NCBI GenBank assembly: GCA_052388515.1
Contig: JBQTHZ010000070.1
Coordinates: forward strand, 9,924-73,923
Direction of reading: 5' to 3'
Source of the DNA: Chloroflexota bacterium
GTDB lineage: Bacteria > Chloroflexota > Limnocylindria > QHBO01
Length of the DNA: 64,000 nucleotides
Positions within the stretch are counted from its first letter, which is position 1, and every line of letters begins with the position of its first letter. Shown piece by piece: positions 1-64,000 of the stretch. A program made the position numbers and the translations under genes. The notes beneath the pieces were generated by a model. It saw only the letters and a list, made by a program, of their open reading frames with translations. It did no database searches and was not told the origin of the DNA.

Positions 1-139
1 CGGTCGGCCGGGCAGCCAACTCGATCCTAGAAATGCTTGACTGGTACCGATATAGGCCGTTGGGCGCGGCTCGCATGGGACCGATGGAGACGAGCTTGCA
101 CGAGCCGTCGGCGGCCGCGTCTCGCCGCTGGATCGCCGC

Positions 140-145
140 TAGAAT
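140..145 (+). promoter_or_regulatory. candidate -10 hexamer TAGAAT for uvrB (leaderless-type)
   Basis: TAGAAT lies 9 nt upstream of the uvrB ATG at 155. There is no Shine-Dalgarno sequence in between. The same TAGNNT-short spacer-start pattern recurs at uvrA, uvrC, secG and lspA. Confidence 0.4.
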
Positions 146-154
146 CGGGTTCCC

Positions 155-2302
155 ATGCCCGACCTGAAGGTCCACGCCCCCTACGAGCCGACCGGCGATC
201 AGCCTGCCGCGATCGCTTCGCTGGTCGACGGCGTTCAGGCAGGCCTCAAGCACCAGGTCCTGCTGGGCGCGACCGGCACCGGCAAAACGGCAACCGCCGC
301 CTGGCTGATCCAGGAGGTGCAGAAGCCGACGCTCGTCATGGCGCACAACAAGACGCTCGCCGCACAGCTCTACCAGGAGTTCAAGGAGTTCTTTCCGGAC
401 AACGCGGTCGAGTACTTCGTGAGCTACTACGACTACTTCCAGCCGGAGGCCTACCTCCCCCGGACCGATACGTACATCGAGAAGGACTCGTCGCGCAACG
501 ACGAGATCGATCGGCTGCGGCACAACGCCACGCGGGCGCTCTTCGAGCGCCGGGACGTCGTGATCGTGGCGTCGGTGTCCGCCATCTACGGGCTGGGGGC
601 GCCGGTCGACTACGGGGCGACCGTCATCGGCCTCAAGGTGGGTGGGTCATATCGGCGAGACGGGATCCTTCGCCACCTCGTCGACCTCCAGTACCAGCGC
701 AACGACGCGGCGCTGGGGCGCGCGAAGTTCAGGGTGCGCGGCGACGTGCTCGAGGTTCAGCCGCCGCACGGCGAGTACGTGGTGCGGGTCGACTTCTTCG
801 GCGACCAGGTCGAGCGGATCGTGGAGATCGACGACCTGACCGGCGAGGTGCTGGCCGAGCGGAACGAGGTCAACCTGTATCCGGCCTCGCACTACGTGAC
901 GCCGCGCGACAAGCTGCTCGCCGCCGCCGAGAAGATCGAGGTCGAGATGGAGGAGCGCGTGCGCTGGCTGAGCGACCAGGGCCGCGACCTCGAGGCGGCG
1001 CGGCTCCGGCAGCGGACCGTGTTCGACCTCGAGATGATGCGGGAGGTCGGCTACTGCTCCGGGATCGAGAATTACTCGCGCCATCTCGCCGGCCGAGAGG
1101 AGGGAAGCCGGCCCTGGACGCTGATCGACTACTTCCCGACCGACTTCCTGCTCATTATGGACGAGAGCCACATCAGCATCCCGCAGGTCCACGGCATGTA
1201 CAAGAACGACCGGACCCGCAAGGAGATCCTGGTCGACTTCGGTTTTCGGTTGCCATCGGCACTCGACAACCGGCCACTGACCTTCGAGGAGTTCGAGGAC
1301 CACTTCAGCCAGGTCGTCTACATGAGCGCCACACCCGGGCCATACGAGACCGAGCGGGCGGAGCGGGTGGCCGAGCAGTTCATCCGGCCCACCGGCGTGG
1401 TCGACCCGACCATCACGGTCCGACCGACCAGCGGCCAGATCGACGACCTGCTGGCCGAGATCCGCGCCACCGTGGAGCGCGGCGAGCGGGTCCTCGTCAC
1501 GACGCTGACAAAGAAGATGGCGGAGGACCTGGCCGACTACCTCGCCGAGCTCGGAATCAAGGTGCAGTGGCTGCACTCCGAGGTCGACACGCTCGAGCGG
1601 ATCGAGATCCTGCGGGACCTCCGCCTGGGCGTCTACGACGTGCTCGTCGGGATCAACCTGCTCCGCGAAGGGCTCGACCTTCCGGAGGTGACGCTGGTCG
1701 CCATCCTCGACGCCGACAAGGAGGGCTTCCTGCGCTCCGGCGGGTCGCTGATCCAGGTGATCGGCCGGGCTGCTCGCAACATCGGCGGCCGCGTGATCAT
1801 GTACGCCGACCGCGTCACCGACTCGATGAAGGCGGCGATGGACGAGACCGATCGGCGCCGCGAGAAGCAGGCCGCATACAACCTCGAGCACGGAATCACG
1901 CCTGAGACGATCATCAAGGAGATCCGCAGCATCCACGAGAGCCTGCGCCGCGTGGCGGAGGAGCGCGCCGAGCTCCAGGTGGCCGGCAAGGAGCCGGAGG
2001 AGCTGGCCGCCATGACGGGAAGGCTCGAGGCCCAGATGAAGGAGGCAGCGCGCAACCTCGAGTTCGAGCGCGCGGCTGCCCTCCGCGACGAGATCCTCCA
2101 GCTGCGTCGCCTGCGCGAGGAGCTGGCGGCCGCGCCCGGCAGCATCCCGGCCGAGGTCTACGCCGCCGCCGCCGAGGATGCAGGGCAGGACGGCGACGGT
2201 CGTCGCGGACGCGAGGCCAGCCGCGTCTTCAGCACCGCGACGACGCCCAATGTCGTCGCCGCCGGCTCCCGGCGTCGTCCACCACGCCGGAGACGTCCCT
2301 AG
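155..2302 (+). CDS. uvrB: excinuclease ABC subunit B (UvrB)
   Basis: 715-aa ORF with Walker [11 protein letters not shown], the [15 protein letters not shown] motif, helicase motifs and a C-terminal coiled region ([12 protein letters not shown]). Confidence 0.97.
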
Positions 2303-2908
2303 ATGGCCGGGACGATGCCGCACGCCATCTTCATCGAGACCGATGTCGACGGGCGTGGCCTGGTCGGGGCATACGCGGCCGAGCTTCCCGGCTGCGCGGT
2401 CTTCGCGGCGACCGACGAGGAGGCAAGCACCTCGATGCCGCGCCGCGTGAGCCGATTCACCGCCTGGCTGCGCGCCGGCGGCGAGACGCAGGCCGACTTC
2501 GTCGGAGACAACTGGTACGAGGTCGAGCGCGCCGCGGCCACCGACGGCCGCCGTGCGGCGTTCACCCTCGACGAGCTGCCGCCGAGTGATGCCGAGTTCG
2601 CTGCGTGGATGCGCTGGCTGGAGCTCGCCCGCGAGGAGCTGGCGGAGGCGCTCGAGACGGGCGACCCCTCGTCCGCCACCGAGCTGCTCGACGGGATCGA
2701 GCGCCAGGACGTGGCGTTCGTGCGGGACCTCGGTGGCGGCGCGCCAGAGCTCACCACGGATCCGATCGACCGGCTCTACGCGGCGCGCGACGCCCTCACC
2801 GATGCGCTGACGGCCGCCGGCCCGTACCAGGACGGCGTGCGGCGGATGCTGCGGCTGGGGATCGCCGATGACCTGCGGGCGGCCGAGGTCCTCCGCCCGT
2901 CGGCGTGA
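2303..2908 (+). CDS. hypothetical protein, translationally coupled to uvrB
   Basis: The ATG starts 1 nt after the uvrB TAG (TAGATG). Composition is protein-like and helical. The N-terminal ~60 aa vaguely resemble a HicB/UPF0150-type fold (inference). No catalytic motif recognised. Confidence 0.6.
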   Translation: MAGTMPHAIFIETDVDGRGLVGAYAAELPGCAVFAATDEEASTSMPRRVSRFTAWLRAGGETQADFVGDNWYEVERAAATDGRRAAFTLDELPPSDAEFAAWMRWLELAREELAEALETGDPSSATELLDGIERQDVAFVRDLGGGAPELTTDPIDRLYAARDALTDALTAAGPYQDGVRRMLRLGIADDLRAAEVLRPSA

Positions 2909-3573
2909 TCGACCTCGCGACTGCGGCGCCGAAGCGCCTCCGCCACGGTGGTGACTGGCCGACGCCGACTCCTCGTCGCGCGGCCGCCGGCACCGAGCTG
3001 CGCGCGCTCCAGGATGCGATGCCGGCCTGCGACGGCGGGGCGTCACCGGTGCTGTCGGGCGACGGACGGGAGCGGGCCATGCTCATCGGTCAGGCACCAG
3101 GATGGCGCGAGATCGAGACGGGCCTGCCGTTCGCCTGGGACGCTGGGAAGCGGCTCTGCGGATGGTTCTCGGCGGCCGGCATCACCGTCGAGGATTTTCG
3201 ACAACGCTGGTACGTGACGAGCATCGGCAAGTGCTATCCCGGTCGCGCGCCGGGCTCATCGGTCGATCGGCCCCCGTCGCGGGAGGAGGTCGCGCGCTGG
3301 ACCCCGTTCCTCGTCCACGAGCTGCGCCTCGTACGGCCGGAGCTGGTGCTCCTGGTGGGCGGCATGGCGCATCGGTTCGCCTTCGGTCCCGCCGTGAAGC
3401 TGGATGGCCTGGTCGGGCATGAGCTCGCGTGGGACCAGGCGCCGGGCGCATCGGTCCTGTGCCTGCCGCATCCATCCGGTGCGTCGACCTGGCTCAACGA
3501 TCCGGCGCGGGTCGAGCTGTGGCGGCGGGGCATCGGTCTCCTCCGCGAACGTTGGGGATTGCTGCACCGATGA
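2905..3573 (+). CDS. uracil-DNA glycosylase superfamily protein
   Basis: GTGA start/stop overlap with the upstream ORF. Motif-A-like GQAPGWREIETGLPF and motif-B-like LPHPSGAST, spaced as in the UDG superfamily. Confidence 0.8.
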   Translation: MIDLATAAPKRLRHGGDWPTPTPRRAAAGTELRALQDAMPACDGGASPVLSGDGRERAMLIGQAPGWREIETGLPFAWDAGKRLCGWFSAAGITVEDFRQRWYVTSIGKCYPGRAPGSSVDRPPSREEVARWTPFLVHELRLVRPELVLLVGGMAHRFAFGPAVKLDGLVGHELAWDQAPGASVLCLPHPSGASTWLNDPARVELWRRGIGLLRERWGLLHR

Positions 3574-4082
3574 CGCGCGAGGTTCGAATCGGCGTGCTCG
3601 TGGTGGCGGCGCTGGGCGCGTTCGTCCTCTTCATGGTCGTGATTGGCTCGCTCGGCGGTGTGCGGCCCGAGATCGACCCGCTGACCGTCGAGGAGGCCCT
3701 GGACGGCGAATGGGGGAGCGAGGAGCTGCACGTCACCGGCTGGTACGCGGAGCTGGATGCGGATTGCACCGGCGACGACGGCGGAGCCGATGCGTCCGTC
3801 GCCTGGCTCCAGCGCGACTGTCCACTGCGCGTCCTTCTGCCGCAACAGCCCTCCACCGACGTCACCCAGGAAGCGCTACTCCGCGATGGGCTTCGGTTGG
3901 CAGCGCCGCAGGGAAGCGCGTTCCCGTCGCGGTCTGAGCCGGACGGACCAAACCTCCGCGGCCAACAGCTTGTGTTCGTCGGGCACTTCTCCGATCCGGC
4001 GGCCGCTTCCTGCGTGCCCGATCGGGTGGAGCGGTGTCGTACGACGCTGGTGGTCGACGACTACGACGAGCTCGTCCGATAG
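3570..4082 (+). CDS. hypothetical membrane-anchored protein (4 Cys ectodomain)
   Basis: An internal ATG forms an ATGA overlap with the UDG stop. The N-terminus MTREVRIGVLVVAALGAFVLFMVVIG is a single hydrophobic anchor. The rest is acidic with 4 Cys. Confidence 0.6.
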   Translation: MTREVRIGVLVVAALGAFVLFMVVIGSLGGVRPEIDPLTVEEALDGEWGSEELHVTGWYAELDADCTGDDGGADASVAWLQRDCPLRVLLPQQPSTDVTQEALLRDGLRLAAPQGSAFPSRSEPDGPNLRGQQLVFVGHFSDPAAASCVPDRVERCRTTLVVDDYDELVR

Positions 4083-4286
4083 TGAGCGTCGCGGAGCCGA
4101 CGGCCAGTGCCGAATCCGCCTGCTCACCTCGTGTGAAGTCGGACGGTCGCCTGCCGGCGGATGCGCAGAGGGTGCTCTCGGCGAATGGCTTGTCTCCTCA
4201 TTCAAGGAATATATCGTTACTGATATATCCGCTGAACGGAGCGAGAACCTCGCATGACCGCACGCGGTCGACGCAGCACCCCGCGG

Positions 4287-5153
4287 TCAGCTGCCGGTGG
4301 TCATATCGAGCAATCCCGCCTGACGAGCGCGCTGCATGAACCAGGCGAAGGCGGCCAGGGCAATCGGGATCGCGATGGCGGTCGAGATGACCAGGAAGAG
4401 CATGACCATGCCGTCCGAGATCCCCCCGAGCGTGCCGGGCGATCCGTGTCCGAGAAGGCCACGACGCGACGCCTCCAGCCACCACGTGGTGGGCGAGGCG
4501 TACGCGATCGGGTGGAGGAAGGCGGGGAGGATGTCGATCGGAAAGATGGCGCCCGAGACGAGGTAGAGGGCGCCGGCGATCGCCTCTGGATACGACCAGG
4601 CCTCCTGCCGCAGCTGCAGGCACCACCCTGCCATGAAGACGCCGAGCGCGATGACCGCGGTCACGCCGAGCACGGTGGCCGGCACGAGGTAGAGCAGGTT
4701 CGGCTGCAGGTCGACGCCGAGGAAGACGACGCCCACGACCATCGTCAGGATCACAGCCACGAACGAGACAGCCACGCGCGCAAGAGACCGTCCGAGCAGG
4801 AACGGGAAGAGCGAGGTGGGGGTCACCACGACGTACTTGATCATCCGATAGCGCTCGCGATCCTCGAGGATCGACTGCACCAGCCCGCTCATGACGCCGA
4901 ACACGACGTTCCATAGCGCGCTGCCGACGATCAGGAACTGGAGAAACTCGGGGTTCTGGCCCTGGGTGATGACCTGGAACATCACGACCAGGATTCCCGC
5001 CGCGGCGAGCGGCTTGGCCATGGTGTAGACCGCGAACAGGAACGGGTCGGACCAGTTCGACTCGATCGCCCATCCGAGGCCGATGGCGGTGCGGAAGCTG
5101 CGCCAGGCGTCCGCGAGCGTCATGCCGCGCACGGGCGCGGCTCGGTCGGTCAT
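4287..5153 (-). CDS. ABC-2 type transporter permease
   Basis: Start MTDRAAPVRGM forms an ATGA overlap with the upstream permease stop. Six hydrophobic segments, typical ABC-2 permease pattern. The 667-aa track ORF is an artefactual upstream extension. Confidence 0.85.
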   Translation of the reverse strand: MTDRAAPVRGMTLADAWRSFRTAIGLGWAIESNWSDPFLFAVYTMAKPLAAAGILVVMFQVITQGQNPEFLQFLIVGSALWNVVFGVMSGLVQSILEDRERYRMIKYVVVTPTSLFPFLLGRSLARVAVSFVAVILTMVVGVVFLGVDLQPNLLYLVPATVLGVTAVIALGVFMAGWCLQLRQEAWSYPEAIAGALYLVSGAIFPIDILPAFLHPIAYASPTTWWLEASRRGLLGHGSPGTLGGISDGMVMLFLVISTAIAIPIALAAFAWFMQRARQAGLLDMTTGS

Positions 5154-6025
5154 TGCCATCGCAGGGTCAGGCGCCCCTCGCGGCGGGCGAGCGTCTCGAG
5201 GTAGCCGAGCGCCAGCCGTGCCGCCACCAGGAAGACGGCGCCCATGGCGACGAGGATCAGGACCTCGGCACCCACGGGCAGCACACCCTCGACACCACTG
5301 CCGGCGAAGGCGAGCTGACGCATCGCGTCGAGCCCGACCCCGAGCGGCAGCGTCGCGATCACCACCCCGGCAATCGGCCCGATGGCGCGCAGCGGGAAGT
5401 TGACACCACCCAGGAAGTAGATCGGCTCCTGGAGGAGCTGCGCGAGATGGAAGGCCTCGCGGCCCCAGAGCAGGAAGAGGGACGCGAAGAGCATGCCCAT
5501 CCCATACAGCGGGACCATGGTCAGGAGGAAGACGCCGGCCAGCAGGAACGGCTGCTGGACATCGTAGGTCACGCCGTAGAGCAATGAGCCGATGCCGATG
5601 ACGGCCAGCGCGCGCGAGCTCGTCATCACGAGACCGCCGATCGCCATCCCGGCCAGGATGCTCATGAGGTGCATCGGCGCCGTGAAGTAGAGCTCCAGGT
5701 TGCCCTGGTCCTTCTCCCAGTAGAACTGGGCGGCCATCATCCAGACCACGTTGAGCCAGAAGGCGGTCATGGCGCCACCGAGCACGACGAAGCCGATGAA
5801 CTCCTCGGGCGCCTCCAGCGCGCGGTACACGAACACGAAGGCGCTCACCGCCAGGAACGGCAGGAAGATCTCGAAGAAGAGCCACGACGGCTCTCGGGTG
5901 AGGCCGATGACGCGGGGATAGGCGCGTCCGACGACGGCGCGCAGGTTCGACCGGATGACGCGGCCGGTCGACCATTCGGCAGCATCCCGCGGGTTCGTCG
6001 CGGTGGTCGATCCGTATCGACTCAC
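5150..6025 (-). CDS. ABC-2 type transporter permease (second subunit)
   Basis: A GTG start forms a GTGA overlap with the ATPase stop at 6022-6024. Multi-TM protein and a paralog-like partner of the downstream permease. Confidence 0.85.
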   Translation of the reverse strand: MSRYGSTTATNPRDAAEWSTGRVIRSNLRAVVGRAYPRVIGLTREPSWLFFEIFLPFLAVSAFVFVYRALEAPEEFIGFVVLGGAMTAFWLNVVWMMAAQFYWEKDQGNLELYFTAPMHLMSILAGMAIGGLVMTSSRALAVIGIGSLLYGVTYDVQQPFLLAGVFLLTMVPLYGMGMLFASLFLLWGREAFHLAQLLQEPIYFLGGVNFPLRAIGPIAGVVIATLPLGVGLDAMRQLAFAGSGVEGVLPVGAEVLILVAMGAVFLVAARLALGYLETLARREGRLTLRWQ

Positions 6026-7044
6026 GAAGCGGCGCCCTCGCCGTCCTCGTCTCCGAAGCCGCGCCCGACGAGCTCGACGAAGACGTCCTCCAGGCTCGGC
6101 TCCGACTTCGCGAGGCCGACGAGGTGCGATCCCCGTTCGGCGACCGCGGTGACCACGCTGGTGAGTGCCGAGTCGTCCGCGAGGGCGACCTTGAGGGCCA
6201 CCCGATCCGCGCCGGCTCCGTCGGCGATCTCCTCGTCCGCACGCACCGCCGACAGCACGCCCGGCAGGGCGCCGATGCCGGCGATGCCACCGTTCTGCGG
6301 CAGCTGGTCGAGCTCGAGCCGAAAGATCGACTCGGCCTGCACGCGGCGACGCAGCTCCTCGGGCGTCCCCAGCGCCAGGATCTTGCCGCGATCCACGATC
6401 GCGATTCGGTCGCAGAGCTGCTCGGCCTCGACCATGTAATGGGTCGTGAGCAGGAGGGTTCGCCCGGGCGCGGCTGCCTTCCACGCGAGGGTGTGCTCCC
6501 GAAGATCGCGCGCGGCGGCCACGTCCAAGCCGAGGGTCGGCTCGTCGAGGAAGAGGACCCACGGGTCGTTGAGGAGGCCGCGGGCGAAGTTGAGCTTCTG
6601 CCGCTGGCCGGTGGAGAGGGTGCGCACCTTCTGGTCGCGCTGCTCGGTGAGTCCGGTGATCTCGATCAGCTCGTCCACGCGCCGCCATCCGTCCCGGGTC
6701 GGCAGCCCGTAGAACTGGCTGTACATCCAGAGCTGCTCGCGCAGCGTGAGCAGCCCGTACCCGGACTGCTCGCCGCCGGCGACCATGTTGATGACGCGCC
6801 GAATCTTCGAGGTCTCGTGCACGACGTCGAACCCGGCGATCCTGGCCGTGCCGCTGGTGGGCAGCAGCAGCGTCGTGAGGATCTTGATGAGCGTCGTCTT
6901 GCCGGCGCCATTCGGCCCGAGCAGCCCGAAGTACTCGCCCGGCTCGACGTCGAGGTCGACGCCACCGAGGGCAGTCACGGGATTTGGCTTGGCCTTGTAG
7001 ACGCGGGTGACGGCGCGGGCATGAATGGCGAGTTCGTCAGGCAT
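6022..7044 (-). CDS. ABC transporter ATP-binding protein with C-terminal extension
   Basis: Start MPDELAIH, Walker A GPNGAGKTT, signature LSTGQRQK, Walker B LFLDEPTLGLD. About 100 aa of extra C-terminal domain. Confidence 0.92.
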   Translation of the reverse strand: MPDELAIHARAVTRVYKAKPNPVTALGGVDLDVEPGEYFGLLGPNGAGKTTLIKILTTLLLPTSGTARIAGFDVVHETSKIRRVINMVAGGEQSGYGLLTLREQLWMYSQFYGLPTRDGWRRVDELIEITGLTEQRDQKVRTLSTGQRQKLNFARGLLNDPWVLFLDEPTLGLDVAAARDLREHTLAWKAAAPGRTLLLTTHYMVEAEQLCDRIAIVDRGKILALGTPEELRRRVQAESIFRLELDQLPQNGGIAGIGALPGVLSAVRADEEIADGAGADRVALKVALADDSALTSVVTAVAERGSHLVGLAKSEPSLEDVFVELVGRGFGDEDGEGAAS

Positions 7045-7322
7045 CGGAGGACAGCAGGTGCTCAAGAAGGGGAGGCGGGCGGGAGCGGGATGGTAGCACC
7101 GCTCACCAATCCATGACATACGTCATGTGTCTCCCCACGGCGCCGTGGTCCCCCCGTGTCGATTCCCATGGAGCGTGCATCGCGCCTGGGAATCGTCCGT
7201 TGAAGTGCCCTGATTCAGGCGCGGCGTGATTCAGGACGCTGCGGGGGCCTGAGCGGTGCCCGGCGGCGCGGCTCAGGCACATGGGTCAAGCGCGGCGTCC
7301 CGCAGCGCTGATGACCGGTCGC

Positions 7323-7808
7323 TCAGTTGATGCTCGTGTCGTCGTCACACTCCCCCGGACCGTGCTCGCAGTCCGCCGAGAGGAGGCCAGCGCCGGAAAT
7401 CGAGAGAAGCGCCTCGCGAATGTCGTCCTCGTCGGCGAAGCCGGGGATGGCCGCCAGGGCGAACTCGACGCGAGCTGCCAACGTCGCGCTGAGCGATTCG
7501 TTGGCGCCGAATGTGCGCCACACGCCGCCGCCGTCCCAGATGACGATGCCGTATCCCTTGACTGCCACCGAGAACATATCCCGCGCACCTCGCCGGACGA
7601 CATCCGGGCCGATCGTCACCGTCCCCCAACGGTTGCGATCGGCCCGGATCCCCCGAATGTCTCCCCCGTCGGCCCCCCCGGTACCGATGTACCAGTACCT
7701 TGCGCCTCGGCACTCACGGGCACAATTGCCATTAACCCAACCAATCCCATCCGCTTCGACCATTTCGCCGTCGATGGTCCCGGTTTGCGGGGAAGACCGA
7801 AGATCCAA
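7323..7808 (-). CDS. hypothetical protein, divergent from uvrA
   Basis: This is the only one of three overlapping frames with protein-like composition and G/C-rich third positions. Start is uncertain: TTG at 7808 or ATG at 7763. No family recognised. Confidence 0.45.
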   Translation of the reverse strand: MDLRSSPQTGTIDGEMVEADGIGWVNGNCARECRGARYWYIGTGGADGGDIRGIRADRNRWGTVTIGPDVVRRGARDMFSVAVKGYGIVIWDGGGVWRTFGANESLSATLAARVEFALAAIPGFADEDDIREALLSISGAGLLSADCEHGPGECDDDTSIN

Positions 7809-7810
7809 AC

Positions 7811-7824
7811 CGAACAGGCGTTCG
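7811..7824. promoter_or_regulatory. LexA (Cheo/SOS) box CGAAC-N4-GTTCG
   Basis: Perfect palindrome CGAACAGGCGTTCG overlapping the predicted -35 (TTCGCA, 7821-7826) of the uvrA promoter. It matches the Gram-positive/actinobacterial SOS box consensus. Confidence 0.55.
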
Positions 7825-7842
7825 CATCGGTCCAGTTCCTGC

Positions 7843-7848
7843 TAGGAT
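7843..7848 (+). promoter_or_regulatory. candidate extended -10 (TGcTAGGAT) for uvrA
   Basis: TGC precedes TAGGAT. The uvrA ATG lies 9 nt downstream with no SD. Confidence 0.4.
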
Positions 7849-7857
7849 GACGGTCCG

Positions 7858-10797
<2,940 letters not shown>

Positions 10798-10832
10798 CGC
10801 AGGTCGTCCACGTTGACTCGGCCGTCGGAACC

Positions 10833-12488
10833 TCATGCGCGAGCCGTGAGGGTGAAGCCCATCTCGGCCAGGAAAGGCGACGGACGCCGCGGATCGAAGC
10901 CGAGGATGAGCTGGCGCGTCGCGCGGGTGAGAGCGACGTAGGCAAGTCGTCGCTCCTCCTCCAGGGCGCGCTCGGGGTCCTCGGCATCCATGATCGAGCG
11001 GCGGTTCGGGATGCGATCGGCCTCGAAGCCGATGAGGACGACCGACTCCCACTCTCGACCTTTCGAGGCATGCACCGTCGCCAGCTCCACCGTTGCAGAC
11101 GGATCGCGCAGGGCAGCGATTCGTGCCCTGGCAGCATCGTAGGCCGATACGAACGCATCGACGCGCGAGAATCCCGTCGCCCACCCGAGAAGCGCGTCGA
11201 GCGCGCCGTGGTCCTCGTCGCCGAGATGGTCAGATGCCGGGTTGTCACGTGACCATCCGCGACCAGCACGCAACCGGCGGAGGACGTGGAACGGATGCTC
11301 CCGTGTTTCGAGCGTCCGCGCGGCCTCGATGAGCGCCGTGATGCGCTCGTTCTCGACGATCGGCGGGATGGCCGTGGCATGGCGGACGCCCGCGTGCACC
11401 AGGACGAGGAGGATCGGCGTGAGCTCGCCACGGGTACGCGAGAGGAAGCAGAGGGTGCGCCCGGCGGCTTCCTCGACGGCAGCGAGTCGCGCCAGGGCAT
11501 CGGTCCATCCCGGTCCGGTGGTGTTCCAGGCCGTGATCGCGGCATCGCTGCCCGCGGCGTTCGCGGGCGCGCGGATCGGCTTCTCGAACCGCTCGCGGTT
11601 CACGGCGACCATGCGCGCCGAAGCCGCGACGACGGGCGTGGGGCACCGGTAGTTCGTCGCCAGCATCACGCGGCGTGCATCGGGGTAATCGACGGAGAAT
11701 CGCAGGATGCGGCGCACGTCGGCGAGGCGCCAGGCGTAGATGGTCTGGTCGTCGTCACCGACCACGAACAGGTTGTCCTCGGGCAGGGCAAGGAGGCGAA
11801 CGAGCCGCAGCTGCGCCGCGTCGACGTCCTGGAACTCGTCCACGCAGACGTGGCTGAATCGAGACTGCCACCGTCGACGGAGCGCCGGCTCGGACTCGAG
11901 GAGGTCGCCGGCACGCACCACGAGGTCGTCGAAGTCGACGGCGCCCCGGATGCGCAGCAGCTCGGCGTAGGCCTCGAAGACCGGAAGGGCATCCTCGGGC
12001 GGGGCGCGCCCCTCGATCTTGAGCGCCGAGAGGCTGGTGTCGAGCTGCGATGGCTCCATGGGCGTGAGGGTCGGCGTCTTCGCCACCACCCGCCGGCGAG
12101 CCGCTCGCAGCAGCGGCAGACGGTCGGCGACGATGTCGCGGCCCTCGCCGGCGTCCAGCAGGACCTGCCGTGCCAGCGCGTGGAGGGTTCGTACGTCGAT
12201 CGAGGTGGCGGTCGGGACGGACGCCGCGAGGCGCCGCTCGACACGCACCGCGAGGTCGAGGGCCGCGTCGCGGTTGAAGGTCACCACGCAGATGCGCTCG
12301 GGTGCAACGCCGCGCGAGAGCAGGACAGCCAGCCGGGCGACCATCGTGGTGGTCTTGCCGCTTCCCGCCGGGGCGATGATCTGCGCGGGCCCGTCCGGCA
12401 GGGTCGCCGCAGCTCGCTGCTCGGGATCGAGCGCCCCGAGGATCGGCTCGAGCAGGGTGTGTGCCGAGAGGGTCGCGTGAAGCGCCAT
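10833..12488 (-). CDS. UvrD/Rep/PcrA-family SF1 DNA helicase (compact, 551 aa)
   Basis: Motifs APAGSGKTTT, VDEFQDVD, VGDDDQTIYAWR, TNYRCP, TVHASKGREWESVVL and LAYVALTRA. A minus-strand TATGGT lies 6 nt upstream of the ATG. Confidence 0.9.
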   Translation of the reverse strand: MALHATLSAHTLLEPILGALDPEQRAAATLPDGPAQIIAPAGSGKTTTMVARLAVLLSRGVAPERICVVTFNRDAALDLAVRVERRLAASVPTATSIDVRTLHALARQVLLDAGEGRDIVADRLPLLRAARRRVVAKTPTLTPMEPSQLDTSLSALKIEGRAPPEDALPVFEAYAELLRIRGAVDFDDLVVRAGDLLESEPALRRRWQSRFSHVCVDEFQDVDAAQLRLVRLLALPEDNLFVVGDDDQTIYAWRLADVRRILRFSVDYPDARRVMLATNYRCPTPVVAASARMVAVNRERFEKPIRAPANAAGSDAAITAWNTTGPGWTDALARLAAVEEAAGRTLCFLSRTRGELTPILLVLVHAGVRHATAIPPIVENERITALIEAARTLETREHPFHVLRRLRAGRGWSRDNPASDHLGDEDHGALDALLGWATGFSRVDAFVSAYDAARARIAALRDPSATVELATVHASKGREWESVVLIGFEADRIPNRRSIMDAEDPERALEEERRLAYVALTRATRQLILGFDPRRPSPFLAEMGFTLTARA

Positions 12489-12650
12489 GTCGCGACCATA
12501 CGCGGGCTCGCTTACCAGCCTGTTACGGCTCGGTTACCCGTGCTGACGTCCTTGCGCGGACGGGTCACCGGCGGCCGAGCGGCCAAGGCCGTATCCTGTC
12601 CGCCGTCGCCCACCCGACCGACAGAGACCGAGCATACCGATGAGGCACGC

Positions 12651-13838
12651 GTGAGACGACAGGCCCAATACGCCGCCGGCGACGATACCGTGCCGTATGA
12701 CCGCGAGCTGATCCGCTCGGGCGGGGCGTCGCAGCGCAGCCATCGACGCCGGCAGGCGTCGTCCAGGCCACCACCCCGCCGGCGCGCGCCGAGGACGCAT
12801 GACCGGGGCTCGTTCGGACGCACGCTTCGCCGCGTCCTCCTGTTGGTGCTGCTGGTCGTGATCGTGGGCGTCGTGCTGCTCTTCCTGCGTGCCGCGACCT
12901 TCAATGCGGCCGTCTCGAGCGCAGCGTTCCCGTCGAGCGCCCTCCTGTGGGACCTCAACGGCAGCGAACGGGTGAACGTCCTGATGGTCGGCTACGGCGG
13001 CGGTGACCATGAAGGCGCCTACCTCGCCGATTCGATCCAGGTGCTCTCGATCGACCCGACCACCGACACGACCACCACGGTGCCGATCCCGCGCGACCTG
13101 TGGATCGAGGGGATCGGCGCGTTCAGCCAGAACGCCAAGGTGAACGAGGTCTACGCTGCGGGGCACGCATCCGCGGATGGGGAGGAGGCCGACCGGCTCG
13201 ACCGCGCCGGCGAGCTGATGGCCGAGGTCCTCACCGAGGTCACCGGCCTGGAGATCGACCACTGGCTGGCGATCGACTTCGCCGGATTTCGGGACATGGT
13301 CGACGCGGTCGGCGGCGTGACCGTCGAGAACCCGGTCGCGTTCGACTACACGACGATCGAGGATCTCCACGAAGCGGGTCGGTGGGACATGGGCGGCTTC
13401 CCGGCCGGCGAGATCCATCTGAATGGCGATGAGGCGCTCGCCTACGCACGAGCCCGATATACGAGCGTGGTCGGGGAGTCGACCGACTTCGCGCGCTCGG
13501 TGCGGCAGGCTCGCATCCTCGGCGCGCTGCGGGGAGAGCTGGGCAATGGCGGCATCGGCTCCATCCTGCCCGGCCTGGGGCTCATGGATGCCATGGAGCA
13601 ACGTGTCCGAACCGACCTATCGGCGATCGACCTCTTCCTCCTGTCGTCGCATCTGTCGAGCGATCGACGCGTCGAGCTCACCGAGGACGTGGCGCTCACC
13701 GCCACCACGAACACGATCGGCCAGTACATCTTGGTCCCGTCGGGTTGGGCCGGCGCGGGTGACTACGGGGGCCTCCAGCGCTATCTCGCGACCGAGCTGG
13801 CCGCAACCGTCGAGACCAGCGCGACCGATGCGCCGTAG
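12651..13838 (+). CDS. LytR-CpsA-Psr (LCP) family cell-envelope ligase
   Basis: The GTG at 12651 is preceded by GAGG. An alternative in-frame GTG is at 12690. Arg-rich N-terminus, a TM segment (VLLLVLLVVIVGVVLLFL) and LCP core motifs NVLMVGYGGGDHEGAYLADSIQVLSIDP and LNGDEALAYARARY. Confidence 0.8.
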   Translation: MRRQAQYAAGDDTVPYDRELIRSGGASQRSHRRRQASSRPPPRRRAPRTHDRGSFGRTLRRVLLLVLLVVIVGVVLLFLRAATFNAAVSSAAFPSSALLWDLNGSERVNVLMVGYGGGDHEGAYLADSIQVLSIDPTTDTTTTVPIPRDLWIEGIGAFSQNAKVNEVYAAGHASADGEEADRLDRAGELMAEVLTEVTGLEIDHWLAIDFAGFRDMVDAVGGVTVENPVAFDYTTIEDLHEAGRWDMGGFPAGEIHLNGDEALAYARARYTSVVGESTDFARSVRQARILGALRGELGNGGIGSILPGLGLMDAMEQRVRTDLSAIDLFLLSSHLSSDRRVELTEDVALTATTNTIGQYILVPSGWAGAGDYGGLQRYLATELAATVETSATDAP

Positions 13839-13851
13839 GCGGCGCCTGCGA

Positions 13852-14331
13852 ATGGTCGACGCTCCTCGCCTCCTCATCGGCGGCGCGGTCCAGTTCGCAT
13901 CCCTCTTCACTGGCAGATACCAGCGCAGCGAAGGCGCGCACGTGCTGGCCACCGATGACGATGGCCGCATCCTGGTGGTGCAGACGACCTACCTGGGCCC
14001 TGGCTGGATGCTGCCGGGCGGGCGGGTGGAGCGCTCGGAGTCGCCGCACGTCGCGGCGGCGCGCGAAACACGCGAGGAGACCGGCCTGCTCGTCGACATC
14101 GATCGGCTCGCGCTGCTCGACGCGCGGACCCCTTCGAGCGTGAGCTACGTCTTCCGCGGCACGGTGGTCGGTGGCGAGCTCGATCCGCAGTTCGGGGAGA
14201 TCGCCGAGGCGGGCTGGGCCGATCGGGATGAGATCGCGAAGACATCGGTGCCGCTCGCCCAGCTTCTCGAACTGATCGATGATGCGGGAGACGGCGTCGT
14301 CTACCTGGGGCTCCATCAGCGACGTCGTTGA
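13852..14331 (+). CDS. NUDIX hydrolase
   Basis: Nudix box GGRVERSESPHVAAARETREETGL. An alternative in-frame ATG at 13828 would overlap the LCP gene end. Confidence 0.8.
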   Translation: MVDAPRLLIGGAVQFASLFTGRYQRSEGAHVLATDDDGRILVVQTTYLGPGWMLPGGRVERSESPHVAAARETREETGLLVDIDRLALLDARTPSSVSYVFRGTVVGGELDPQFGEIAEAGWADRDEIAKTSVPLAQLLELIDDAGDGVVYLGLHQRRR

Positions 14332-14508
14332 TCGCCTCGGACTGACCGCCGGGCGGGGCTACCGTGCAACGAGGCCATCCGAGGAGCCAGCTCCGGCGCG
14401 ATGGACCCCGTGCTGCGGGCAGACGGCGACGCAGGGTCCGCTCGATGGTCGATAGCCCCGCGCGACGGGCGAGCAAGCCGCCCAGACGGCATGGTCGGCC
14501 GCGGAGCC

Positions 14509-14514
14509 TAGAAT
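14509..14514 (+). promoter_or_regulatory. candidate -10 hexamer TAGAAT for uvrC (leaderless-type)
   Basis: TAGAAT lies 6 nt upstream of the uvrC ATG with no SD. Confidence 0.4.
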
Positions 14515-14520
14515 CGAGGC

Positions 14521-16458
14521 ATGAGTCCTCAGCGCGCGCTCTCCGCATCGCTGCGCGCCAACCTGCGACGCCTGCCCACGACACCGGGCGTCTACCTCAT
14601 GAAGAACGCCGATGGGCGAGTGCTCTACGTCGGCAAGGCCGATGCCCTGCGCAATCGCGTTCGCTCGTACTTCACCGCGCGCGGACCGGAGGACGCGCGG
14701 ATCGTGCGCATGGTGACCGAGGTCGCCGACGTCGAGTACATCGTGCCAGAGACGGTCAGCGAGGCCTATCTCCTCGAGAGCAACCTGATCAAGGAGCATC
14801 GGCCGCGCTTCAACATCCGCCTGCGCGACGACAAGAGCTACCCGTTCGTGAAGATCACCCTGGGCGAGGACTTCCCGCGTATCGTGCGCACGCGAAGGCT
14901 GGTGCGCGACGGAAGCCGGTACTTCGGGCCGTACGCGAGCGCGTCGAGCGTGGACGAGACGCTCAAGCTGCTGCGCAAGATCTTCCCGTTCCGCACATGC
15001 AACCTCGACATCCCCGAGGGAAAGCGGGTGCTCGAGCGACCGTGCCTGCTCTACTACATCAACCGATGCCAGGGCCCGTGCATCGAGGCCATTCCGAAGC
15101 CGGACTACCGTGCCACGATCGGGCAGATCGTCGACTTCCTCGACGGCCGGCAGGAGCCGATCGCTGCGCAGCTGCGCCGCGAGATGAACGCCAACGCGGA
15201 AGCCCTGCGCTACGAGCAGGCCGCCGTCTCACGCGACAAGCTGCGCGCCGTCGAGCGCACGATGGAGCAGCAGAAGATGGCTGCCTTCAGCCGCGCCGAG
15301 CACGACGTCATCGGCATGGCGCGGGAGGACGACGATGCCTGCGTCCAGGTCATGCAGGTTCGCACCGGCAAGCTCATCGGCCGCGAGCACTTCATCGTCG
15401 AGGGTGCACGCGACGTTCCCGATGCCGAGGTGCTCGGCTCCTTCCTCCAGCAGTACTACGCCAGCACCGATGCCGTCCCGCGCGCGCTGCTCACCCCGCT
15501 GATGCCGGCCGAGGCGGACGACCTGGCCGCGTATCTGGCCGACCGTCGCGGCGTGCGCGTCACCATCACGGTGCCAGAGCGCGGCGAAAAGCGACGGCTC
15601 GTCGCCCTGGCGACCGGCAACGCGATCGAGGCGCTCGCGCGCGAACGCGCCGAGTGGATGGCCGACACCGCCAGGCGCGACGAGGCGCTCGTCGAACTGG
15701 CCTCCGCGCTGGGCCTCCCGCATCCGCCCGAGCGCATCGAGTGCTACGACATGAGCAACATCCAGGGAACGAGCGCCGTCGGCAGCATGGTCGTCTTCCT
15801 CGACGGGCGGCCGGAGCCGAAGGAGTACCGACGCTTCCGGATCCGTTCCGGCGACACGCCCGATGACTTCCGGATGATGGCCGAGGTGCTGCGCCGCCGA
15901 TTCAGCCGGGTGGCCAGGCTGCGCTCAGAGACCGGCGCGCTCTCCCTCGACGCGGTCGGCGCGGACGAGGTCCCGGAGGAGGATGCCGACCGGCCCAGGG
16001 AAGCCGGCTGGGCGGTGCCCGACCTCGTGATCGTGGATGGCGGGAAAGGGCAGCTTTCGGCGGCGGTCGGGGTCATGAACGAGCTCGCCATCACCGACGT
16101 GCCGCTGGCGGGCCTGGCGAAGCGCTTCGAAGAGCTCCACGTCCCGGACCAGTCGGCGCCGGTCGTGCTGCCCCGTCGCTCACAGGCGCTCTACCTCGTG
16201 CAGCGCATCCGCGACGAGGCGCATCGGTTCGCCATCACGTATCACCGCGACGTGCGTGGCAAGCGCGCGCTGCGCAGCGAGCTCGACGACGTCGCCGGCA
16301 TCGGTCCGGGCCGCAAGAAGGCACTGCTCAAGCGATTCGGGTCGGTGCGGCGCATCCGGGAGGCGTCGCTGGACGAGGTGGCGGAGACGCCGGGCATCAG
16401 CCGTGACCTCGCAGAGCGCCTCAAGGCCCGGCTCGCTCGCGAGGGGATGCTGGCATGA
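14521..16458 (+). CDS. uvrC: excinuclease ABC subunit C (UvrC)
   Basis: 645 aa with a GIY-YIG N-terminus (GVYLMKNADGRVLYVGKA), a UvrBC-interaction region and C-terminal HhH (IAGIGPGRKKALLKRFGS). Confidence 0.97.
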   Translation: MSPQRALSASLRANLRRLPTTPGVYLMKNADGRVLYVGKADALRNRVRSYFTARGPEDARIVRMVTEVADVEYIVPETVSEAYLLESNLIKEHRPRFNIRLRDDKSYPFVKITLGEDFPRIVRTRRLVRDGSRYFGPYASASSVDETLKLLRKIFPFRTCNLDIPEGKRVLERPCLLYYINRCQGPCIEAIPKPDYRATIGQIVDFLDGRQEPIAAQLRREMNANAEALRYEQAAVSRDKLRAVERTMEQQKMAAFSRAEHDVIGMAREDDDACVQVMQVRTGKLIGREHFIVEGARDVPDAEVLGSFLQQYYASTDAVPRALLTPLMPAEADDLAAYLADRRGVRVTITVPERGEKRRLVALATGNAIEALARERAEWMADTARRDEALVELASALGLPHPPERIECYDMSNIQGTSAVGSMVVFLDGRPEPKEYRRFRIRSGDTPDDFRMMAEVLRRRFSRVARLRSETGALSLDAVGADEVPEEDADRPREAGWAVPDLVIVDGGKGQLSAAVGVMNELAITDVPLAGLAKRFEELHVPDQSAPVVLPRRSQALYLVQRIRDEAHRFAITYHRDVRGKRALRSELDDVAGIGPGRKKALLKRFGSVRRIREASLDEVAETPGISRDLAERLKARLAREGMLA

Positions 16459-16695
16459 GGCCGTCCGGCGCCGGGACGTTGGCGTCGCGTCGAGTCGTCA
16501 CCGGCTCGTTCTGACGACCGTAGGGACCGGGGGCCGAGCGTGGCGATGCTGCGGCATAGGTTTGCGGTTGTTTTCCGAGCGAGCCTGGGCCTCCGAGTCG
16601 GCCAGCGTCGTCAGGATGGACCAATGGCGAGTGCGTGAATGCGCTGGCCAGCCCACGGAGGCATGCAGACGAGGTCGGCTATACTCATCGTCGCC

Positions 16696-16723
16696 CGCCG
16701 CTGGTGAAGCGGCGTGTTTCGTG
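16696..16723 (+). terminator. attenuator/terminator-like hairpin in the secD leader
   Basis: CGCCGCT-GGTGA-AGCGGCG followed by TGTTTCGTG. It lies between a TATACT box (16680-16685) and the secD ATG. Confidence 0.3.
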
Positions 16724-16782
16724 TCCGAGGCATCCCGCGCCCGCACGAGATTCCGCACGATCTGAGGACGCACCGCCGCAGC

Positions 16783-18117
16783 ATGACCTGGCGCCGCATC
16801 GCCCCGTGGACCATCGGGGTCATCGCCCTCGTGGCGATCTTCATCGACCTCCCGCGCACGACGCTCGGCCTCGCCTGGCTGCCCGACGAGGTCGGCGGGG
16901 TCGAGTTCCGCACCGTGCTCGGTCTCGATCTCCAGGGCGGGCAGCGCGTCACGCTCGAGGTCCAGCCGCAGAGCGAGACCGAGATCACCGACGAGGACGT
17001 TGAGGTGGCGCGCGACACGATCGAGCGCCGCGTGGCCGGCATCGGTGTCAGCGAACCCCAGGTGCGCACCGAGACCGCCGGCGATGGATCCCGGCGCATC
17101 GTGGTCGAGGTGCCGGGCGTCAGCGACCCGCGCCAGGTTCGCGACCTGGTGGGGTCAACCGGGCAGCTCCAGTTCATCGACCCCATGGGCCAGCAACTGA
17201 CGGATGACCAGGACATCGGACCGCTCCTCGAGCAGGGCGCCGTCCGCGAGATCTTCAACGGCGGCGAGATCGTGACGGGAAGCGTGGCCCCCGATGTCGG
17301 TTCGGGCAACCAGATCGGCGTCTCGTTCAACCTCTCGGACCGCGGGAGCGATGTCTGGTGCCAGTTCACGACGGCCAACACCGGCCGTCCTGGGCCGATC
17401 GCGCTCGACGGCAGGGTGATCACCACGCCGAACATCCAGCAGCCGATCTGCGGCGGGACGACGATCATCACGGTCGGGACGGCGACCCCGGAGAACGAGA
17501 CCGAGCGGACGAACCTCTACAACACGCTCCGCTTCGGCGCGCTGCCGGTGTCGCTCACCGAGATCGGCTTTGACGACGTCGATCCGACCCTCGGGGCGGA
17601 CTTCCTCGTCCAGGCCCTCATCGCCGGTGCCGTCGGACTCCTGCTCGTCATGCTCTTCATGATCGCCTACTATCGGCTGCCCGGCCTGCTCGCCGCGCTC
17701 GCGCTCGTCTTCTACGCCCTCGTCACCTACGCCATCTTCCGCATCATCGGCGTGACGCTCACGCTCGCCGGCGTGGCCGCTTTCATCCTCAGCGTCGGCA
17801 TGGCGGTCGACGCCAACATCCTCATCTTCGAGCGCATGAAGGAGGAGATCCGCGCCGGCAAGACGCTCGGACCGGCGATCGAGGCCGGATTCAATCGCGC
17901 CTGGTCGAGCATCCTCGACTCGAACGTGGCCTCGCTGCTGGTGGCCGGCTGGCTGTACTGGCAGGGAACGACCGTCGTGCGCGGTTTCGCCCTCGTCCTC
18001 ATTCTCGGCGTGCTGGTCAGCATGTTCAGCGCGGTCACCGTGACCCGGACGCTGCTCCGATTCGTCACTCGCACCAGCTGGGGCCGCCGGCTGGAGCTCT
18101 ACCACGTGGAGCGCTGA
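16783..18117 (+). CDS. secD: protein translocase subunit SecD
   Basis: Start MTWRRIAPWTIGVIALVAIF, LGLDLQGGQRVTLEV motif and a C-terminal 6-TM block. An upstream GTG at 16714 is possible but less likely. Confidence 0.9.
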   Translation: MTWRRIAPWTIGVIALVAIFIDLPRTTLGLAWLPDEVGGVEFRTVLGLDLQGGQRVTLEVQPQSETEITDEDVEVARDTIERRVAGIGVSEPQVRTETAGDGSRRIVVEVPGVSDPRQVRDLVGSTGQLQFIDPMGQQLTDDQDIGPLLEQGAVREIFNGGEIVTGSVAPDVGSGNQIGVSFNLSDRGSDVWCQFTTANTGRPGPIALDGRVITTPNIQQPICGGTTIITVGTATPENETERTNLYNTLRFGALPVSLTEIGFDDVDPTLGADFLVQALIAGAVGLLLVMLFMIAYYRLPGLLAALALVFYALVTYAIFRIIGVTLTLAGVAAFILSVGMAVDANILIFERMKEEIRAGKTLGPAIEAGFNRAWSSILDSNVASLLVAGWLYWQGTTVVRGFALVLILGVLVSMFSAVTVTRTLLRFVTRTSWGRRLELYHVER

Positions 18118-18121
18118 CCCC

Positions 18122-19189
18122 ATGTACGACATCGTCGGCAAGCGCAACCTGTGGTTCGTGATCAGCGCGATCCTCACCATTCCCGGCCTGCTCTTCATCA
18201 TCCTGGGCGGCCTCCGCCCCTCGATCGACTTCACCGGCGGTACCGAGTGGGAGGTCCGCTACGCGGATGAGCCGACCGCGGCGGAGATGTCTGCCACGCT
18301 CGCGGACCTCGACTACGAGGACGCCCTCGTCACGCAGCTTTCCGAGGGTTTCCTGCGGATCCGCACCGACCCGATCGACCTCACCCCCGCCGAGACGCCG
18401 GCACCGTCAGCGTCGTCATCGGCGTCGCCCTCAGTGCAGGCGTCGGGCTCCGCGGTCCCATCGGCATCGGCCTCGATCGAGCCGTCCGCCGAGCCTTCGG
18501 GCAGCGTCGCACCACCGGCGAGCGCATCGGCAGAGCCATCGCCGGCGCCGATCGCCGAGGGGACCGAGTTCGCCGACCTCGAGGGTCAGCTGGAGGAAGT
18601 GTTCGGCCCCGGCGAGCCGCGCAGCCTTCGGACCGTCGGACCGATCATCGGCGCCGATCTCATCCGCAGCTCGGCGATCCTCATCATCATCGGCGAGCTC
18701 TTCCTCCTCGGCTATCTGTGGATGCGCTTCGGCTTCCGCTTCGGTACCGCCGCGATCGTGGCGTTGCTCCACGACGTGATCCTGGTGGTCGGGACATTCG
18801 CGATCCTCGGCTTCCTGTTCAACGTGGAGTTCGACGCGCTCTTCGTGACCGCCCTGCTCACGATCATCGCGTTCAGCGTGCATGACACGATCGTCGTCTT
18901 CGACCGGATCCGCGAGAACCGGATCCGCCACGCCGGCGAGTCGTTCGGGGCGATCGTGAACCACTCCATCCTGCAGACGATGAGCCGCTCGATCATCACA
19001 TCGATCACCGTGGCGGTGACGCTCGGCGCGCTCGTCCTGCTCGGCCCTCCGACCATCCGGACATTCGGTCTCGCCCTGTTGCTCGGCGTCGTGAGCGGCA
19101 CCTACTCGTCGATCTTCAATGCGGCCCAGATCCTGGTCGCCTGGAACGAATGGGACGCCAAGCGCAGGGGCCGCCCGGCTCGCGCCTGA
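18122..19189 (+). CDS. secF: protein translocase subunit SecF (with Pro/Ala/Ser-rich insert)
   Basis: IDFTGGTEWEV motif and a C-terminal TM block. Low-complexity insert at about aa 88-145. Confidence 0.9.
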   Translation: MYDIVGKRNLWFVISAILTIPGLLFIILGGLRPSIDFTGGTEWEVRYADEPTAAEMSATLADLDYEDALVTQLSEGFLRIRTDPIDLTPAETPAPSASSSASPSVQASGSAVPSASASIEPSAEPSGSVAPPASASAEPSPAPIAEGTEFADLEGQLEEVFGPGEPRSLRTVGPIIGADLIRSSAILIIIGELFLLGYLWMRFGFRFGTAAIVALLHDVILVVGTFAILGFLFNVEFDALFVTALLTIIAFSVHDTIVVFDRIRENRIRHAGESFGAIVNHSILQTMSRSIITSITVAVTLGALVLLGPPTIRTFGLALLLGVVSGTYSSIFNAAQILVAWNEWDAKRRGRPARA

Positions 19190-19245
19190 CGCCCGCGTAA
19201 CGGAACCGTAAGCGGCGGGTAAGCGGGCACGGCTACCATGGCGTC

Positions 19246-20994
19246 GTGATCGCTCCGCGCCTGGAATGGCTGCTCCCGGAACCCCTGGCGGAGCCTCCCG
19301 CGTTCGCCGGCTTCGGACGCCCGGTCTCGACGCTCCTCGCTCGCCGCGGATTCATGGACGATACGGGCCTCCGGGCCTTCCTCCAGGCAGGCGGCGGTGC
19401 GCTCCATGACCTGTCACGCATGGCCGATGCGGAACGCGCGCTCGATCGGATCGATGCGGCCCTGGCCTCCGGCGAGCGCATCGCGATCTGGGGGGATTAC
19501 GACGCCGATGGAATGACCGCCATCGTGGTGTGGGTCACGGCGCTGCGCCGGCTCGGTGCCGACCCGACGCGGTACGTTCCGTCGCGCCTCGCCGAGGGCT
19601 ACGGGCTCTCGGAGAGCGGTCTCCGCCGGCTGGCGGATGCGGGCGTGCGCCTGGTGATCACCTGCGACTGTGGCGTGAGCAACGGCGCGGAGGTGGAGGT
19701 TGCCCGGGCGCTCGGCCTCGACGTCGTCATCACTGACCATCACCTCCCCCCACCAGTCCTGCCCCGCGCGGTGGCCGTGGTCGATCCGCATCGGCCCGAC
19801 TGCGCGTATCCGGACCCCGACCTCACCGGCGCCGGCCTCTCCTACAAGCTCGCTGCGGCGCTGCTCGCGCGCCACCAGGTCTCGACCGAGGGACTTGCGG
19901 CGATCGCGGCGATCGGGACGGTGGCCGACATGGCGCCGATGACCGGCGAGAGCCGTGCGATCGTCAGGCTCGGCCTCGACGAGCTGGCACGCACGTCGCA
20001 TCCGGGGCTGCGCGCGCTCCTGGCTCGCTCGTGCGAGTCGCCTGGTCAACCGACCGCTCGCGACCTGGGCTTCGGCGTCATTCCACGCATCAATGCCGCC
20101 GGACGGATCGCCGATGCCGAGCTCGCCATGTCGCTGCTGCTCGAGGACGATGCGGTCCGCGCCGAGGCGCTGGCCGACGAGCTCGAGCTCGTCCACGTTC
20201 GACGACGAGAGATGACGACGGCGGCAATCGACACCGCGCGGGCGCTGGCCGAGGCGCGGCCCGGAACGGCCCCACTCGTCGTCCGCGACGACGCGTGGGC
20301 ACCCGGACTGCTCGGGCTGGTGGCCGGACGGCTTGCCGACGAGCTGGCACGACCGGTGGTGGCGGCGGCGCTGGTCGGCGACGAGGTGCGTGGCTCGGTG
20401 CGCGCGCCGGTCGACTTTCACGTCGGCGCCGCGCTCGAGGCATGCGGCGTGCACCTGACCAAGCGCGGCGGCCACGCAGCGGCGGGCGGGTTCAGCCTGC
20501 TCCCATCCGCGTGGACGGCATTCGAGGGAGCGTTCGGTGCGCTGCTCCGTCCACTGGGAGCAGGTGCCGGAGCGCAGATCCAGCGACCCGGGCGGCAGGT
20601 CGTCGACCTCGTCTTGCCGGCGCGATACCTCGGATGGGAGCTGGCGGATGAGCTGGGGCGGCTCGCACCATACGGCCCGGGCCACCTCGAGCCCGTGCTC
20701 GCGGTCACCGGCCTGCGGGTCGGCAGCGTGCGCCGGGTTGGTGCGCGAGAAGCACATCTCTCCTTCCGGATGCTGCGTGGCGTCGAGACGATCGATGCGA
20801 TCGCGTTCGGGATGGAGATCGACCGAGCCGTCCCGGAGGAGGGAGCCGCCGTGGATCTCGTCGGCACGCTCGAGCGCGATACGTTCGGTGGCATGGCGCG
20901 GCTGCGGCTCCGGGTGATCGACTATGCAGGGGCGGCGTCGTCGCCCCTGCTGGCGCGACGCGCGCCCCCGGCCGAGCTGGCGCGCGCGGGGTGA
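19246..20994 (+). CDS. recJ: single-stranded-DNA-specific exonuclease RecJ
   Basis: DHH motifs IWGDYDADGMTA and VITDHH, then a DHHA1 region. A TACCAT box lies 6 nt upstream of the GTG start. Confidence 0.92.
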   Translation: MIAPRLEWLLPEPLAEPPAFAGFGRPVSTLLARRGFMDDTGLRAFLQAGGGALHDLSRMADAERALDRIDAALASGERIAIWGDYDADGMTAIVVWVTALRRLGADPTRYVPSRLAEGYGLSESGLRRLADAGVRLVITCDCGVSNGAEVEVARALGLDVVITDHHLPPPVLPRAVAVVDPHRPDCAYPDPDLTGAGLSYKLAAALLARHQVSTEGLAAIAAIGTVADMAPMTGESRAIVRLGLDELARTSHPGLRALLARSCESPGQPTARDLGFGVIPRINAAGRIADAELAMSLLLEDDAVRAEALADELELVHVRRREMTTAAIDTARALAEARPGTAPLVVRDDAWAPGLLGLVAGRLADELARPVVAAALVGDEVRGSVRAPVDFHVGAALEACGVHLTKRGGHAAAGGFSLLPSAWTAFEGAFGALLRPLGAGAGAQIQRPGRQVVDLVLPARYLGWELADELGRLAPYGPGHLEPVLAVTGLRVGSVRRVGAREAHLSFRMLRGVETIDAIAFGMEIDRAVPEEGAAVDLVGTLERDTFGGMARLRLRVIDYAGAASSPLLARRAPPAELARAG

Positions 20995-21845
20995 TCGCGC
21001 CACTGGATCGGCTCCGCGCCAGGCGGCTGGCGCTTGGGGCACCGCTCTGCCTTGGCATCGATCCGCACCCCGACCAGCTACCGGACGGGATCCCGTCGAC
21101 CGTCGGCGGCGTGGAGTCCTTCGCGCGCGGCGTCCTCGAGGCGGCCGCGACCCACGCCGTTGCGGTCAAGATCAACGTCGCCTTCTTCGAAGCCCTCGGC
21201 AGCGCGGGGTGGTCGGCGCTGGAGCGGGTCCGCAGCGACGTTCCGAGCGACGTGCTCTGCATCCTAGACGCGAAGCGCGGCGACATCGGCTCAACGGCGG
21301 AGCGCTACGCCGCCGGCCTGTTCGGTCATCTCGACGCGGACGCCGTCACGCTCTCGCCCTACCTCGGCGAGGACGCCATCACCCCCTTCCTCGACTACCC
21401 GGAGCGTCTCGTCTACCTGCTGGCACGGACGAGCAACCCATCGGCGGCGCGGCTCCAGGACGTGATCACAGAAGGCGAGCCGCTCCACCTGCGGGTGGCG
21501 CGGTGGGCGGCGGCGACCTGGGATGACGGTCGCGTCGGCCTGGTGGTGGGTTCGACGGCACCCGGCGAGCTCGTCCATCTGCGCGGCAGCGTGCCGGGTC
21601 CGGCCTTCCTGGTTCCCGGCGTCGGGGCGCAGGGCGGTGAGCTCGTGGCGTCGGCGCGGGCGTGCGACGGTGCCTGGGCACCGGGGGTCGTGTCGGTGTC
21701 CCGCGGGATCGCGGGCGCGTCACGCGGTGCCGATTGGCGTCAGGCCGCCGCTCGAGCGGCAGAGGGGCTGGGCGCCCAGATGCGGGAGGCGGTGCTACAC
21801 TCGGAGGCCACTGCTGTCCGGCCCACCACGGAGGTTCGCGACTAG
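20991..21845 (+). CDS. pyrF: orotidine 5'-phosphate decarboxylase (type 2)
   Basis: GTGA overlap with the recJ stop. Motifs LCLGIDPHPD and LDAKRGDIGST. Confidence 0.9.
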   Translation: MIAPLDRLRARRLALGAPLCLGIDPHPDQLPDGIPSTVGGVESFARGVLEAAATHAVAVKINVAFFEALGSAGWSALERVRSDVPSDVLCILDAKRGDIGSTAERYAAGLFGHLDADAVTLSPYLGEDAITPFLDYPERLVYLLARTSNPSAARLQDVITEGEPLHLRVARWAAATWDDGRVGLVVGSTAPGELVHLRGSVPGPAFLVPGVGAQGGELVASARACDGAWAPGVVSVSRGIAGASRGADWRQAAARAAEGLGAQMREAVLHSEATAVRPTTEVRD

Positions 21846-22061
21846 ATGCCGATTCCCGGCCCGATGGAGCTCATCCTGCTGCTGGTGATCGTCCTGATCA
21901 TCTTCGGCCCCGGCAAGCTGCCTGACATCGGCAACGCGGTCGGAAAGGGGATCCGTGAGTTCCGCAAGGCGTCGAACGAGCTCGAGGAGTCCGTGCGCGG
22001 GGAGCCGAAACAGACTTCATCGTCGGACGACCGCTCGGCCAGCGAGACGACCAAGCACTGA
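21846..22061 (+). CDS. tatA: twin-arginine translocase subunit TatA/E
   Basis: 71 aa with a TM helix plus the hinge [12 protein letters not shown] and an amphipathic helix. Starts immediately after the pyrF TAG. Confidence 0.9.
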
Positions 22062-22088
22062 GGCCATCCGCCTCTGGCGCCGCGCGGC

Positions 22089-22823
22089 GTGCCGACCGTG
22101 ACGTCTGAGACGCCCGCGCCCGACGACGCGACGATGAGCCTTCTCGGGCATCTCGAGGAGCTGCGCAGCCGCATCATCGTGATCGCCATCACGATCGTGC
22201 TGGCCGGCATCGTGGGTTTCTTCCTTTCCGAGCCGATCATCGGGATCCTTCGCGCCGCGTTGCCCGAAGGCAAGCAGACCCTGATCCAGATCAGCGTGGG
22301 GGAGTCGCTGGCCGTACGCCTGCGCGTGGCGCTGTACGTCGGGCTCGCGTTCTCGGTGCCGGTCATCCTCTACGAGGTCTGGCGCTTCGTGACGCCAGGC
22401 CTGACGAAGCGGGAGCGACGGCTGATCTGGCCGCTGCTGATCGTTGCCGTGCTGCTCTTCGTCCTCGGACTCGGGCTCGGCTACTTCGTCCTCCCGTTCG
22501 CGCTCGACTTCCTCCTGTCGCTCACCCTGCCGGGCGTCGAGGACCAGCTCAGGCTGAGCGAGTACGTCTCATTCGTCTCGACCGTCATGCTCGCATCCGG
22601 GCTCGCATTCCAGTTCCCGGTCCTCCTGCTCCTCCTCGCGCGGGTGGGGATTCTCAACTACCGCTTCCTATCCTCGCGTCGCCGTTGGGCCATCCTGCTG
22701 ATCGTCCTGTTCGCGATCGTGGCCACCCCCGGGGGCGATCCCCTGAGCTCGATCATCCTCTCGCTCGTCATGTACGCCCTGTTCGAAGGCACGCTGCAGC
22801 TGATTCGCCGGGTGCGCCCGTGA
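22089..22823 (+). CDS. tatC: twin-arginine translocase subunit TatC
   Basis: LLGHLEELRSRII N-terminal motif and 6 TM segments. Confidence 0.92.
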   Translation: MPTVTSETPAPDDATMSLLGHLEELRSRIIVIAITIVLAGIVGFFLSEPIIGILRAALPEGKQTLIQISVGESLAVRLRVALYVGLAFSVPVILYEVWRFVTPGLTKRERRLIWPLLIVAVLLFVLGLGLGYFVLPFALDFLLSLTLPGVEDQLRLSEYVSFVSTVMLASGLAFQFPVLLLLLARVGILNYRFLSSRRRWAILLIVLFAIVATPGGDPLSSIILSLVMYALFEGTLQLIRRVRP

Positions 22824-23776
22824 GCGTCTGGCTCCTGACCGACGCGGCGATGGACGAGCACGCCACGGCCGGGCACCCCGAACGCCCTGACCGCCGCGGA
22901 GCTGCTGCCGATGGGGTCCGCGACGCCGCCGGTCACTCACTGGTCGAGCCGGCCGTCGAGCCGATCGACCGCGACGTGCTCGAGTCGATCCACGATCCGG
23001 CGTACCTCGACCTCCTGGATGACGCGGCGGAGCGCGGCGGTGGTTGGCTCGACGCCGACACCTACATCGTCCAGGGCTCGATCCGCGCCGCGGCGCTCGC
23101 GGCGGGCGCGACGCTCCAGGCAGCGCTGGCGGCGGCCACGGGTGCCGCGGAGGTGGCCTTCGCGGTCGTACGCCCACCGGGGCACCATGCCACGCGGGAG
23201 CGGGGGAGCGGCTTCTGCCTCATCAACAACGTGGCGGTGGCGGTGGCCGGGCTGCGCGCCCGCGGCGTCGCGCAGCGCATCGCGATCATCGACTGGGACG
23301 TGCACCACGGTGACGGCACACAGGCGATCTTCAACGAGGATCCAGCGCTGTGCTATGCATCGACGCACCAATCACCGTTCTATCCCGGCACCGGCCATCG
23401 CGCCGAGACCGGGTGCGGGCCGGCGGTGGGCACGAAGCACAACCGTCCGCTGCCTGCCGATAGCGGCAACGACGCCTTCACCACGGCCTGGCAGGAGGAT
23501 CTGGTGCCCGCGATCGAGGCGTTCGAGCCAGACGCGCTGCTGGTCTCCGCCGGCTACGACGCCCACGTCGACGACCCGCTGGCCAGCCTCGAGGTGACGG
23601 AGCATGGGTACGAGGAGGTCGCGATGCAGGTCGGCGCCCTGAGCCGTCGGCTCGGTCTCGGCGGCGTGGGGCTCACGCTCGAGGGGGGATACGGCCTCGA
23701 CGCGTTGCGGGGCTCCGCTGCCGCCACGGTGCGGGGGATCCTGGCCGGCCGTGCGGCAGAGACGGTCCGAGGGTGA
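22820..23776 (+). CDS. histone deacetylase-family (AcuC/Apah-like) deacetylase
   Basis: A GTG start forms a GTGA overlap with the tatC stop. Active-site motifs RPPGHHA and DVHHGDGTQ. Confidence 0.88.
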   Translation: MSVWLLTDAAMDEHATAGHPERPDRRGAAADGVRDAAGHSLVEPAVEPIDRDVLESIHDPAYLDLLDDAAERGGGWLDADTYIVQGSIRAAALAAGATLQAALAAATGAAEVAFAVVRPPGHHATRERGSGFCLINNVAVAVAGLRARGVAQRIAIIDWDVHHGDGTQAIFNEDPALCYASTHQSPFYPGTGHRAETGCGPAVGTKHNRPLPADSGNDAFTTAWQEDLVPAIEAFEPDALLVSAGYDAHVDDPLASLEVTEHGYEEVAMQVGALSRRLGLGGVGLTLEGGYGLDALRGSAAATVRGILAGRAAETVRG

Positions 23777-23819
23777 CATCGGACTATACTCGTGGCCCGT
23801 TTCGAGCACGGAGGGAGAG

Positions 23820-24758
23820 GTGGCGCGCAGCGTGGCGATCCAGGATGAATCGTCGGAGCCCGCGTCGTCGCGCGTCCAGGACAGCGCCGCAGGCATCGAG
23901 CATCTCCTCGTCATCAGCGGCCTCTCCGGCGCCGGAAAGAGCCAGGCGAGCAAGCTCTTCGAGGATCTTGGCTACTCGTGCGTCGACAACCTGCCGCCGG
24001 CCCTGCTCGATGACTTCCTCGCCCTGCGGCGGACCGAGCCCGATCGCTACCGGCGCTCCGCGCTCGTGCTCGACATTCGCGCCGGGGACCCGGCGCCGGC
24101 CATCGAACGCGCCGCCGCCGCGCTGTCGTCGGAGGGATCGAAGCTGGAGCTCATCTACCTCGAGGCGAGCGACGCCAGCCTCGGGAGCCGCTTCAGCGAG
24201 ACGCGGCATCGTCACCCGTTGCAGGCCACGCGAAGCGGCGTCCAGGCCAGCATCGCCGAGGAGCGACGCCGCCTGGCGCGGACGCGCGACCTGGCGAACC
24301 ACGTGATCGACACGAGCGGCCTCTCGATCGGCCAGCTCAAGGACCGGCTCTTCGCCGTCGTGCCACGGGCATCAGGATCGGACGAGCTCCGGATCGACAT
24401 CGTGACCTTTGGCTTCAAGTACGGGATCCCGCTCGAGGCAGACCTCGTGTTCGACGTCCGATTCCTGACCAACCCGTACTGGGATCCGCAGCTGAAGCCG
24501 CTCTCCGGCCTGGAGGGGCCGGTGCGCGACTTCGTGCTGTCGCAGCCGGCTGCGCGTCGCTTTCTCGAGCTGGTGACCGAGCTGCTGGAGCTGACCGTCC
24601 CCGCGTACCGCGCCGAGGGCAAGGAGCAGCTGCGCCTGGCATTGGGGTGCACGGGTGGGTATCACCGATCGATCGCCCTCGCCGAGGAGCTGGCCGGGCG
24701 GCTGGCGGCGATGTCCGGGACGTCAGTGGCCGTCTTCCACCGGGAGCTCGAGCGATGA
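23820..24758 (+). CDS. rapZ: RNase adapter / nucleotide-binding protein RapZ
   Basis: The GTG is preceded by GGAGGGAGAGG, with a TATACT box at 23785-23790. P-loop SGLSGAGKS and the CVDNLPP motif. Confidence 0.9.
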   Translation: MARSVAIQDESSEPASSRVQDSAAGIEHLLVISGLSGAGKSQASKLFEDLGYSCVDNLPPALLDDFLALRRTEPDRYRRSALVLDIRAGDPAPAIERAAAALSSEGSKLELIYLEASDASLGSRFSETRHRHPLQATRSGVQASIAEERRRLARTRDLANHVIDTSGLSIGQLKDRLFAVVPRASGSDELRIDIVTFGFKYGIPLEADLVFDVRFLTNPYWDPQLKPLSGLEGPVRDFVLSQPAARRFLELVTELLELTVPAYRAEGKEQLRLALGCTGGYHRSIALAEELAGRLAAMSGTSVAVFHRELER

Positions 24759-26077
24759 AGGGACCACGGCTGCCGCGCTGGCTCTATCCCGGGATGCACC
24801 TCAAGCGCTGGCTCGTCATGCTGCTCAGCGGCATTGCCATCCTGGGGCTCGGTGCGGCGATCTTCATCCGCGACCTCTACCGAACCAACGCGGCCGACGA
24901 GATCCCGATCGTCTACTGGGTGACCGGCGCCTGGTTGGAACCGGAGCTGCGCGCCGCATTGGTGGCGTTGCTCGGAATCGGGCTGACCGGCATCGGCTTC
25001 TGGGGGCTCATGCGGTCGGTCATCTCGCCGTTCGTGGCGCGCGGTGACAGCGTCATGGAGGTGCTCTACACGAAGCGCTACCTGGCTCGGGGGCCGCGGA
25101 TCGTGGCGCTCGGTGGGGGCACCGGCCTCTCGACGCTGCTTCGCGGCCTCAAGGGCTACAGCGCCAACATCACGGCGGTGGTGGCGGTCGCCGACGACGG
25201 AGGCAGCTCGGGCCGACTGCGCCAGCAGCTCGGCATCGTGCCGCCGGGTGACATCCGCAACTGCATCGCCGCCCTCGCGGATGCCGAGCCGCTGATGACC
25301 CAGCTCATGCAGTACCGCTTCCCGCAGGGCTCCGGGCTCGACGACCACGCCTTCGGCAACCTGTTCATCGCGGCCATGACGGCGATCACTGGAGACTTCG
25401 AGGAGGCAGTCCGCCAGTCGAACCGGGTTCTCGCGGTTCGCGGGCAGGTGCTGCCGGCCACGAGCGTCCCGCTCAACCTGTCCGCCCAGCTCGTTTCGGG
25501 CCGTCACCTGTATGGGCAGGTCGGCATCACGCGGGCCGGGGAAGCGATCGAGCGGGTTTTCATCGAGCCCGATGACGTGCGCGCGACCCCGGAGGCGCTC
25601 GAGCGCATCCTCGAGGCCGAGATCATCGTCATCGGCCCCGGGAGCCTGTTCAGCAGCGTCCTGCCGAATCTGCTCATCAGCGACGTGCGCGACGCGCTCG
25701 CCGCCGCCACCGGACTGAAGGTGTACGTCTGCAACGTCGCGACGCAGCCGGGCGAGACGGAGAGCCTGACGGCCAGCCAGCACCTGCGGGCGCTCTTCGC
25801 GCACGTCGGCGACGACCTCGTCGACTACGTGATCCTCAACCGCAATGCGAATGCGCGCCGCCCGGCTGGCTGGCGCGCGGAGCCGGTCGAGGTCGACGTG
25901 CGGCGCCTCGAGGAACTGCCGGTCGTCATCGTCGAGGAGGACGTCATCGACTCGGCCAATGCGCACCGCCACGACCCGGCCAAGCTGGCGGCCGCCATCA
26001 TGCGGCTGCAGCAGGAGGACCGCATCGAACGACCGCGGCAACGTCGGGTTCGACGGTCGGCGGCGAATGCCTCCTGA
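24755..26077 (+). CDS. yvcK: YvcK/CofD-like gluconeogenesis factor with N-terminal 2-TM extension
   Basis: ATGA overlap with the rapZ stop. Core motifs LGGGTGLSTLLRGLK and VADDGGSSGRLR. The first ~110 aa contain two hydrophobic helices. Confidence 0.88.
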   Translation: MKGPRLPRWLYPGMHLKRWLVMLLSGIAILGLGAAIFIRDLYRTNAADEIPIVYWVTGAWLEPELRAALVALLGIGLTGIGFWGLMRSVISPFVARGDSVMEVLYTKRYLARGPRIVALGGGTGLSTLLRGLKGYSANITAVVAVADDGGSSGRLRQQLGIVPPGDIRNCIAALADAEPLMTQLMQYRFPQGSGLDDHAFGNLFIAAMTAITGDFEEAVRQSNRVLAVRGQVLPATSVPLNLSAQLVSGRHLYGQVGITRAGEAIERVFIEPDDVRATPEALERILEAEIIVIGPGSLFSSVLPNLLISDVRDALAAATGLKVYVCNVATQPGETESLTASQHLRALFAHVGDDLVDYVILNRNANARRPAGWRAEPVEVDVRRLEELPVVIVEEDVIDSANAHRHDPAKLAAAIMRLQQEDRIERPRQRRVRRSAANAS

Positions 26078-26085
26078 GCGGTTCC

Positions 26086-26937
26086 GTGCTCCTCGCCGGT
26101 GAGGTGAAGGGGGAGCTTGCCCGCATCCAGCCGGCCCGGATCTGCTGCCGTCGAGCCGAGCTCCTCGGACTTCTCCATGGCAGTGGCGGAAACCGGCTGC
26201 GGACACTCGATCACGCGACCGCGCGAACGGCGGTGACCCTGGCCAGCTCACTCGAGATTCCCGCCGACCCGCCGCGCTCCCTCGGCGGTGATCGTGGGCG
26301 GCAACCCCGTTCGCGGCACCATCTCGTCGTCGAGGTCCCGCGCGAGCAGCTCGGGACCTGGCGCTGGGATGCCGCCCCGGGCTGCGATCGGCGTTCGTTC
26401 CTGCGCGGCATGCTGCTGGGGTCCGGCTCCATCTCGTTCGGCCGGTCCGGCGCGCACGTCGAATTCGTGCTGCTCGACGCCGATGCGGCCGAACAGCTCC
26501 AGGCCCTCCTTGCGGCGATGGCTGTCCGAGCGTTCCGCGCCGAGCGACGGGGCCATCACGTCGTCTACCTCAAGGGGCTGGACGAAATCGTGTCGCTGCT
26601 CGGGCTCGTGGGCGCCAACCGGGGCGTACTCGAGCTCGAGACGCAACGCGTCGGCCGCGACGTGCGGGCACGTCTCAACCGCCTGATCAACGCGGAGGAG
26701 GCGAATCTGGGCCGTACCGTGCGCGCCGCCGACCACCAGCTGACGGCGATCGATCGGCTCGAGGGTGACGGCACGCTGGCCCGCCTCACGCCGGCGCTGC
26801 GCGAGACGGCTGCACAGCGACGTCGCATGCCGGACGCGGATCTGGATACCCTTGCCGCGGCCCGCGGCGTCAGCCGCTGGGCTGTCAACCATCGGCTGCG
26901 CCGGCTCATCGAGCTGGCCGGTGAACTGGAGGATTGA
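26086..26937 (+). CDS. whiA: DNA-binding protein WhiA
   Basis: N-terminus LAGEVKGELARI, LAGLIDADG-like middle region and C-terminal HTH (GVSRWAVNHRLRRL). Conserved position after rapZ-yvcK. Confidence 0.88.
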   Translation: MLLAGEVKGELARIQPARICCRRAELLGLLHGSGGNRLRTLDHATARTAVTLASSLEIPADPPRSLGGDRGRQPRSRHHLVVEVPREQLGTWRWDAAPGCDRRSFLRGMLLGSGSISFGRSGAHVEFVLLDADAAEQLQALLAAMAVRAFRAERRGHHVVYLKGLDEIVSLLGLVGANRGVLELETQRVGRDVRARLNRLINAEEANLGRTVRAADHQLTAIDRLEGDGTLARLTPALRETAAQRRRMPDADLDTLAAARGVSRWAVNHRLRRLIELAGELED

Positions 26938-27692
26938 TGCGCGAACCGGTGGTCGCCGGCAACTGGAAGATGAACCCTGCCACGCTCGACGAGGCCCTCT
27001 CCCTCGCCGAGGCCGTCCAGGCCGCTGCACGGGCGGCATCCGGCATGACGACGGTCATCTGTCCTCCGACCATCTGGCTCGCCGAGATCGCGGGCGCGGT
27101 GGACGCAGCGGTCGCGATCGGCGCGCAGACGATGCATGCCGATGAGCGCGGTGCCTTCACCGGCGAGACGAGCCCGCTCATGCTCCATGGACTTGCCACG
27201 TTCGTCATCCTGGGCCACTCCGAGCGGCGGCAGTTCGACGGCGAAACCGATGAGCGGGTCGGGCGCAAGGTCGCCAGCGCGGTGGCACACGGACTGCGGC
27301 CGATCGCGGCGGTGGGGGAGCGAGCGGACGAGCGCCGGGCCGGAGCGACCTCGTCGGTCATCGACCGCCAGGTGCGCGCCGCCGTCGGCGGGCTCGAGCG
27401 GCTGTCCGGGGCCGGCCTCGTGATCGCCTACGAGCCGGTCTGGGCCATCGGGACCGGGGACGCGGCCACCGCCGAGGACGCGCAGGTGGTCTGTGCACAG
27501 ATCCGGGCGATCCTGCGCGAGATTGAGCCCGGTGCCGCCGATGACGTCCCGATCCAGTACGGCGGCAGTGTCACCGCCGAGAACGCCGCGGAGCTGTTCG
27601 CGCAGCCGGACATCGACGGCGCGCTCGTCGGGGGTGCCTCGCTCAAGCCGGACCAGTTTGCCGCGATCCTTCGAGCGGCGGCGGGGGCGTGA
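26937..27692 (+). CDS. tpiA: triosephosphate isomerase
   Basis: Motifs VAGNWKMN, GHSERR and YEPVWAIGTG. The ATG shares 1 nt with the whiA TGA. Confidence 0.93.
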   Translation: MREPVVAGNWKMNPATLDEALSLAEAVQAAARAASGMTTVICPPTIWLAEIAGAVDAAVAIGAQTMHADERGAFTGETSPLMLHGLATFVILGHSERRQFDGETDERVGRKVASAVAHGLRPIAAVGERADERRAGATSSVIDRQVRAAVGGLERLSGAGLVIAYEPVWAIGTGDAATAEDAQVVCAQIRAILREIEPGAADDVPIQYGGSVTAENAAELFAQPDIDGALVGGASLKPDQFAAILRAAAGA

Positions 27693-29206
27693 CTGTCGTA
27701 CTCGTCGTCCTCGATGGTTTCGGACTCAACGATGACCCGTCGCGAAACGCGCTCCTATCGGCGTCGATGGGGAACTGGAATCGGCTCATCGGCGAATGGC
27801 CGCATTGCCGGCTCGAGGCATCCGGCGAGGCGGTCGGGCTGCCGGCGGGCCAGATGGGCAACAGCGAGGTTGGGCACCTGAACCTGGGGGCCGGCTTTCC
27901 GGTGCTCCAGGATCTACCGCGCATCAGCGCCGCGATTCGCGACGGCAGCTTCTTCGAGAACGAGGTGCTGGCTGGGATCTGCCGCGAGGTCTCGGCGAGC
28001 GGGCATCGGCTCCACCTCCTCGGCCTCGTCGGCCCCGGGGGGATCCACGCGGTCGACGAGCACATCGTTGCCATGGTCGAACTGGCGCATCGGTCCGGGA
28101 TCCCGCCGGATCGCGTGCTCTTCCATGCCTTCACCGATGGTCGCGACACGCCGCCGCGCTCGGCCGACCACCTCCTCCCCGCGCTCGAGGCTCGCTTCGA
28201 CGGGCGTGCCCGGGTGGCGACCGTGTGCGGGCGCTACTTCGCCATGGACCGCGACCGTCGCTGGGACCGGACCCGGCGAGCGTTCGACGCCATCGTCCAC
28301 GGTGTCGGGCTGTCGGCCAGATCGCCGTCGGCAGCCGTGAACGAGGCGTACGCGCGCGGCGAGGACGACGAGTTCATCCGACCTACCGTCCTCGGCGACG
28401 TCGTTCCCGTGCTGCCGGGCGACGTTGCCGTCCACCTCAACTTCCGCGCCGATCGCGCTCGCCAGCTGTCCCGAGCGCTCGCCATGCCAGGCTTCGACGC
28501 GTTCGACCGGGGATCCGCCGCGCCGATCCAGCTCGCGACGCTGACCGAGTACGAGTCGGGCGACGGCCTGGACGCTGCCGTCGCGTTTCCGCAGGCCGCC
28601 GCCGACTCGCTCGCCGCGCTGGTTTCTCGGCTCGGGATGCGGCAGCTGCACGTGGCGGAGACGGAGAAGTACGCCCACGTCACGTACTTCTTCAACGGTG
28701 GCGTGGAGGAGCCGTTCGCCGGCGAGGACCGCATCCTGGTTCCATCCAACCGGGAGGTCTCGACCTACGACCAGGCGCCGGAGATGCGCGCCGGACCGAT
28801 CACGGACCGCATCGTCGAGGCGCTCGATCGTCGAGAGCACGACATGATCGTCGCCAACTACGCCAATCCCGACATGGTCGGGCACACGGGCGTCTGGTCG
28901 GCAGCGGTGGAGGCGGCCGAGTTCGTCGACGGCTGCCTCGGCCGGCTGACGCGCGCCGCGCTGGGCGTGGGTGCCAGCCTGCTCATCACCGCCGACCATG
29001 GCAACATCGAGGAGATGCGCGATGCCGATGGGAAGCCGCAGACGAAGCACACGACCTCGCCGGTGCCATGTGTGCTGGTCGACGAGGCTCGGGCCGGTGT
29101 CCGCCTGCGCGACGGTGTTCTCGCCGATGTCGCGCCGACGGTGTGCGAGCTGCTCGGCATCCCGGGCGGGCCACAGATGACCGGCCGCTCGCTGCTCGAG
29201 GCCTGA
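27689..29206 (+). CDS. gpmI: 2,3-bisphosphoglycerate-independent phosphoglycerate mutase
   Basis: GTGA overlap with the tpiA stop. Motifs VLDGFGL and GNSEVGHLNLGAG. Length 505 aa. Confidence 0.95.
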   Translation: MTVVLVVLDGFGLNDDPSRNALLSASMGNWNRLIGEWPHCRLEASGEAVGLPAGQMGNSEVGHLNLGAGFPVLQDLPRISAAIRDGSFFENEVLAGICREVSASGHRLHLLGLVGPGGIHAVDEHIVAMVELAHRSGIPPDRVLFHAFTDGRDTPPRSADHLLPALEARFDGRARVATVCGRYFAMDRDRRWDRTRRAFDAIVHGVGLSARSPSAAVNEAYARGEDDEFIRPTVLGDVVPVLPGDVAVHLNFRADRARQLSRALAMPGFDAFDRGSAAPIQLATLTEYESGDGLDAAVAFPQAAADSLAALVSRLGMRQLHVAETEKYAHVTYFFNGGVEEPFAGEDRILVPSNREVSTYDQAPEMRAGPITDRIVEALDRREHDMIVANYANPDMVGHTGVWSAAVEAAEFVDGCLGRLTRAALGVGASLLITADHGNIEEMRDADGKPQTKHTTSPVPCVLVDEARAGVRLRDGVLADVAPTVCELLGIPGGPQMTGRSLLEA

Positions 29207-29233
29207 CGCGACCTCTGCTAGACTGCGCCGGCA

Positions 29234-29455
29234 ATGCAGACCCCTCTTCTTCTCGCCCAGATGATCCTGGCCATCGCGCTCATGGCGTCCATCCTGCTCC
29301 AGCAGCGCGGCACCGGCCTGGGTGGGGCCTTCGGTGGCGAGGTCACCGCCTATCGCAGCCGACGCGGGATCGAGCGGACCCTCTTCCGGATGACCGTCGT
29401 GCTCGCCGTCCTGTTCGTGGCCTTCAGCCTCCTCAATCTGCTGCCGCAGAACTGA
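29234..29455 (+). CDS. secG: preprotein translocase subunit SecG
   Basis: 73 aa with two TM segments and the LLQQRGTGLGGAFGG motif. TGcTAGACT (-10 at 29219-29224) lies 9 nt upstream of the ATG. Confidence 0.85.
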   Translation: MQTPLLLAQMILAIALMASILLQQRGTGLGGAFGGEVTAYRSRRGIERTLFRMTVVLAVLFVAFSLLNLLPQN

Positions 29456-29513
29456 GCGGATGGCCGTGCTATCATCGGCCCTCGCAATCGGAACTCGCTC
29501 CGAATGCGGCCGT

Positions 29514-29600
29514 GCCGAGGTGGCGGAATAGGCAGACGCGCTAGGTTCAGGACCTAGTGGCCGCAAGGTCGTGTGGGTTCAAGTCCCTCCCTCGGTACCA
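29514..29600 (+). tRNA. tRNA-Leu (anticodon CAG)
   Basis: Hand-folded cloverleaf. Acceptor GCCGAGG/CCTCGGT, anticodon arm CTAGG-TTCAGGA-CCTAG, long variable arm, T-loop TTCAAGT, encoded CCA. Confidence 0.9.
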
Positions 29601-29609
29601 CCCTTCTGG

Positions 29610-29694
29610 GCCCAGGTGGCGGAATTGGTATACGCGTACGTTTGAGGGGCGTATGAGGCAACTCATCCGGGTTCAAGTCCCGGCCTGGGCACCA
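29610..29694 (+). tRNA. tRNA-Leu (anticodon GAG)
   Basis: Acceptor GCCCAGG/CCTGGGC, anticodon arm TACGT-TTGAGGG-GCGTA, long variable arm, encoded CCA. Confidence 0.9.
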
Positions 29695-29714
29695 TTCCCC
29701 TTCTGAGACCGATG

Positions 29715-29741
29715 CGCCGCTCGCGCTCTGCGCGAGCGGCG
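29715..29741 (+). terminator. strong GC hairpin after the tRNA-Leu pair
   Basis: CGCCGCTCGCGC-TCT-GCGCGAGCGGCG with perfect 12-nt arms. No clear U-tract. Confidence 0.5.
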
Positions 29742-29851
29742 TCGCGCTCTCCGGCGGTGGATGGCACGATCGGCCGAGCGTGAGCACGCGCTCGACCCAC
29801 GCCTTGGAGGTGGACCCTCGAGACGCCCGTGATGCGTTCTGTCAACACATC

Positions 29852-29922
29852 AGGGATCGTCATCGCGTTAGGGATTGTCATCCGGCGATTGGGGATGGTA
29901 CTTTCGGCCCAGGATGGCATAG
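29852..29922 (+). repeat. direct repeats AGGGATyGTCATC (two near-identical plus two degenerate copies)
   Basis: AGGGATCGTCATC at 29852 and AGGGATTGTCATC at 29870 match at 12/13 positions. Weaker copies are GGGGATGGTACTT at 29891 and AGGATGGCAT at 29911. Spacing is 18-21 bp. Confidence 0.5.
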
Positions 29923-29929
29923 GCTCTTC

Positions 29930-29952
29930 CATCTGATTCTGCGGATCAGATG
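29930..29952. promoter_or_regulatory. palindrome CATCTGAT-N7-ATCAGATG
   Basis: Perfect 8-bp inverted repeat in the AT-richer spacer upstream of the ECF sigma gene. Confidence 0.35.
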
Positions 29953-30094
29953 CCGTCCTGAATGCCGCCTTCGACCGAGGAGGCATCCCGACCGATTCGC
30001 TCGATGGCCAAGCGAAGCTAGCGCATGATCTGAGACCCGTTGGGGGGCGGTGCGGCGGATGGCAATTCTCGAACGGCGGGGCACTCGTGCCAAG

Positions 30095-30757
30095 ATGAGC
30101 ACGGGTCAAGGCCATCGGGTGGCACTCGGGAGCAGCCACTCCCAGGCCACGGAACTTGTCGCCTCCAAGCCGCCAACAGTGATCGTCGTCACAGCAGGCG
30201 CAGACGGTGAAATCGGCCTCATCGAGCGAGCCAGATCCGGGGATGCAGAGGCGTTCGACGCGCTTGTCGCGATCCGGCTCATGCCCACATTCCGCCTTGC
30301 GCGCTCGATTCTCGGCGGGACGGAGGAGGCGGAAGACGCCACCCAGGAGGCCTTCATCGCCGCGTGGCGCGGCCTGCCCTCCCTGCGCAAACCCGAACGT
30401 TTCGATGCATGGTTCGGGCGCATCGTCGTAAACGCCTGCCGGATGAGCATGCGCCGGCGGCCTAGAACGGTCTTTCTTTCGATCGAGTCGATCAGTGATT
30501 TCCAGCCTTCGGCGGACGATCCTCGGCTCAGCGGGCTCGGCGACAGCGATGCCCTGAACCGCGCTATCGATGCGCTTCCCGTTCAGCAACGGGCGATCCT
30601 CGCGCTCTATTACCTCGAGGATCGACCTGTGTCGACCGTCGCGATGATCCTGGGGATCCCAACCGGCACCGCGAAGTGGCGACTGTCCCGGGCGCGCACA
30701 GCCCTCAGAAGGGCGATGGCTGCGGGCGATGGCAGCGCTTCGGTTCCTGCTCGATAG
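30095..30757 (+). CDS. ECF-family RNA polymerase sigma-70 factor
   Basis: Region 2 (EDATQEAFIAAWRGLPSLRKPERFDAWFGRIVVNAC) and region 4 (LPVQQRAILALYYLEDRPVSTVAMILGIPTGTAKWRLSRAR). Start is uncertain: ATG 30095 or in-frame GTG 30179. Confidence 0.88.
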   Translation: MSTGQGHRVALGSSHSQATELVASKPPTVIVVTAGADGEIGLIERARSGDAEAFDALVAIRLMPTFRLARSILGGTEEAEDATQEAFIAAWRGLPSLRKPERFDAWFGRIVVNACRMSMRRRPRTVFLSIESISDFQPSADDPRLSGLGDSDALNRAIDALPVQQRAILALYYLEDRPVSTVAMILGIPTGTAKWRLSRARTALRRAMAAGDGSASVPAR

Positions 30758-30936
30758 CCCTGCTCGGAAGCGGCGAGAGGAGCCTCGCCCGGCAAAGGTG
30801 TCGGCGCCGCTACCTGGAGATACTGCCTGGCCGATGGCGGCCTATCCAACCGACCGGCTCCCTTCTGCATCTACTCAGGCAGCAGGGTTTACCCGTCTGG
30901 GCCTCGAGATCGTGAGATCGGAGGCGAGCAGCAAGG

Positions 30937-31389
30937 ATGTCGCGGTTCACAGATCAGAACCTCCGGGTGGCCTTTCGTCTCCGAGCGGCGGGCCAGCCGC
31001 GTCCTGGCCTCCGCCAGCGCATTAGACACGCGACGCGCCCCGCACAAGAGCCGGAAACCGTCGCTGTCATCCATGGGACGGCACATCGCCGACCGATCCT
31101 CGCCCGATTCACCGCAATCGCAGCGGTTGCCGCCCTCCTGATCCTGGCGCCCCTGGTCGGTGCGGGGTCCGACCTTTGGCGAAGACCCGACCCGTCTCTC
31201 GGACAGCCGACCCCCGACGAGCGGACCGCGGTCGCCATCGCGTCTGCCATCAACGATGGCGAGGACGACGAGGGCGATGAAGAGGACGACGACGATGAAG
31301 GGGACGACGACGATGAAGACGACGAGGAGGACGACGACGACGAAGACGACGACGAAGACGACCCGGAAAAGTCCGAGGAGGACAGGTAG
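30937..31389 (+). CDS. single-pass membrane protein with poly-Asp/Glu C-terminal tail (candidate anti-sigma factor)
   Basis: 150 aa. A basic N-terminal ~50 aa is followed by a TM segment (ILARFTAIAAVAALLILAPLVGA) preceded by HRR (N-in). The tail is DGEDDEGDEEDDDDEGDDDDEDDEEDDDDEDDDEDDPEKSEEDR. GGAGG lies ~12 nt upstream of the ATG. The gene sits directly downstream of the ECF sigma gene. Confidence 0.65.
   Translation: MSRFTDQNLRVAFRLRAAGQPRPGLRQRIRHATRPAQEPETVAVIHGTAHRRPILARFTAIAAVAALLILAPLVGAGSDLWRRPDPSLGQPTPDERTAVAIASAINDGEDDEGDEEDDDDEGDDDDEDDEEDDDDEDDDEDDPEKSEEDR
31255..31386 (+). repeat. imperfect GAN trinucleotide (GAC/GAG/GAA/GAT) tract encoding the acidic tail
   Basis: 132 nt of almost uninterrupted GAN codons. 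This also generates the poly-Ser and poly-Thr artefact ORFs in other frames. Confidence 0.8.
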
Positions 31390-31426
31390 GCCCGTGCGGC
31401 CTGAGAGGGCGGAAACGCAACCAACC

Positions 31427-34400
31427 ATGGTGCGCGGGGTCGTCGCTTCGAGCGTGAGGTTCCGGCTGCTCGTCATCGGCATCGCAGCGGCGCTCATGCT
31501 GGTCGGTGCGACACAGCTGCGGAACGCACGCGTCGACATCCTGCCCGAGTTCAGTCCGCCGTACGTCGAGGTGCAGACGGAGGCGCTCGGCCTCTCAGCT
31601 GAGGAGGTCGAGGAGCTCATCACCATTCCTCTCGAGGCCGACCTCCTCAATGGGGTGGCGTTCCTCGAGGAGATCCGGTCGGAGTCGATCACCGGGCTGT
31701 CGTCGATCGTGATGACCTTCGAGCCCGGGACGGATATCTTCGAGGCTCGGCAGGTCGTCGCAGAACGACTTACGCAGGCGCACGCCCTCCCGAACGTGTC
31801 GAAGCCGCCGGCCATGCTCCAGCCGCTGGCGACCGAGAACCGGGTCATGATGGTCAGCCTCCGTGCGAGCGACCTGTCCCTGATCGACATGTCGGTACTG
31901 GCACGCTGGAACATCCGCCCCCGTCTCATGGGCGTTCCGGGGGTTGCCAACGTGTCTATCTGGGGCGAGCGCAACCGCCAGCTCCAGGTGCTGGTCGATC
32001 CGACTGAGCTCCAGGAGCAGGGGGTCACGTTGGGCGAGGTCATCACCACGACCGGCAATGCGCTGTGGGTCTCCCCGTTGACGTTCCTTGAGTCATCCAC
32101 GCCCGGTACCGGAGGCTTTATCGATACGCCGAACCAGCGATTGGGCATCCAGCACGTCCTGCCCATCCGATCGGCGGAGGATCTGGCGCGGGTCGTGGTC
32201 GAAACCGAGGACACAAGCCAGAGGCTCCGCCTCGGCGACATCGCAACCGTTGTGGAGGACCACCCGCCGCTGATCGGTGATGCGGTCGTCGGTGATGGAC
32301 ACGGCCTGTTACTGGTGATCGAGAAATTTCCCGGCGTCAACACCCTGGAGGTGACGCGGAGCATCGACGAGGCGCTTGCGGCGATGCTGCCAGGCCTGAG
32401 CGGCATCCAGATCGACACGACGGTGTTCCGACCGGCGAACTTCATCGAGGCCTCGATCGGCAACATCACGCTCGCGCTGCTGATCGGCTTCCTCCTCATC
32501 GCGCTGGTCCTCGGGACCCTCCTCTTTGACTGGCGAGCCGCCCTGATCAGCCTGATCACGATCCCGCTCTCCCTGGCGACCGCTGGGCTGGTCCTCCACT
32601 TTGCCGGCGCGACGCTGAACGTGATGGTCATGGCCGGATTGATCGTGGCCATCGGTGTCATCGTCGATGACGCCGCGACCAGCGTCGAGAGCGTCCTCGG
32701 TCGGCTCCGTAGGCCACAGGAGGGCGACGAGGAACGGACCCCAGCGGTACTCGTCACGCAGGCAGTCCTCGAAGGCCGCCGTCCGATCCTCTACGCCACC
32801 CTGGTCATCCTGCTGGCCCTCGTCCCGGTTTTTTTCATCGGCGGCACGGTCAGCGCGTTCCTGCCGCCGCTGGCCATCGCCTACGGGGTGGCAGTGCTCG
32901 CTTCGATGGCGGTCACGCTCACCGTTGCGCCAGCCCTGGCGGTCCTCCTCCTTTGGCGCGGTTCCGCGGCACGGCGCGAGTCGCCGATCCTGAGCCGATT
33001 GCGCGGTCATTATGGCGCCGCGCTGAGCTCATTTCTGCACCGCAGGCGACCCGGCCTGCTCACCGGCGGAGTCGCCGTGCTGGGCGTGGCCGCCCTCATC
33101 GGCCTTCTCGTGGTACCTCAGGCAAGCGGCTCCGCCTCTGTCTTGCCATCATTCAAGACCAACGAGCTGCTGATCCATTGGGACGGCGCTGCCGGTACAT
33201 CCCGACCCGAGATGGCCCGCATCGTCGGCCGCGCCACGCAGGAGCTCCGAACCATCCCCGGTGTCCAGAACGTGGACGGTCACGTCGGCCGAGCCATCCT
33301 CTCCGACGCGATCACCGACGTGAGCTCGGGCGAGGTCTGGCTCACGATCGACGGCACCGCCGACCACGACCAGACGATCGCCGCGATCAGCAACACGGTC
33401 GACGGCTATCCGGGTCTGGGCAGGGCGATCGTGACGTACCCGGAGGAGCGCATCAGCGAGGTCCTCTCGGGTAGCGAGCATGACGCGGTCGTTCGGGTCT
33501 ACGGCCATGAGTTATCGACCCTCCGTGATCGGGCCGAGGCGGTCCGCCAAGCGATAGCGGGCGTCGCCGGCGTTGTCGATGCCTCTGTCCTGGCTCCGGT
33601 CGAGGAGGCGGCCCTCGAGGTCGAGGTAGACCTCGAGGCGGCCCATGAGTTCGGCCTCAAGGCCGGAGACGTCCGCCGCGCAGCGACCACGCTGCTCTCG
33701 GGCATCGAGGTCGGCCTGCTCTTCGAAGAGCAAAAGGTGTTCGACGTCGTGGTCTGGGGCAAGCCGGAGCTCCGCACGAGCATCTCCAGCGTCGAGAACC
33801 TCATGATCGAAACGTCGGCAGGCGACCTCGTCCGCTTGGCCCAGGTGTCGGACGTGCGGATCGCACCCACGCCGAGTGTCATCACACGCGAGGGCGTCCG
33901 CCGGATCATGGAGGTCGGCGCGAACATCAGCGGCCGCGACGTCGGATCCGCGCTTCGCGATATAAACGTGGCGGTCGGCGCGGTCGAGTTCCCGCTCGAG
34001 TACCACGCCGAGGTGTTCAGCGAGGCAGCAAATCGAGAGGCGGCCCAGACCACGCTGCTGGCGGTGCTGGCTGGCGCGACGATCATGGTATTCCTCCTTG
34101 TCCAGGCGGTCGTCGCCAGCTGGCGTCTTGCGGCATTCGTCTTCGTCACCCTGCCGACGGCGCTCGTCGGTGGCATGCTGACCGCGTTTGCTGGAGGCGA
34201 GCTCGTCTCGATCGGTACGCTGGCAGGTCTCTTCGCGGTGCTCGCAATCAGCATCCGCACCAGCATCTCGCTCATCGATCACTTTCAGAACCTCGAGCGC
34301 ACGGGGTCGGCGCATGCATTCGGCCCGCAGCTGGTCCTGGCGGGCGCCCAGGACCGCCTGGGGCCAACCCTGATGACCGTGCTCGCGGCGGCCGTTGGCG

Positions 34401-34606
34401 TGGTCCCATTCATTGTGCTCGGAGAGGTCGCGGGCCTCGAGGTCGTACGGCCGATGGCGATCTTCGTCCTCGGCGGGCTGATCACCTCGACGCTGTTGAC
34501 GTTGTTCATCGTGCCCGACATCTATCTGCGCTCCGGTCCAAGCCCGCAGGCTGAGGCGGAGACGCTGTCGACTGAGCAGCCGGCCCTCGAGCCGACGATG
34601 GCATAG
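31427..34606 (+). CDS. RND efflux transporter permease, CusA/CzcA-like (paralog 1)
   Basis: ~1059 aa. N-terminus VRFRLLVIGIAAALMLVG..VDILPEFSPPYVEVQT, TM4 acidic relay VIVDDAATSVESV and 12-TM/two-loop architecture. An alternative GTG start is at 31394. Confidence 0.92.
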   Translation: MVRGVVASSVRFRLLVIGIAAALMLVGATQLRNARVDILPEFSPPYVEVQTEALGLSAEEVEELITIPLEADLLNGVAFLEEIRSESITGLSSIVMTFEPGTDIFEARQVVAERLTQAHALPNVSKPPAMLQPLATENRVMMVSLRASDLSLIDMSVLARWNIRPRLMGVPGVANVSIWGERNRQLQVLVDPTELQEQGVTLGEVITTTGNALWVSPLTFLESSTPGTGGFIDTPNQRLGIQHVLPIRSAEDLARVVVETEDTSQRLRLGDIATVVEDHPPLIGDAVVGDGHGLLLVIEKFPGVNTLEVTRSIDEALAAMLPGLSGIQIDTTVFRPANFIEASIGNITLALLIGFLLIALVLGTLLFDWRAALISLITIPLSLATAGLVLHFAGATLNVMVMAGLIVAIGVIVDDAATSVESVLGRLRRPQEGDEERTPAVLVTQAVLEGRRPILYATLVILLALVPVFFIGGTVSAFLPPLAIAYGVAVLASMAVTLTVAPALAVLLLWRGSAARRESPILSRLRGHYGAALSSFLHRRRPGLLTGGVAVLGVAALIGLLVVPQASGSASVLPSFKTNELLIHWDGAAGTSRPEMARIVGRATQELRTIPGVQNVDGHVGRAILSDAITDVSSGEVWLTIDGTADHDQTIAAISNTVDGYPGLGRAIVTYPEERISEVLSGSEHDAVVRVYGHELSTLRDRAEAVRQAIAGVAGVVDASVLAPVEEAALEVEVDLEAAHEFGLKAGDVRRAATTLLSGIEVGLLFEEQKVFDVVVWGKPELRTSISSVENLMIETSAGDLVRLAQVSDVRIAPTPSVITREGVRRIMEVGANISGRDVGSALRDINVAVGAVEFPLEYHAEVFSEAANREAAQTTLLAVLAGATIMVFLLVQAVVASWRLAAFVFVTLPTALVGGMLTAFAGGELVSIGTLAGLFAVLAISIRTSISLIDHFQNLERTGSAHAFGPQLVLAGAQDRLGPTLMTVLAAAVGVVPFIVLGEVAGLEVVRPMAIFVLGGLITSTLLTLFIVPDIYLRSGPSPQAEAETLSTEQPALEPTMA

Positions 34607-34617
34607 GAGCGATCGAG

Positions 34618-35046
34618 ATGAAGCGCAGCAGCGTGTGGGTGTTCACTGGCCTGGTGATCGTCTCGCTCATGCTGACGGGCTGCAGTGATCCGGCGGAGGC
34701 GCCTGCGGACGAGGCCATCCATATCGAGGAGCTCGAGTCGGGACTCAGCACGCTGACGCTCTCGGCCAAGGCAGCCGAGCGGCTCGGCGTGCAGACGACG
34801 GAGGTCGAGGATCGCGGCGCGCAGAAAGTCGTCCCGTACGCGTCGGTGATCTACGACGCGCAGGGCGCGACCTGGGCCTACGTGGCGACCGAGCAACTCA
34901 GCTTCGAGCGGGCATCGATCGTCGTGGAGGTGATCACCGGTGACGAAGCGATCCTGACCGATGGACCTCCTGCGGGTACTCCGGTCGTGATCGTGGGTGC
35001 GGCCGAGCTGTACGGTGCCGAGACCGGCGTCGGCGGCGGCCACTGA
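34618..35046 (+). CDS. lipoprotein resembling a truncated RND membrane-fusion (periplasmic adaptor) protein
   Basis: Lipobox LMLTGC. LTLSAKAAERLGVQTTEVE resembles an adaptor N-terminal strand. KVVPYASVIYDAQGATWAYVA..IVVEVITGDEAILTDGPPAGTPVVIVGAAELYGAE resembles an adaptor C-terminal segment. No room for lipoyl or alpha-hairpin domains in 142 aa. Confidence 0.75.
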   Translation: MKRSSVWVFTGLVIVSLMLTGCSDPAEAPADEAIHIEELESGLSTLTLSAKAAERLGVQTTEVEDRGAQKVVPYASVIYDAQGATWAYVATEQLSFERASIVVEVITGDEAILTDGPPAGTPVVIVGAAELYGAETGVGGGH

Positions 35047-35081
35047 GCGACTGCCCTACATCGAAGGCGGGTCACGAAACG

Positions 35082-38000
35082 ATGCTTCGGCTGATCATCG
35101 CCACCAGCCTGCGCTTCCGCTTCATCATCATCGCGGCGGCCGCCGGGTTGATGTTCTTCGGGCTCGGACAGATCCGGAACATGCCGGTCGACGTGTTCCC
35201 CGAATTCGCCCCGCCCAAAGTCGAGGTCCAGACGATCACGCTGGGGCTCTCCGCGGCGGAGGTCGAATCCCTGGTCACGGTTCCGCTGGAGCAGGCCCTG
35301 GCCGGCGTGGAAGGGCTGGACATCTTGCGCTCGAAGTCGGTCGCCCAGCTGTCCCAGATCGAGATGATCTTCAAGCCCGGCACGGACCTCCTGCGGGCTC
35401 GGCAGCTGGTCCAGGAACGCATCAACGGGATCACCGGCACGTTGCCGACATGGGCCAGTCCGCCGTTCATGATGCAGCCCCTCTCGGCAACGAGCCGGGT
35501 GATCAAGATCGGGCTCTCGTCGGATACTATCGACCTGCTCGACCTGTCGAGCATGTCGTACTGGACGATCCGCGCGCGCCTCCTGGGCGTGCCGGGTGTC
35601 GCCAACGTGATGATCTATGGCGAGCGCCTCGAGCAGATGCACGTCCAGGTCATCCCCGAGAAGCTCGAAGAGCATGGAGTTTCCATCGCCACGGTGATGG
35701 AGGCGAGCTCCGAGGCACTCGACGAGGGCATCCTGATGTTCTCGGATGCGAATGCCTTCGGGACCGGCGGCTGGATCGAGACCGCCAACCAACGGTTCAC
35801 CATCGTCCATCCGCCACCGATTCGCACTGCCGAAGATTTGGCCCACGTGGCGGTCCAGGGTCGTGACGGCAACCTCGTCGACCTCGATGAGCTCGCTCTC
35901 CTGGTCCGCGACCACCAGCCGCTCCACGGCGAGGCGGTGATCAACGACGGCCCCGGGATCATGCTCATCGTCGAGAAGTTCCCGTGGGCGAACACGCTCG
36001 ACGTGACCCGCGGCGTCGAGGCAGCGATGGAAGCCCTGAAGCCAGGAATGGTCGGAATCGAGGTCGATACCACGATGTTCCGGCCCGCGAGCTTCATCGA
36101 GATCGCGCTGACGAACCTGACCTCGGCGCTGCTCATCGGCAGCCTGCTGGTGTTCGTCGTCCTGATTCTCTTCCTGTACGACTGGCGAACGGCGCTGATC
36201 AGCCTGGTCGCGATTCCCCTGTCGCTCATGGCCGCGGCGATGGTGCTCTACCTGAGCGACGTCACCATCAACACGATGATCCTTGCCGGATTCGTGATCT
36301 CGGTCGGAGTGGTCGTCGATGATGCGATCATCGACATCGAGAACATCGTCCGCCGCCTTCGGCAGCATCGCCTGCAGGGGACCGGCGTCTCGACGGCGCG
36401 GGTGATCCTTGAGGCCTCGATCGAAGTCCGGAGCGCGATTGTCTACGCAACCCTCATCGACATCGTCGCGATCACCCCGGTGTTCTTCATCGAGGGCCTT
36501 TCCGGCGCCTTCTTCTTTCCGCTCGCGGTTTCCTACGGGCTCGCGGTCATGGCGTCGCTGTTCGTCGCGCTGACGGTCACGCCGGCCCTTGCCTACATCC
36601 TGTTGCGCAATGCGCCCATCGAACGCCATCGCTCACCGATCACGCAGCGGCTGCAATCCGCCTACGGGGGACTCGTGGCTGGCATCATCCGCAGCACGCG
36701 CCCGGTATTTGCCGCAGTCGGCGTCGTGAGCGTGCTCGGGCTGGCCGTCTGGCCGCAGCTCGGCCAGTCGCTCCTGCCAGACTTCAAGGAACGTGACTTC
36801 CTCATGCACTGGGTGGCGGCGCCGAGCACCTCGCATACGGAGGAGACGCGGATCACGATCGAAGCGTGCAACGAGCTGCGAACCATCCCAGGCGTCCGCA
36901 ACTGCGGTGCCCACATCGGCCAGGCGTTCCTCGGTGACGAACCCTACGGCATCGAGTTCGGGGAGAACTGGATCAGCATCGACCCGTCCGTCGACTACGA
37001 TGCGACTCATGCTGCCGTCCAGGAGGTCGTGGATGGCTATCCCGGGCTGCGACGGGACGTCCAGACGTATCTCAAGGAGCGCATCCGTGAGGTCCTGACC
37101 GGCTCGAGCGAGGCGATCGTGGTGCGGATCTACGGCCCGGATCTCCAGATCCTGCGCGACAAGGCCGCAGAGGTCGAGGAGGCTTTCTCGGCGATCCCCG
37201 GATTGATCGACCTTCATACCGAGCAGCAGGTCGACATCCCGCAGATCCAGGTCGAGGTCGACCTGGCAGCCGCAGAGGGATACGGGATCAAGCCGGGTGA
37301 CGTGCGGCGGGCGGCGGCCGCGCTTGTCGCGAGCGAGGAGGTCGGCGACGTGTTCTTCGGGGGACAGGCTTATGACGTCCACGTATGGAGCGTCCCCGAA
37401 GCCCGCAACAGCGTCAGCGACATCAAGCACCTGCTCATGGACGCCGCCGACGGCAGCAAGGTCCGCCTGGGTGAGGTCGCCGACGTGCGAGTCGCCGCGA
37501 CGCCAGGGCATATCAGCCACGAACGTCTTGCGCGCCGCATCGACGTCGAGGCCAACGTCGACGGGCGAGATCTCGGCTCCGTCTATCGCGATGTTGAGGC
37601 CGCCCTTGCGGGGGTCCGGTGGCCGCAGGAGTACCACCCCGAGCTTCTGGGCGAGTATGTCGAGCGCCAGGCGGCCCAGGATCGCCTGTTCCTGTTCGCA
37701 ATCGCCGCGGCGATCGGCGTGTTCCTCCTGCTCCAGGCTTCCTTCGGCAACACGCGGCTGGCAGTCCTCTCGTTCCTGACCCTTCCGTCGGCCCTGGTCG
37801 GTGGAGTGCTCGCAACGTGGATCGGGACCGGCGTGGTTTCACTGGGGTCGCTGGTCGGGTTCTTCACGGTCCTGGGCATCGCCGCCCGCAACGGGATCAT
37901 GATGATCAACCACTTCCAGCACCTGGAGCGCGAGGAGGGTGAGCCATTCGGACCCGGCCTCGTCATCCGTGGCGCACGGGAGCGGCTCGCGCCGATCCTC

Positions 38001-38222
38001 ATGACCGCCCTCGCAACGGGTCTTGCGCTGGTTCCGCTCGCGATCGCCGGGGATCGGCCCGGTCACGAGATCGAGCACCCGCTGGCGATCGTCATCCTCG
38101 GCGGGCTGATCACCTCGACGTTGCTGAACCTGTTCGTCGTCCCCTCCCTGTATCTGCGCTTCGGAAGGAGCAGGGATGGGCAGGACCGTCCCCGCAAGGT
38201 GGTGGCGGCAACAACCGTCTGA
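35082..38222 (+). CDS. RND efflux transporter permease, CusA/CzcA-like (paralog 2)
   Basis: 1046 aa with [34 protein letters not shown] and [13 protein letters not shown]. Collinear similarity to paralog 1 throughout. Confidence 0.93.
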
Positions 38223-38260
38223 CGAAAGACGGGGGGTCGAATGCAAGGGCCAGCCCCGCC

Positions 38261-38270
38261 CAGATATCTG
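38261..38270. promoter_or_regulatory. 10-bp perfect palindrome CAGATATCTG
   Basis: Located in the short spacer between RND paralog 2 and the next gene. The adjacent ATCTGATC is the reverse complement of GATCAGAT in the 29930-29952 palindrome. Confidence 0.25.
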
Positions 38271-38322
38271 ATCGGCTCGTATCGGAGGCATGGTCGGCTT
38301 GTATGGGAGGCAAGGGGACAAG

Positions 38323-39288
38323 GTGAGACGTGGCTTGAACCTCGCTACGTCGCGGACCCATCCGGTCGAGACGTCATTCCTGGCTTTGGCGGTCCTGGCT
38401 TCGGCATGCAGCGCCGGGCCCGGATTGACACCTCGGGAGGAAATGGCATGGCGCACCCCCGGGGCTGAGGTCGAGCCGACGTCATCTTACGGCGAGCCTA
38501 CGTCCTCGGACGAGCCGTTGACCGAGGACTTCGACGCGGCAACGTTCGAGGACCCGACCATGATCGACAACGAATGGTTCCCGTTCACTCCCGGCGCTCA
38601 TTGGGCGTATGAGGGGACCACCGTCGACGGTGACGAGACGTTCGAGCATCGCATCGAGTTCACGGTCACCGACTTGACCAAGGAGATCGCTGGCGTGCGC
38701 ACGCGTGTGGCGTGGATCGTCGACTACACCGGCGACGAGCTGGTGGAGAAGGAGATCGCCTTCTACGCGCAGGCGACCGACGGCACGGTCTGGTACCTGG
38801 GTGAACACCCCGAGGAGTATGAGGAGGAGGAGTTCGTCGAGGCGCCGACCTGGATTCATGGCGTGGAGGGGGCGGTCGCGGGGATCACCATGCCGGCCGA
38901 GCCAGAGGTCGCCGTACCCAGCTTCTCGCAGGGATGGGCACCGGCGGTCGAGTTCTCCGATCGCGGCGAGATCGCCGAGATCGTCGACGAATTCTGCATT
39001 GCCGAGCAGTGCTACCCGGCCCTCCTGATCGTTGAAGAGTTCAATCCAGACGAGCCGAACGCCTTCCAGCTCAAGTACTACGCCCGCGGCGTCGGCAATG
39101 TGGCGACCCGTTGGAGGGGCATCGACGCCGCGCAGGAGGAGCTTGAGCTCCTCAGCTTTGCCCAGCTCGATCGCGATGCTCTTGCTGAGATCAGGACCGA
39201 GGCTCTGGCCCTGGAGGCCCACGCATACGAGATCAGCACGGATGTATACGGCCTGACGCAGCCCATGGTGCAGGAGACCACGCCGTGA
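38323..39288 (+). CDS. secreted protein / lipoprotein of unknown function
   Basis: The GTG at 38323 follows GGGAGGCAAGGGGA. Signal peptide RRGLNLATSRTHPVETSFLALAVLASAC with an ASA-C cleavage site or lipobox-like site. Acidic mature protein (HPEEYEEEEFVE). The track ATG at 38290 is possible but has a poor SD. Confidence 0.7.
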   Translation: MRRGLNLATSRTHPVETSFLALAVLASACSAGPGLTPREEMAWRTPGAEVEPTSSYGEPTSSDEPLTEDFDAATFEDPTMIDNEWFPFTPGAHWAYEGTTVDGDETFEHRIEFTVTDLTKEIAGVRTRVAWIVDYTGDELVEKEIAFYAQATDGTVWYLGEHPEEYEEEEFVEAPTWIHGVEGAVAGITMPAEPEVAVPSFSQGWAPAVEFSDRGEIAEIVDEFCIAEQCYPALLIVEEFNPDEPNAFQLKYYARGVGNVATRWRGIDAAQEELELLSFAQLDRDALAEIRTEALALEAHAYEISTDVYGLTQPMVQETTP

Positions 39289-39437
39289 GTCGTTTGCGGG
39301 CACCCCGGTGATTGGGCTCGGCCCGAGCGTCGATCGCCGTACATGGACGCGCCAAGCTGCGGTTGGGACTCTATGATCGACGGTGCCTCCGTCGACAGTG
39401 CTCTTCGCCGCGGCGGGCAATGGTACCCTCGCGATCG

Positions 39438-39514
<77 letters not shown>

Positions 39515-39572
39515 ATGGCACCTGTGATCCGCGGTGCTTTCGCCCTCTGGCCGCGAGGCGTACACTCGGCCC

Positions 39573-40049
39573 ATGAAGACCGGCATCCTCGCGGTCATCG
39601 CGCTCGGCGCCGTGGTGTGGGGGTTTGCCGTCATCGGCATCTTCAGCGTCGCGCAGGCGATCGGTCCTTCGGTGCCGCCCGGCCCGGCGCCTCTGCTCGC
39701 CCCGATCGATTGGGATCTCGAACGGGCGCAGATCGTGAACCTGCCGGAGTATCCCGGGGCGGTCCGCTCCGAATTCCGCCAAGAGGTGTTCGGCGACGAG
39801 CTCGTCACCGAGATCGAGTATGTCGTCGAGTCGGGCACGCAGCAGGTCATCGGGCACTATCGGGAGACCTTTGATCGTGGCGGGTGGACCGTGACCGGAT
39901 CGACCTGGGTTCGCGGCGAGTGGACCTACGCCGTGAGCCGTGGCACTCGGCACGGTGTCGTCGAGATCGAGCGGCGGGACGGGGTTACCGAGGTCGAGGT
40001 GGAGATGGCCGAGCCGACCGTATCGCGAGGGCATCTCACCGACCGATGA
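39573..40049 (+). CDS. hypothetical membrane-anchored protein
   Basis: The internal ATG lies 6 nt downstream of a TACACT box. One N-terminal TM segment (ILAVIALGAVVWGFAVIGIF) is followed by a ~110-aa beta-rich domain. Confidence 0.65.
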   Translation: MKTGILAVIALGAVVWGFAVIGIFSVAQAIGPSVPPGPAPLLAPIDWDLERAQIVNLPEYPGAVRSEFRQEVFGDELVTEIEYVVESGTQQVIGHYRETFDRGGWTVTGSTWVRGEWTYAVSRGTRHGVVEIERRDGVTEVEVEMAEPTVSRGHLTDR

Positions 40050-40139
40050 GGCCGGCCTCCGTGCCCGTGGCATGGTCGCATCGAACGCCAGCCTGCTAGG
40101 ATCGGCCCGTCAACGCCCGAGCGCGAGGAGCAACCCCCA

Positions 40140-40718
40140 ATGCCACCGTGGGCCATCATTCTGCTGATCGCGATCGCGGTCATCGCCCTTTTTCTGGTCT
40201 TCACCTACAACGGCCTGGTCCGGCTGCGGAACATGGTCGATGAGGCATGGAACCAGATCAGCGTGCAGTTGAAGCGACGGCACGATCTGATTCCGAACCT
40301 CGTCAACGCGGTCAAGGGTTACATGGACTTCGAGCAGGAAACCCTGACGAAGGTCATCGAGGCCCGATCCGCCGCCGTCAGCGCCCAGCAGGGCGGCCCG
40401 GCCAACGCGGCGCAGGCAGGGCAGGCCGAGAACTTCCTGACCGGCGCCCTCCGTCAGCTCTTCGCCCTGGTCGAGAACTACCCCGATCTCAAGGCGAACG
40501 AGAACGTGATGCAGCTCCAGGAGGAGCTCACGACGACCGAGAACCAGATCGGCTTCAGTCGACAGCACTACAACAGCACGGTCCGGGAGTTCAACACCAG
40601 CGTCCAGACGTTCCCGACCGTGCTCATCGCCGGGATGTTCGGCTTCCGCGAGCGCGACTACTTCCAGATCGCCGAGTCGGACGCCGCGGTTCCGGAGGTC
40701 AACCTGCGTTCGGCCTAG
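40140..40718 (+). CDS. LemA family protein
   Basis: N-terminal TM segment, then YNGLVRLRN and NYPDLKANENV motifs. GAGGAG SD and an upstream TGcTAGGAT -10 (40097-40102). Confidence 0.9.
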   Translation: MPPWAIILLIAIAVIALFLVFTYNGLVRLRNMVDEAWNQISVQLKRRHDLIPNLVNAVKGYMDFEQETLTKVIEARSAAVSAQQGGPANAAQAGQAENFLTGALRQLFALVENYPDLKANENVMQLQEELTTTENQIGFSRQHYNSTVREFNTSVQTFPTVLIAGMFGFRERDYFQIAESDAAVPEVNLRSA

Positions 40719-40722
40719 GCCG

Positions 40723-41697
40723 ATGACGGCCGAGGCGCGCCCGACGCCAACCACCTTCTATCGCGAGATCGATCGCAACCGGCGGCGGAGCTGGCTCCTC
40801 GTCGCGATCGTGGTCGTCGTGCTCGGCCTGCTCGGCGGCGCCATCGGCTACGCCACCGGCTTCGGTTGGGGCGGCGTGGTGTTCGCCCTGGTCGTTGCCG
40901 TGGTCATGAGCGTCGGAACCTTCTTTGCCGGCGACGCGCTCGTGATGGCCACCAGCGGCGCGCGCGAAGTCGATCGCGCCAGGCCGGCGGATCGGTATCA
41001 GCAGTTCGTCAACGTCGCGGAGGAGATGCGACTGGCGGGTGGGCTGCCGCCACCGCGCCTCTGGGTGATCGAGGACTCCGCCCCGAATGCCTTCGCCACG
41101 GGGCGCGACCCGGAGCATGCGTCCGTGGCGGTCACCACCGGACTGCTGGACAAGCTCGATCGTGAGCAGCTCCAGGGCGTCATCGGTCACGAGATGAGCC
41201 ACATCGGCAACCTCGACATCCGCTTCACGCTGCTGGTGGGGGTGCTGGTCGGGAGCATCGCGCTGCTCGCCGATTGGTTCCTGCGCTTCACGTTCTGGGG
41301 AGGCGGACGGCGCAGCAATGACTCGGAACGCGGCGGCGGCGGGGGAGCGATGGCGCTCCTCTTCATCCTCGCCCTCGTCCTGGCGGTGGTGGCGCCGCTC
41401 ATCGGCCGTCTCGTCCAGGCAGCCGTCAGCCGTACGCGAGAGAGCCTCGCCGACGCGACCGCGGTCGAACTCACACGCAACCCGGTCGGCCTCGCCCGTG
41501 CGCTCCGCACGATCAGCGACGATCGAGAGGTGCTCGAGGTCGCCAACCGAGCCACGCAGCACCTCTACATTGTGAACCCGATCAAGTCGTTCGAAGAGCG
41601 CGCCAAGTCGCTGTGGGACACCCATCCGCCGATCGGAGAGCGAATCCGTGCCCTCGAGAGCATCGCCGGACGGATGGGCCTTACGCCGTCCGAGTGA
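40723..41697 (+). CDS. htpX: M48-family zinc metalloprotease (HtpX-like)
   Basis: HEMSHIGNLD zinc motif and 4 TM segments. Typical LemA-M48 gene pairing. Confidence 0.9.
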   Translation: MTAEARPTPTTFYREIDRNRRRSWLLVAIVVVVLGLLGGAIGYATGFGWGGVVFALVVAVVMSVGTFFAGDALVMATSGAREVDRARPADRYQQFVNVAEEMRLAGGLPPPRLWVIEDSAPNAFATGRDPEHASVAVTTGLLDKLDREQLQGVIGHEMSHIGNLDIRFTLLVGVLVGSIALLADWFLRFTFWGGGRRSNDSERGGGGGAMALLFILALVLAVVAPLIGRLVQAAVSRTRESLADATAVELTRNPVGLARALRTISDDREVLEVANRATQHLYIVNPIKSFEERAKSLWDTHPPIGERIRALESIAGRMGLTPSE

Positions 41698-41739
41698 TGT
41701 TCGAAGGCGTCGGGGTCGCGGGACCGAGGCTGATCGCCG

Positions 41740-42159
41740 ATGCCGCGATCCGTTGACCGCGGGACCACGACCGAGCGGGCCCTGGCGATCCATCGAGCGC
41801 ATGGCGCAGGAATTTCACCGTCGGGCGCGATTCTCGCGCTCCATGACCTCGCTGCGTGCCCGACGTGCGCCCCGAGGCGCGGCTCAGGCTCCCCGGTGCT
41901 CGATGCATCGCGGGAATCGCGCCGCAACCGAAGGCCCGGCGCGCCTGGCTCGACAGATCGAGACGACGTCGAGGGAGGCGTGCCGGCCGTCGAGCGAGTC
42001 CGCAGCGGCGATTCGACGCTCAACGCGGCTGACGGAATTGCCGGACTCGGGGCTCGAGCCACGTCCATCGATGTGATCGATGGATGGCAGGTTGTGCGCT
42101 CGCCCGACGAGGAGAGGTTGCGGGCACCGTACCGCATCGGTATCCTTGCGACCGCCTGA
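41740..42159 (+). CDS. possible hypothetical protein
   Basis: This is the best of three overlapping frames in a 509-nt gap, with moderately G/C-rich third positions. No motif and no SD. It may be non-coding. Confidence 0.25.
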   Translation: MPRSVDRGTTTERALAIHRAHGAGISPSGAILALHDLAACPTCAPRRGSGSPVLDASRESRRNRRPGAPGSTDRDDVEGGVPAVERVRSGDSTLNAADGIAGLGARATSIDVIDGWQVVRSPDEERLRAPYRIGILATA

Positions 42160-42206
42160 TGCGAGAGCCGCGGAGGGGAGCTGAGCAGCCCTCAGCGACG
42201 ATCGGC

Positions 42207-42282
42207 GCCGAGGTAGCTCAGTCGGTAGAGCACCGCCCTGAAGAGGCGGGTGTCGTCAGTTCGATTCTGACCCTCGGCACCA
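42207..42282 (+). tRNA. tRNA-Phe (anticodon GAA)
   Basis: Acceptor GCCGAGG/CCTCGGC, anticodon arm CCGCC-CTGAAGA-GGCGG, encoded CCA. Confidence 0.92.
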
Positions 42283-42311
42283 GCACTGCGGTATCATCGG
42301 GTGACAAGCGG

Positions 42312-42387
42312 GCGGAAGTGGCTCAGTTGGTAGAGCATCACCTTGCCAAGGTGAGGGTCGCGGGTTCGAGTCCCGTCTTCCGCTCCA
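42312..42387 (+). tRNA. tRNA-Gly (anticodon GCC)
   Basis: Acceptor GCGGAAG/CTTCCGC, anticodon arm TCACC-TTGCCAA-GGTGA, encoded CCA. Confidence 0.92.
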
Positions 42388-42443
42388 TTTTCGTGTCCGG
42401 CTGGCTACAGTCACGGCTGACCTGCTAGCGTGAGACGAGGCGT

Positions 42444-42517
42444 TGCCCCGTCGTCTAGTGGTAGGACAGCGGACTTTGGATCCGTGAACCGAGGTTCGAA
42501 TCCTCGCGGGGCAGCCA
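42444..42517 (+). tRNA. tRNA-Gln (anticodon TTG)
   Basis: Acceptor TGCCCCG/CGGGGCA, anticodon arm GCGGA-CTTTGGA-TCCGT, encoded CCA. Confidence 0.9.
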
Positions 42518-42532
42518 GCCGGCCTGTCGTGT

Positions 42533-42607
42533 GGCGACGTGCCCGAGTGGTTCAGGGAGCGGTCTGCAAAACCGCGTACACGGGTTCGATTCCCGTCGTC
42601 GCCTCCA
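42533..42607 (+). tRNA. tRNA-Cys (anticodon GCA)
   Basis: Acceptor GGCGACG/CGTCGCC, anticodon arm GCGGT-CTGCAAA-ACCGC, encoded CCA. Confidence 0.9.
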
Positions 42608-42689
42608 CATCCTTCCGAGCCTGCCGGGTCCTGCCGGCGGATGATGCGGTCGCCGCGAACGCCGGGACGCGTGGTGCGTTAGTACTGGT

Positions 42690-43184
42690 ATGGGGTACTA
42701 CGGTCCGGCAAGCACCCTGGTTGATCGCTTGATTGCTCGCGCCGGTTCGCTGTCGATCGACGAGGCACTCGACATCTACCGCGCCCACGGCGCGCGCGTT
42801 CTCCAGAAGGGGGCGGCTGCCGAACGCGAAGCGCTCCTGCACGCGCGACGAGCTGCGAGGGCGGCACGGCTCCATCCGGAATACGAGGCGGCCCGCCAGG
42901 CAGCGGCGACATCATGGCGTCGCGCGCTCCCCGAAACCCAGGGCCCATGGTTGATGGTGGGATCGGCCATCGCCAATGCCGCCGGTGCCCTCGTTGTCGA
43001 GGCTGGTCTCGAAGAGGACCCGTTTCAGCTGCTCATCGGTCCATGGCGGCAGGCGATCGGCCCCCTCATGCCGGTCGGCCCGGGCGATGGTGCGGGCACC
43101 GGACGCTGGCAGCGCATCCGGGCGATCGATCGCCGTGTGACCTCCGATCCGGCAGCCGGCAGACCCGACCTCGCCAGGCGGTGA
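42690..43184 (+). CDS. hypothetical protein
   Basis: 164-aa ORF between tRNA genes with helical, Ala/Arg-rich but protein-like composition. No family recognised. Confidence 0.55.
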   Translation: MGYYGPASTLVDRLIARAGSLSIDEALDIYRAHGARVLQKGAAAEREALLHARRAARAARLHPEYEAARQAAATSWRRALPETQGPWLMVGSAIANAAGALVVEAGLEEDPFQLLIGPWRQAIGPLMPVGPGDGAGTGRWQRIRAIDRRVTSDPAAGRPDLARR

Positions 43185-43233
43185 TTTCGCGCGCATGAGG
43201 CCGGGCAGCAGGGCGGGTACACTCGGCGGCGGC

Positions 43234-43317
43234 GCCGGAGTGGCGGAATGGCAGACGCAGCCGGCTTAAACCCGGCAGCCGAAAGGCGTGGGGGTTCGAG
43301 TCCCTCCTCCGGCACCA
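43234..43317 (+). tRNA. tRNA-Leu (anticodon TAA)
   Basis: Acceptor GCCGGAG/CTCCGGC, anticodon arm GCCGG-CTTAAAC-CCGGC, long variable arm, encoded CCA. A TACACT box lies 10 nt upstream. Confidence 0.9.
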
Positions 43318-43335
43318 TGCCTGGAGCGGCGCGCA

Positions 43336-43542
43336 TCACGCATCGTCGCGGCCGCGAGGCTGTCGTGCCTCCTCGCCGGGCGGATCCTCTCCAGGCTGAG
43401 TGACGCGCGGATCGGCGTAGTCGGACGGATCGGGGTCCGCAGCGCCGCCGCCCATCTCAGGATGTGCATCGTCCGGGCCCTTTCCGGCCCGTCGTTCCAG
43501 CGTGTCGTCGTCGTCCATGCATGGAGGCACCGCAGGCTGCAT
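43336..43542 (-). CDS. possible small acidic Pro-rich protein downstream of the CpaE-like gene
   Basis: 68-aa ORF starting 7 nt after the CpaE-like stop (MQPAVPPCMDDDDTLERR..). Third-position GC is moderately high. No homolog recognised. It may be spurious. Confidence 0.25.
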   Translation of the reverse strand: MQPAVPPCMDDDDTLERRAGKGPDDAHPEMGGGAADPDPSDYADPRVTQPGEDPPGEEARQPRGRDDA

Positions 43543-43548
43543 GCCGTG

Positions 43549-44781
43549 TCAGCGACGGCTGAAGATGCCCCGGCGCGCCCGCTTCCCGGTGGGCGCTGCC
43601 TGGTGCTGCTCGATGCCGATGACCGCCTGCGCCACCCTGCGGAGCGCCAGGGTGGCCGGCGAGAGCGGCCGGCCGATGACGAGCGGGACGCCCTCGTTGA
43701 CCGATCGGATCATCTCCACCTCGGTGTATGGGACCTCCGCCGCCGGCTTCGTCCGGAGCAGGTTCTCGACGTCCCGCGTTTTCAGCAGCTCCTTCGGGAA
43801 GACGTGGTTGACCACGATCGCGGCGCGCGCCTGGAGCGGCGTCGTCTCGGCCAGGAATGTCATCAGCATGCTCATCGCGCGGAGGGCGGCGATCTCGGGG
43901 AAGAGGACGAAGACGTGGGCATCGGCCTGCTCGAGCAGCCAGACGGCGCGCGGGTCGAGCCGGCTGCCGAGGTCGACGATGATGTGATCGAACGACGGAC
44001 GCATGAGCTCGAAGATGCGCTCGAGGTGCTCGAGCGTGACCCGGAAGTCGGCCTCGGGCCGGACGGGTGCCGCGAGCACGACGAGCCCGGACGAATGCGT
44101 CGTCAGGTACATGCGGGCGAGCTCGGGATCGGCGAGCGCCTGCTCGTCGGTGGCCAGGCCGGCGAGGTCATAGCGAGGCGTGAGGTTGAGATGCGTGGCG
44201 ACCTGGCCGAACTGCAGGTCCAGGTCGACGAGCAGCACGCGCGAGGGCGGGAATCCGCCACCCTCGGCATGCGCCTGGCCGGAGCTCGAGCTGCCGCCGC
44301 CGGCGAGGAGGACAGCCGTGTTGACGGCGAGCGTGGTGGTTCCCACGCCGCCCTTCGGGCTGAAGAAGGCCACGATCTCGGCACTGCCCGAATGCGACGT
44401 CGCGTCGAGCTGGATCTTGCCTGCCCGGATGAGCTGCGCCATCACCCGGCCCTCGAGCTCGCTGCGAGCGAAGCCGCCGACGATGACGTCATCGGCTCCC
44501 GCTTCGAGGAAGGCGATCCGAGCCTCGACATCCTGTGCAGGGGCGACGACCAGGATGGGGGTGACGCCATTCCCGCCGGCGGTCCGCAGTGACGCGATCG
44601 CACCGGAGACCGCGAGACCCTCGGCGACGATCAGGTCGAAGCTCCTGGCGCGCATGGCAGCCACGGCGTCGGCCGGCGAGCCGACCGACGCCGTGATGTA
44701 ACCGACCTCGGCAAGTGCTGTTTCGAGCTCGACGAGCACGGTGGCTTCGCGTGCGCAGATGAGGATCGGATTGGACGGCAT
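43549..44781 (-). CDS. CpaE/TadZ-like protein: degenerate receiver domain fused to a ParA/MinD-type ATPase
   Basis: The N-terminal REC-like fold lacks the acidic pocket (ILICAREA; DLIVAEG; VVAPA; VIVGGF). The ATPase has an atypical Walker A, FFSPKGGVGTTTLAVN, and LLVDLDLQFG. Confidence 0.85.
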   Translation of the reverse strand: MPSNPILICAREATVLVELETALAEVGYITASVGSPADAVAAMRARSFDLIVAEGLAVSGAIASLRTAGGNGVTPILVVAPAQDVEARIAFLEAGADDVIVGGFARSELEGRVMAQLIRAGKIQLDATSHSGSAEIVAFFSPKGGVGTTTLAVNTAVLLAGGGSSSSGQAHAEGGGFPPSRVLLVDLDLQFGQVATHLNLTPRYDLAGLATDEQALADPELARMYLTTHSSGLVVLAAPVRPEADFRVTLEHLERIFELMRPSFDHIIVDLGSRLDPRAVWLLEQADAHVFVLFPEIAALRAMSMLMTFLAETTPLQARAAIVVNHVFPKELLKTRDVENLLRTKPAAEVPYTEVEMIRSVNEGVPLVIGRPLSPATLALRRVAQAVIGIEQHQAAPTGKRARRGIFSRR

Positions 44782-44982
44782 GGCGTTCCGCGGCGGATTG
44801 GATGGATCGCCGAGTATAGGGGGATGAGCCCGCTGTCACGACGCGGTCCTCTTCCGGTATACTGCCCGGGCGCCTCCAGGTCAGGGGGCGCGGCTCGCGA
44901 CGATGACCCGAGCCCCTTTCTGCCGCGTCTCCGGCGCCCGCCGCTGACGCCGCAATCCCAGAGAGAGGAGACGACGCCGATC

Positions 44983-45555
44983 ATGCGCCGTTACGAACTC
45001 ATGCTCCTGCTCCGCCCGGACCTGGAGGACGACAAGCTCCAGGCGGCCGTCGAGAAGGTCACCCGCGCCATCGTCAACGCCGGCGGCAGCCTGAGCAAGG
45101 TCTCGCCGTGGGGCAAGCGCCGCCTGGCCTACGACATCAAGCGCCACCGCGAGGCCAGCTACTTCCTGATCCACTTCGATATCGAGCCCTCGCAGGTGCG
45201 CGAGATCGAACGCGGCATGCTGATCAGCGAGGAGATCCTGCGTCACCTCGTCACCGTGCTCGAGGACCGCGGGCCTGCGGATGAGCTCGCACCCGCCGCG
45301 GTGGCGCGCAGCGTCGACGAGGACGGCACCGATGACGACGCCGGCACGCAGGGCGCGGTCTCGGCGGACGCGCCGGGCGCCAGCGCCACGGCCACGGCCA
45401 CAGCCGTCGCCGCCGATGCAGCCGAGGAGGAGCTCGCCATGTCCGACGATGCGTCGAACGACGAGGACACGAGCAGCGACACCTCTGACGACACGTCGGA
45501 CGACGAGGTCGAACGCGCGGCCGCGCCGGCCGACGAGGAGCGCGCCGAGGCCTGA
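44983..45555 (+). CDS. rpsF: 30S ribosomal protein S6 with long acidic C-terminal extension
   Basis: Start MRRYELMLLLRPDLEDD is preceded by GAGAGAGGAG. The S6 core is ~95 aa, followed by ~95 aa of D/E/S/T/A-rich tail. Confidence 0.9.
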   Translation: MRRYELMLLLRPDLEDDKLQAAVEKVTRAIVNAGGSLSKVSPWGKRRLAYDIKRHREASYFLIHFDIEPSQVREIERGMLISEEILRHLVTVLEDRGPADELAPAAVARSVDEDGTDDDAGTQGAVSADAPGASATATATAVAADAAEEELAMSDDASNDEDTSSDTSDDTSDDEVERAAAPADEERAEA

Positions 45556-45579
45556 GCCTCGGGCGAGAAAGGAGCCGCC

Positions 45580-46038
45580 ATGACACTCAACAAGATGATG
45601 CTCATCGGCAACCTCGGCGCCGATCCCGAGCTGCGGTACACGCCGAGCGGAAAGGCGGTGACCGACCTGCGCGTCGCGGTGAATGACAACCGGAAGGGCC
45701 CCGACGGCGAGTGGATCGAGGAGACGCTCTGGTTCCGCGTCAGCGTGTGGGAGCAGCAGGCGGAGCGTCTCGCCGAGCAGTTGCGCAAGGGAAACAAGAT
45801 CTACGCCGAAGGGCAGCTGCGCGCCCGAGAGTACGAGGGCCGAGACGGACAGACGCGCACGTCGCTGGAGCTTGCGTTTGCACGCGTGGTGAACCTCGAG
45901 CGCCGGCCGCGCGATGAGGGAGCCGGCGGTGGCGAGGGCTCGTACGGCGACGCCCCACCGCAGGTTCGCCCGCGCGGCGCGGAGGCGCGCTCATCGGCTC
46001 CCGGCGCCGAGATGGACGTCGACGACATTCCCTTCTAG
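45580..46038 (+). CDS. ssb: single-stranded DNA-binding protein
   Basis: OB fold MMLIGNLGADPELRYTPSG, a Gly-rich linker and the C-terminal acidic tip DVDDIPF. Confidence 0.93.
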   Translation: MTLNKMMLIGNLGADPELRYTPSGKAVTDLRVAVNDNRKGPDGEWIEETLWFRVSVWEQQAERLAEQLRKGNKIYAEGQLRAREYEGRDGQTRTSLELAFARVVNLERRPRDEGAGGGEGSYGDAPPQVRPRGAEARSSAPGAEMDVDDIPF

Positions 46039-46074
46039 TCATTCACACCAGATCCACGAGGACCGATACCGACC

Positions 46075-46344
46075 ATGGCCAGTCCACGATCCCGCCGCGA
46101 GTCGGCGGACTACTACCGCGACCGCCGGCGGCGCAAGGTCTGCAACTTCTGCGTCGACAAGGCGGAGAGCATCGACTACAAGGAGGTCAACCGCCTCCGT
46201 CGCTACCTCAGCGAGCGCGCCAAGATCGAGCCGCGACGCAAGACGGGCACCTGCGCCCGCCATCAGCGGATGCTGACAACCGCGCTGAAGCGAGCCCGCC
46301 ACGTGGCGCTCCTGCCCTACGCCCCACAGCACCTTCGCCCATAG
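46075..46344 (+). CDS. rpsR: 30S ribosomal protein S18
   Basis: [29 protein letters not shown] motif. Sits in the conserved rpsF-ssb-rpsR order. Confidence 0.93.
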
Positions 46345-46398
46345 CTCCCGGCATCCGCCGAGTTGACGGGCGGCCGGTCTCTCGGCAACACTCGCACA

Positions 46399-46503
46399 GC
46401 CCGAGGGGGAGTATCCCCTGATAGGTGTCATCGTCAGGACGTCGGGATGATCCCGTCCGGTGGCATCGGCCGATCCGCGCAGCGGTCGGGAGAGACCTTC
46501 GGC
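46399..46503 (+). promoter_or_regulatory. yybP-ykoY-like (manganese) riboswitch aptamer candidate
   Basis: CCGAGG-GGGAGUA near the 5' end and GGGAGAGACCUUCGG at the 3' end resemble the conserved GGGGAGUAG and AGACC P1-flanking elements. A putative promoter TTGACG-N18-AACACT (46363-46392) places the TSS at the aptamer start. The downstream gene is terC, a classic yybP-ykoY target. Confidence 0.6.
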
Positions 46504-46524
46504 CATCCGTAGGAGGCCGTCTCG

Positions 46525-47469
46525 TTGCCCGACATCATCTCGTGGGTCATCTTCACCGTCGCGATCTTCGGGTTGCTGGCGCTCGACCTGTTCGTCTTCC
46601 ACCGCGATGCGAAGCCCGTGCGCATGCGCGAGGCGGGCGTCTGGGTCGGGGTCTGGGTCGCGCTCGGCCTTGCGTTCGGCGCTTGGATCTTCCTGACGCG
46701 CGGCGCGACGAGCGGCGGCGAGTACCTCGCCGGCTACCTCATCGAGTACTCGCTCTCGATGGACAACGTCTTCGTCTTCGCCGTCCTGTTCAGCTACTTC
46801 GGCGTGCCGGCCGCCTACCAGCATCGGCTTCTCTTCTGGGGAGTCCTGGGCGCCATCGTCTTTCGGGCCATCTTCATCGTGGGTGGAATTGCGCTCCTCG
46901 AGCGCTTTCATTTCGTTGTCTACCTGTTCGGCCTGCTCCTGCTCTTCACCGCCTGGCGCATGGTCACCGCCGGAACCGACAACGTGGATCCGGACAAGAA
47001 CGTCTTCCTGCGCCTCATCCGGCGCGTGATACCGGTCACGGATGAGTTCGTGGGACAGAGCTTCTTCACGCGCCGCAATGGCAAGCTGTGGGCGACGCCG
47101 CTCTTCGCGGCCCTCGTGGTCATCGAGACCAGCGACATCATGTTCGCTATCGACAGCGTGCCGGCGATCCTGGCCATCACCACCGACACGTTCATCGTGT
47201 TCACGTCGAACGCCTTCGCGATCATGGGACTGCGATCGCTCTACTTCCTCCTGGCAGGCCTCATCGATCGCTTCGAGTACCTGAAGTACGGGCTGGCCGC
47301 CCTGCTTGCGTTCGCCGGGGTCAAGATGCTCCTGAGCGACGTCTTCCACATCGACGTGTGGGTCTCGCTGGGCATCATCGTCGCGATCCTCGGCTCGTCG
47401 ATCGTCGTCTCATTGGTCGCGACGCGGGATCGCCATCTGCCGGACGCGTCGCCGCCCGAACCCGGCTGA
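46525..47469 (+). CDS. terC: TerC-family integral membrane protein
   Basis: TTG start 8 nt after AGGAGG. YSLSMDNVFVF motif and a multi-TM profile. Confidence 0.9.
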   Translation: MPDIISWVIFTVAIFGLLALDLFVFHRDAKPVRMREAGVWVGVWVALGLAFGAWIFLTRGATSGGEYLAGYLIEYSLSMDNVFVFAVLFSYFGVPAAYQHRLLFWGVLGAIVFRAIFIVGGIALLERFHFVVYLFGLLLLFTAWRMVTAGTDNVDPDKNVFLRLIRRVIPVTDEFVGQSFFTRRNGKLWATPLFAALVVIETSDIMFAIDSVPAILAITTDTFIVFTSNAFAIMGLRSLYFLLAGLIDRFEYLKYGLAALLAFAGVKMLLSDVFHIDVWVSLGIIVAILGSSIVVSLVATRDRHLPDASPPEPG

Positions 47470-47549
47470 AGTCCGAGGATCGGGGTGGCACGGGTATACT
47501 TTGCCGCGCCAATGATCGGCGCCGCGCGCTGAGCCTTCAGGAGGACGCC

Positions 47550-48512
47550 TTGTTGGAGCAGGAGAACCGAACGCAGACCACGTCGGTGGAGACCACCACC
47601 GAGCTGTGGGCGTTCTTCCGCGGCAGCTTCGTGCCGTTGCGGGACGCGAACATCAACGTGATGACGCACGGCTTCAACTATGGGACCGCAGTCTTCGAGG
47701 GGATCCGCGCCTACTGGAACGCCGACGAGGAGCAGCTCTTCGCGCTCGAGCTGGTCCCGCACTACCAGCGGATCCGTGCCTCGGCACGGCTGCTGATGAT
47801 GGAGATCGGGCAGTCGGCGGAGGAGCTCGCCGAGATCACGCTCGAGCTGCTGCGCAGGGATGGCCTGCGGGAGGACGTCTACCTGCGGCCGATCATCTAC
47901 AAGAGCTCGGAGACGATCGGCGTGCGGCTCCACAACCTCGACGCCGATATCACCATCTTCGGCGTTCCCTTCGGGCAGTACATCGATACCGAGGGCGGCA
48001 TCCGAGCCCAGGTGAGCAGCTGGCGCCGGACCGATGACAACTCGATCCCGGCACGCGGCAAGATCACCGGCGCGTATGTCAATGGCGCGCTCGCGAAGAG
48101 CGAGGCCCAGCTCAACGGCTTCGACGAAGCTATCGTGCTGACCGCGGACGGCCACGTCAGCGAAGGAAGCGCCGAGAACCTGTTCATCGTGAAGCGCGGG
48201 ACACTCATCACGCCGCCGGTCACCGACAACATCCTCGAGGGCATCACCCGCGCCCGGCTCATGGAGATCGCACGCGACGACCTGGAGATCGAAGTGATCG
48301 AGCGCCCGATCGACCGCACGGAGCTGTACGGAGCCGACGAAGTGTTCCTCTGCGGCACCGGTGCGCAGATCAGCCCTGTCATCGAGATCGATCGGCGCAG
48401 CGTCGGCGGAGGACGCCCGGGCGAGGTCACGAAGAGCCTGTCGCGGACCTACTTCGACGCGGTCCGCGGACGTCTGCCCGCCTATCGCGCCTGGCTGACC
48501 CCGGTGTACTAG
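47550..48512 (+). CDS. ilvE: branched-chain amino acid aminotransferase
   Basis: TTG start (47550 or 47553) after AGGAGGA. Motifs FNYGTAVFEGIRAY and EGSAENLFIV. The upstream part of the 474-aa track ORF overlaps terC and is rejected. Confidence 0.9.
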   Translation: MLEQENRTQTTSVETTTELWAFFRGSFVPLRDANINVMTHGFNYGTAVFEGIRAYWNADEEQLFALELVPHYQRIRASARLLMMEIGQSAEELAEITLELLRRDGLREDVYLRPIIYKSSETIGVRLHNLDADITIFGVPFGQYIDTEGGIRAQVSSWRRTDDNSIPARGKITGAYVNGALAKSEAQLNGFDEAIVLTADGHVSEGSAENLFIVKRGTLITPPVTDNILEGITRARLMEIARDDLEIEVIERPIDRTELYGADEVFLCGTGAQISPVIEIDRRSVGGGRPGEVTKSLSRTYFDAVRGRLPAYRAWLTPVY

Positions 48513-48572
48513 GAGGCGCGTCGCGACGGCCGGGTCTCACCCGCAGCCGGCCACGTCGCCGGCCTGACGACG

Positions 48573-50237
48573 ATGACCACCACCGACGATCCCGACCGCC
48601 TTCGCTGGCTCGGCCGCCTGCTGGAGATGGTCCCCGGCACCATCTCATGGGCGATCCTGATCCTGCCGCTCTGGCTCAGCTTCAGCTATCCGTGGCTGGT
48701 CGCGTACTTCGTGCTCAGCTTCGACTTCTACTGGCTCTGTCGCGCGCTCTGGTTCAGTGGCGCGGTCATCATCGCCTTCGGTCGCATCCGCGACGTGCTC
48801 GCGATCGACTGGACCGACCGCCTCACCGGCCTGGCGGACCCGGCCGCGCGGCGGAAGGAGCTCGAAAAGAGCCTGCGCTCCATCGGCGCCGACGCACCCA
48901 GCAGTGCCCTCGGCGTGAGCGCCATTGCTCGCCCGAGCGGAGCGGCGCGTCGACGACTCCGACGCGAGCTCGCCGAGCTTCGCGCGTTTGAGTCGCTGGC
49001 TCCGGCGCCGCCGCCCGCCGATGAGCTCATTCACCTCGCGTTGATCCCGACCTACACCGAGCCGCTGGACAAGCTCCGGCATACCGTCCGAGCGCTGGCC
49101 GAGGCGGCGTGGCCGGCGGAACGCAAGATCTGCGCGATCATCACCCGGGAGACGGACGAGGGCGGCATCGCCAACGTGCAGTCGCTGCAGGCCGAGTTCG
49201 GCGACGCGTTCGCCGAGTTCATCCACATCCTGGATCCGCTCGAGCCTGGCATCGTGGTCGGGAAGAGCAGCGCCATGGCGTGGGGCGGTCGCTACCTGTA
49301 TCGCAAGCTCGTCAGGGAGCGGGGGATGGATCCGCGCCGGATCATCGTCACGGACCTGGACGCCGACTACCGGGTCCACCCGCAGTACTTCGCCTACCTG
49401 AGCTGGGTCCACGTGACCGATCCCAACCGGGAGACGCAGCTGTATCAGCCGATCCCGTACTTCCACAACAACATCTGGGATGCGCCGCTGTTGCAGCGCC
49501 TCTTCGCCGCGGTCCTCACCCAGCTCCAGATGTGGCGCAGCGTGCTGCCCGAGAAGCTCCAGAGCTTCGGGTCGTACTCGACGACGCTCCACCTCGTTCA
49601 CGACGTGGGGTACTGGGCGACCGACGCGATCCCGGAGGACAGCCGCTTCTATTGGAAGAGCTACTTCCGCTACGGCGACCGCTTCCGCGCCGTGCCGCTC
49701 TTCATCCCGATCTACGGTGACGCCGTCCGGGCGCGCGGCTATTGGCGCAGCATGGCCGAGCAGTACCTCCAGGCGCGCCGCTGGGCGTGGGGCGTGACCG
49801 ACATCCCGTTCGTGATCGACAACGCGGTCAGGCATGCCGAGATCCCCTGGTCCTCGCGCTTCTGGCGCGTCATGAACCTCTTCGGCGAGCACATCAACTG
49901 GGCGATCACGCCGTTCGTGCTCACATTCGGCGCCACTGTCCCGCTGCTCATCAATCCCGCCTTCGGCGAGACGACACTAGGGCAGAACCTGCCGCTCTAC
50001 GCCAGCAGCATGCTGACCCTGGCGATCGTGAGCCTCGCCGTCCTGATCGTCGTGGAGCACCGAATCGTGCCGGCACGTCCAACGGAGTGGGGCTGGGTCC
50101 AGCGCACGATCAGCTACATCCAGTGGATCGGCCTGCCATTCGTGGGCATCATCTTCAGCATGGTGCCGGCGCTCGATGCCCAGACGCGCCTGCTCACCGG
50201 CCGCTACCTGGAGTACAAGGTCACCGAAAAGGTCTGA
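48573..50237 (+). CDS. membrane-embedded family-2 glycosyltransferase, processive-synthase-like
   Basis: N-terminal 2 TM and C-terminal ~4 TM segments. GT-A motifs LIPTYTEP, TDLDAD and IPEDSRF, plus the QxxRW-type motif QARRWAWG. Confidence 0.8.
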   Translation: MTTTDDPDRLRWLGRLLEMVPGTISWAILILPLWLSFSYPWLVAYFVLSFDFYWLCRALWFSGAVIIAFGRIRDVLAIDWTDRLTGLADPAARRKELEKSLRSIGADAPSSALGVSAIARPSGAARRRLRRELAELRAFESLAPAPPPADELIHLALIPTYTEPLDKLRHTVRALAEAAWPAERKICAIITRETDEGGIANVQSLQAEFGDAFAEFIHILDPLEPGIVVGKSSAMAWGGRYLYRKLVRERGMDPRRIIVTDLDADYRVHPQYFAYLSWVHVTDPNRETQLYQPIPYFHNNIWDAPLLQRLFAAVLTQLQMWRSVLPEKLQSFGSYSTTLHLVHDVGYWATDAIPEDSRFYWKSYFRYGDRFRAVPLFIPIYGDAVRARGYWRSMAEQYLQARRWAWGVTDIPFVIDNAVRHAEIPWSSRFWRVMNLFGEHINWAITPFVLTFGATVPLLINPAFGETTLGQNLPLYASSMLTLAIVSLAVLIVVEHRIVPARPTEWGWVQRTISYIQWIGLPFVGIIFSMVPALDAQTRLLTGRYLEYKVTEKV

Positions 50238-50241
50238 GCCG

Positions 50242-51306
50242 ATGTCCGACCGAGTGCCACCGATCGCCCGCATCCGACTCTCGCGATCGTTGCCCCGCCT
50301 GCTGCTCCTGCCGCTCCTCCTGCTGCTGGCCGGATCCGCCGTCGTCGCAGCCGGGCTCCTCCAGGTGGCGGGCATCGCCGGCCTGGTGATGGCCGGGCTG
50401 GGCGCGCTGGCCGTCCTCGCCGCTCTCATCGGCATCCTCGTCCTGCTGAGCATTCGGCTGGACGTGGAGGAGGCGGCGGTGTGCCTCGGCTGGGCCGGCG
50501 GCGAGCGTATCTACCCGTTGAGCGCTGGGCCCGTCACGCGCGTCCGACTGCGCGGCAAGAACGCCTCCAGCCTGCGCACCCGCCGCTGGGGACTCGGCTG
50601 GCAGCTCGGTGACGCGATCCTGCGCGGCGAGGAGGAGGTCGACGTGGTGCGCCTGGCGAGGACGCCGACCGCCATCCTGGTCCCGACGGAGCGTGGACGT
50701 CTCGCCATCGCCGCGGCTGACGAGGAGGCGCTGCTCGAGGCGCTGTCGCGGGCGGCCCGCGCCCGCCAGCGGCTGGAGGCGCTGACCCGCGAGGTCCCCG
50801 TGCCCCGAGCGACGGGGCACCCACCTGCGCCGATCGAGGTCGCCCCGACCGTGATGACCGGGATCGAACGCGCCCTCGTCGAGCGTCGTCTGGCCGATGA
50901 GCGCCACGCGGCGGCTGAGCCGACGGCGTTGGAACACCAAGCAGTTGAACCGGCGGCGGCACTCCCCCTGCCAGTCGAGGCGGCGACGGCCGAACCGCAG
51001 ATCGAGCGCGCGCCTCGTCAACGACCACGTCCATCGTGGGCACCGCGACCCGGACCCAGCCTGGCGTTGCTCGTCCTGCCCATGGTCGGGGCGGCACTCG
51101 CATGGGGGGCGGCGGTCGTGCTGGACCGGATGCCGGAGCCGGGGACCGATCTCGGCAGGCTCACCACGCTGGCACTCGTGCTCGCGGGGCCGGCCACGAC
51201 GGTTGGCGCGATCATGGCGCGCTTCTATTGGCCGCGGATCGTGGGGGTGGTGGTGGCGGGCGGCCTGGCGACGACGGTCTTCGTGGGTCGAGCGCTGCTG
51301 GGCTGA
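50242..51306 (+). CDS. membrane protein with bacterial PH-like domain (hypothetical)
   Basis: The ATG is 4 nt after the GT2 stop. Two N-terminal TM segments, a ~110-aa soluble segment (VCLGWAGGERIYPLSAGPVTRVRLRG..), a Pro/Ala linker and 3 C-terminal TM segments. Confidence 0.65.
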   Translation: MSDRVPPIARIRLSRSLPRLLLLPLLLLLAGSAVVAAGLLQVAGIAGLVMAGLGALAVLAALIGILVLLSIRLDVEEAAVCLGWAGGERIYPLSAGPVTRVRLRGKNASSLRTRRWGLGWQLGDAILRGEEEVDVVRLARTPTAILVPTERGRLAIAAADEEALLEALSRAARARQRLEALTREVPVPRATGHPPAPIEVAPTVMTGIERALVERRLADERHAAAEPTALEHQAVEPAAALPLPVEAATAEPQIERAPRQRPRPSWAPRPGPSLALLVLPMVGAALAWGAAVVLDRMPEPGTDLGRLTTLALVLAGPATTVGAIMARFYWPRIVGVVVAGGLATTVFVGRALLG

Positions 51307-51342
51307 ATTGACACCGTGGCGAGCGGCTGCCACGATCGGCGA

Positions 51343-51620
51343 CCAAATCGAATGACGGCGACGACGGAGCAACGGCGGTCGTCCGCACCGAGCCACGAGC
51401 GAGCCCGAGATGGTGGAAGCGGGCGGCATCGGCGACGACAGGTCATCCCTCCCGAGCCGGAGGTGCCAAGCGGCGCGACGCCGTGCGTAACGCCTCCCGG
51501 GCAGCTACCCGATATCGAAGGGCACGAGTGGACCGCATGCCGCCAGGCGGCGCATCGGTCAAGCGCGGGTGGTACCGCGGGAGTGATCCCGTCCCGGAGT
51601 TCCGGGGCGGGTTTCGTGTT
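51343..51620 (+). promoter_or_regulatory. T-box riboswitch leader of ileS
   Basis: Canonical T-box sequence AAGCGCGGGTGGTACCGCGGGAG (51561-51583) immediately precedes a terminator helix. An upstream promoter TTGACA-N17-CACGAT lies at 51308-51336. The downstream gene is an aminoacyl-tRNA synthetase. Confidence 0.7.
51588..51620 (+). terminator. intrinsic terminator of the T-box leader
   Basis: CCCGTCCCGG-AGTT-CCGGGGCGGG followed by TTTCGTGTT. The 5' arm can alternatively pair with the T-box 3' part (GCGGGA/TCCCGT) as an antiterminator. Confidence 0.6.
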
Positions 51621-51630
51621 GTCAGGAGCG

Positions 51631-54600
51631 GTGAGCGAATTGTTCAAGCCGGTATCGAGCAAGCTGGAGGTCCCCGCACTCGAGCGCGAGGTCATCGAGC
51701 GCTGGCGCCAGCGGGACACCATGGCGCGCTACCTCGCGCGGAACGATGATTCCGAGCGCCGCTTCAGCTTCATCGATGGGCCGATCACGGCGAACAACCC
51801 GATGGGCGTGCATCACGCCTGGGGACGGACCTACAAGGATCTCTTCCAGCGCTATCACACCATGCTCGGCGAACAGCAGCGTTACCAGAACGGCTTCGAC
51901 TGCCAGGGGCTCTGGATCGAGGTCAACGTCGAGCGCGACCTGGGCTTCAACAACAAGCGGCAGATCGAGGAGTTCGGGATCGGACCGTTCGTGGAGCGCT
52001 GCAAAGCCTGGGTCGACACGTACGCCGCCATGCAGACCGAGCAGAGCAAACGCCTCGGCTACTGGATGGACTGGGAGAACAGCTACTACACGAACTCGGA
52101 CGAGAACAACTACACCGTCTGGGCCTTCCTGGCCGAGTGCCACCGCAAGGGACTCATCTACCGCGGTCACGACGTGATGCCCTGGTGCCCGCGCTGCGGC
52201 ACCGGCATCTCGAACATGGAGGCGGCCGAGGGCTACCGGGAGGCGAAGCACCTGTCGGCGACCGTGCGCCTGCCGATCACGAGCCCCGGCCACGAGGGCG
52301 AGGACCTGCTCGTATGGACGACGACGCCCTGGACCCTGTCGAGCAACGTGGCGGCGGCCGTCCAACCCGCCCTGACCTACCAGCTGGTCGAGGGCGAGCG
52401 CGGCCGCCGCTGGTGGGTGAGCGCGGGCTCGAAGGAGCGGATCGCGCGCGACGCCGAGGTCCTGCGCGAAGCACCCGGAGCCGACCTGGTCGATCTGGTG
52501 TATGACGGCCCGTTCGATGAGCTTCCGGTCGCGTCAGGCATCGCGCATCGCGTCATCCCCTGGGACGAGGTCTCCGATGCCGAGGGCACCGGGATCGTCC
52601 ACATCGCCCCCGGGTGCGGCCAGGAGGACTTCGCGCTCAGCAGGGCCTTCGACCTGCCGGTGATCGACCCGATCGACCAGTTCGGCGTGTTCGGCGAGGG
52701 GTTCGGCTGGCAGACCGGCCGCTACGCCGGTGCGGCCGAGAACCCCGCGCAGGACCTTGCGCGCGACGTGGTCGCCGATCTCGACGCGAAGGGGCTGCTC
52801 GTGGCGAAGGAGACCTACGCGCACTCGTACCCGCACTGCTGGCGCTGCGGAACGCAGCTCATCTTCCGCCTCGTCGACGAGTGGTTCATCGCCACCGATC
52901 CGCTGCGGGAGCCGGTTGGTGCCTCGACGCGCTCCATGACCTGGCTGCCGGAGGGGATCGGCCTCGAGGAGCGCGAGCTCGATTGGCTCCGCAACATGGG
53001 CGACTGGATGATCAGCAAGAAGCGCTACTACGGGCTGGCACTGCCGATCTGGGAGTGCACCGACTGCGATGGGTGGGAGGTGATCGGCTCGAAGGAGGAG
53101 CTGCGCGAGCGTGCGGTGGATGGCTGGGACGCGTTCGACGGTCATTCGCCGCACCGCCCGTGGGTCGATGCGGTCGAGATCGCGTGTGCGGCGTGCGGTG
53201 GGCGCGCCAGACGTACGACCGATGTCGGCAACCCGTGGCTGGATGCCGGCATCGTCGGCCTCTCGACGCTGAAGTGGAACACCGACCGCGCGTACTGGGC
53301 CGAGTGGTACCCGGCGGACTGGATCAGCGAGTCGTTCCCCGGGCAGTTCCGCAACTGGTTCTATGCCCTGCTGACCGAGTCGACGGTCATGACCGGCCAG
53401 GCGCCATCACGCGCGCTGTTCGCCTATGCGCTGCTCCTCGACGAGAACGGCGAGGAGATGCACAAGAGCAAGGGCAACTCGATCCCGTTCGACGAGGCGG
53501 CGGAGCGCATCGGCTCCGACGTGATGCGCTGGATGTACGCCGCCGCGAATCCGGCGGTGAACCTGCGGTTCGGATACGGGCCGGGCCACGAGGTCGTGCG
53601 CCGGTTCCTGCTGCCGCTCTGGAACACGTACGGCTTCTTCGTCACGTACGCGAGACTCGACGGATGGACGCCGGATCAGGCCGATGGTGTGGACGGTGCA
53701 CGCACCCTGCTGGACCGATGGGTCCTGTCCCGCCTCGATGCGCTGGTCGCAGAGGCGCGCGCGTCCTTCGACGGGTACGACGCCATGCGCGCCACGCGCG
53801 CCATCGAGGCTTTCGTGGAGGACCTCTCGAACTGGTACGTGCGCCGCAACCGGCGCCGATTCTGGAAGGGCGAGCTCGATGCCGACAAGCGTGCAGCGTA
53901 CGCGACGCTCTACGAGGTGCTCACCACCCTGAGCAGGCTCCTGGCGCCGATCATCCCCCATGTCGCAGACGCGATCTGGGACAACCTGGTGGCGAGCGTC
54001 GATCGCAGCGCGCCGGACAGCGTGCACCTGGCGGACTTCCCGACCGCCGTGCCCGGCCGCGCCGATCCCATGGTGGATACGGCGGTCGACCTCGCGCGGC
54101 GCACGATCGCGCTGGGGCGGGCCGCCCGCTCCGCATCGGGGGTCCGGACGCGACAGCCGCTGCGCACGGCGCGCGTCAAGCTGCCCGCTGGCCTGGATGG
54201 ATTCGGCGCCGATGCCGGCCTCGACGACGCCCTCCGACGGGAGGTTCGCGAGGAGCTCAACGTGCGCGGGATCGAGCTCATCCCGGACGAATCCGAGATG
54301 GTCGAGCGCACGCTCTACCCGCTGCTGCCGGTGATCGGGCCGCGCCATGGCTCCGCCGTCGGTGTGATCATGGCCGGCGTGCGGTCGGGCGCCTGGCGCG
54401 TCAACGAGGACGGCACCGCTGCAATCGGCGAGGTGACGCTCCAGCCTGATGAGTTCCAGCTCACGGCGAGGGGTCGGCCGGGCCACGAGGTCGCGGAAGA
54501 CGGCGACCTGCTGGTCGCCCTCGACACCACCCTCGACGACGAGCTCGAGGCCGAGGGGATGGCTCGCGAGGTCGCCCATCGGCTGCAGGCCATGCGCAAG

Positions 54601-54816
54601 GCGGCTGGCTACGAGATCAGCGACCGCGTGCGGATTGCCATCTCGAGCGAACCGAGCTCGATCGAGTGCCTCGAGCCGCACCGGGCCTGGCTGGCCGACG
54701 AGCTGTTGGCGACCGACCTGGAGCTCGGGTCGGGCGTGACCGTGACCGATGCCGACGCCGATGAGACGCTCGACCTCGACGGCACGAGCCTGCGCCTCTC
54801 GCTGGCACGAGCCTGA
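51631..54816 (+). CDS. ileS: isoleucine--tRNA ligase (type 2)
   Basis: GTG start after CAGGAG. HIGH-region PITANNPMGVHHAWGRTYKD, KMSKS-region MHKSKGN and an editing-domain insertion. The track ORF start at 51316 lies in the leader. Confidence 0.95.
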   Translation: MSELFKPVSSKLEVPALEREVIERWRQRDTMARYLARNDDSERRFSFIDGPITANNPMGVHHAWGRTYKDLFQRYHTMLGEQQRYQNGFDCQGLWIEVNVERDLGFNNKRQIEEFGIGPFVERCKAWVDTYAAMQTEQSKRLGYWMDWENSYYTNSDENNYTVWAFLAECHRKGLIYRGHDVMPWCPRCGTGISNMEAAEGYREAKHLSATVRLPITSPGHEGEDLLVWTTTPWTLSSNVAAAVQPALTYQLVEGERGRRWWVSAGSKERIARDAEVLREAPGADLVDLVYDGPFDELPVASGIAHRVIPWDEVSDAEGTGIVHIAPGCGQEDFALSRAFDLPVIDPIDQFGVFGEGFGWQTGRYAGAAENPAQDLARDVVADLDAKGLLVAKETYAHSYPHCWRCGTQLIFRLVDEWFIATDPLREPVGASTRSMTWLPEGIGLEERELDWLRNMGDWMISKKRYYGLALPIWECTDCDGWEVIGSKEELRERAVDGWDAFDGHSPHRPWVDAVEIACAACGGRARRTTDVGNPWLDAGIVGLSTLKWNTDRAYWAEWYPADWISESFPGQFRNWFYALLTESTVMTGQAPSRALFAYALLLDENGEEMHKSKGNSIPFDEAAERIGSDVMRWMYAAANPAVNLRFGYGPGHEVVRRFLLPLWNTYGFFVTYARLDGWTPDQADGVDGARTLLDRWVLSRLDALVAEARASFDGYDAMRATRAIEAFVEDLSNWYVRRNRRRFWKGELDADKRAAYATLYEVLTTLSRLLAPIIPHVADAIWDNLVASVDRSAPDSVHLADFPTAVPGRADPMVDTAVDLARRTIALGRAARSASGVRTRQPLRTARVKLPAGLDGFGADAGLDDALRREVREELNVRGIELIPDESEMVERTLYPLLPVIGPRHGSAVGVIMAGVRSGAWRVNEDGTAAIGEVTLQPDEFQLTARGRPGHEVAEDGDLLVALDTTLDDELEAEGMAREVAHRLQAMRKAAGYEISDRVRIAISSEPSSIECLEPHRAWLADELLATDLELGSGVTVTDADADETLDLDGTSLRLSLARA

Positions 54817-54836
54817 TCGGCGGTCGGTCGGCTAGA

Positions 54837-55358
54837 GTGGGTCCGGTGGAGGTGGGCACCGATCGAGAGTCGTCGCTGAGGCCGGTGCTCGTGCTGGCGG
54901 GCACGGCCATCGTTCTCTACGCCGCCGACCAGGTCACCAAGGCGCTGGTGGTGGCGAATGTCGCGCTGGGCGCGCGGTACGACGTCATCGGCGACCTCGC
55001 ACAGCTCTGGCATGTCCGCAACGACGGCGCCGCGTTCAGCATCCTGCCCGGCGCCACGTGGTTGTTCGTGCCGGTGACGCTCCTGGCCATCGGGATGGTC
55101 ATCTACTTCCACCGCGCCTTCCGGGGCCGGACGTCGTGGATCCACCTCATCCTGGGCGCCATCCTGGCCGGCTCGCTCGGCAACCTCACCGATCGGCTGC
55201 GGCTGGGGTACGTCATCGACTTCGTCAGCGTCGGCATCGGGGACACGCGCTTCCCGACGTTCAACATTGCCGATTCGGCCGTCGTGCTCGGCATCGGGGC
55301 GCTGGTCGCCTACCTGACCTTCTTCGATCAGCCGCGGCCCCTGGAGACGGCCCGGTGA
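54837..55358 (+). CDS. lspA: lipoprotein signal peptidase II
   Basis: Motifs NDGAAFS and FNIADSAV with 4 TM segments. The in-frame GTG at 54846, 7 nt after a TAGAGT box (54833-54838), is the more likely leaderless start. Confidence 0.88.
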   Translation: MGPVEVGTDRESSLRPVLVLAGTAIVLYAADQVTKALVVANVALGARYDVIGDLAQLWHVRNDGAAFSILPGATWLFVPVTLLAIGMVIYFHRAFRGRTSWIHLILGAILAGSLGNLTDRLRLGYVIDFVSVGIGDTRFPTFNIADSAVVLGIGALVAYLTFFDQPRPLETAR

Positions 55359-56329
55359 TGGCCTCGACCGAGGAGCGGATGATCGAGGGTCCGGCGCCGG
55401 CAGGCCGGGTGGACCTCGCCGTCTCCGCGGTCGGCGGGATCAGCCGCGCGCACGCCCAGCGCCTCATCGGTGACGGCCGCGCCCTGGTTGACGGGGCGCG
55501 GCGACGCTCGAGTGACCGGCTGAGCGGCGGCGAGCGCGTGACCGTCGCGCTGAGCGCGCCACCGGACAAGACCCTCGTCGCCGAGTCCATCCCGTTCGGC
55601 GTTGCCTACGAGGACGAGACGATGCTGATCGTCGACAAGCCGGCCGGCCTCGTCGTCCATCCATCCGCCGGGCACGGGAGCGGCACCCTCGTCAACGCGT
55701 TGCTGGGGCGTGCCCGCGACCGTGGCGAGGCCCTCGGCTCGATCGCCGGCGTCGGCCGACCGGGCATCGTGCATCGGCTCGACAAGGAGACGAGCGGGCT
55801 GATCGTGGTCGCCAAGACCGACCTTGCCCAGGCCAGCCTCATGCGCCAGTTCGGCGACCGCAGCATCGAGAAGGAGTACCTGGCGCTGGTACGCGGCGAT
55901 CCACCGTCCCCGCGCGGACGGGTGGAGGCGCCGATCGGCCGCGATCCGCGCGATCGGCAGCGCATGGCGGTGGTGGCCGGCGGCCGCGCATCGACGACCG
56001 AGTACGAGGTGATTGCCACCGGCGGCGGCTACGCACTCCTCTCCCTGCGTCCGCTGACCGGGCGAACGCACCAGATCCGCGCTCACCTGTCGTACCTGGA
56101 CCTGCCGATCGCGGGCGACCTGCGCTACGGCGGGGGAGAGGGGCCGGGTGGCCTCCGCCGCCAATTTCTGCACGCCGCGCGGCTCGGGCTCGAGCGGCCG
56201 CTCGACTCGCGGCGCCTGCGCGCGTGGAGCGAGATGCCGATGGAGCTGACGGCCTGCCTCGAGGCGTCCGGTATCAGGACCACTCCCGGCCGGCTGCCAT
56301 CGGGCATCGGTGCCGAGGTCGAGGCATGA
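55358..56329 (+). CDS. rluD: RluA/RluD-family 23S rRNA pseudouridine synthase
   Basis: The ATG shares 1 nt with the lspA TGA. S4-like N-terminus and motifs VDKPAGLVVHP and HRLDKETSGLIVVAK. Confidence 0.9.
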   Translation: MASTEERMIEGPAPAGRVDLAVSAVGGISRAHAQRLIGDGRALVDGARRRSSDRLSGGERVTVALSAPPDKTLVAESIPFGVAYEDETMLIVDKPAGLVVHPSAGHGSGTLVNALLGRARDRGEALGSIAGVGRPGIVHRLDKETSGLIVVAKTDLAQASLMRQFGDRSIEKEYLALVRGDPPSPRGRVEAPIGRDPRDRQRMAVVAGGRASTTEYEVIATGGGYALLSLRPLTGRTHQIRAHLSYLDLPIAGDLRYGGGEGPGGLRRQFLHAARLGLERPLDSRRLRAWSEMPMELTACLEASGIRTTPGRLPSGIGAEVEA

Positions 56330-56964
56330 GCAGCGAGCCGGTGGCGAGCGACCAGCAGAAGCGCATGACCTTTCCGAACCCGATGCTCGTCGTGGTGTCG
56401 GGTCCGTCGGGGGTTGGCAAGAGCACCATCGTCGCCGAGCTGGCACGTCGGCATCCGCAGGTCGTGCCGATCGTGACCGCCACGACGCGCGGGCGCCGCG
56501 AGGGCGAGATCCACGGCGTTCACTATCACTTTCTCGATCGCGATGACTTCGTGGCCCTTCGTGACGAGGGTGGCCTCCTGGAGTGGGCGGAGGTGCATGG
56601 CAACCTCTACGGAACGCCGATCGACCAGGCGCGCGGAATCCTGGCGGCCGGCCGCGATGCGATCCTCACCATCGATCCGCAGGGCGCGCGCCAGGTGCGC
56701 GCGACCGTCCCCGACGCGCTGCTGGTCTTCGTCAAGCCGCCGACGATGGAGGACCTGGCGCGGCGGCTCCAGCAGCGGGGGAGCGAGTCGGCCGCGTCGC
56801 TGGCACGACGCCGCCGCGATGCCGAGCACTGGATGGCCGACACGGACGCCTACGATCACGTCGTCGTGAACGAGACCGGCCACCCCGAGGAGGCGGCCGA
56901 GCAGATCTGGGAGATCATCCAGTCCGAGGCACGCCGCGAGCCACCGCGCCGCCCGCGGATCTGA
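56326..56964 (+). CDS. gmk: guanylate kinase
   Basis: ATGA overlap with the rluD stop. P-loop SGPSGVGKST and the TTRGRREGE motif. Confidence 0.92.
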   Translation: MSSEPVASDQQKRMTFPNPMLVVVSGPSGVGKSTIVAELARRHPQVVPIVTATTRGRREGEIHGVHYHFLDRDDFVALRDEGGLLEWAEVHGNLYGTPIDQARGILAAGRDAILTIDPQGARQVRATVPDALLVFVKPPTMEDLARRLQQRGSESAASLARRRRDAEHWMADTDAYDHVVVNETGHPEEAAEQIWEIIQSEARREPPRRPRI

Positions 56965-56969
56965 CGCCG

Positions 56970-59327
56970 GTGACCTCGTCGAGCCGCGCCGTGCGCGTGG
57001 CCGTCGATGCGCTGGCCGATCGGCCGGAGCGCACATTCAGCTACGCCGTACCGGCGGAGCTCGAGCTGCCCTCGCCGGGATCGTTGCTGCTGGTGCCCTA
57101 CGGCCGTCGCCTGGCCCTCGGCTACGTCCTTCCCGGCGAAGCCGACCGGCTCGACGCCGACCTCAAGCCGATCGAGGCGATCGTCTCCTCGCCGATGCTG
57201 ACCGGCGATCTGCTCGCGCTGGCGGAGGAGATCGCCGCGTATTACCGCGCACCGGTGGGCACGACCCTGGCGGCGATGCTGCCGCCCGGCCTCGAGTCAC
57301 GGCTCACACGCCGATGGGAGGTGCTCGACCCCGCCGCGCTGCCGCGGCAGGTTGCCGGCGCCGTGGGCGCCGACGGGCGCCTGGCCGATGCGACATTGCT
57401 TCGGGCGGCGCCGCGTCGCGGCCGTGACGCGTGGCTCGACCGGCTCCGACGCGCCGGGGCGGTCCGCTCCGAGTGGTCGCTCCGCTCCGCGGAGATCAAT
57501 CCGCGTCGCATCCGCGTCCTTCGACCGGTGGCAGGCGACGCGGAGCCGCCACGGCGGGCGCCGGTCCAGCGCGCGTTGCTCGACGCCCTGGGCGGGGAGG
57601 AGCGGACGATTCCGGAGCTCGCGGCGTTGCTCGAGACGGAGCCCGCGGCGTTGCTCGGGCCGGCCCGACGGCTCGCCGCGCTCGGTCGCGCGGAGCTGGA
57701 TTGGCGGATCGTCGACCGGAGCCCGCTGGCGCACCGGCCGGGAATGCCTGACCTGCGGCACCAGCTGGCGGACGAGCAGATCGCGGCGCTCGACGCCCTC
57801 GTCGCGCTGCCGGCCGGCGGCGAAATGCTGATCCAGGGCGTCGCGGCCTCCGGCAAGACGGATCTCTACCTGGCCGCGATCCTCGCGACGCTCGATGGAG
57901 ACCGGGACGCGATCGTCCTGGTGCCCGAGATGAGCCTCGTTCCGCAGCTCGCCGATCGTCTGCGAGCCCTGGTGGGGGACCAGCTGGGAGTCCTCCACTC
58001 CGGCCTCTCGGCAGGCGAGCGTCACGACGAGTGGTGGCGCATCCTGCGCGGCGAGGTGCGGGTCGTGATCGGCACCCGCACGGCAGCCTTTGCGCCGCTG
58101 GCCCGCCTGGGCCTGATCGTCGTCGACGAGGAGCATGACGGCGGCTACAAGTCGGACCGCACCCCGCGTTACGACGCGCGCTGGGTCGCGCGCCGGCGTG
58201 CCGCGATCGTCGCCGCGCGCGTGATCCTCGGCAGCGCCACGCCCGACCTCGTCAGCCTGGCCCGCGTCCGCGGCGGGCACGCGGAGCGTGCGGAGCTCGT
58301 CGAGCGACGCGTCGGATCGGCGCCGACGATCGAGCTCGCCGACCTTCGGGCTGAGCTGTCCGGGGGCAATCGATCGATCTTCTCGACCGCGCTGGGCGAA
58401 GCCCTGGGTTCGCTGCGACGGGGGCGCGAGCAGGCCGTCCTCCTCCTCAACCGCCGTGGCGCCGCGACCTTCATCCTGTGCCGCGACTGCGGCGAGAGCC
58501 TCCGCTGCCCCGACTGCGAGCTGCCGCTCGTCTACCACCTCGACGGTGGAACTCTCCGCTGTCACCACTGCGGGCGCACCAGCGCACCGACCGAGAAGTG
58601 CCCGAGCTGCGGCAGCGCGCGCATCCGTTACTTCGGCGCGGGGACGCAGCGCGTCGAGGCGGAGCTGCGTCGTCGGTTCCCCGGACTCCGAATCGGGCGC
58701 CTCGACTCGGATGCGCTCAGCGCGCGGCGCGGCTTCGAGACGATCTACGACGACTTCCGCGAAGGCCGCACGGACGTGCTGGTGGGTACGCAGCTCGCCG
58801 CCAAGGGCCTCGACCTGCCGACGGTGACGCTCGCGGCCGTGATCGCCGCCGATGTGACGCTCAACCTCCCGGACTACCGCGCGGCGGAGCGCACGTTCCA
58901 GTTGCTTGCCCAGGTGGCCGGGCGTGCAGGACGAGGGCCGATGCCCGGAGGCGTGATCATCCAGACCTACGCTCCGTCCCACTACGCGGTGAGAGCCGCT
59001 GCAGCCCTCGACGTCGACGGCTTCGCCGATGACGAGCTCCTCCGGCGCCGCCTGCTCGGCTATCCGCCCTTCAGCGTCCTGGCTCGCCTGCTGGTTGCCG
59101 ACGCCGATCGAGCGCGGGCCGAGGAACGCGGGCGACAGGCCGCAGCCGCGGTCGATGTCCCGGGCGCCGAGGTGCTCGGCCCGCTGCCGTCGTATGTTCC
59201 GCGACGTGCAGGCCGGTACCGAATGCAGGTGGTCATTCGCGCACCTGATCGCGAGACGCGGTTCGCCGCCCTCGAGCGGGTGCCGCCCGGTGTCGCCATC
59301 GACGTCGACCCCGAATCGCTCCTCTGA
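56970..59327 (+). CDS. priA: primosomal protein N' (replication restart helicase PriA)
   Basis: GTG start 5 nt after the gmk stop. Walker A GVAASGKT, VVDEEHDGGYK and a Cys-rich zinc module CRDCGESLRCPDCELPL..CHHCG..CPSCG. Confidence 0.9.
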   Translation: MTSSSRAVRVAVDALADRPERTFSYAVPAELELPSPGSLLLVPYGRRLALGYVLPGEADRLDADLKPIEAIVSSPMLTGDLLALAEEIAAYYRAPVGTTLAAMLPPGLESRLTRRWEVLDPAALPRQVAGAVGADGRLADATLLRAAPRRGRDAWLDRLRRAGAVRSEWSLRSAEINPRRIRVLRPVAGDAEPPRRAPVQRALLDALGGEERTIPELAALLETEPAALLGPARRLAALGRAELDWRIVDRSPLAHRPGMPDLRHQLADEQIAALDALVALPAGGEMLIQGVAASGKTDLYLAAILATLDGDRDAIVLVPEMSLVPQLADRLRALVGDQLGVLHSGLSAGERHDEWWRILRGEVRVVIGTRTAAFAPLARLGLIVVDEEHDGGYKSDRTPRYDARWVARRRAAIVAARVILGSATPDLVSLARVRGGHAERAELVERRVGSAPTIELADLRAELSGGNRSIFSTALGEALGSLRRGREQAVLLLNRRGAATFILCRDCGESLRCPDCELPLVYHLDGGTLRCHHCGRTSAPTEKCPSCGSARIRYFGAGTQRVEAELRRRFPGLRIGRLDSDALSARRGFETIYDDFREGRTDVLVGTQLAAKGLDLPTVTLAAVIAADVTLNLPDYRAAERTFQLLAQVAGRAGRGPMPGGVIIQTYAPSHYAVRAAAALDVDGFADDELLRRRLLGYPPFSVLARLLVADADRARAEERGRQAAAAVDVPGAEVLGPLPSYVPRRAGRYRMQVVIRAPDRETRFAALERVPPGVAIDVDPESLL

Positions 59328-59348
59328 ATCGGTACAATGCCCACCGCC

Positions 59349-59855
59349 ATGCCCATCCGACGCATCCTCACCGCCGAAGAGCCGATCCTTCGTGAGCGGA
59401 CGAAGCGGGTCTCGACGTTCGACGCCAGCCTGCACCGACTCCTCGACGACATGCTGGAGACGATGCGCGACGCCCCCGGCGTGGGACTCGCCGCGAACCA
59501 GATCGGCGTGCCGCTGCAGGTCGCGATCATCGAGGTCGAGGACCGGATCACCGAACTCGTGAACCCCCAGGTCGTGCGGGGCTCGGGCGACCAGGTCGAT
59601 TGGGAGGGATGCCTCTCGATCCCGGGCTACGTCGCCGAGGTCACCCGCCACGAGAAGGTGACGGTGAAGGCGCGGGATCGGCACGGCAAGGAGTTCCGGA
59701 TCAAGGGCATGGAGCTCCTCTCCCGGGCGCTCCAGCACGAGATCGACCACCTCAACGGGACGCTCTACATCGACTATCTCGAGTCGCTCGAGGAGCTGGT
59801 GCGCGTCAGCGAGGCTGCCGAGGAGGTCACCGAAGAGGCGGCCGCCGGGATCTAG
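59349..59855 (+). CDS. def: peptide deformylase
   Basis: Motifs GVGLAANQIG, EGCLSIPG and QHEIDHLNG. The second ATG (MPIRRIL, typical Def N-terminus) lies 10 nt after a TACAAT box that overlaps the first ATG at 59337. Confidence 0.92.
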   Translation: MPIRRILTAEEPILRERTKRVSTFDASLHRLLDDMLETMRDAPGVGLAANQIGVPLQVAIIEVEDRITELVNPQVVRGSGDQVDWEGCLSIPGYVAEVTRHEKVTVKARDRHGKEFRIKGMELLSRALQHEIDHLNGTLYIDYLESLEELVRVSEAAEEVTEEAAAGI

Positions 59856-60811
59856 TGGCTGGCATCGGTCGGATCGCATTCCTCGGGACGGGGGCCTTCG
59901 GGGTCCCGCTGCTGCGACGCGTCGCCGAGATGGCGGACGATCTCGTCGTGCTCAGCCAGCCGGACCGGCCCGCAGGCCGCCGTCTCCAGCTGCGTGCGAC
60001 GCCGGTGACGGCATTCGCCCGCGAGCACGGCGTCCCGGTGATGACTCCCACCCGGCTCCGGTCCCCGGAGGCCCGCGACGCGCTGCGCGCATTTGCGCCG
60101 GATGGCCTCGTCCTGGTGGCGTACGGCCAGCTCGTGCCCCAGGAGCTCCTCGACATCGCCGACCGGCCACCCCTCAACGTCCATCCATCGCTGCGGCCGC
60201 GCCATCGCGGCGCAGCGCCGGTGGCGGGCACCATCCTGGCCGGCGACCGCGAGGGCGGCGTCACGCTCATGGTGATGACGGCAGAGCTCGACGCCGGGCC
60301 CATCGTCGGGCGATGGCCGGTGCCACTCGGCGGCCGCGAGACGACGCCCGAGCTCGAGGCGACCCTCGCCGACGTCGCGGCCCAGGTCGTGCCCCCCGAG
60401 CTCGAGCGGTGGGCGTCGGACGGCCTCGAGCCCGTGGCTCAGGACGGCGCGCTGGCGACGCACGTGCACCCGTTCACACGAGCAGACGGGTGGATCGACT
60501 GGCAGCGGCCTGCCGCCGAGATCGATCGCCAGGTCCGGGCGCTCCAGCCGTGGCCGGGAGCCTGGACGACGATTGATGGACGGCGCATCCATGTTCGCCG
60601 CGCGCGACCGGTTCCCGGCGTCGATGGCGTTCCGATCGGCGCGCTCCTGCCGGGCGAGACGCCGTGCGTGGCCTGCGGCGTGGGTGCCCTCGCGCTGGAG
60701 ATCGTGCAGCCCGAGGGACGAGCCACCATGCCTGCCGACGCGTGGCATCGGGGCATCGGCCGCGAGCACGTGCTGCTCGGCGCCGGAGGACCGGTCGGGG
60801 CTGCTCGCTAG
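59855..60811 (+). CDS. fmt: methionyl-tRNA formyltransferase
   Basis: The GTG shares 1 nt with the def TAG. Motifs IAFLGTGAFG and NVHPSLRPRHRGAAP. Confidence 0.92.
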   Translation: MAGIGRIAFLGTGAFGVPLLRRVAEMADDLVVLSQPDRPAGRRLQLRATPVTAFAREHGVPVMTPTRLRSPEARDALRAFAPDGLVLVAYGQLVPQELLDIADRPPLNVHPSLRPRHRGAAPVAGTILAGDREGGVTLMVMTAELDAGPIVGRWPVPLGGRETTPELEATLADVAAQVVPPELERWASDGLEPVAQDGALATHVHPFTRADGWIDWQRPAAEIDRQVRALQPWPGAWTTIDGRRIHVRRARPVPGVDGVPIGALLPGETPCVACGVGALALEIVQPEGRATMPADAWHRGIGREHVLLGAGGPVGAAR

Positions 60812-61389
60812 CGGCTCGCGCCGCTCGGCAGCTCCTCTGTGACCTCGTTCGGCAGGTGCAGCATGTTGTGGACGCTCCACACGCCATTGATCTGACCCGC
60901 CTCGCTCGCCAGGCGGTCGCGCATCGCGGCATCCGTGACTTCGCCACGAAGGACCACGATCCCGCGCTCGACGTTCACGTTGATCGAGCCCTTCGGTACC
61001 GACGGGTCACGGAAGAGCGTCGTCTCGACCTTCGATGCGAGCGTCACGTCGTCCGGAAACGCCTCACCGCCCTCGCCGGCATGCCTGACCGCGGCAAGGG
61101 TTCCCGTGGCATTGGCGCGCGCCGTCGTGATCGCTCGCCCCGTCTGCCGCGCGGTGCGCCGCACCGTGGCCATTCCCTGGTCGATGAGTCGCGCGCGGCG
61201 TGCCCGACCTCGCGACGGGTCCAGGAGGAACCCGGCGAGCGCCGCAGCAGCGGCCGAGAACGCGGCGATGGCGGTCGCCCCCAGCCAGCTGGGCCCCCTT
61301 GGCTCTCCGCCGATCGTTCTGCGCGCTCGCCGGCCCGTGGATCCCGCGCGCCGCCGGGCGTCGCGGGTGCGCCTGTTGATCTGCATCAT
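60808..61389 (-). CDS. BON domain-containing membrane protein
   Basis: Start MMQINRR after GGAGAG. Arg-rich N-terminus, one TM segment and a C-terminal BON domain (VNVERGIVVLRGEV). Its stop shares the CTAG tetranucleotide with the fmt stop. Confidence 0.8.
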   Translation of the reverse strand: MMQINRRTRDARRRAGSTGRRARRTIGGEPRGPSWLGATAIAAFSAAAAALAGFLLDPSRGRARRARLIDQGMATVRRTARQTGRAITTARANATGTLAAVRHAGEGGEAFPDDVTLASKVETTLFRDPSVPKGSINVNVERGIVVLRGEVTDAAMRDRLASEAGQINGVWSVHNMLHLPNEVTEELPSGASR

Positions 61390-61530
61390 CTGTCTGCTCT
61401 CCAACGGTGGTGAGCCTCCCACACGGCAGGCAGCGTGCCGGGACCGCCGTCCATCGGCAGAATGGGTCGATATCGGTTCCGTTCGAGGTCGGATATACTC
61501 GGGCCAGCCCTCACGGAGGTGGGCACAACA

Positions 61531-62256
61531 ATGCTTTTCGACCCGCTCTACATCTTCGCCGTCCTGCTCCCGACCCTTGCCATCACCGGCTGGGCGACGT
61601 GGCGGGTGAAGTCAACCTATGGCAAATGGTCCAAGGTCGATTCGGGCATCAACGTCGATGCGTTCGACTTCGCGCGCCGGCTCCTGGATCGCCAGGGCCT
61701 GCAGGACGTGAAGATCGAGCCGACCCCGGGCAATCTCACCGACCACTACGATCCGCGTGGCAAGGTGCTGCGCGTCAGCACCCAGGTGGCCGACGCATCG
61801 GCCCTGGGGACCACAGGCATCACGACCACTGCGCCCCGACTCTCGGTGGCGGCCGCCGCCGTCATCGCCCACGAGGTGGGCCACGCGCTCCAGGATCACG
61901 CCGGCGAGCCGGCCATGAAACTTCGCCAGGCGATCGTGCCGGCCGCGCAGTTCGGATCGGGAATCGCGCCATGGCTCGTGATCGCCGGCGTGCTCCTCCA
62001 GATCACCGGCCTCGCGATCGTCGGGCTGATCGGCTTCGGCGCTGCCGTCCTGTTCACGTTCGCCACGCTGCCGGTCGAGATCGGCGCATCGGGCAAAGCG
62101 CTCGCGTTCGTCAACGGCCTCGGTATGGCCGGCGACCGGCAGACGGGCGCGCGCGATGTCCTCAAGGCCGCGGCCTGGACCTATGTCGCGGGTGCGCTGA
62201 CCGCGCTGCTGACCTTCCTGTACTACGCGTGGCTCATCTTCGGACGACGTGACTGA
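61531..62256 (+). CDS. YugP-like putative neutral zinc metallopeptidase
   Basis: The ATG follows GGAGGTGG. MLFDPLYIF N-terminus, LTDHYDPRGKVLRVS, HEVGHALQ zinc motif and C-terminal TM segments. Confidence 0.85.
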   Translation: MLFDPLYIFAVLLPTLAITGWATWRVKSTYGKWSKVDSGINVDAFDFARRLLDRQGLQDVKIEPTPGNLTDHYDPRGKVLRVSTQVADASALGTTGITTTAPRLSVAAAAVIAHEVGHALQDHAGEPAMKLRQAIVPAAQFGSGIAPWLVIAGVLLQITGLAIVGLIGFGAAVLFTFATLPVEIGASGKALAFVNGLGMAGDRQTGARDVLKAAAWTYVAGALTALLTFLYYAWLIFGRRD

Positions 62257-63391
62257 GCTTCCCATCGCCGGCCCGCTGCCGGCGATCAGCGAGATCGACT
62301 CCACATCGCTCGCCGCGTGGCTCGCAGCCCGCGGCGAGCCGGCGTATCGGGTGGACCAGGTGCTCGGCGGAGCGCATCGGCCCGAGGCGTCGAGCTTCGA
62401 CGAGATCACCGACCTGCCGGCAGCCCTGCGGGACGCCCTCGGTCGATCCTTTCGCTTCAGCACGATCGCCGACAGCCACGTCATCGGCGCCGATGGCGGC
62501 ATGACGGCAAAGGCCGTTCACGAGCTCGTCGATGGACAGCGCATCGAGTCGGTCCTGATGCGCTACCCGGCGCGCGGCGCGATGTCGGAGCGCACGACCA
62601 TCTGCATCAGCTCGCAGGCTGGCTGCGCGGTCAACTGCCCATTCTGCGCCACCGGCCAGGCGGGATTCGGCCGGCAGCTGACGCCGGGCGAGATCGTCGA
62701 CCAGGTGCTCCACTGGCACCGGCCCCCGTGGAGTGCGCTCGGGGACGGCAGGGAGGGTCACTACAACATCGTCTTCATGGGCATGGGCGAGCCGCTCAAC
62801 AACGCCGACCGTGTCTTCGAGGCCGTGAGGCTGCTCAACGATCCGGAACGCCTGGGGATCGGGGCGCGGCACATCACGGTCAGCACCTCGGGAGTGGTGC
62901 CCGGCATGGACCGCATGATCGATGAGCTGCCGCAGGTGAACCTGGCCATCAGCCTCCACGCGGCCACTGACACGCTGCGTGACGAGCTCGTGCCCATCAA
63001 CCGAAAGTGGCCGGTTGCAGCGGTGATCGCGGCCGGCCGCCGATTCGCGGGTCGCACGCGCCGCCGCGTGAGCCTCGAGTACGTGATGATCGACGGCCTC
63101 AACGACACCGACGTGCAGGCCGATGGGCTGATCGAGCTCGCCCGGGGCTGGCGATCACACCTGAACCTGATCCCGCTCAACCCGACCCCCGGCTCGCGCT
63201 GGAGCGGGACGCCGGCGGCCGGGATCGATCGCTTCGTCCGCCGCCTGCGCGACGGAGGCGTGTCGGTGACGGTGCGCGACACGCGCGGCCGCGAGATCGA
63301 CGCGGCCTGCGGTCAGCTGCACGCCCAGCTCTCGGGTCGCTCGCTGCGCGAGACGCGGGAGGCGGCGGCGCTTTCGGCACCGGCATCGTGA
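62249..63391 (+). CDS. rlmN: 23S rRNA (adenine2503-C2)-methyltransferase, radical SAM
   Basis: CxxxCxxC cluster CAVNCPFCATG and the GMGEPLNN motif. The GTG start overlaps the upstream gene end by 8 nt. Confidence 0.93.
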   Translation: MTELPIAGPLPAISEIDSTSLAAWLAARGEPAYRVDQVLGGAHRPEASSFDEITDLPAALRDALGRSFRFSTIADSHVIGADGGMTAKAVHELVDGQRIESVLMRYPARGAMSERTTICISSQAGCAVNCPFCATGQAGFGRQLTPGEIVDQVLHWHRPPWSALGDGREGHYNIVFMGMGEPLNNADRVFEAVRLLNDPERLGIGARHITVSTSGVVPGMDRMIDELPQVNLAISLHAATDTLRDELVPINRKWPVAAVIAAGRRFAGRTRRRVSLEYVMIDGLNDTDVQADGLIELARGWRSHLNLIPLNPTPGSRWSGTPAAGIDRFVRRLRDGGVSVTVRDTRGREIDAACGQLHAQLSGRSLRETREAAALSAPAS

Positions 63392-64000
63392 CCGGCCTCC
63401 CGCAGATCAGCGCCAGCATCCTGAACGCGGACTTCGGAAGGCTCGCCGACGAGGTCCGCAGGGCCGCCGACGGTGGCGTCGACTCCATCCACCTGGACGT
63501 CATGGACGGCCACTTCGTCGACAACCTGACCATGGGGCCGGTCGTCGTCTCCGCCGTGCGGGCGGCCACCGACCTGCCCTTCCACAGCCACCTCATGATC
63601 AGCAACCCGCTCGCCTACGTCGAGCGCTTCGCCGATGCGGGGAGCGACCTCATCGTGTTCCACGTCGAGGCCGACGACGACGCATCCGAGGTGATCGACG
63701 CGATCGAGCGCGCCGGCAGGCGCCCCGGCATCGCGCTCAACCCCGAGACGCGGGCCGAGGCGGTTCGCCAATATCTCGACCGCGTCGACCTGCTCCTGGT
63801 GATGACCGTCTACCCCGGCTGGGGCGGCCAAACCTTCATCGGCGGCGTGGTCCACAAGCTCTCCGCGCTCACCGCCGAGATCCGGCACCGCGGGCTGAAC
63901 CTGCCGATCGGCGTCGACGGCGGGGTCAACCTCGAGACGATCGGTCGGGCGCATGCAGCGGGCGGGGACGTGCTCGTCACCGGCAGCGCCCTGTACAGTA
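63388..64000 (+). CDS. rpe: ribulose-phosphate 3-epimerase (3' end beyond window)
   Basis: Not in the ORF track because there is no stop in the window. My translation from the GTG (GTGA overlap with the rlmN stop) gives VTGLPQISASILNADFGRLADEV..IHLDVMDGHFVDNLTMGP..VDGGVN. Confidence 0.9.
   Translation, partial: MTGLPQISASILNADFGRLADEVRRAADGGVDSIHLDVMDGHFVDNLTMGPVVVSAVRAATDLPFHSHLMISNPLAYVERFADAGSDLIVFHVEADDDASEVIDAIERAGRRPGIALNPETRAEAVRQYLDRVDLLLVMTVYPGWGGQTFIGGVVHKLSALTAEIRHRGLNLPIGVDGGVNLETIGRAHAAGGDVLVTGSALYS

Follow-up and report, generated by a model that had tools for sequence, protein, structure and literature searches.

A tRNA-flanked pair of RND permease genes with a candidate one-domain adaptor in a Chloroflexota genome

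Described RND systems and the layout of the locus

Several described systems resemble parts of the locus reported here. The HME-RND pumps ZneCAB, CzcCBA and CusCFBA (TCDB 2.A.6.1) share its 12-TM ACR_tran fold. In MdtABC of E. coli and in MuxABC-OpmB, likewise, a single operon encodes two RND paralogues and just one adaptor, and there too functional sites are better preserved in one paralogue than in the other. However, MdtB and MdtC are HAE-1 proteins accompanied by full-length MdtA and TolC, and the adaptor gene comes first in mdtABC, whereas here the two RND genes flank it. In the MmpS-MmpL (HAE-2) systems of mycobacteria, the RND needs no TolC-like channel and is encoded beside a small accessory of ~140 aa that is anchored in the membrane; our locus is similar in placing a small anchored accessory next to a channel-less RND. 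CnrYXH of Cupriavidus offers an apparent analogy for regulation, with an ECF sigma factor beside a small single-pass protein that has a short cytoplasmic segment, and an HME-type pump downstream. Natural adaptors that miss one canonical domain have also been reported, namely BesA (alpha-hairpin) and EmrA (membrane-proximal domain) (PMC4338810); therefore, the four-domain adaptor plan can be trimmed.

We analyzed a 64,000-nucleotide stretch of Chloroflexota DNA (GCA_052388515.1 JBQTHZ010000070.1:9924-73923; hereafter, the window). To judge by the names borne by near-identical proteins, the host is a Candidatus Limnocylindria (Chloroflexota) MAG. A preliminary description had singled out positions 29695-39437 as the sole part that is not housekeeping, a coherent module lacking an outer-membrane factor and a full-length membrane-fusion protein. 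Our analysis agreed: housekeeping genes fill the remainder of the window (UvrA/B/C, SecDF, IleRS, PriA, WhiA, TIM, iPGM and SecG), and neither of the two missing components is present within the block. The tRNA genes found by ARAGORN flank these coordinates exactly, and six genes, all on the + strand, lie between the tRNA-Leu pair and tRNA-Val. Their order, as well as the 179-nt gap (30758-30936) after the first gene, was confirmed by translation and Pfam/NCBIfam searches: ECF sigma factor, 150-aa single-pass protein, RND1, 142-aa lipoprotein (the mini-adaptor), RND2 and exported protein. The features are as follows.

29514-29600, + strand: tRNA-Leu(cag), left boundary (ARAGORN)
29610-29694, + strand: tRNA-Leu(gag), left boundary (ARAGORN)
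29692-29764, + strand: GC-rich hairpin directly 3' of tRNA-Leu(gag) (inverted repeat I1, 35-nt arms, 74% complementary)
29765-30058, + strand: AT-richer spacer 5' of the sigma gene (GC content, alignment with relatives L001 and L019)
30059-30757, + strand: ECF-type sigma factor (Pfam, NCBIfam); alternative starts GTG 30050 and ATG 30095
30846-30874, + strand: candidate ECF-type promoter in the sigma/anti-sigma gap, CCAACCGA (-35-like), spacer, GCATCTAC (-10-like)
30937-31389, + strand: 150-aa acidic-tail protein, probable anti-sigma factor or sensor (translation, weak NCBIfam match, context)
31427-34606, + strand: RND1, diverged paralogue, 1059 aa (Pfam ACR_tran, 1.1e-167)
32063-32095, + strand: 11-aa docking-domain insertion of RND1 (sequence comparison)
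34618-35046, + strand: predicted membrane-proximal-domain-only membrane-fusion (adaptor) lipoprotein, 142 aa (lipobox, profile, model, split alignment)
35082-38222, + strand: RND2, conserved paralogue, 1046 aa (Pfam ACR_tran, 9.6e-209)
35718-35750, + strand: docking-domain insertion of RND2
36318-36323, + strand: D413/D414 of RND2
37887-37889, + strand: R936 of RND2
38290-39288 (ATG, 332 aa) or 38323-39288 (GTG, 321 aa), + strand: acidic exported protein, probable lipoprotein (AF2/Foldseek, Pfam matches of relatives)
39438-39514, + strand: tRNA-Val(tac), right boundary (ARAGORN; identical boundary in L001)

The GC content of the block (64-68%) is below that of its upstream neighbours (69-73%). 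The spacer had been called AT-richer and repeat-rich; the former is clear (59.8% GC at 29780-30028 against about 69-70% nearby), and the latter applies modestly, with two to three copies of AGGGATYGTCATC (about 29852-29885) and one hairpin. The hairpin sequence is kept in L001 and could be a terminator or a processing stem. Aligning the spacer with those of L001 and L019 revealed shared blocks, including GTACTTYCGGC in all three, and the spacer also holds a conserved motif, GGTACTTTCGGCC (29897-29909), that is essentially unique within the window.

The permeases and the two lipoproteins

The two RND proteins are 47% identical to each other, and the start of RND1 is backed by orthologues and a public gene call. 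ZneA, the best solved relative of RND2, gave 371 and 286 bits for the two, compared with 296 and 239 for CusA and at most 240 and 184 for HAE-1 pumps. In a neighbor-joining tree, a distance method applied here with few reference sequences, the RND clade grouped with CzcA and CusA against HAE-1 (support 100/100), and the duplication appeared independent of that of MdtB/MdtC; a heteromer is predicted for our locus. NCBIfam TIGR00914 was the top match for both proteins, yet the score was under its cutoff. Thus, of the suggested kinship with HME pumps, proximity to HME rather than to HAE-1 or MmpL stood, whereas formal membership did not: neither protein has the HME1/2 motif DFG-DGA-VEN or the CusA-type TM4 motif. 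Their TM4 motif, (A/S)xG-x3-DDA-x3-(V/I)EN, is common to HAE-1, HME5 and NieA types and has DDA, not the DGA or DAA of the ZneCAB, CzcCBA and CusCFBA pumps. Both carry an AcrB-like DD proton relay, in which the TM4 DD pair and the TM10 basic residue match the AcrB type. In addition, the CusA Met triad is absent, and ZneA E136 and the distal Zn site are unconserved. Judged by sequence, both RNDs are closest to HME but form a separate sister clade. Unlike MmpL, they are of the AcrB/HME type and would be expected to form trimers.

We also compared conservation between the paralogues. Among 64 RND2 orthologues, D413, D414, R936 and H944 are invariant, and D619, E620, E628, E666, E670, H576 and W577 are nearly so. 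RND2 has glutamate at each of the ZneA positions D602, E610, D654 and D658 (Zn-site residues from PMC7060636, supplementary file 9), so that its carboxylates cover four of the five proximal-site positions; HAE-1 pumps have non-acidic residues there. Conservation of the proton-relay and porter carboxylates is incomplete across 55 RND1 orthologues, and the window's own RND1 retains D414, D415 and R944. RND2 is presumably the catalytic paralogue and RND1 the faster-evolving partner. Both paralogues share the 11-aa insertion, which sits at the base of the inter-protomer loop and is confined to RNDs of this cassette. The close diderm relatives Hymenobacter and Methylomonas have classical TolC-MFP-RND operons with a two-component system, and RND2 shares 50% identity with the RND from one such operon in Hymenobacter.

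The proposal that the 142-aa lipoprotein (lipobox LTGC) is a minimal adaptor was well supported. Its best PDB profile match was a construct of the SilB N-terminus plus membrane-proximal domain (5a4g). In a Foldseek search with its AF2 model (pLDDT 84), most of the top matches, including all of the best 23, were adaptor membrane-proximal domains, among them those of AcrA, MexA, CusB, ZneB, TriAB and MacA. The lipoprotein also aligns with both ends of a 409-aa adaptor from Hymenobacter, its residues 4-69 with 14-78 and its residues 72-142 with 341-409. In contrast to MmpS, it has the fold and sequence of a membrane-proximal domain, homologous to that of the SilB, CusB and ZneB adaptors; Pfam MmpS gave no match, and MmpS structures were absent from the top Foldseek matches. 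By the profile, the model and the matching of both ends, it is a membrane-fusion protein of which only the membrane-proximal domain remains; in adaptors, this domain contacts and stimulates the transporter. Whereas BesA and EmrA each lose one domain, this protein has shed three, the hairpin, lipoyl and beta-barrel domains, and what remains is the very domain missing from EmrA. The locus differs from ZneCAB, CzcCBA and CusCFBA in having this adaptor, no outer-membrane factor and two RND paralogues rather than one.

The mini-adaptor family comprises 843 matches of about 142 aa, and 33 aligned members share 29 invariant positions and an invariant C-terminal GVGGGH. The wider profile family has 2369 representative clusters at 50% identity, including intermediate (230-290 aa) and full-length forms; about two thirds of the best 150 clusters measure 140-160 aa. 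The gene has a coding signature (GC3 0.85). One RND-mini 'fusion', P0392, retains an internal signal peptide and may reflect a missed stop codon.

The exported protein has no Pfam match of its own, and its relatives match DUF3108_like (PF21347) weakly. Its AF2 model (pLDDT 83) best matched 3fzx and 4fvs, followed by LolA-like (LolA3), nitrobindin, EPDR1 and VtrC barrels. With two invariant Cys and a pI of 4.1, it is probably an acidic lipoprotein with a DUF3108/YmcC-like beta-barrel; the extracytoplasmic parts of all components have a pI of about 4. Homologues adjoin the cassette in 29 of about 80 loci. The resemblance of this protein to hydrophobic-ligand barrels runs counter to a cationic substrate.

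Distribution, regulation and movement of the cassette

RND genes lie on both sides of the mini-adaptor gene in 52 of the 59 loci with room on both sides. The cassette occurs in Chloroflexota, Actinomycetota (including cultured Arthrobacter), Dormiibacterota, Gemmatimonadota, Planctomycetota and Pseudomonadota, and the neighbourhoods examined show neither a recurrent outer-membrane factor nor a recurrent full-length adaptor. Unlike the ZneCAB-type pumps, it is found mainly in monoderm phyla. However, monoderm adaptation fails as the whole account: because some diderms, such as Thiohalocapsa, have the cassette with the same mini-adaptor, outer-membrane loss cannot be the sole reason for the reduction. 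A literature search found no paper describing any cassette member; the twin-RND pump with a one-domain adaptor is thus a widespread architecture that has so far been undescribed.

The expectation that the six genes travel together was contradicted by synteny. The invariant core is RND1-mini-RND2, often plus the exported lipoprotein, and it is found with other regulators or none; the commonest alternative is a HisKA_3/NarL-type two-component system with a TM-rich kinase. Such a system is unlike a typical metal sensor. The sigma/acidic-tail pair, a narrow, lineage-specific add-on limited to a handful of close relatives, probably controls the pump here. The sigma factor matches Sigma70_r2 (3.7e-14) and Sigma70_r4_2 (1.4e-11) and exceeds the NCBIfam cutoff for the sigma70-ECF superfamily, whereas the best specific NCBIfam models (SigM and SigE-fam_strep) scored under theirs. 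Its start is uncertain among GTG 30050, ATG 30059 (conserved in L001) and ATG 30095. A weakly called promoter upstream of the last, GGCAAT-N17-CTCGTG, gained no support; it is unconserved in the closest relative and, because the ATG at 30059 is conserved, falls within the likely coding region.

The 150-aa protein consists of a basic N-terminus (57 aa, pI 12, cytoplasmic), one TM helix and an ectodomain (pI 4) with a poly-D/E tail. Only six homologues were found among 5.8 billion proteins; the tail is present in all those seen and varies in length, so that it is conserved as a compositional feature. Its context and a weak match to NCBIfam anti-sigma NF052375 (E 2e-4, residues 17-84) make it a probable single-pass anti-sigma factor or sensor. 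The gene lies between the sigma gene and RND1 in all five loci examined (the window, L001, L019, L092 and L093, in the last of which the upstream gene is cut and unannotated). In these five independent loci the sigma/anti-sigma gap is variable except for an invariant AACC.A.C ... TT..GCATC.A.T.A..CAG, the putative promoter at 30846-30874. Compared with CnrYXH, the block lacks a periplasmic sensor of the CnrX kind, a low-complexity poly-D/E tail makes up the ectodomain, and the two regulatory genes stand 179 nt apart with their own conserved promoter-like motif between them.

The module moves between tRNA sites. In L001, as in the window, the tRNA-Leu pair precedes it. In L019, the Leu/Leu-Val interval is empty (about 250 bp), with tRNA-Val directly after the tRNA-Leu pair, and sigma-acid-RND1-mini-RND2 is located after tRNA-Cys instead. 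The island idea thus passed the comparison of this interval among relatives. GC and GC3 are lowered in the module (GC3 of the sigma gene, 0.74).

Proposed function and alternatives

We consider it fairly probable that the block encodes an RND efflux module that has an undescribed architecture and operates independently of any outer-membrane factor, in which a paralogous RND pair and a membrane-proximal-domain-only adaptor export a cationic substrate under sigma control. The two HME-related permeases would cooperate, probably as a hetero-oligomer, with RND2 supplying the complete proton relay together with clustered carboxylates in the entry cleft, the mini-adaptor sitting between RND1 and RND2, and the second acidic lipoprotein, a ligand-binding beta-barrel, as a frequent accessory. 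The cassette may descend from a classical TolC-MFP-RND operon through duplication of the RND gene and loss of the adaptor hairpin, lipoyl and barrel domains and of the channel gene, and may then have spread horizontally. In this lineage it would have been wired to the ECF sigma factor and the anti-sigma-like protein, whose poly-D/E ectodomain may sense cations; transcription of anti-sigma-RND1-mini-RND2, and possibly of the lipoprotein gene as well, would start from the conserved promoter in the 179-nt gap. The substrate, most likely divalent metal ions or organic/peptide cations, would be carried out of a single-membrane cell, starting at the membrane or the cytoplasmic face.

A possible but less likely alternative is export of an amphiphile or lipid (lipid, glycolipid, pigment or xenobiotic) from the membrane, with the DUF3108/LolA-like lipoprotein as acceptor or shuttle, a role proposed for MmpL or HpnN systems, and with the metal resemblance as ancestry only. 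The lipoprotein's matches are indeed to binders of hydrophobic ligands, the relay is of the AcrB type, many relatives have an adjacent HisKA_3/NarL system with a kinase of the TM-rich type often tied to envelope stress, and an outer-membrane factor is missing, as in HpnN and MmpL systems. However, the overall RND sequence is nearest HME, the four nearly invariant RND2 carboxylates occupy Zn-binding positions that are non-acidic in HAE-1, the strongly acidic extracytoplasmic components fit cations better than lipids, and only about a third of loci have the lipoprotein. The original comparison with cnrYXH-cnrCBA, implying a six-gene heavy-metal resistance island with a Ni-, Co-, Zn- or Cu-binding sensor/anti-sigma tail and an HME pump, seems unlikely in its strict form. 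What stands is the succession of an ECF sigma gene, a gene for a small single-pass protein and the HME-related RND genes, together with relocation between tRNA sites, a conserved acidic tail and a short basic cytoplasmic segment that recalls the CnrY-type anti-sigma domain, itself short. Against it, only the core travels, the sigma factor and acidic protein being confined to a tiny clade; the HME motif and a TIGR00914 score above cutoff are lacking, as are a CnrX-like sensor, an outer-membrane factor, a full-length adaptor and further metal-resistance genes in the block, and a poly-D/E tail binds cations with low specificity and is no selective metal site.

We give hardly any credence to a decayed tripartite pump, in which the 142-aa gene would be a truncated adaptor pseudogene and one RND redundant or non-functional. 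In favour of this reading, some RND1 orthologues have degenerated at several catalytic positions, and the adaptor is without three of four canonical domains. Nevertheless, the size of the mini-adaptor family and the prevailing length of its best clusters, its invariant positions and C-terminus, its GC3 and confident AF2 model, the RND1-mini-RND2 order kept across phyla and the relay residues of the window's RND1 all speak against decay, which the conservation data effectively refute.

A three-gene core of two RND paralogues and a single-domain adaptor

The tRNA genes located with ARAGORN abut both ends of the interval 29695-39437, so that this interval is exactly the space between two tRNA genes. 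It contains genes for an ECF sigma factor, a 150-aa protein with a poly-D/E tail (the acidic-tail protein), two RND permeases (RND1 and RND2) with a 142-aa adaptor-like lipoprotein between them (the mini-adaptor), and an exported protein.

Features of the block and its borders
29514-29600, tRNA-Leu(cag), ARAGORN
29610-29694, tRNA-Leu(gag), ARAGORN
30050-30757, forward strand, ORF of the sigma gene, possible starts at 30050, 30059 and 30095
30937-31389, forward strand, 150-aa ORF (acidic-tail protein)
31427-34606, forward strand, RND1
34618-35046, forward strand, 142-aa ORF (mini-adaptor)
35082-38222, forward strand, RND2
38290-39288, forward strand, 332-aa ORF of the exported protein, start ATG 38290, perhaps GTG 38323
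39438-39514, tRNA-Val(tac), ARAGORN

The gaps between the six genes are, in order, 179, 37, 11, 35 and 67 nt, and the terminator scan gave no credible terminator between them. The output of the sigma-70 promoter and terminator scans was at chance level.

The mini-adaptor carries a signal peptide and an LTGC lipobox, the cysteine of which is invariant. A search of 5.8 billion proteins found 843 relatives, and each of those listed has about 142 aa and zero Pfam domains, most being named 'hypothetical'. An alignment of 33 sequences showed 29 invariant positions, including a C-terminal GVGGGH. Given this conservation of the family, we rejected the idea that the gene is a pseudogene or a truncation artefact. 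When the mini-adaptor profile was compared with PDB sequences, the top match was 5a4g, an engineered 180-residue SilB construct consisting of the N-terminus and the membrane-proximal domain, and the C-termini of other adaptors came next. The AlphaFold model (pLDDT 84, and above 90 over residues 31-130) is a single beta domain with short helices. The 23 top-ranking Foldseek matches of the model are adaptors without exception (AcrA, SilB, TMexC, MexA, CusB, TriA/B and ZneB), with MacA and BesA lower among the matches, and the local superpositions extend over 57-71 columns at 1.2-2.5 Å.

Most decisively, we compared the mini-adaptor with a 409-aa adaptor encoded in a classical TolC-MFP-RND operon (MFP, membrane-fusion protein) of the Hymenobacter plasmid pHA. 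Residues 14-78 of this adaptor align with residues 4-69 of the mini-adaptor, and its C-terminal stretch, residues 341-409 through to the end, matches residues 72-142 at 44% identity. The RND of the same operon is 50% identical to RND2 and shares its motifs. From this split alignment and the related RND, we infer that the mini-adaptor is the cognate adaptor of this RND subfamily minus about 260 internal residues, which hold the hairpin, lipoyl and beta-barrel domains. None of these three domains was found in the mini-adaptor, the mature form of which has 121 residues and gave no Pfam HlyD, lipoyl or hairpin match even at E<=10. What it does have is a membrane-proximal domain made from N- and C-terminal segments, a membrane anchor (the lipobox) and linkage to transporter genes.

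An exhaustive search of 1.84 billion representatives with the mini-adaptor profile gave 2369 clusters at E<=1e-3. About two thirds of the best 150 of these 2369 clusters are 140-160 aa long, about one third are 230-290 aa long and match in two stretches around an insert of about 100 residues, and a few are full-length adaptors; one 331-aa intermediate matches the HlyD barrel-sandwich model. Since short, 230-290-aa, 331-aa and full-length forms all occur, a graded series of adaptor reductions exists. Two relatives, P0392 (1219 aa) and P0389 (690 aa), combine an RND permease and a mini-adaptor domain in a single ORF. These may be real fusions that use the signal peptide as a 13th transmembrane segment, or they may reflect missed stop codons; the latter is suggested for P0392 because it retains an intact internal signal peptide and lipobox. 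We therefore count the two ORFs as weak evidence for a fusion.

All RND-associated adaptors are said to have four domains (PMC8277102). Gram-positive adaptors are said to share the same architecture, and the extremes among adaptors are BesA, which has no hairpin, and EmrA, which has no membrane-proximal domain (PMC4338810). The mini-adaptor differs from the canonical adaptor in lacking three domains at once. We found no published description of a single-domain adaptor or of an RND1-mini-adaptor-RND2 cassette, although the literature was covered incompletely and absence is thus unproven. The mini-adaptor, the acidic-tail protein and the exported protein gave no significant match to a Pfam or NCBIfam family.

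To describe the distribution of the cassette, we scanned one genome per species with the mini-adaptor profile and kept 80 loci, in which flanking RND genes were detected by tblastn with the six window proteins. RND genes lie directly on both sides of the mini-adaptor gene in 52 of the 59 loci with room on both sides. The hosts include many Limnocylindria and other Chloroflexota, Dormiibacterota, and the Actinomycetota Arthrobacter globiformis NBRC 12137, A. pascens DSM 20545, A. oryzae DSM 25586, Solirubrobacter, Rubrobacter and Nocardioides. They also include the diderms Gemmatimonadota, Pirellulales, Thiohalocapsa, Steroidobacteraceae, Roseobacter and Polaromonas, the last with a longer adaptor of 356 aa between its two RND genes (locus L075). 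This wide and patchy spread of the core cassette fits horizontal transfer. When all neighbouring ORFs were clustered, the sole recurrent partners of the cassette were exported-protein homologues (29 loci), the pairing of a NarL-type response regulator and a HisKA_3 kinase (16 loci) and an OmpR-type regulator (7 loci). An outer-membrane factor or a full-length adaptor is absent from the block and does not recur across the approximately 80 related loci, so that the organisation is not tripartite. In other words, the conserved unit is a three-gene core, in which two HME-related RND paralogues surround a single-domain adaptor lipoprotein and no channel gene is present.

The nearest classical relatives are the plasmid TolC-MFP-RND operons of Hymenobacter (pHA) and Methylomonas (pFW12EY). 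Both adjoin OmpR-type two-component systems, the Hymenobacter copy also adjoins two PAP2 phosphatase genes, and PGAP labels the RNDs of both merely with the generic 'efflux RND transporter permease subunit'.

Placement and asymmetry of RND1 and RND2

RND1 and RND2 are both full-length ACR_tran proteins (Pfam, E 1e-167 and 1e-208) and are 47% identical to each other. The top NCBIfam model for both is TIGR00914 (CusA/CzcA), with generic multidrug models close behind; however, the scores of 538 bits for RND2 and 419 bits for RND1 are under the 701-bit cutoff and do not assign them to the HME family. Against solved structures, RND2 and RND1 scored 371 and 286 bits with ZneA, 296 and 239 bits with CusA, and at most 240 and 184 bits with HAE-1 pumps. 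We also constructed a neighbour-joining (NJ) tree including E. coli CusA, AcrB, MdtB and MdtC, two CzcA-family proteins and other plasmid RNDs. In this tree, the cassette RNDs and the single RNDs of the Hymenobacter and Methylomonas plasmids form a single clade (100/100), and the RND of Variovorax is its sister (96/100). The whole of this group, together with CzcA and CusA, is split from AcrB, MdtB and MdtC (100/100), and the clade is sister to CzcA plus CusA, outside canonical HME, in a simple and thinly sampled tree of 10 reference sequences with no NFE, HAE-2 or HAE-3 members. Based on this grouping and the scores, the cassette RNDs appear to be HME-related and yet to form a deep branch of their own, although this placement is inconclusive.

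The motifs of transmembrane segment 4 (TM4) were also considered. The reported signatures are DFG-x3-DGA-x3-VEN for HME1-3a and A(V/I)G-x3-DAA-x3-IEN for HME4, while a DDA pattern is common to HAE-1 and NieA and DDS is found in cyanobacterial HME5 (PMC7060636 supplementary file 9). TM4 of RND1 is AIGVIVDDAATSVES, and its pattern AIG-VIV-DDA-ATS-VES is neither the HME1-3a nor the HME4 signature. RND2 is also of the DDA type, not the DGA of HME1-3a or the DAA of CusA, and this pattern in the two proteins fits the NieA and HAE-1 types, near HME5. Lys940 in TM10 of AcrB corresponds to an Arg. Thus the HME comparison in the preliminary description stands insofar as HME is the nearest family for both RNDs, but neither the TIGR00914 cutoff nor the TM4 signature supports membership.

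At the positions of the metal-coordinating residues M573, M623 and M672 in the periplasmic cleft of CusA, RND2 has H, F and E. With the Met triad missing, a CusA-type Cu(I)/Ag(I) site in RND2 was ruled out. The proximal Zn site of ZneA consists of E136, D602, E610, D654 and D658 (PMC7060636 supplementary file 9). The corresponding residues of RND2 are R139, E620, E628, E666 and E670, and the distal site is not kept, its positions being A, N and L. Among 64 downstream (RND2-type) orthologues, D413, D414, R936 and H944 are invariant, and D619, E620, E628, E666, E670, H576 and W577 are nearly so. In the 55 upstream (RND1-type) orthologues, by contrast, these conserved positions drift: D413 is retained in 45, Q replaces E620 in 30, and the TM4 residues EN vary. 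The NJ tree shows one ancient RND1/RND2 duplication with longer branches on the RND1 side. Our reading is that RND2 probably serves as the catalytic protomer, with RND1 as its specialised partner, as in MdtB/MdtC.

Every cassette RND, whether of the RND1 or the RND2 type, carries an 11-residue insertion where the segment corresponding to the AcrB inter-protomer loop begins, at the base of this loop in the docking subdomain.

Insertions in the window proteins
32063-32095, RND1 insertion LWVSPLTFLES
35718-35750, RND2 insertion, 11 residues

The sequence of the insertion is specific to each paralogue. The Hymenobacter, Methylomonas and Variovorax relatives lack it, as do CzcA, CusA, MdtB and MdtC, and AcrB has a shorter, unrelated extension at this site. 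Because the insertion occurs only in cassette RNDs, we conclude that the docking and oligomerisation surface was remodelled in the lineage in which the channel and the upper domains of the adaptor were lost. Possible roles of the insertion are to specify hetero-oligomerisation or to cap the exit funnel. Taken together, the asymmetric conservation and the paralogue-specific insertions would fit a mixed RND1/RND2 trimer.

Accessory proteins, regulation and the possible substrate

Only regions 2 and 4 are present in the sigma factor (Pfam r2 and r4_2, without r3), which scores 79.7 bits with the NCBIfam sigma70-ECF superfamily model TIGR02937 (cutoff 42.9); it passed no NCBIfam model for a specific ECF group. 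The acidic-tail protein has a basic cytoplasmic segment of 57 residues (pI 12), one transmembrane helix and an ectodomain of 73 residues (pI 4), of which the last 45 or so are D, E and G. Its sole family signal is a weak match to the anti-sigma model NF052375 (E 2e-4, 21 bits against a cutoff of 100), and its cytoplasmic part has no zinc-binding anti-sigma motif because it contains no Cys. A search with the non-repetitive part found only six homologues, all from Limnocylindria-like sources. In eight homologues compared, the N-terminal 30 residues and the transmembrane helix are kept, and the tail, although acidic in every case, differs in length. Its D/E codons repeat with a period of 9 nt, and such variation is as expected if this repeat is prone to slippage. 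The RND1 frame is open for 267 nt upstream of its real start (31160-31426), where it overlaps the poly-D/E tail; this extension lies in another frame than the acidic-tail gene and reads T/K-rich.

The acidic-tail gene lies between the sigma and RND1 genes in the window and in four related loci (L001, L019, L092 and L093), with the gene upstream of it cut and unannotated in L093. All five loci share a promoter-like motif in the gap before it, C(C/A)AACC(A/G)A(C/A)C, a spacer and TT(C/T)(T/C)GCATC(T/G)A(T/C)T, and the surrounding bases vary.

Promoter-like element
30846-30874, gap motif in the window, candidate promoter CCAACC-N16-CATCTA, transcription start predicted near 30880

The motif resembles ECF promoters in its AAC-containing upstream element and its spacing. 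Because it is ECF-like and kept in five loci, we propose that the sigma factor drives the operon from this site; the transcript would cover the candidate anti-sigma, RND1, mini-adaptor and RND2 genes and possibly the lipoprotein gene, and ECF control of the pump would constitute negative feedback. A search upstream of the sigma gene gave no evidence of autoregulation through this motif, since the motif spacing there is unsuitable. Another promoter, GGCAAT-N17-CTCGTG, had been suggested earlier, but it is not kept in L001 and lies downstream of the conserved ATG at 30059, probably inside the coding sequence. This ECF module with its conserved promoter-like element is lineage-specific. The block has no separate CnrX-like periplasmic metal sensor, and in this its sigma/acidic-tail pair differs from CnrYXH. 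The proposed analogy with cnr metal efflux holds for the regulatory layout but misses the conserved unit: the sigma pair is dispensable, and the twin-RND/mini-adaptor core is the real entity.

A frequent partner of the core is the exported protein, an acidic barrel protein with 2393 relatives. Most of the best-scoring relatives (e.g. P0135-P0254) are tandem domain duplications of about 570 aa, and those with named sources come from Anaerolineae, Anaerolineales or Promineifilaceae. These duplicates outscore the window's own gene product in the search. The family has two invariant cysteines, and some of the relatives match DUF3108_like weakly. A conserved (A/G)SAC site follows the hydrophobic stretch in the window protein, P0249, L004 and L021, which suggests that the exported protein is a lipoprotein; its start may be GTG 38323 rather than ATG 38290. 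The AlphaFold model (pLDDT 83, residues 1-61 disordered) is a beta-barrel followed by a C-terminal helix. Its top Foldseek matches are the DUF3108/YmcC-like structures 3fzx and 4fvs (E about 2e-5), with weaker matches to LolA3, nitrobindin, EPDR1, DUF1849 and VtrC. The mature protein has a pI of 4.05, with 62 D+E against 14 K+R. The modelled fold hints at a ligand-carrying role, in which a cation and a hydrophobic ligand would be possible alike.

We favour a cationic substrate for the cassette: RND2 has four carboxylates like those of ZneA, the extracytoplasmic components are acidic throughout, and the putative sensor ends in a poly-D/E tail. The main alternative is that the cassette exports a hydrophobic or lipidic molecule, which would agree with the barrel fold of the exported protein, the AcrB-like relay in the RNDs and the NarL-type systems in relatives. 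In our model, a mixed RND1/RND2 oligomer would be activated by the membrane-proximal domain of the mini-adaptor. The closest working likeness is an HME pump crossed with an MdtBC-type heteromer. The cassette departs from HME pumps in score, TM4 motif and tripartite organisation; as in the MdtBC type, it has two co-operonic paralogous RND genes, here with 11- and 35-nt gaps around the mini-adaptor gene, and its accessory protein recalls MmpS in role. We tentatively propose, at somewhat less than an even chance, that the cassette represents a distinct, widespread and channel-independent HME-related class, in which an adaptor reduced to its membrane-proximal domain is enough to activate a heteromeric RND transporter and perhaps also to assemble it. 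If this is true, the core and outer-membrane-independent job of adaptors is transporter activation, which would help to explain adaptors in single-membrane bacteria.

Gram-negative tripartite systems supply nearly all that is understood of RND pumps and adaptors. Actinobacteria, Chloroflexi and Firmicutes were explicitly omitted from the largest phylogeny that covers HME, NFE and HAE-1 pumps (PMC10872679), and what adaptors do in Gram-positive bacteria is described as an open question in reviews (PMC4338810). With a single adaptor domain, two RND paralogues and no channel, the cassette offers a minimal system of natural origin; it occurs in thousands of genomes from soil and fresh water as well as in Arthrobacter strains in culture. 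It makes testable whether the membrane-proximal domain alone is enough for RND activation, how heteromeric RNDs assemble and what HME-like pumps export in bacteria with one membrane. In addition, three large families now annotated 'hypothetical protein' receive names.

Relocation of the module between tRNA sites

The block differs mildly in composition from its surroundings. GC3 is 0.82-0.86 in the four downstream genes (RND1 to exported protein) and 0.74-0.75 in the sigma and acidic-tail genes, against 0.87-0.92 in the flanking housekeeping genes. Upstream of the block, bulk GC is 69-73%; within it the range is 64-68%, with a fall to 59.8% in the spacer 29780-30028. WhiA, TIM, iPGM and SecG are encoded directly upstream, and UvrA, UvrB, UvrC, SecDF, IleRS, PriA and similar functions elsewhere in the window. 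The preliminary description was accurate on the tRNA brackets, the six genes, the AT-richer spacer and the housekeeping surroundings. NCBI counterparts with more than 90% identity to window proteins carry the name 'Candidatus Limnocylindria bacterium', which makes the host a Chloroflexota MAG.

No integrase was found in the block, and no att-like direct repeats flank it beyond generic similarity of tRNA 3' ends. Two related loci are informative on its mobility. L001, at 77-89% protein identity to the window, has the same module at the same site, with a metallophosphoesterase gene on the other strand in place of the exported-protein gene. L019 has window-like SecG-tRNA synteny, but the distance from tRNA-Leu(gag) to tRNA-Val is only about 250 bp, so that this site is empty, and the sigma, acidic-tail, RND1, mini-adaptor and RND2 genes lie downstream of tRNA-Cys. 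Because L019 combines an empty Leu/Val site with a copy at tRNA-Cys, we conclude that the module moves as a five-gene unit between tRNA-adjacent sites. The Leu/Val interval is empty in one relative and occupied in another, and of the six genes, five relocate in L019 while the exported-protein gene is replaced in L001.

L019 (DASQFY010000139.1, region 1-5300) bears the label Candidatus Dormiibacterota. This contig and the Limnocylindria window agree fully in SecG-tRNA-Leu-Leu-Val...Phe-Gly-Gln-Cys synteny, and their SecG sequences are very similar; therefore, the taxonomic label or the binning of L019 looks doubtful. The Phe-Gly-Gln-Cys cluster, at 42207-42607 of the window and followed by tRNA-Leu(taa) at 43234-43317, is kept in L001 and in L019, and in L019 the pump module is inserted at this cluster. 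In the window, a GC-rich hairpin (29692-29764) abuts tRNA-Leu(gag), and 3' of it are AGGGATYGTCATC direct repeats and then the motif GGTACTTTCGGCC (29852-29909); the window, L001 and L019 all keep the core of this motif, GTACTTYCGGC, ahead of the sigma gene. After tRNA-Val, L019 has two ORFs (1604-2125 and 2188-2805) with C-termini that look cupredoxin-like by eye, and the window has an unannotated 171-aa ORF (39534-40049) at this position. Further along the window, a 574-aa ORF (48513-50237) has a strong coding signature (GC3 0.91) and no Pfam match at E<=1e-5.

Follow-up and report, generated by a model that had tools for sequence, protein, structure and literature searches.

The locus and its genes

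The window, a 64,000-nucleotide stretch of contig JBQTHZ010000070.1 from a Chloroflexota bacterium, contains an ECF sigma factor gene, a small gene for a membrane protein with an Asp/Glu-rich C-terminus (the acidic-tail gene), and a cassette of two RND permease genes with a short lipoprotein gene between them (Table 1). The source is an uncultured bacterium of soil and freshwater.

Table 1. Genes, protein segments, and promoter-like motifs of the locus, in window coordinates
Feature	Position	Strand	Basis or remark
Sigma-70-like promoter candidate, TTGTCA-N18-TACTTT	29875..29904	+	Upstream of the sigma gene; consensus resemblance only
ECF sigma gene	30050..30757	+	Pfam Sigma70_r2 4e-14, Sigma70_r4_2 1.5e-11
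ECF-type promoter candidate, CCAACC-N15-GCATC (= AAC-N16-GCATC)	30846..30871	+	65 nt before the acidic-tail ATG
Acidic-tail ORF	30937..31389	+	ATG to TAG, uninterrupted, 150 aa
Cytoplasmic module, residues 1-52	30937..31092	+	Conservation, AF2, dN/dS
TM helix, residues 53-76, N-in/C-out	31093..31164	+	Hydropathy, AF2
Juxtamembrane linker, residues 77-105, variable	31165..31251	+	dN/dS, AF2, alignment
Polyanionic extracytoplasmic tail, residues 106-150, and stop codon	31252..31389	+	Composition, repeat, AF2
RND permease 1 (RND1)	31427..34606	+	Pfam ACR_tran 8e-168; start by agreement with the L012 and L015 homologues
Mini RND periplasmic adaptor, 142-aa lipoprotein, lipobox LTGC	34618..35046	+	AF2 and Foldseek
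RND permease 2 (RND2)	35082..38222	+	Pfam ACR_tran 1e-208

The sigma factor scored 79 bits against the NCBIfam sigma70-ECF model TIGR02937, for which the cut-off is 42.9. Its conserved sigma2-sigma4 core begins at about residue 55, near position 30,212, and the true start is uncertain because the N-terminal 50 aa are poorly conserved. The first-pass annotation had placed the acidic-tail gene downstream of an ECF sigma gene, and this was confirmed, with 179 bp separating the two. It had also taken this to be the usual position of an anti-sigma gene, which did not hold, since a gap of 100-200 bp across the acidic-tail loci, with an apparent sigma target promoter in it, intervenes. A promoter-bearing gap between sigma and anti-sigma genes is unusual, and the arrangement is also compatible with an ordinary regulon member. 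A simple scan found no intrinsic terminator in the gap and no sigma-70 promoter on the + strand. Rfam returned two tRNA-Leu genes and nothing else from positions 29,000 to 32,000. The consensus fold of the conserved 5' leader was weak (-2.8 kcal/mol, few covarying pairs) and, therefore, an RNA element is not proposed.

Judged from its sequence, the acidic-tail ORF is a real gene. Homologues with 30-92% identity preserve the reading frame, and acidic-tail relatives share the start MSRFTD and an upstream GGAG. Relative to the window, the cytoplasmic part has a dN/dS of 0.4-0.6 and the linker one of about 1. Two other interpretations of this DNA were rejected. One took the ORF to be the 3' end of a longer class I anti-sigma gene that has a frameshift and starts inside the 179-bp gap; this was discarded because all relatives start with MSRFTD and because the frame-0 residues of the gap are homologous to the C-terminal extension of the sigma factor in other loci. 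The other was that an antisense poly-Ser ORF (30,954-31,424) is the real gene; conserved homologues were found only for the + frame.

Residues 1-52 of the encoded protein are basic, with 11 Arg vs 3 Asp/Glu. The stretch at about residues 53-76 reaches a Kyte-Doolittle 19-mer maximum of 2.38 and has HRRP just before it. AF2 predicted a helix at residues 52-74 (pLDDT 70-81), with a net positive charge on its N-terminal side. Composition, hydropathy, and the AF2 helix agree with the basic N-terminus and the single, N-in TM helix described in the first-pass annotation. The absence of a Cys/His zinc finger, also noted there, is certain: the protein has no Cys, so the HxxxCxxC motif is impossible. 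No folded domain was predicted by AF2 in the 74-aa ectodomain. Its 29-aa linker includes a PxP motif, and AF2 places a short hydrophobic helix, ERTAVAIASAI (residues 93-102), there at low confidence; the six closest members all have P91, P93, and A100.

RND1 follows the acidic-tail gene after 37 nt, and the two probably share an operon. The best PDB relatives of the permeases are ZneA and CusA, with 286 and 239 bits for RND1 and 371 and 296 bits for RND2; multidrug pumps scored lower (at most 184 bits vs RND1 and 240 bits vs RND2). Against TIGR00914, the HME-RND model, the two pumps scored 419 and 538 bits vs a cut-off of 701. The earlier description of the pumps as CzcA-like fits their closest solved relatives, with the qualification that both fall under the family cut-off. 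The classical CzcA TM4 motif is DFG-DGA-VEN. By eye, TM4 of the pumps seems to differ from it, reading VDDA..(V/I)E(S/N), with IGVIVDDAATSVES as one translation.

The lipoprotein between the permeases had no sequence match in Pfam or the PDB. Its AF2 model (pLDDT 84) was compared with the PDB using Foldseek, and the top matches were all RND adaptors, namely AcrA, SilB, CusB, ZneB, and MexA (probability ~1.0, about 57 columns at 1.1-1.9 Å, E 3e-3 to 5e-2). A miniature RND adaptor in the Chloroflexota is of interest in its own right; the envelope architecture of this phylum is still debated. Also near the locus are genes connected with membrane stress, for LemA and for an M48 peptidase.

The N-terminal module is linked to one ECF sigma subfamily

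Residues 1-52 (the N-module) carry the two-helix signature TDxxLRAAFxxRAxGxPxPxLxxRI. AF2, run on the isolated chain with an 18-sequence alignment, placed helix 1 at residues 6-17 and helix 2 at residues 25-33 (pLDDT ~75). The helices are joined by an invariant G19-x-P21 turn, and RRPIL lies at the membrane boundary. Across 21 short and long forms, R16, G19, P21, R28, and I29 are invariant and A12, A17, and L25 are nearly so. We propose that this module is the sigma-binding part of the protein.

The family is small. When 1.84 billion representatives were searched exhaustively by profile, no more than 26 relatives emerged in total, and a GTDB scan with a narrow alignment found one locus only. 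About 22 of the relatives are short forms, all of them from Chloroflexota (class Limnocylindria) MAGs or metagenomes. Distant relatives (P0023-P0030) share only the N-module and the TM helix and have a different ectodomain of about 250 aa, while L014 carries a third ectodomain type on the same N-module and TM helix. The P/S linkers and six conserved Cys that follow the TM helix in the long forms are as expected if this part of the protein lies outside the cell.

Profile searches gave no firm assignment to a known family. No Pfam anti-sigma domain matched any of the 21 modules, for which there were only scattered single matches of no value. A profile of the 21 modules run against all PDB chains at E values up to 10 found no anti-sigma chain, CnrY included. 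The only PDB match, to ribosomal protein S8 (E ~0.5), came from a shared P-x-D-L-x-x-RI-R-x-AT pattern and was taken as chance. All 21 modules did match NCBIfam NF052375, "anti-sigma factor," but weakly, with 15-28 bits vs a 100-bit cut-off. The window protein scored 21.4 bits, and the best of the six relatives listed, L014, scored 28.1 bits; the best E value was 1e-5. These matches span profile positions ~44-105, leaving the first ~45 positions without a counterpart, and composition may drive part of the score because the matched region includes the TM helix. Seven modules also matched NF038083, the "CU044_5270 family," weakly. The first-pass annotation had stated that the protein fits no described anti-sigma class, and at the sequence level this is a fair description.

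In all nine short-form loci that were read with upstream DNA (the window, L001-L006, L008, and L012), the order is sigma gene, gap of 100-200 bp, acidic-tail gene, and RND gene. The sigma gene is immediately upstream of its partner gene, on the same strand, in these nine loci and in every long-form locus with upstream DNA. In L007, L010, an 11.8-kb contig, L013, and L014, the stop codon of the sigma gene and the start of the long-form gene share 4 bp (ATGA), whereas the acidic-tail loci have no such translational coupling to the sigma gene. Of the long-form loci, L007 and the 11.8-kb contig include sequence beyond the long-form gene, and there GreA or tRNA-synthetase genes come next and no pump. 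The long-form sigma factors (L007, L010, L014) are 56% identical to the window sigma factor over the core, and their partner modules are 31-40% identical. Conversely, the RND/lipoprotein/RND cassette occurs without a sigma gene or an acidic-tail ORF in L015 and L017, and a histidine kinase and a response regulator are encoded upstream of the cassette in L015. The lipoprotein family has at least 843 members vs ~26 clusters for the acidic-tail family.

The N-module is thus linked to one ECF sigma subfamily whether pumps are present or not, is combined with at least three different ectodomains, and is absent from the sigma-less pump cassettes. The first-pass annotation had suggested an anti-sigma factor from gene position, and comparison now supports this reading insofar as the module tracks one sigma subfamily, with or without pumps. 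From genomic linkage alone, an inhibitor looks the same as an activator or a tether.

The promoter-like motif AAC-N16-GCATC moves with the gene arrangement. It matches once in the window, vs 0.25 matches expected, and is invariant in an alignment of five loci. The strict motif occurs once per locus (136.7 kb in all), except in L012, which retains CAAAC-N16-GCATC, and in L009, L011, L013, and L016, which have no relevant upstream DNA. It lies between the sigma and acidic-tail genes in eight short-form loci, whereas in three long-form loci it precedes the sigma gene by 75-90 nt. No copy was found between the tRNA genes and the sigma gene of the window, nor ahead of the pump in L015 and L017, which lack the sigma gene. 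The sigma-70-like candidate upstream of the sigma gene is conserved in L001 and L003. Because of the placement of the motif, the linkage of the module to the sigma factor, and the independence of the pump cassette, the acidic-tail gene and the pumps are probably the regulon of this sigma factor; the promoter assignment of AAC-N16-GCATC is by motif only.

The acidic tail and its nearest precedents

The first-pass annotation reported a nearly pure Asp/Glu tail outside the cell, and this was borne out. The tail contains 24 Asp and 13 Glu (37 of 45 residues) and is the sole segment with at least 60% Asp/Glu over 30 aa among the six-frame ORFs of at least 60 aa in the 64-kb window. AF2 gave it no secondary structure (pLDDT 53-62), and it is predicted to be disordered. 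The underlying DNA is an imperfect GAC/GAN triplet array, which TRF described as 34 copies of period 3 at 31,260-31,362. Neither sequence nor positional homology of the tail is conserved among relatives. According to the first-pass annotation, loss of the tail from homologues or random variation in its length would refute its reading. Half of this was seen, since length varies freely (23-73 aa), but 21 of 22 short forms retain an Asp/Glu tail that is strongly negative, with ectodomain net charges from -12 to -48. The tail-less exception, P0012, stops after 101 aa and could be a fragment.

The closest known system is CnrY/CnrH-cnrCBA of Cupriavidus metallidurans (ECF291/ECF20). The cytoplasmic domain of CnrY is a 45-aa two-helix clamp, a class II anti-sigma domain (PMC6851896, PMC6101532); in this class, which also contains NepR, the helices clamp sigma2 and sigma4. 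In addition, cnrYXH is transcribed from the CnrH-dependent promoter cnrYp (PMC6851896). Like CnrY, the window protein is single-pass with a short cytoplasmic part (52 aa, with two helices predicted), has a short extracytoplasmic C-terminus, is encoded with an ECF sigma factor beside an RND efflux system, and has its gene behind a candidate sigma-dependent promoter, based here on the motif. The AF2 prediction of two short N-terminal helices agrees with class II, but there is no detectable sequence similarity to CnrY and no sequence kinship to CnrY/NepR. Unlike the Cnr system, the locus encodes no CnrX-like sensor protein, leaving the acidic tail as the sole outside part. The order also differs, being sigma gene, promoter, and then anti-sigma gene and pump, with a sigma factor that is apparently not autoregulated. 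Further differences are the Chloroflexota host, the 142-aa mini-adaptor, and the lack of an outer-membrane factor gene.

Class I anti-sigma domains are three-helix bundles plus a fourth helix (PMC6101532). The window protein resembles class I and ZAS proteins (RsrA, RslA, ChrR, RsiW, RseA) in being a membrane-anchored partner encoded beside an ECF sigma factor with a modular, variable ectodomain, and the long-form relatives form the overlapping gene pair typical of class I systems. It differs in having two short helices within 52 aa, no HxxxCxxC, and no Pfam anti-sigma domain.

Two precedents concern the tail. RsgI of Bacillus subtilis has a disordered extracytoplasmic region that senses wall defects and is conserved in composition rather than sequence (PMC9732909). 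The candidate anti-sigma factor is likewise single-pass with a disordered extracytoplasmic region, but RsgI controls sigma-I, which is not an ECF sigma factor, and has an autocleaved juxtamembrane domain and a mixed disordered region of ~157 aa. The 74-aa ectodomain of the window protein and its ECF partner do not correspond to the RsgI type, with its ~140-aa juxtamembrane ectodomain, long disordered region, and sigma-I. An acidic patch of PhoQ senses divalent cations, pH, and cationic peptides through electrostatics (PMC4473727). The window protein shares an extracytoplasmic acidic cluster with PhoQ and is unrelated to it in sequence, fold, and output. A full-text literature search found no described anti-sigma factor with a polyacidic ectodomain, which is not proof of absence.

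A candidate anti-sigma factor and its alternatives

Pairs of ECF sigma and anti-sigma factors are among the commonest signalling devices of bacteria, and their input is mostly unknown. The reading that best accounts for this locus is that the 150-aa protein is a membrane-anchored sigma partner, likely an anti-sigma factor, with the acidic tail proposed as a cation sensor; we give this a probability of about 0.45. Going by the sequence comparisons, its role is most likely to keep a stress-response sigma factor inactive. That the protein binds the sigma factor, that it inhibits and does not activate it, that its gene is co-transcribed with the pumps, and whatever the tail senses are all inferred. 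Cation sensing, in particular, is a proposal drawn from the composition of the tail and the neighboring genes.

In the proposed mechanism, the sigma gene would be transcribed from its own upstream promoter, and the N-terminus, with its two amphipathic helices and Gly/Pro turn, would bind the sigma factor and retain it at the membrane. The disordered polyanionic tail, as the only extracytoplasmic part, would be the sensor. Multivalent cations, for example metals exported by the pumps, would bind the tail and neutralise or collapse it; alternatively, they could displace Mg/Ca bridges that hold the tail to the envelope. The single helix might transmit the change, as in CnrX/CnrY, or the linker might be exposed to proteolysis followed by intramembrane cleavage, and either would free the sigma factor. 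From its presumed target promoter (AAC-N16-GCATC), the sigma factor would then drive the acidic-tail gene, RND1, the mini-adaptor gene, and RND2. Since pump and extra inhibitor would be made together upon induction, the result would be negative feedback.

If correct, this would be a near-minimal switch with three parts: a putative sigma-binding module of 52 aa, a single helix, and 45 aa of charged tail. Perception by an anti-sigma factor would need no folded domain, and a synthetic peptide and a heterologous circuit of three genes could be used to study it. The comparative data also supply a candidate orthogonal set of sigma factor, promoter (AAC-N16-GCATC), and anti-sigma factor, and an example of regulators being swapped on one pump cassette between an ECF pair and a two-component system. 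A bolder version holds that the tail is itself the receptor, with neither a folded sensor nor a partner sensor, and reads multivalent cations at the membrane surface by polyelectrolyte neutralisation or collapse; that the N-module is a fourth, so far unclassified, mode of holding an ECF sigma factor; and that an ECF module and a two-component system have been exchanged on one cassette. We regard this full version as possible but doubtful.

Another explanation, which we consider unlikely, keeps the anti-sigma factor but has the tail monitor the envelope instead of metals, with wall gaps, surface charge, pH, polyamines, or cationic antimicrobial peptides as the possible signals. In RsgI, disorder matters and sequence does not, and scrambled or foreign disordered regions work (PMC9732909). 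This precedent fits a tail whose composition is conserved while its sequence and length are not. The pumps, being under the HME cut-off, could export organic cations or amphiphiles, and the LemA and M48 peptidase genes are close by. However, the autocleaved juxtamembrane domain of RsgI (~140 aa) has no counterpart here, its ~157-aa region is mixed charged and polar whereas the tail is 45 aa, almost purely anionic, and set after a 29-aa linker, and both pumps have metal exporters as their nearest solved relatives.

The protein could instead be a sigma partner with a positive or neutral role, acting as a membrane tether, a pro-sigma factor comparable to the N-terminal part of FecR for FecI, or a scaffold between sigma factor and pump. 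The evidence consists of linkage and co-divergence and is silent on the sign of regulation. In addition, an inhibitor controlled solely by its own target, with a sigma factor that is apparently not autoregulated, would be an unusual circuit. This is nevertheless improbable, as feedback through an anti-sigma factor made from a sigma-dependent promoter is standard, for example in cnrYXH (PMC6851896), the long forms show a classic overlapping sigma/anti-sigma pair behind the motif, and the weak profile matches point to an anti-sigma family.

There is a similarly slight chance that the protein is not a regulator and serves as a membrane-anchored polyanionic "sponge," concentrating or buffering cations on the outer side of the membrane and feeding the RND pumps in a role like that of periplasmic metal chaperones. 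Probable co-transcription with the pumps, 37 nt before RND1 and behind a promoter-like motif, would suit such a function, and the tail resembles low-affinity, high-capacity cation binders. Against this, the pump cassette exists without the acidic-tail gene, whose family is smaller by a factor of about 30 than the family of the pump lipoprotein. Moreover, the best-conserved part of the protein is the cytoplasmic N-terminus and not the part outside, and the N-module also occurs on unrelated ectodomains beside the same sigma subfamily where no pumps are present.

Least probable is that the tail is a functionless product of triplet-repeat slippage on a short anti-sigma-like protein whose signal input is elsewhere: the array has period 3 and the tail no positional homology, but in-frame, Asp/Glu-rich tails persist in all but one of the short forms, down to ~30% identity. 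Were the tail dispensable, the locus would still hold a new small anti-sigma family in an uncultured class, which would be useful for annotation and unsurprising. The repeat is unstable, since tail length changes even between near-identical strains (45 vs 54 aa). The other frames of the array encode Arg/Gly with stop codons or runs of Thr/Lys/Arg, and neither product was found in any relative. Synonymous sites in the tail are near saturation, yet the residues stay Asp or Glu, with a dN/dS of 0.1-0.4 from an unreliable alignment.

Anatomy and conservation of the acidic-tail gene

On the + strand of the window (G+C ~68%), two tRNA-Leu genes are followed by an ECF sigma gene, a 179-bp gap, the acidic-tail ORF, an RND permease gene, a lipoprotein gene and a second RND permease gene (see table). 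The acidic-tail protein is strongly basic in residues 1-52 (11 Arg versus 3 acidic residues) and has a single hydrophobic helix at residues 53-76 with HRRP just before it, a 29-residue linker, and a final segment of 45 residues that contains 24 Asp and 13 Glu. The first-pass annotation had described this anatomy, and the position downstream of the sigma gene, and the ORF reads exactly so. Its proposed N-in/C-out topology agrees with the charge distribution and with the disulfide-type Cys pattern and Pro/Ser linkers that come after the TM helix in the long forms, relatives that share the N-terminal module and TM helix and then carry another, larger ectodomain.

Coordinates of the genes discussed, in the window and on contigs (L handles) carrying related loci
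Feature	Location	Strand	Remark
ECF sigma gene	window 30050-30757	+	listed ORF
Acidic-tail ORF	window 30937-31389	+	150 aa, no cysteine
RND permease 1	window 31427-34606	+	
142-aa lipoprotein	window 34618-35046	+	between the two RND genes
RND permease 2	window 35082-38222	+	
Long-form partner gene	L007 6001-7014		
Long-form partner gene	L010 732-1802		
Long-form partner gene	L013 277-1290		
Long-form partner gene	L014 695-1411		
Sigma-less pump cassette	L015 3762-12603		
Sigma-less pump cassette	L017 5016-11424		

A word-indexed search using residues 1-108 as query recovered five homologues (56-92% identity), and two of these carry the annotation 'hypothetical protein' from Candidatus Limnocylindria, phylum Chloroflexota. 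Only 26 relatives came out when 1.84 billion cluster representatives were searched exhaustively with an HMMER profile, and a GTDB scan of one genome per species gave just one locus, from the MAG of an uncultured Chloroflexia bacterium. Every relative came from MAGs or metagenomes. The gene is real and conserved but rare, and its family is so far confined to an uncultured class. The best-conserved part of the protein is cytoplasmic, with the motif TDxxLRAAFxxRAxGxPxPxLxxRI; R16, G19, P21, R28 and I29 are invariant in 21 sequences. Measured against the window, dN/dS was 0.4-0.6 in the cytoplasmic part and ~1 in the linker; values for the tail are indicative at best, as alignment within it is unreliable.

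A D/E-rich end of 23-73 residues was found in 21 of the 22 short forms (the D/E-tailed relatives), with ectodomain net charges of -12 to -48. The lone exception, a 101-aa sequence, may be a fragment. An imperfect GAC/GAN triplet array (period 3, 34 copies) codes for the tail, and the 64-kb window holds no second such segment, whatever the reading frame. Neither the length nor the sequence of the tail is conserved, and nine residues separate the tail lengths of two near-identical strains, so the array is unstable. The first-pass annotation had named neutral slippage as the reading that random length variation would favor. The length does vary freely, but neutrality is disfavored by the near-universal retention of charge, and acidity kept despite an unstable array points to selection on charge, not sequence. 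Elsewhere in the window, the ribosomal protein S6 ORF (44824-45555, +; 243 aa as listed) has a ~100-aa acidic, Ala/Asp/Ser/Thr-rich C-terminal extension with a D/E density below that of the acidic tail, and a ~55-aa N-terminal extension that is possibly spurious.

The N-terminal module and the sigma factor

AlphaFold2, given an alignment of 18 sequences, yielded a modest model (mean pLDDT 63) with two short helices, spanning residues 6-17 and 25-33 (pLDDT ~75), the TM helix at 52-74, a low-confidence helix at 93-102 and a tail without structure. In each short helix, the residues conserved among the 21 sequences share one face. CnrY, a class II anti-sigma domain, has a 45-aa cytoplasmic domain that forms a two-helix clamp around sigma2 and sigma4 (PMC6851896, PMC6101532), and the predicted two-helix module matches this published description. 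No sequence relationship to CnrY or any solved anti-sigma was detectable, and the module had no match in Pfam. All 21 modules matched the NCBIfam model NF052375 'anti-sigma factor' at 15-28 bits against a cut-off of 100 bits; the matched region takes in helix 2 plus the TM helix, so composition may account for part of the score. By sequence, the protein failed the class I/ZAS and NF052375 tests and resembles class II in the two-helix prediction only. The earlier impression that it belongs to no described anti-sigma class thus stands at the sequence level, and no anti-sigma whose ectodomain is polyacidic turned up in the literature that was searched.

Three independent observations support assigning the module to the sigma rather than to the pump: reuse with different ectodomains, pump cassettes that lack the gene, and a promoter-like motif that tracks the sigma subfamily. 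The more distant relatives have only the N-terminal motif and TM helix in common with the acidic-tail protein. One group of long forms continues with a Pro/Ser linker and a ~200-aa domain with six invariant Cys, a GHFDD motif and a weak SH3-like (SH3_3) signal, and the L014 ectodomain is a third, unrelated type (beta-rich, ~140 aa); neither long-form type has a Pfam family. Wherever a long-form locus includes upstream DNA (L007, L010 with its 11.8-kb twin, L013 and L014), the long-form gene overlaps the ECF sigma stop codon by 4 bp, and no RND gene lies near it where downstream sequence exists (L007 and the 11.8-kb contig). Long-form sigmas are 56% identical to the window sigma over the whole core, versus 31-40% for the partner modules. 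Conversely, two Limnocylindrales MAGs (L015 and L017) carry RND/lipoprotein/RND with neither sigma nor acidic-tail ORF. L015 has a divergent HisKA_3 histidine kinase and a GerE-type response regulator at the equivalent upstream place; the regulator of this pump cassette has apparently been swapped. A role as a pump accessory or cation sponge is disfavored by these cassettes, by the conservation pattern of the protein and by reuse of the module beside sigmas without pumps.

A promoter-like motif and the ends of the sigma gene

ECF promoters typically combine an AAC-containing -35 element with a short C/G-T-C -10 element at the spacing seen in CCAACC-N15-GCATC (that is, AAC-N16-GCATC). This fixed-spacing motif, assigned as a promoter by motif only, occurs once in the window versus 0.25 expected. 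Apart from L012, every sigma-bearing locus with the relevant upstream DNA has exactly one strict copy, and none was found elsewhere in 136.7 kb on both strands; L012 retains a correctly spaced AAC and matches a relaxed pattern. In the long-form loci, the sigma gene itself has the motif 75-90 nt ahead of it, the classic layout of an autoregulated gene. All acidic-tail loci have it between the sigma and acidic-tail genes, 65-90 nt before the ATG. Neither sigma-less locus has it ahead of the pump. Upstream of the window sigma gene, a sigma-70-like TTGTCA-N18-TACTTT at 29875 is conserved in two related contigs (L001 and L003).

The ~350-500 nt from the tRNA-Leu genes to the conserved sigma core (window 29695-30210) hold a GGGAT(C/T)GTCATC direct repeat and a basic, poorly conserved N-terminal extension of the sigma ORF, whose listed start is a candidate. 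In the window, L001 and L002, the sigma stops ~25 codons before that of other loci (window 30735-30845). The lost extension is still readable in another frame (KRREEPRPAKVSAPLPGDTA, compared with ...RLRPAEAPVPLSGDSA and a stop in L012), so a lineage-specific frameshift removed a poorly conserved post-sigma4 tail and widened the gap to 179 bp. Two close relatives have a 25-nt tandem duplication, TTTCTGCATCAAATCAGGCAGCAGG (L001 4960-5010, L002 250-300), that repeats the -10-like element and leader start; the first copy keeps the AAC spacing. The 5' leader of the acidic-tail gene (window 30872-30936) is well conserved as DNA (TCAGGCAGCAG...CCCGTCTGG...GATCGTGAGATYGGAGRCGAGC), and its weak consensus fold (-2.8 kcal/mol) offers no convincing RNA structure.

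The pump cassette and a proposed regulatory circuit

The acidic-tail, RND1, lipoprotein and RND2 genes are separated by 37, 11 and 35 nt. The pumps had been called CzcA-like, which holds insofar as the metal exporters ZneA and CusA are the closest solved structures to both permeases, but both score under the curated HME cut-off. The 142-aa lipoprotein had no sequence match in Pfam or PDB. Its predicted fold is confident (pLDDT 84), and its top Foldseek matches against PDB were all RND periplasmic adaptors (AcrA, SilB, CusB, ZneB, MexA), over one domain of ~57 residues. It looks like a miniature RND adaptor without hairpin or lipoyl domain. It has at least 843 homologues, and the RND/lipoprotein/RND cassette is far more widespread than the acidic-tail gene.

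We propose that the acidic-tail protein is a membrane-anchored inhibitor of the neighboring ECF sigma, and put the probability that it is a sigma partner, probably inhibitory, at roughly three in four. The sigma gene would be transcribed from its own upstream sigma-70-like promoter, and the target promoter of the sigma would drive the inhibitor, RND1, mini-adaptor and RND2 genes. With this joint promoter, induction would make pump and inhibitor together, resulting in negative feedback. As the only outside part, the tail would be the input; in our preferred reading it would bind multivalent cations, and the sigma would be freed through a conformational change of the CnrX/CnrY kind or through proteolysis. 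Linkage, modularity and motif placement are the steps that sequence comparison supports; we infer that the protein binds the sigma, in which direction it regulates, that its gene is co-transcribed with those of the pump, and what kind of signal is read. The whole proposal, with cations sensed by the tail, is tentative and falls a little short of an even chance.

Another possible explanation is that the tail senses envelope state instead of metals. The disordered region of RsgI, in which disorder and composition count and sequence does not (PMC9732909), is one model for this and the acidic patch of PhoQ another (PMC4473727). Such sensing fits the absent sequence conservation of the tail and the uncertain pump substrate, but the folded, cleaved juxtamembrane domain of RsgI is missing in the acidic-tail protein. 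The protein may also be a positive partner or tether of the sigma.

The proposed inhibitor would work much like CnrY/CnrH-cnrCBA, which likewise joins a minimal single-pass anti-sigma, an ECF sigma and an RND efflux regulon, with the anti-sigma gene behind a sigma-dependent promoter (here a motif-based candidate). In contrast to that system, a CnrX-like sensor is absent, the genes stand in another order, the window sigma is apparently not autoregulated, sequence similarity is undetectable, and the ectodomain is a pure polyanion. It is pure speculation that the acidic-tail protein is processed by the products of a LemA-family gene and an M48 (HtpX-like) peptidase gene that lie ~2 kb downstream of the pumps (window 40140-41697, +); this pair is also found near the pump cassette in L002 and L015.
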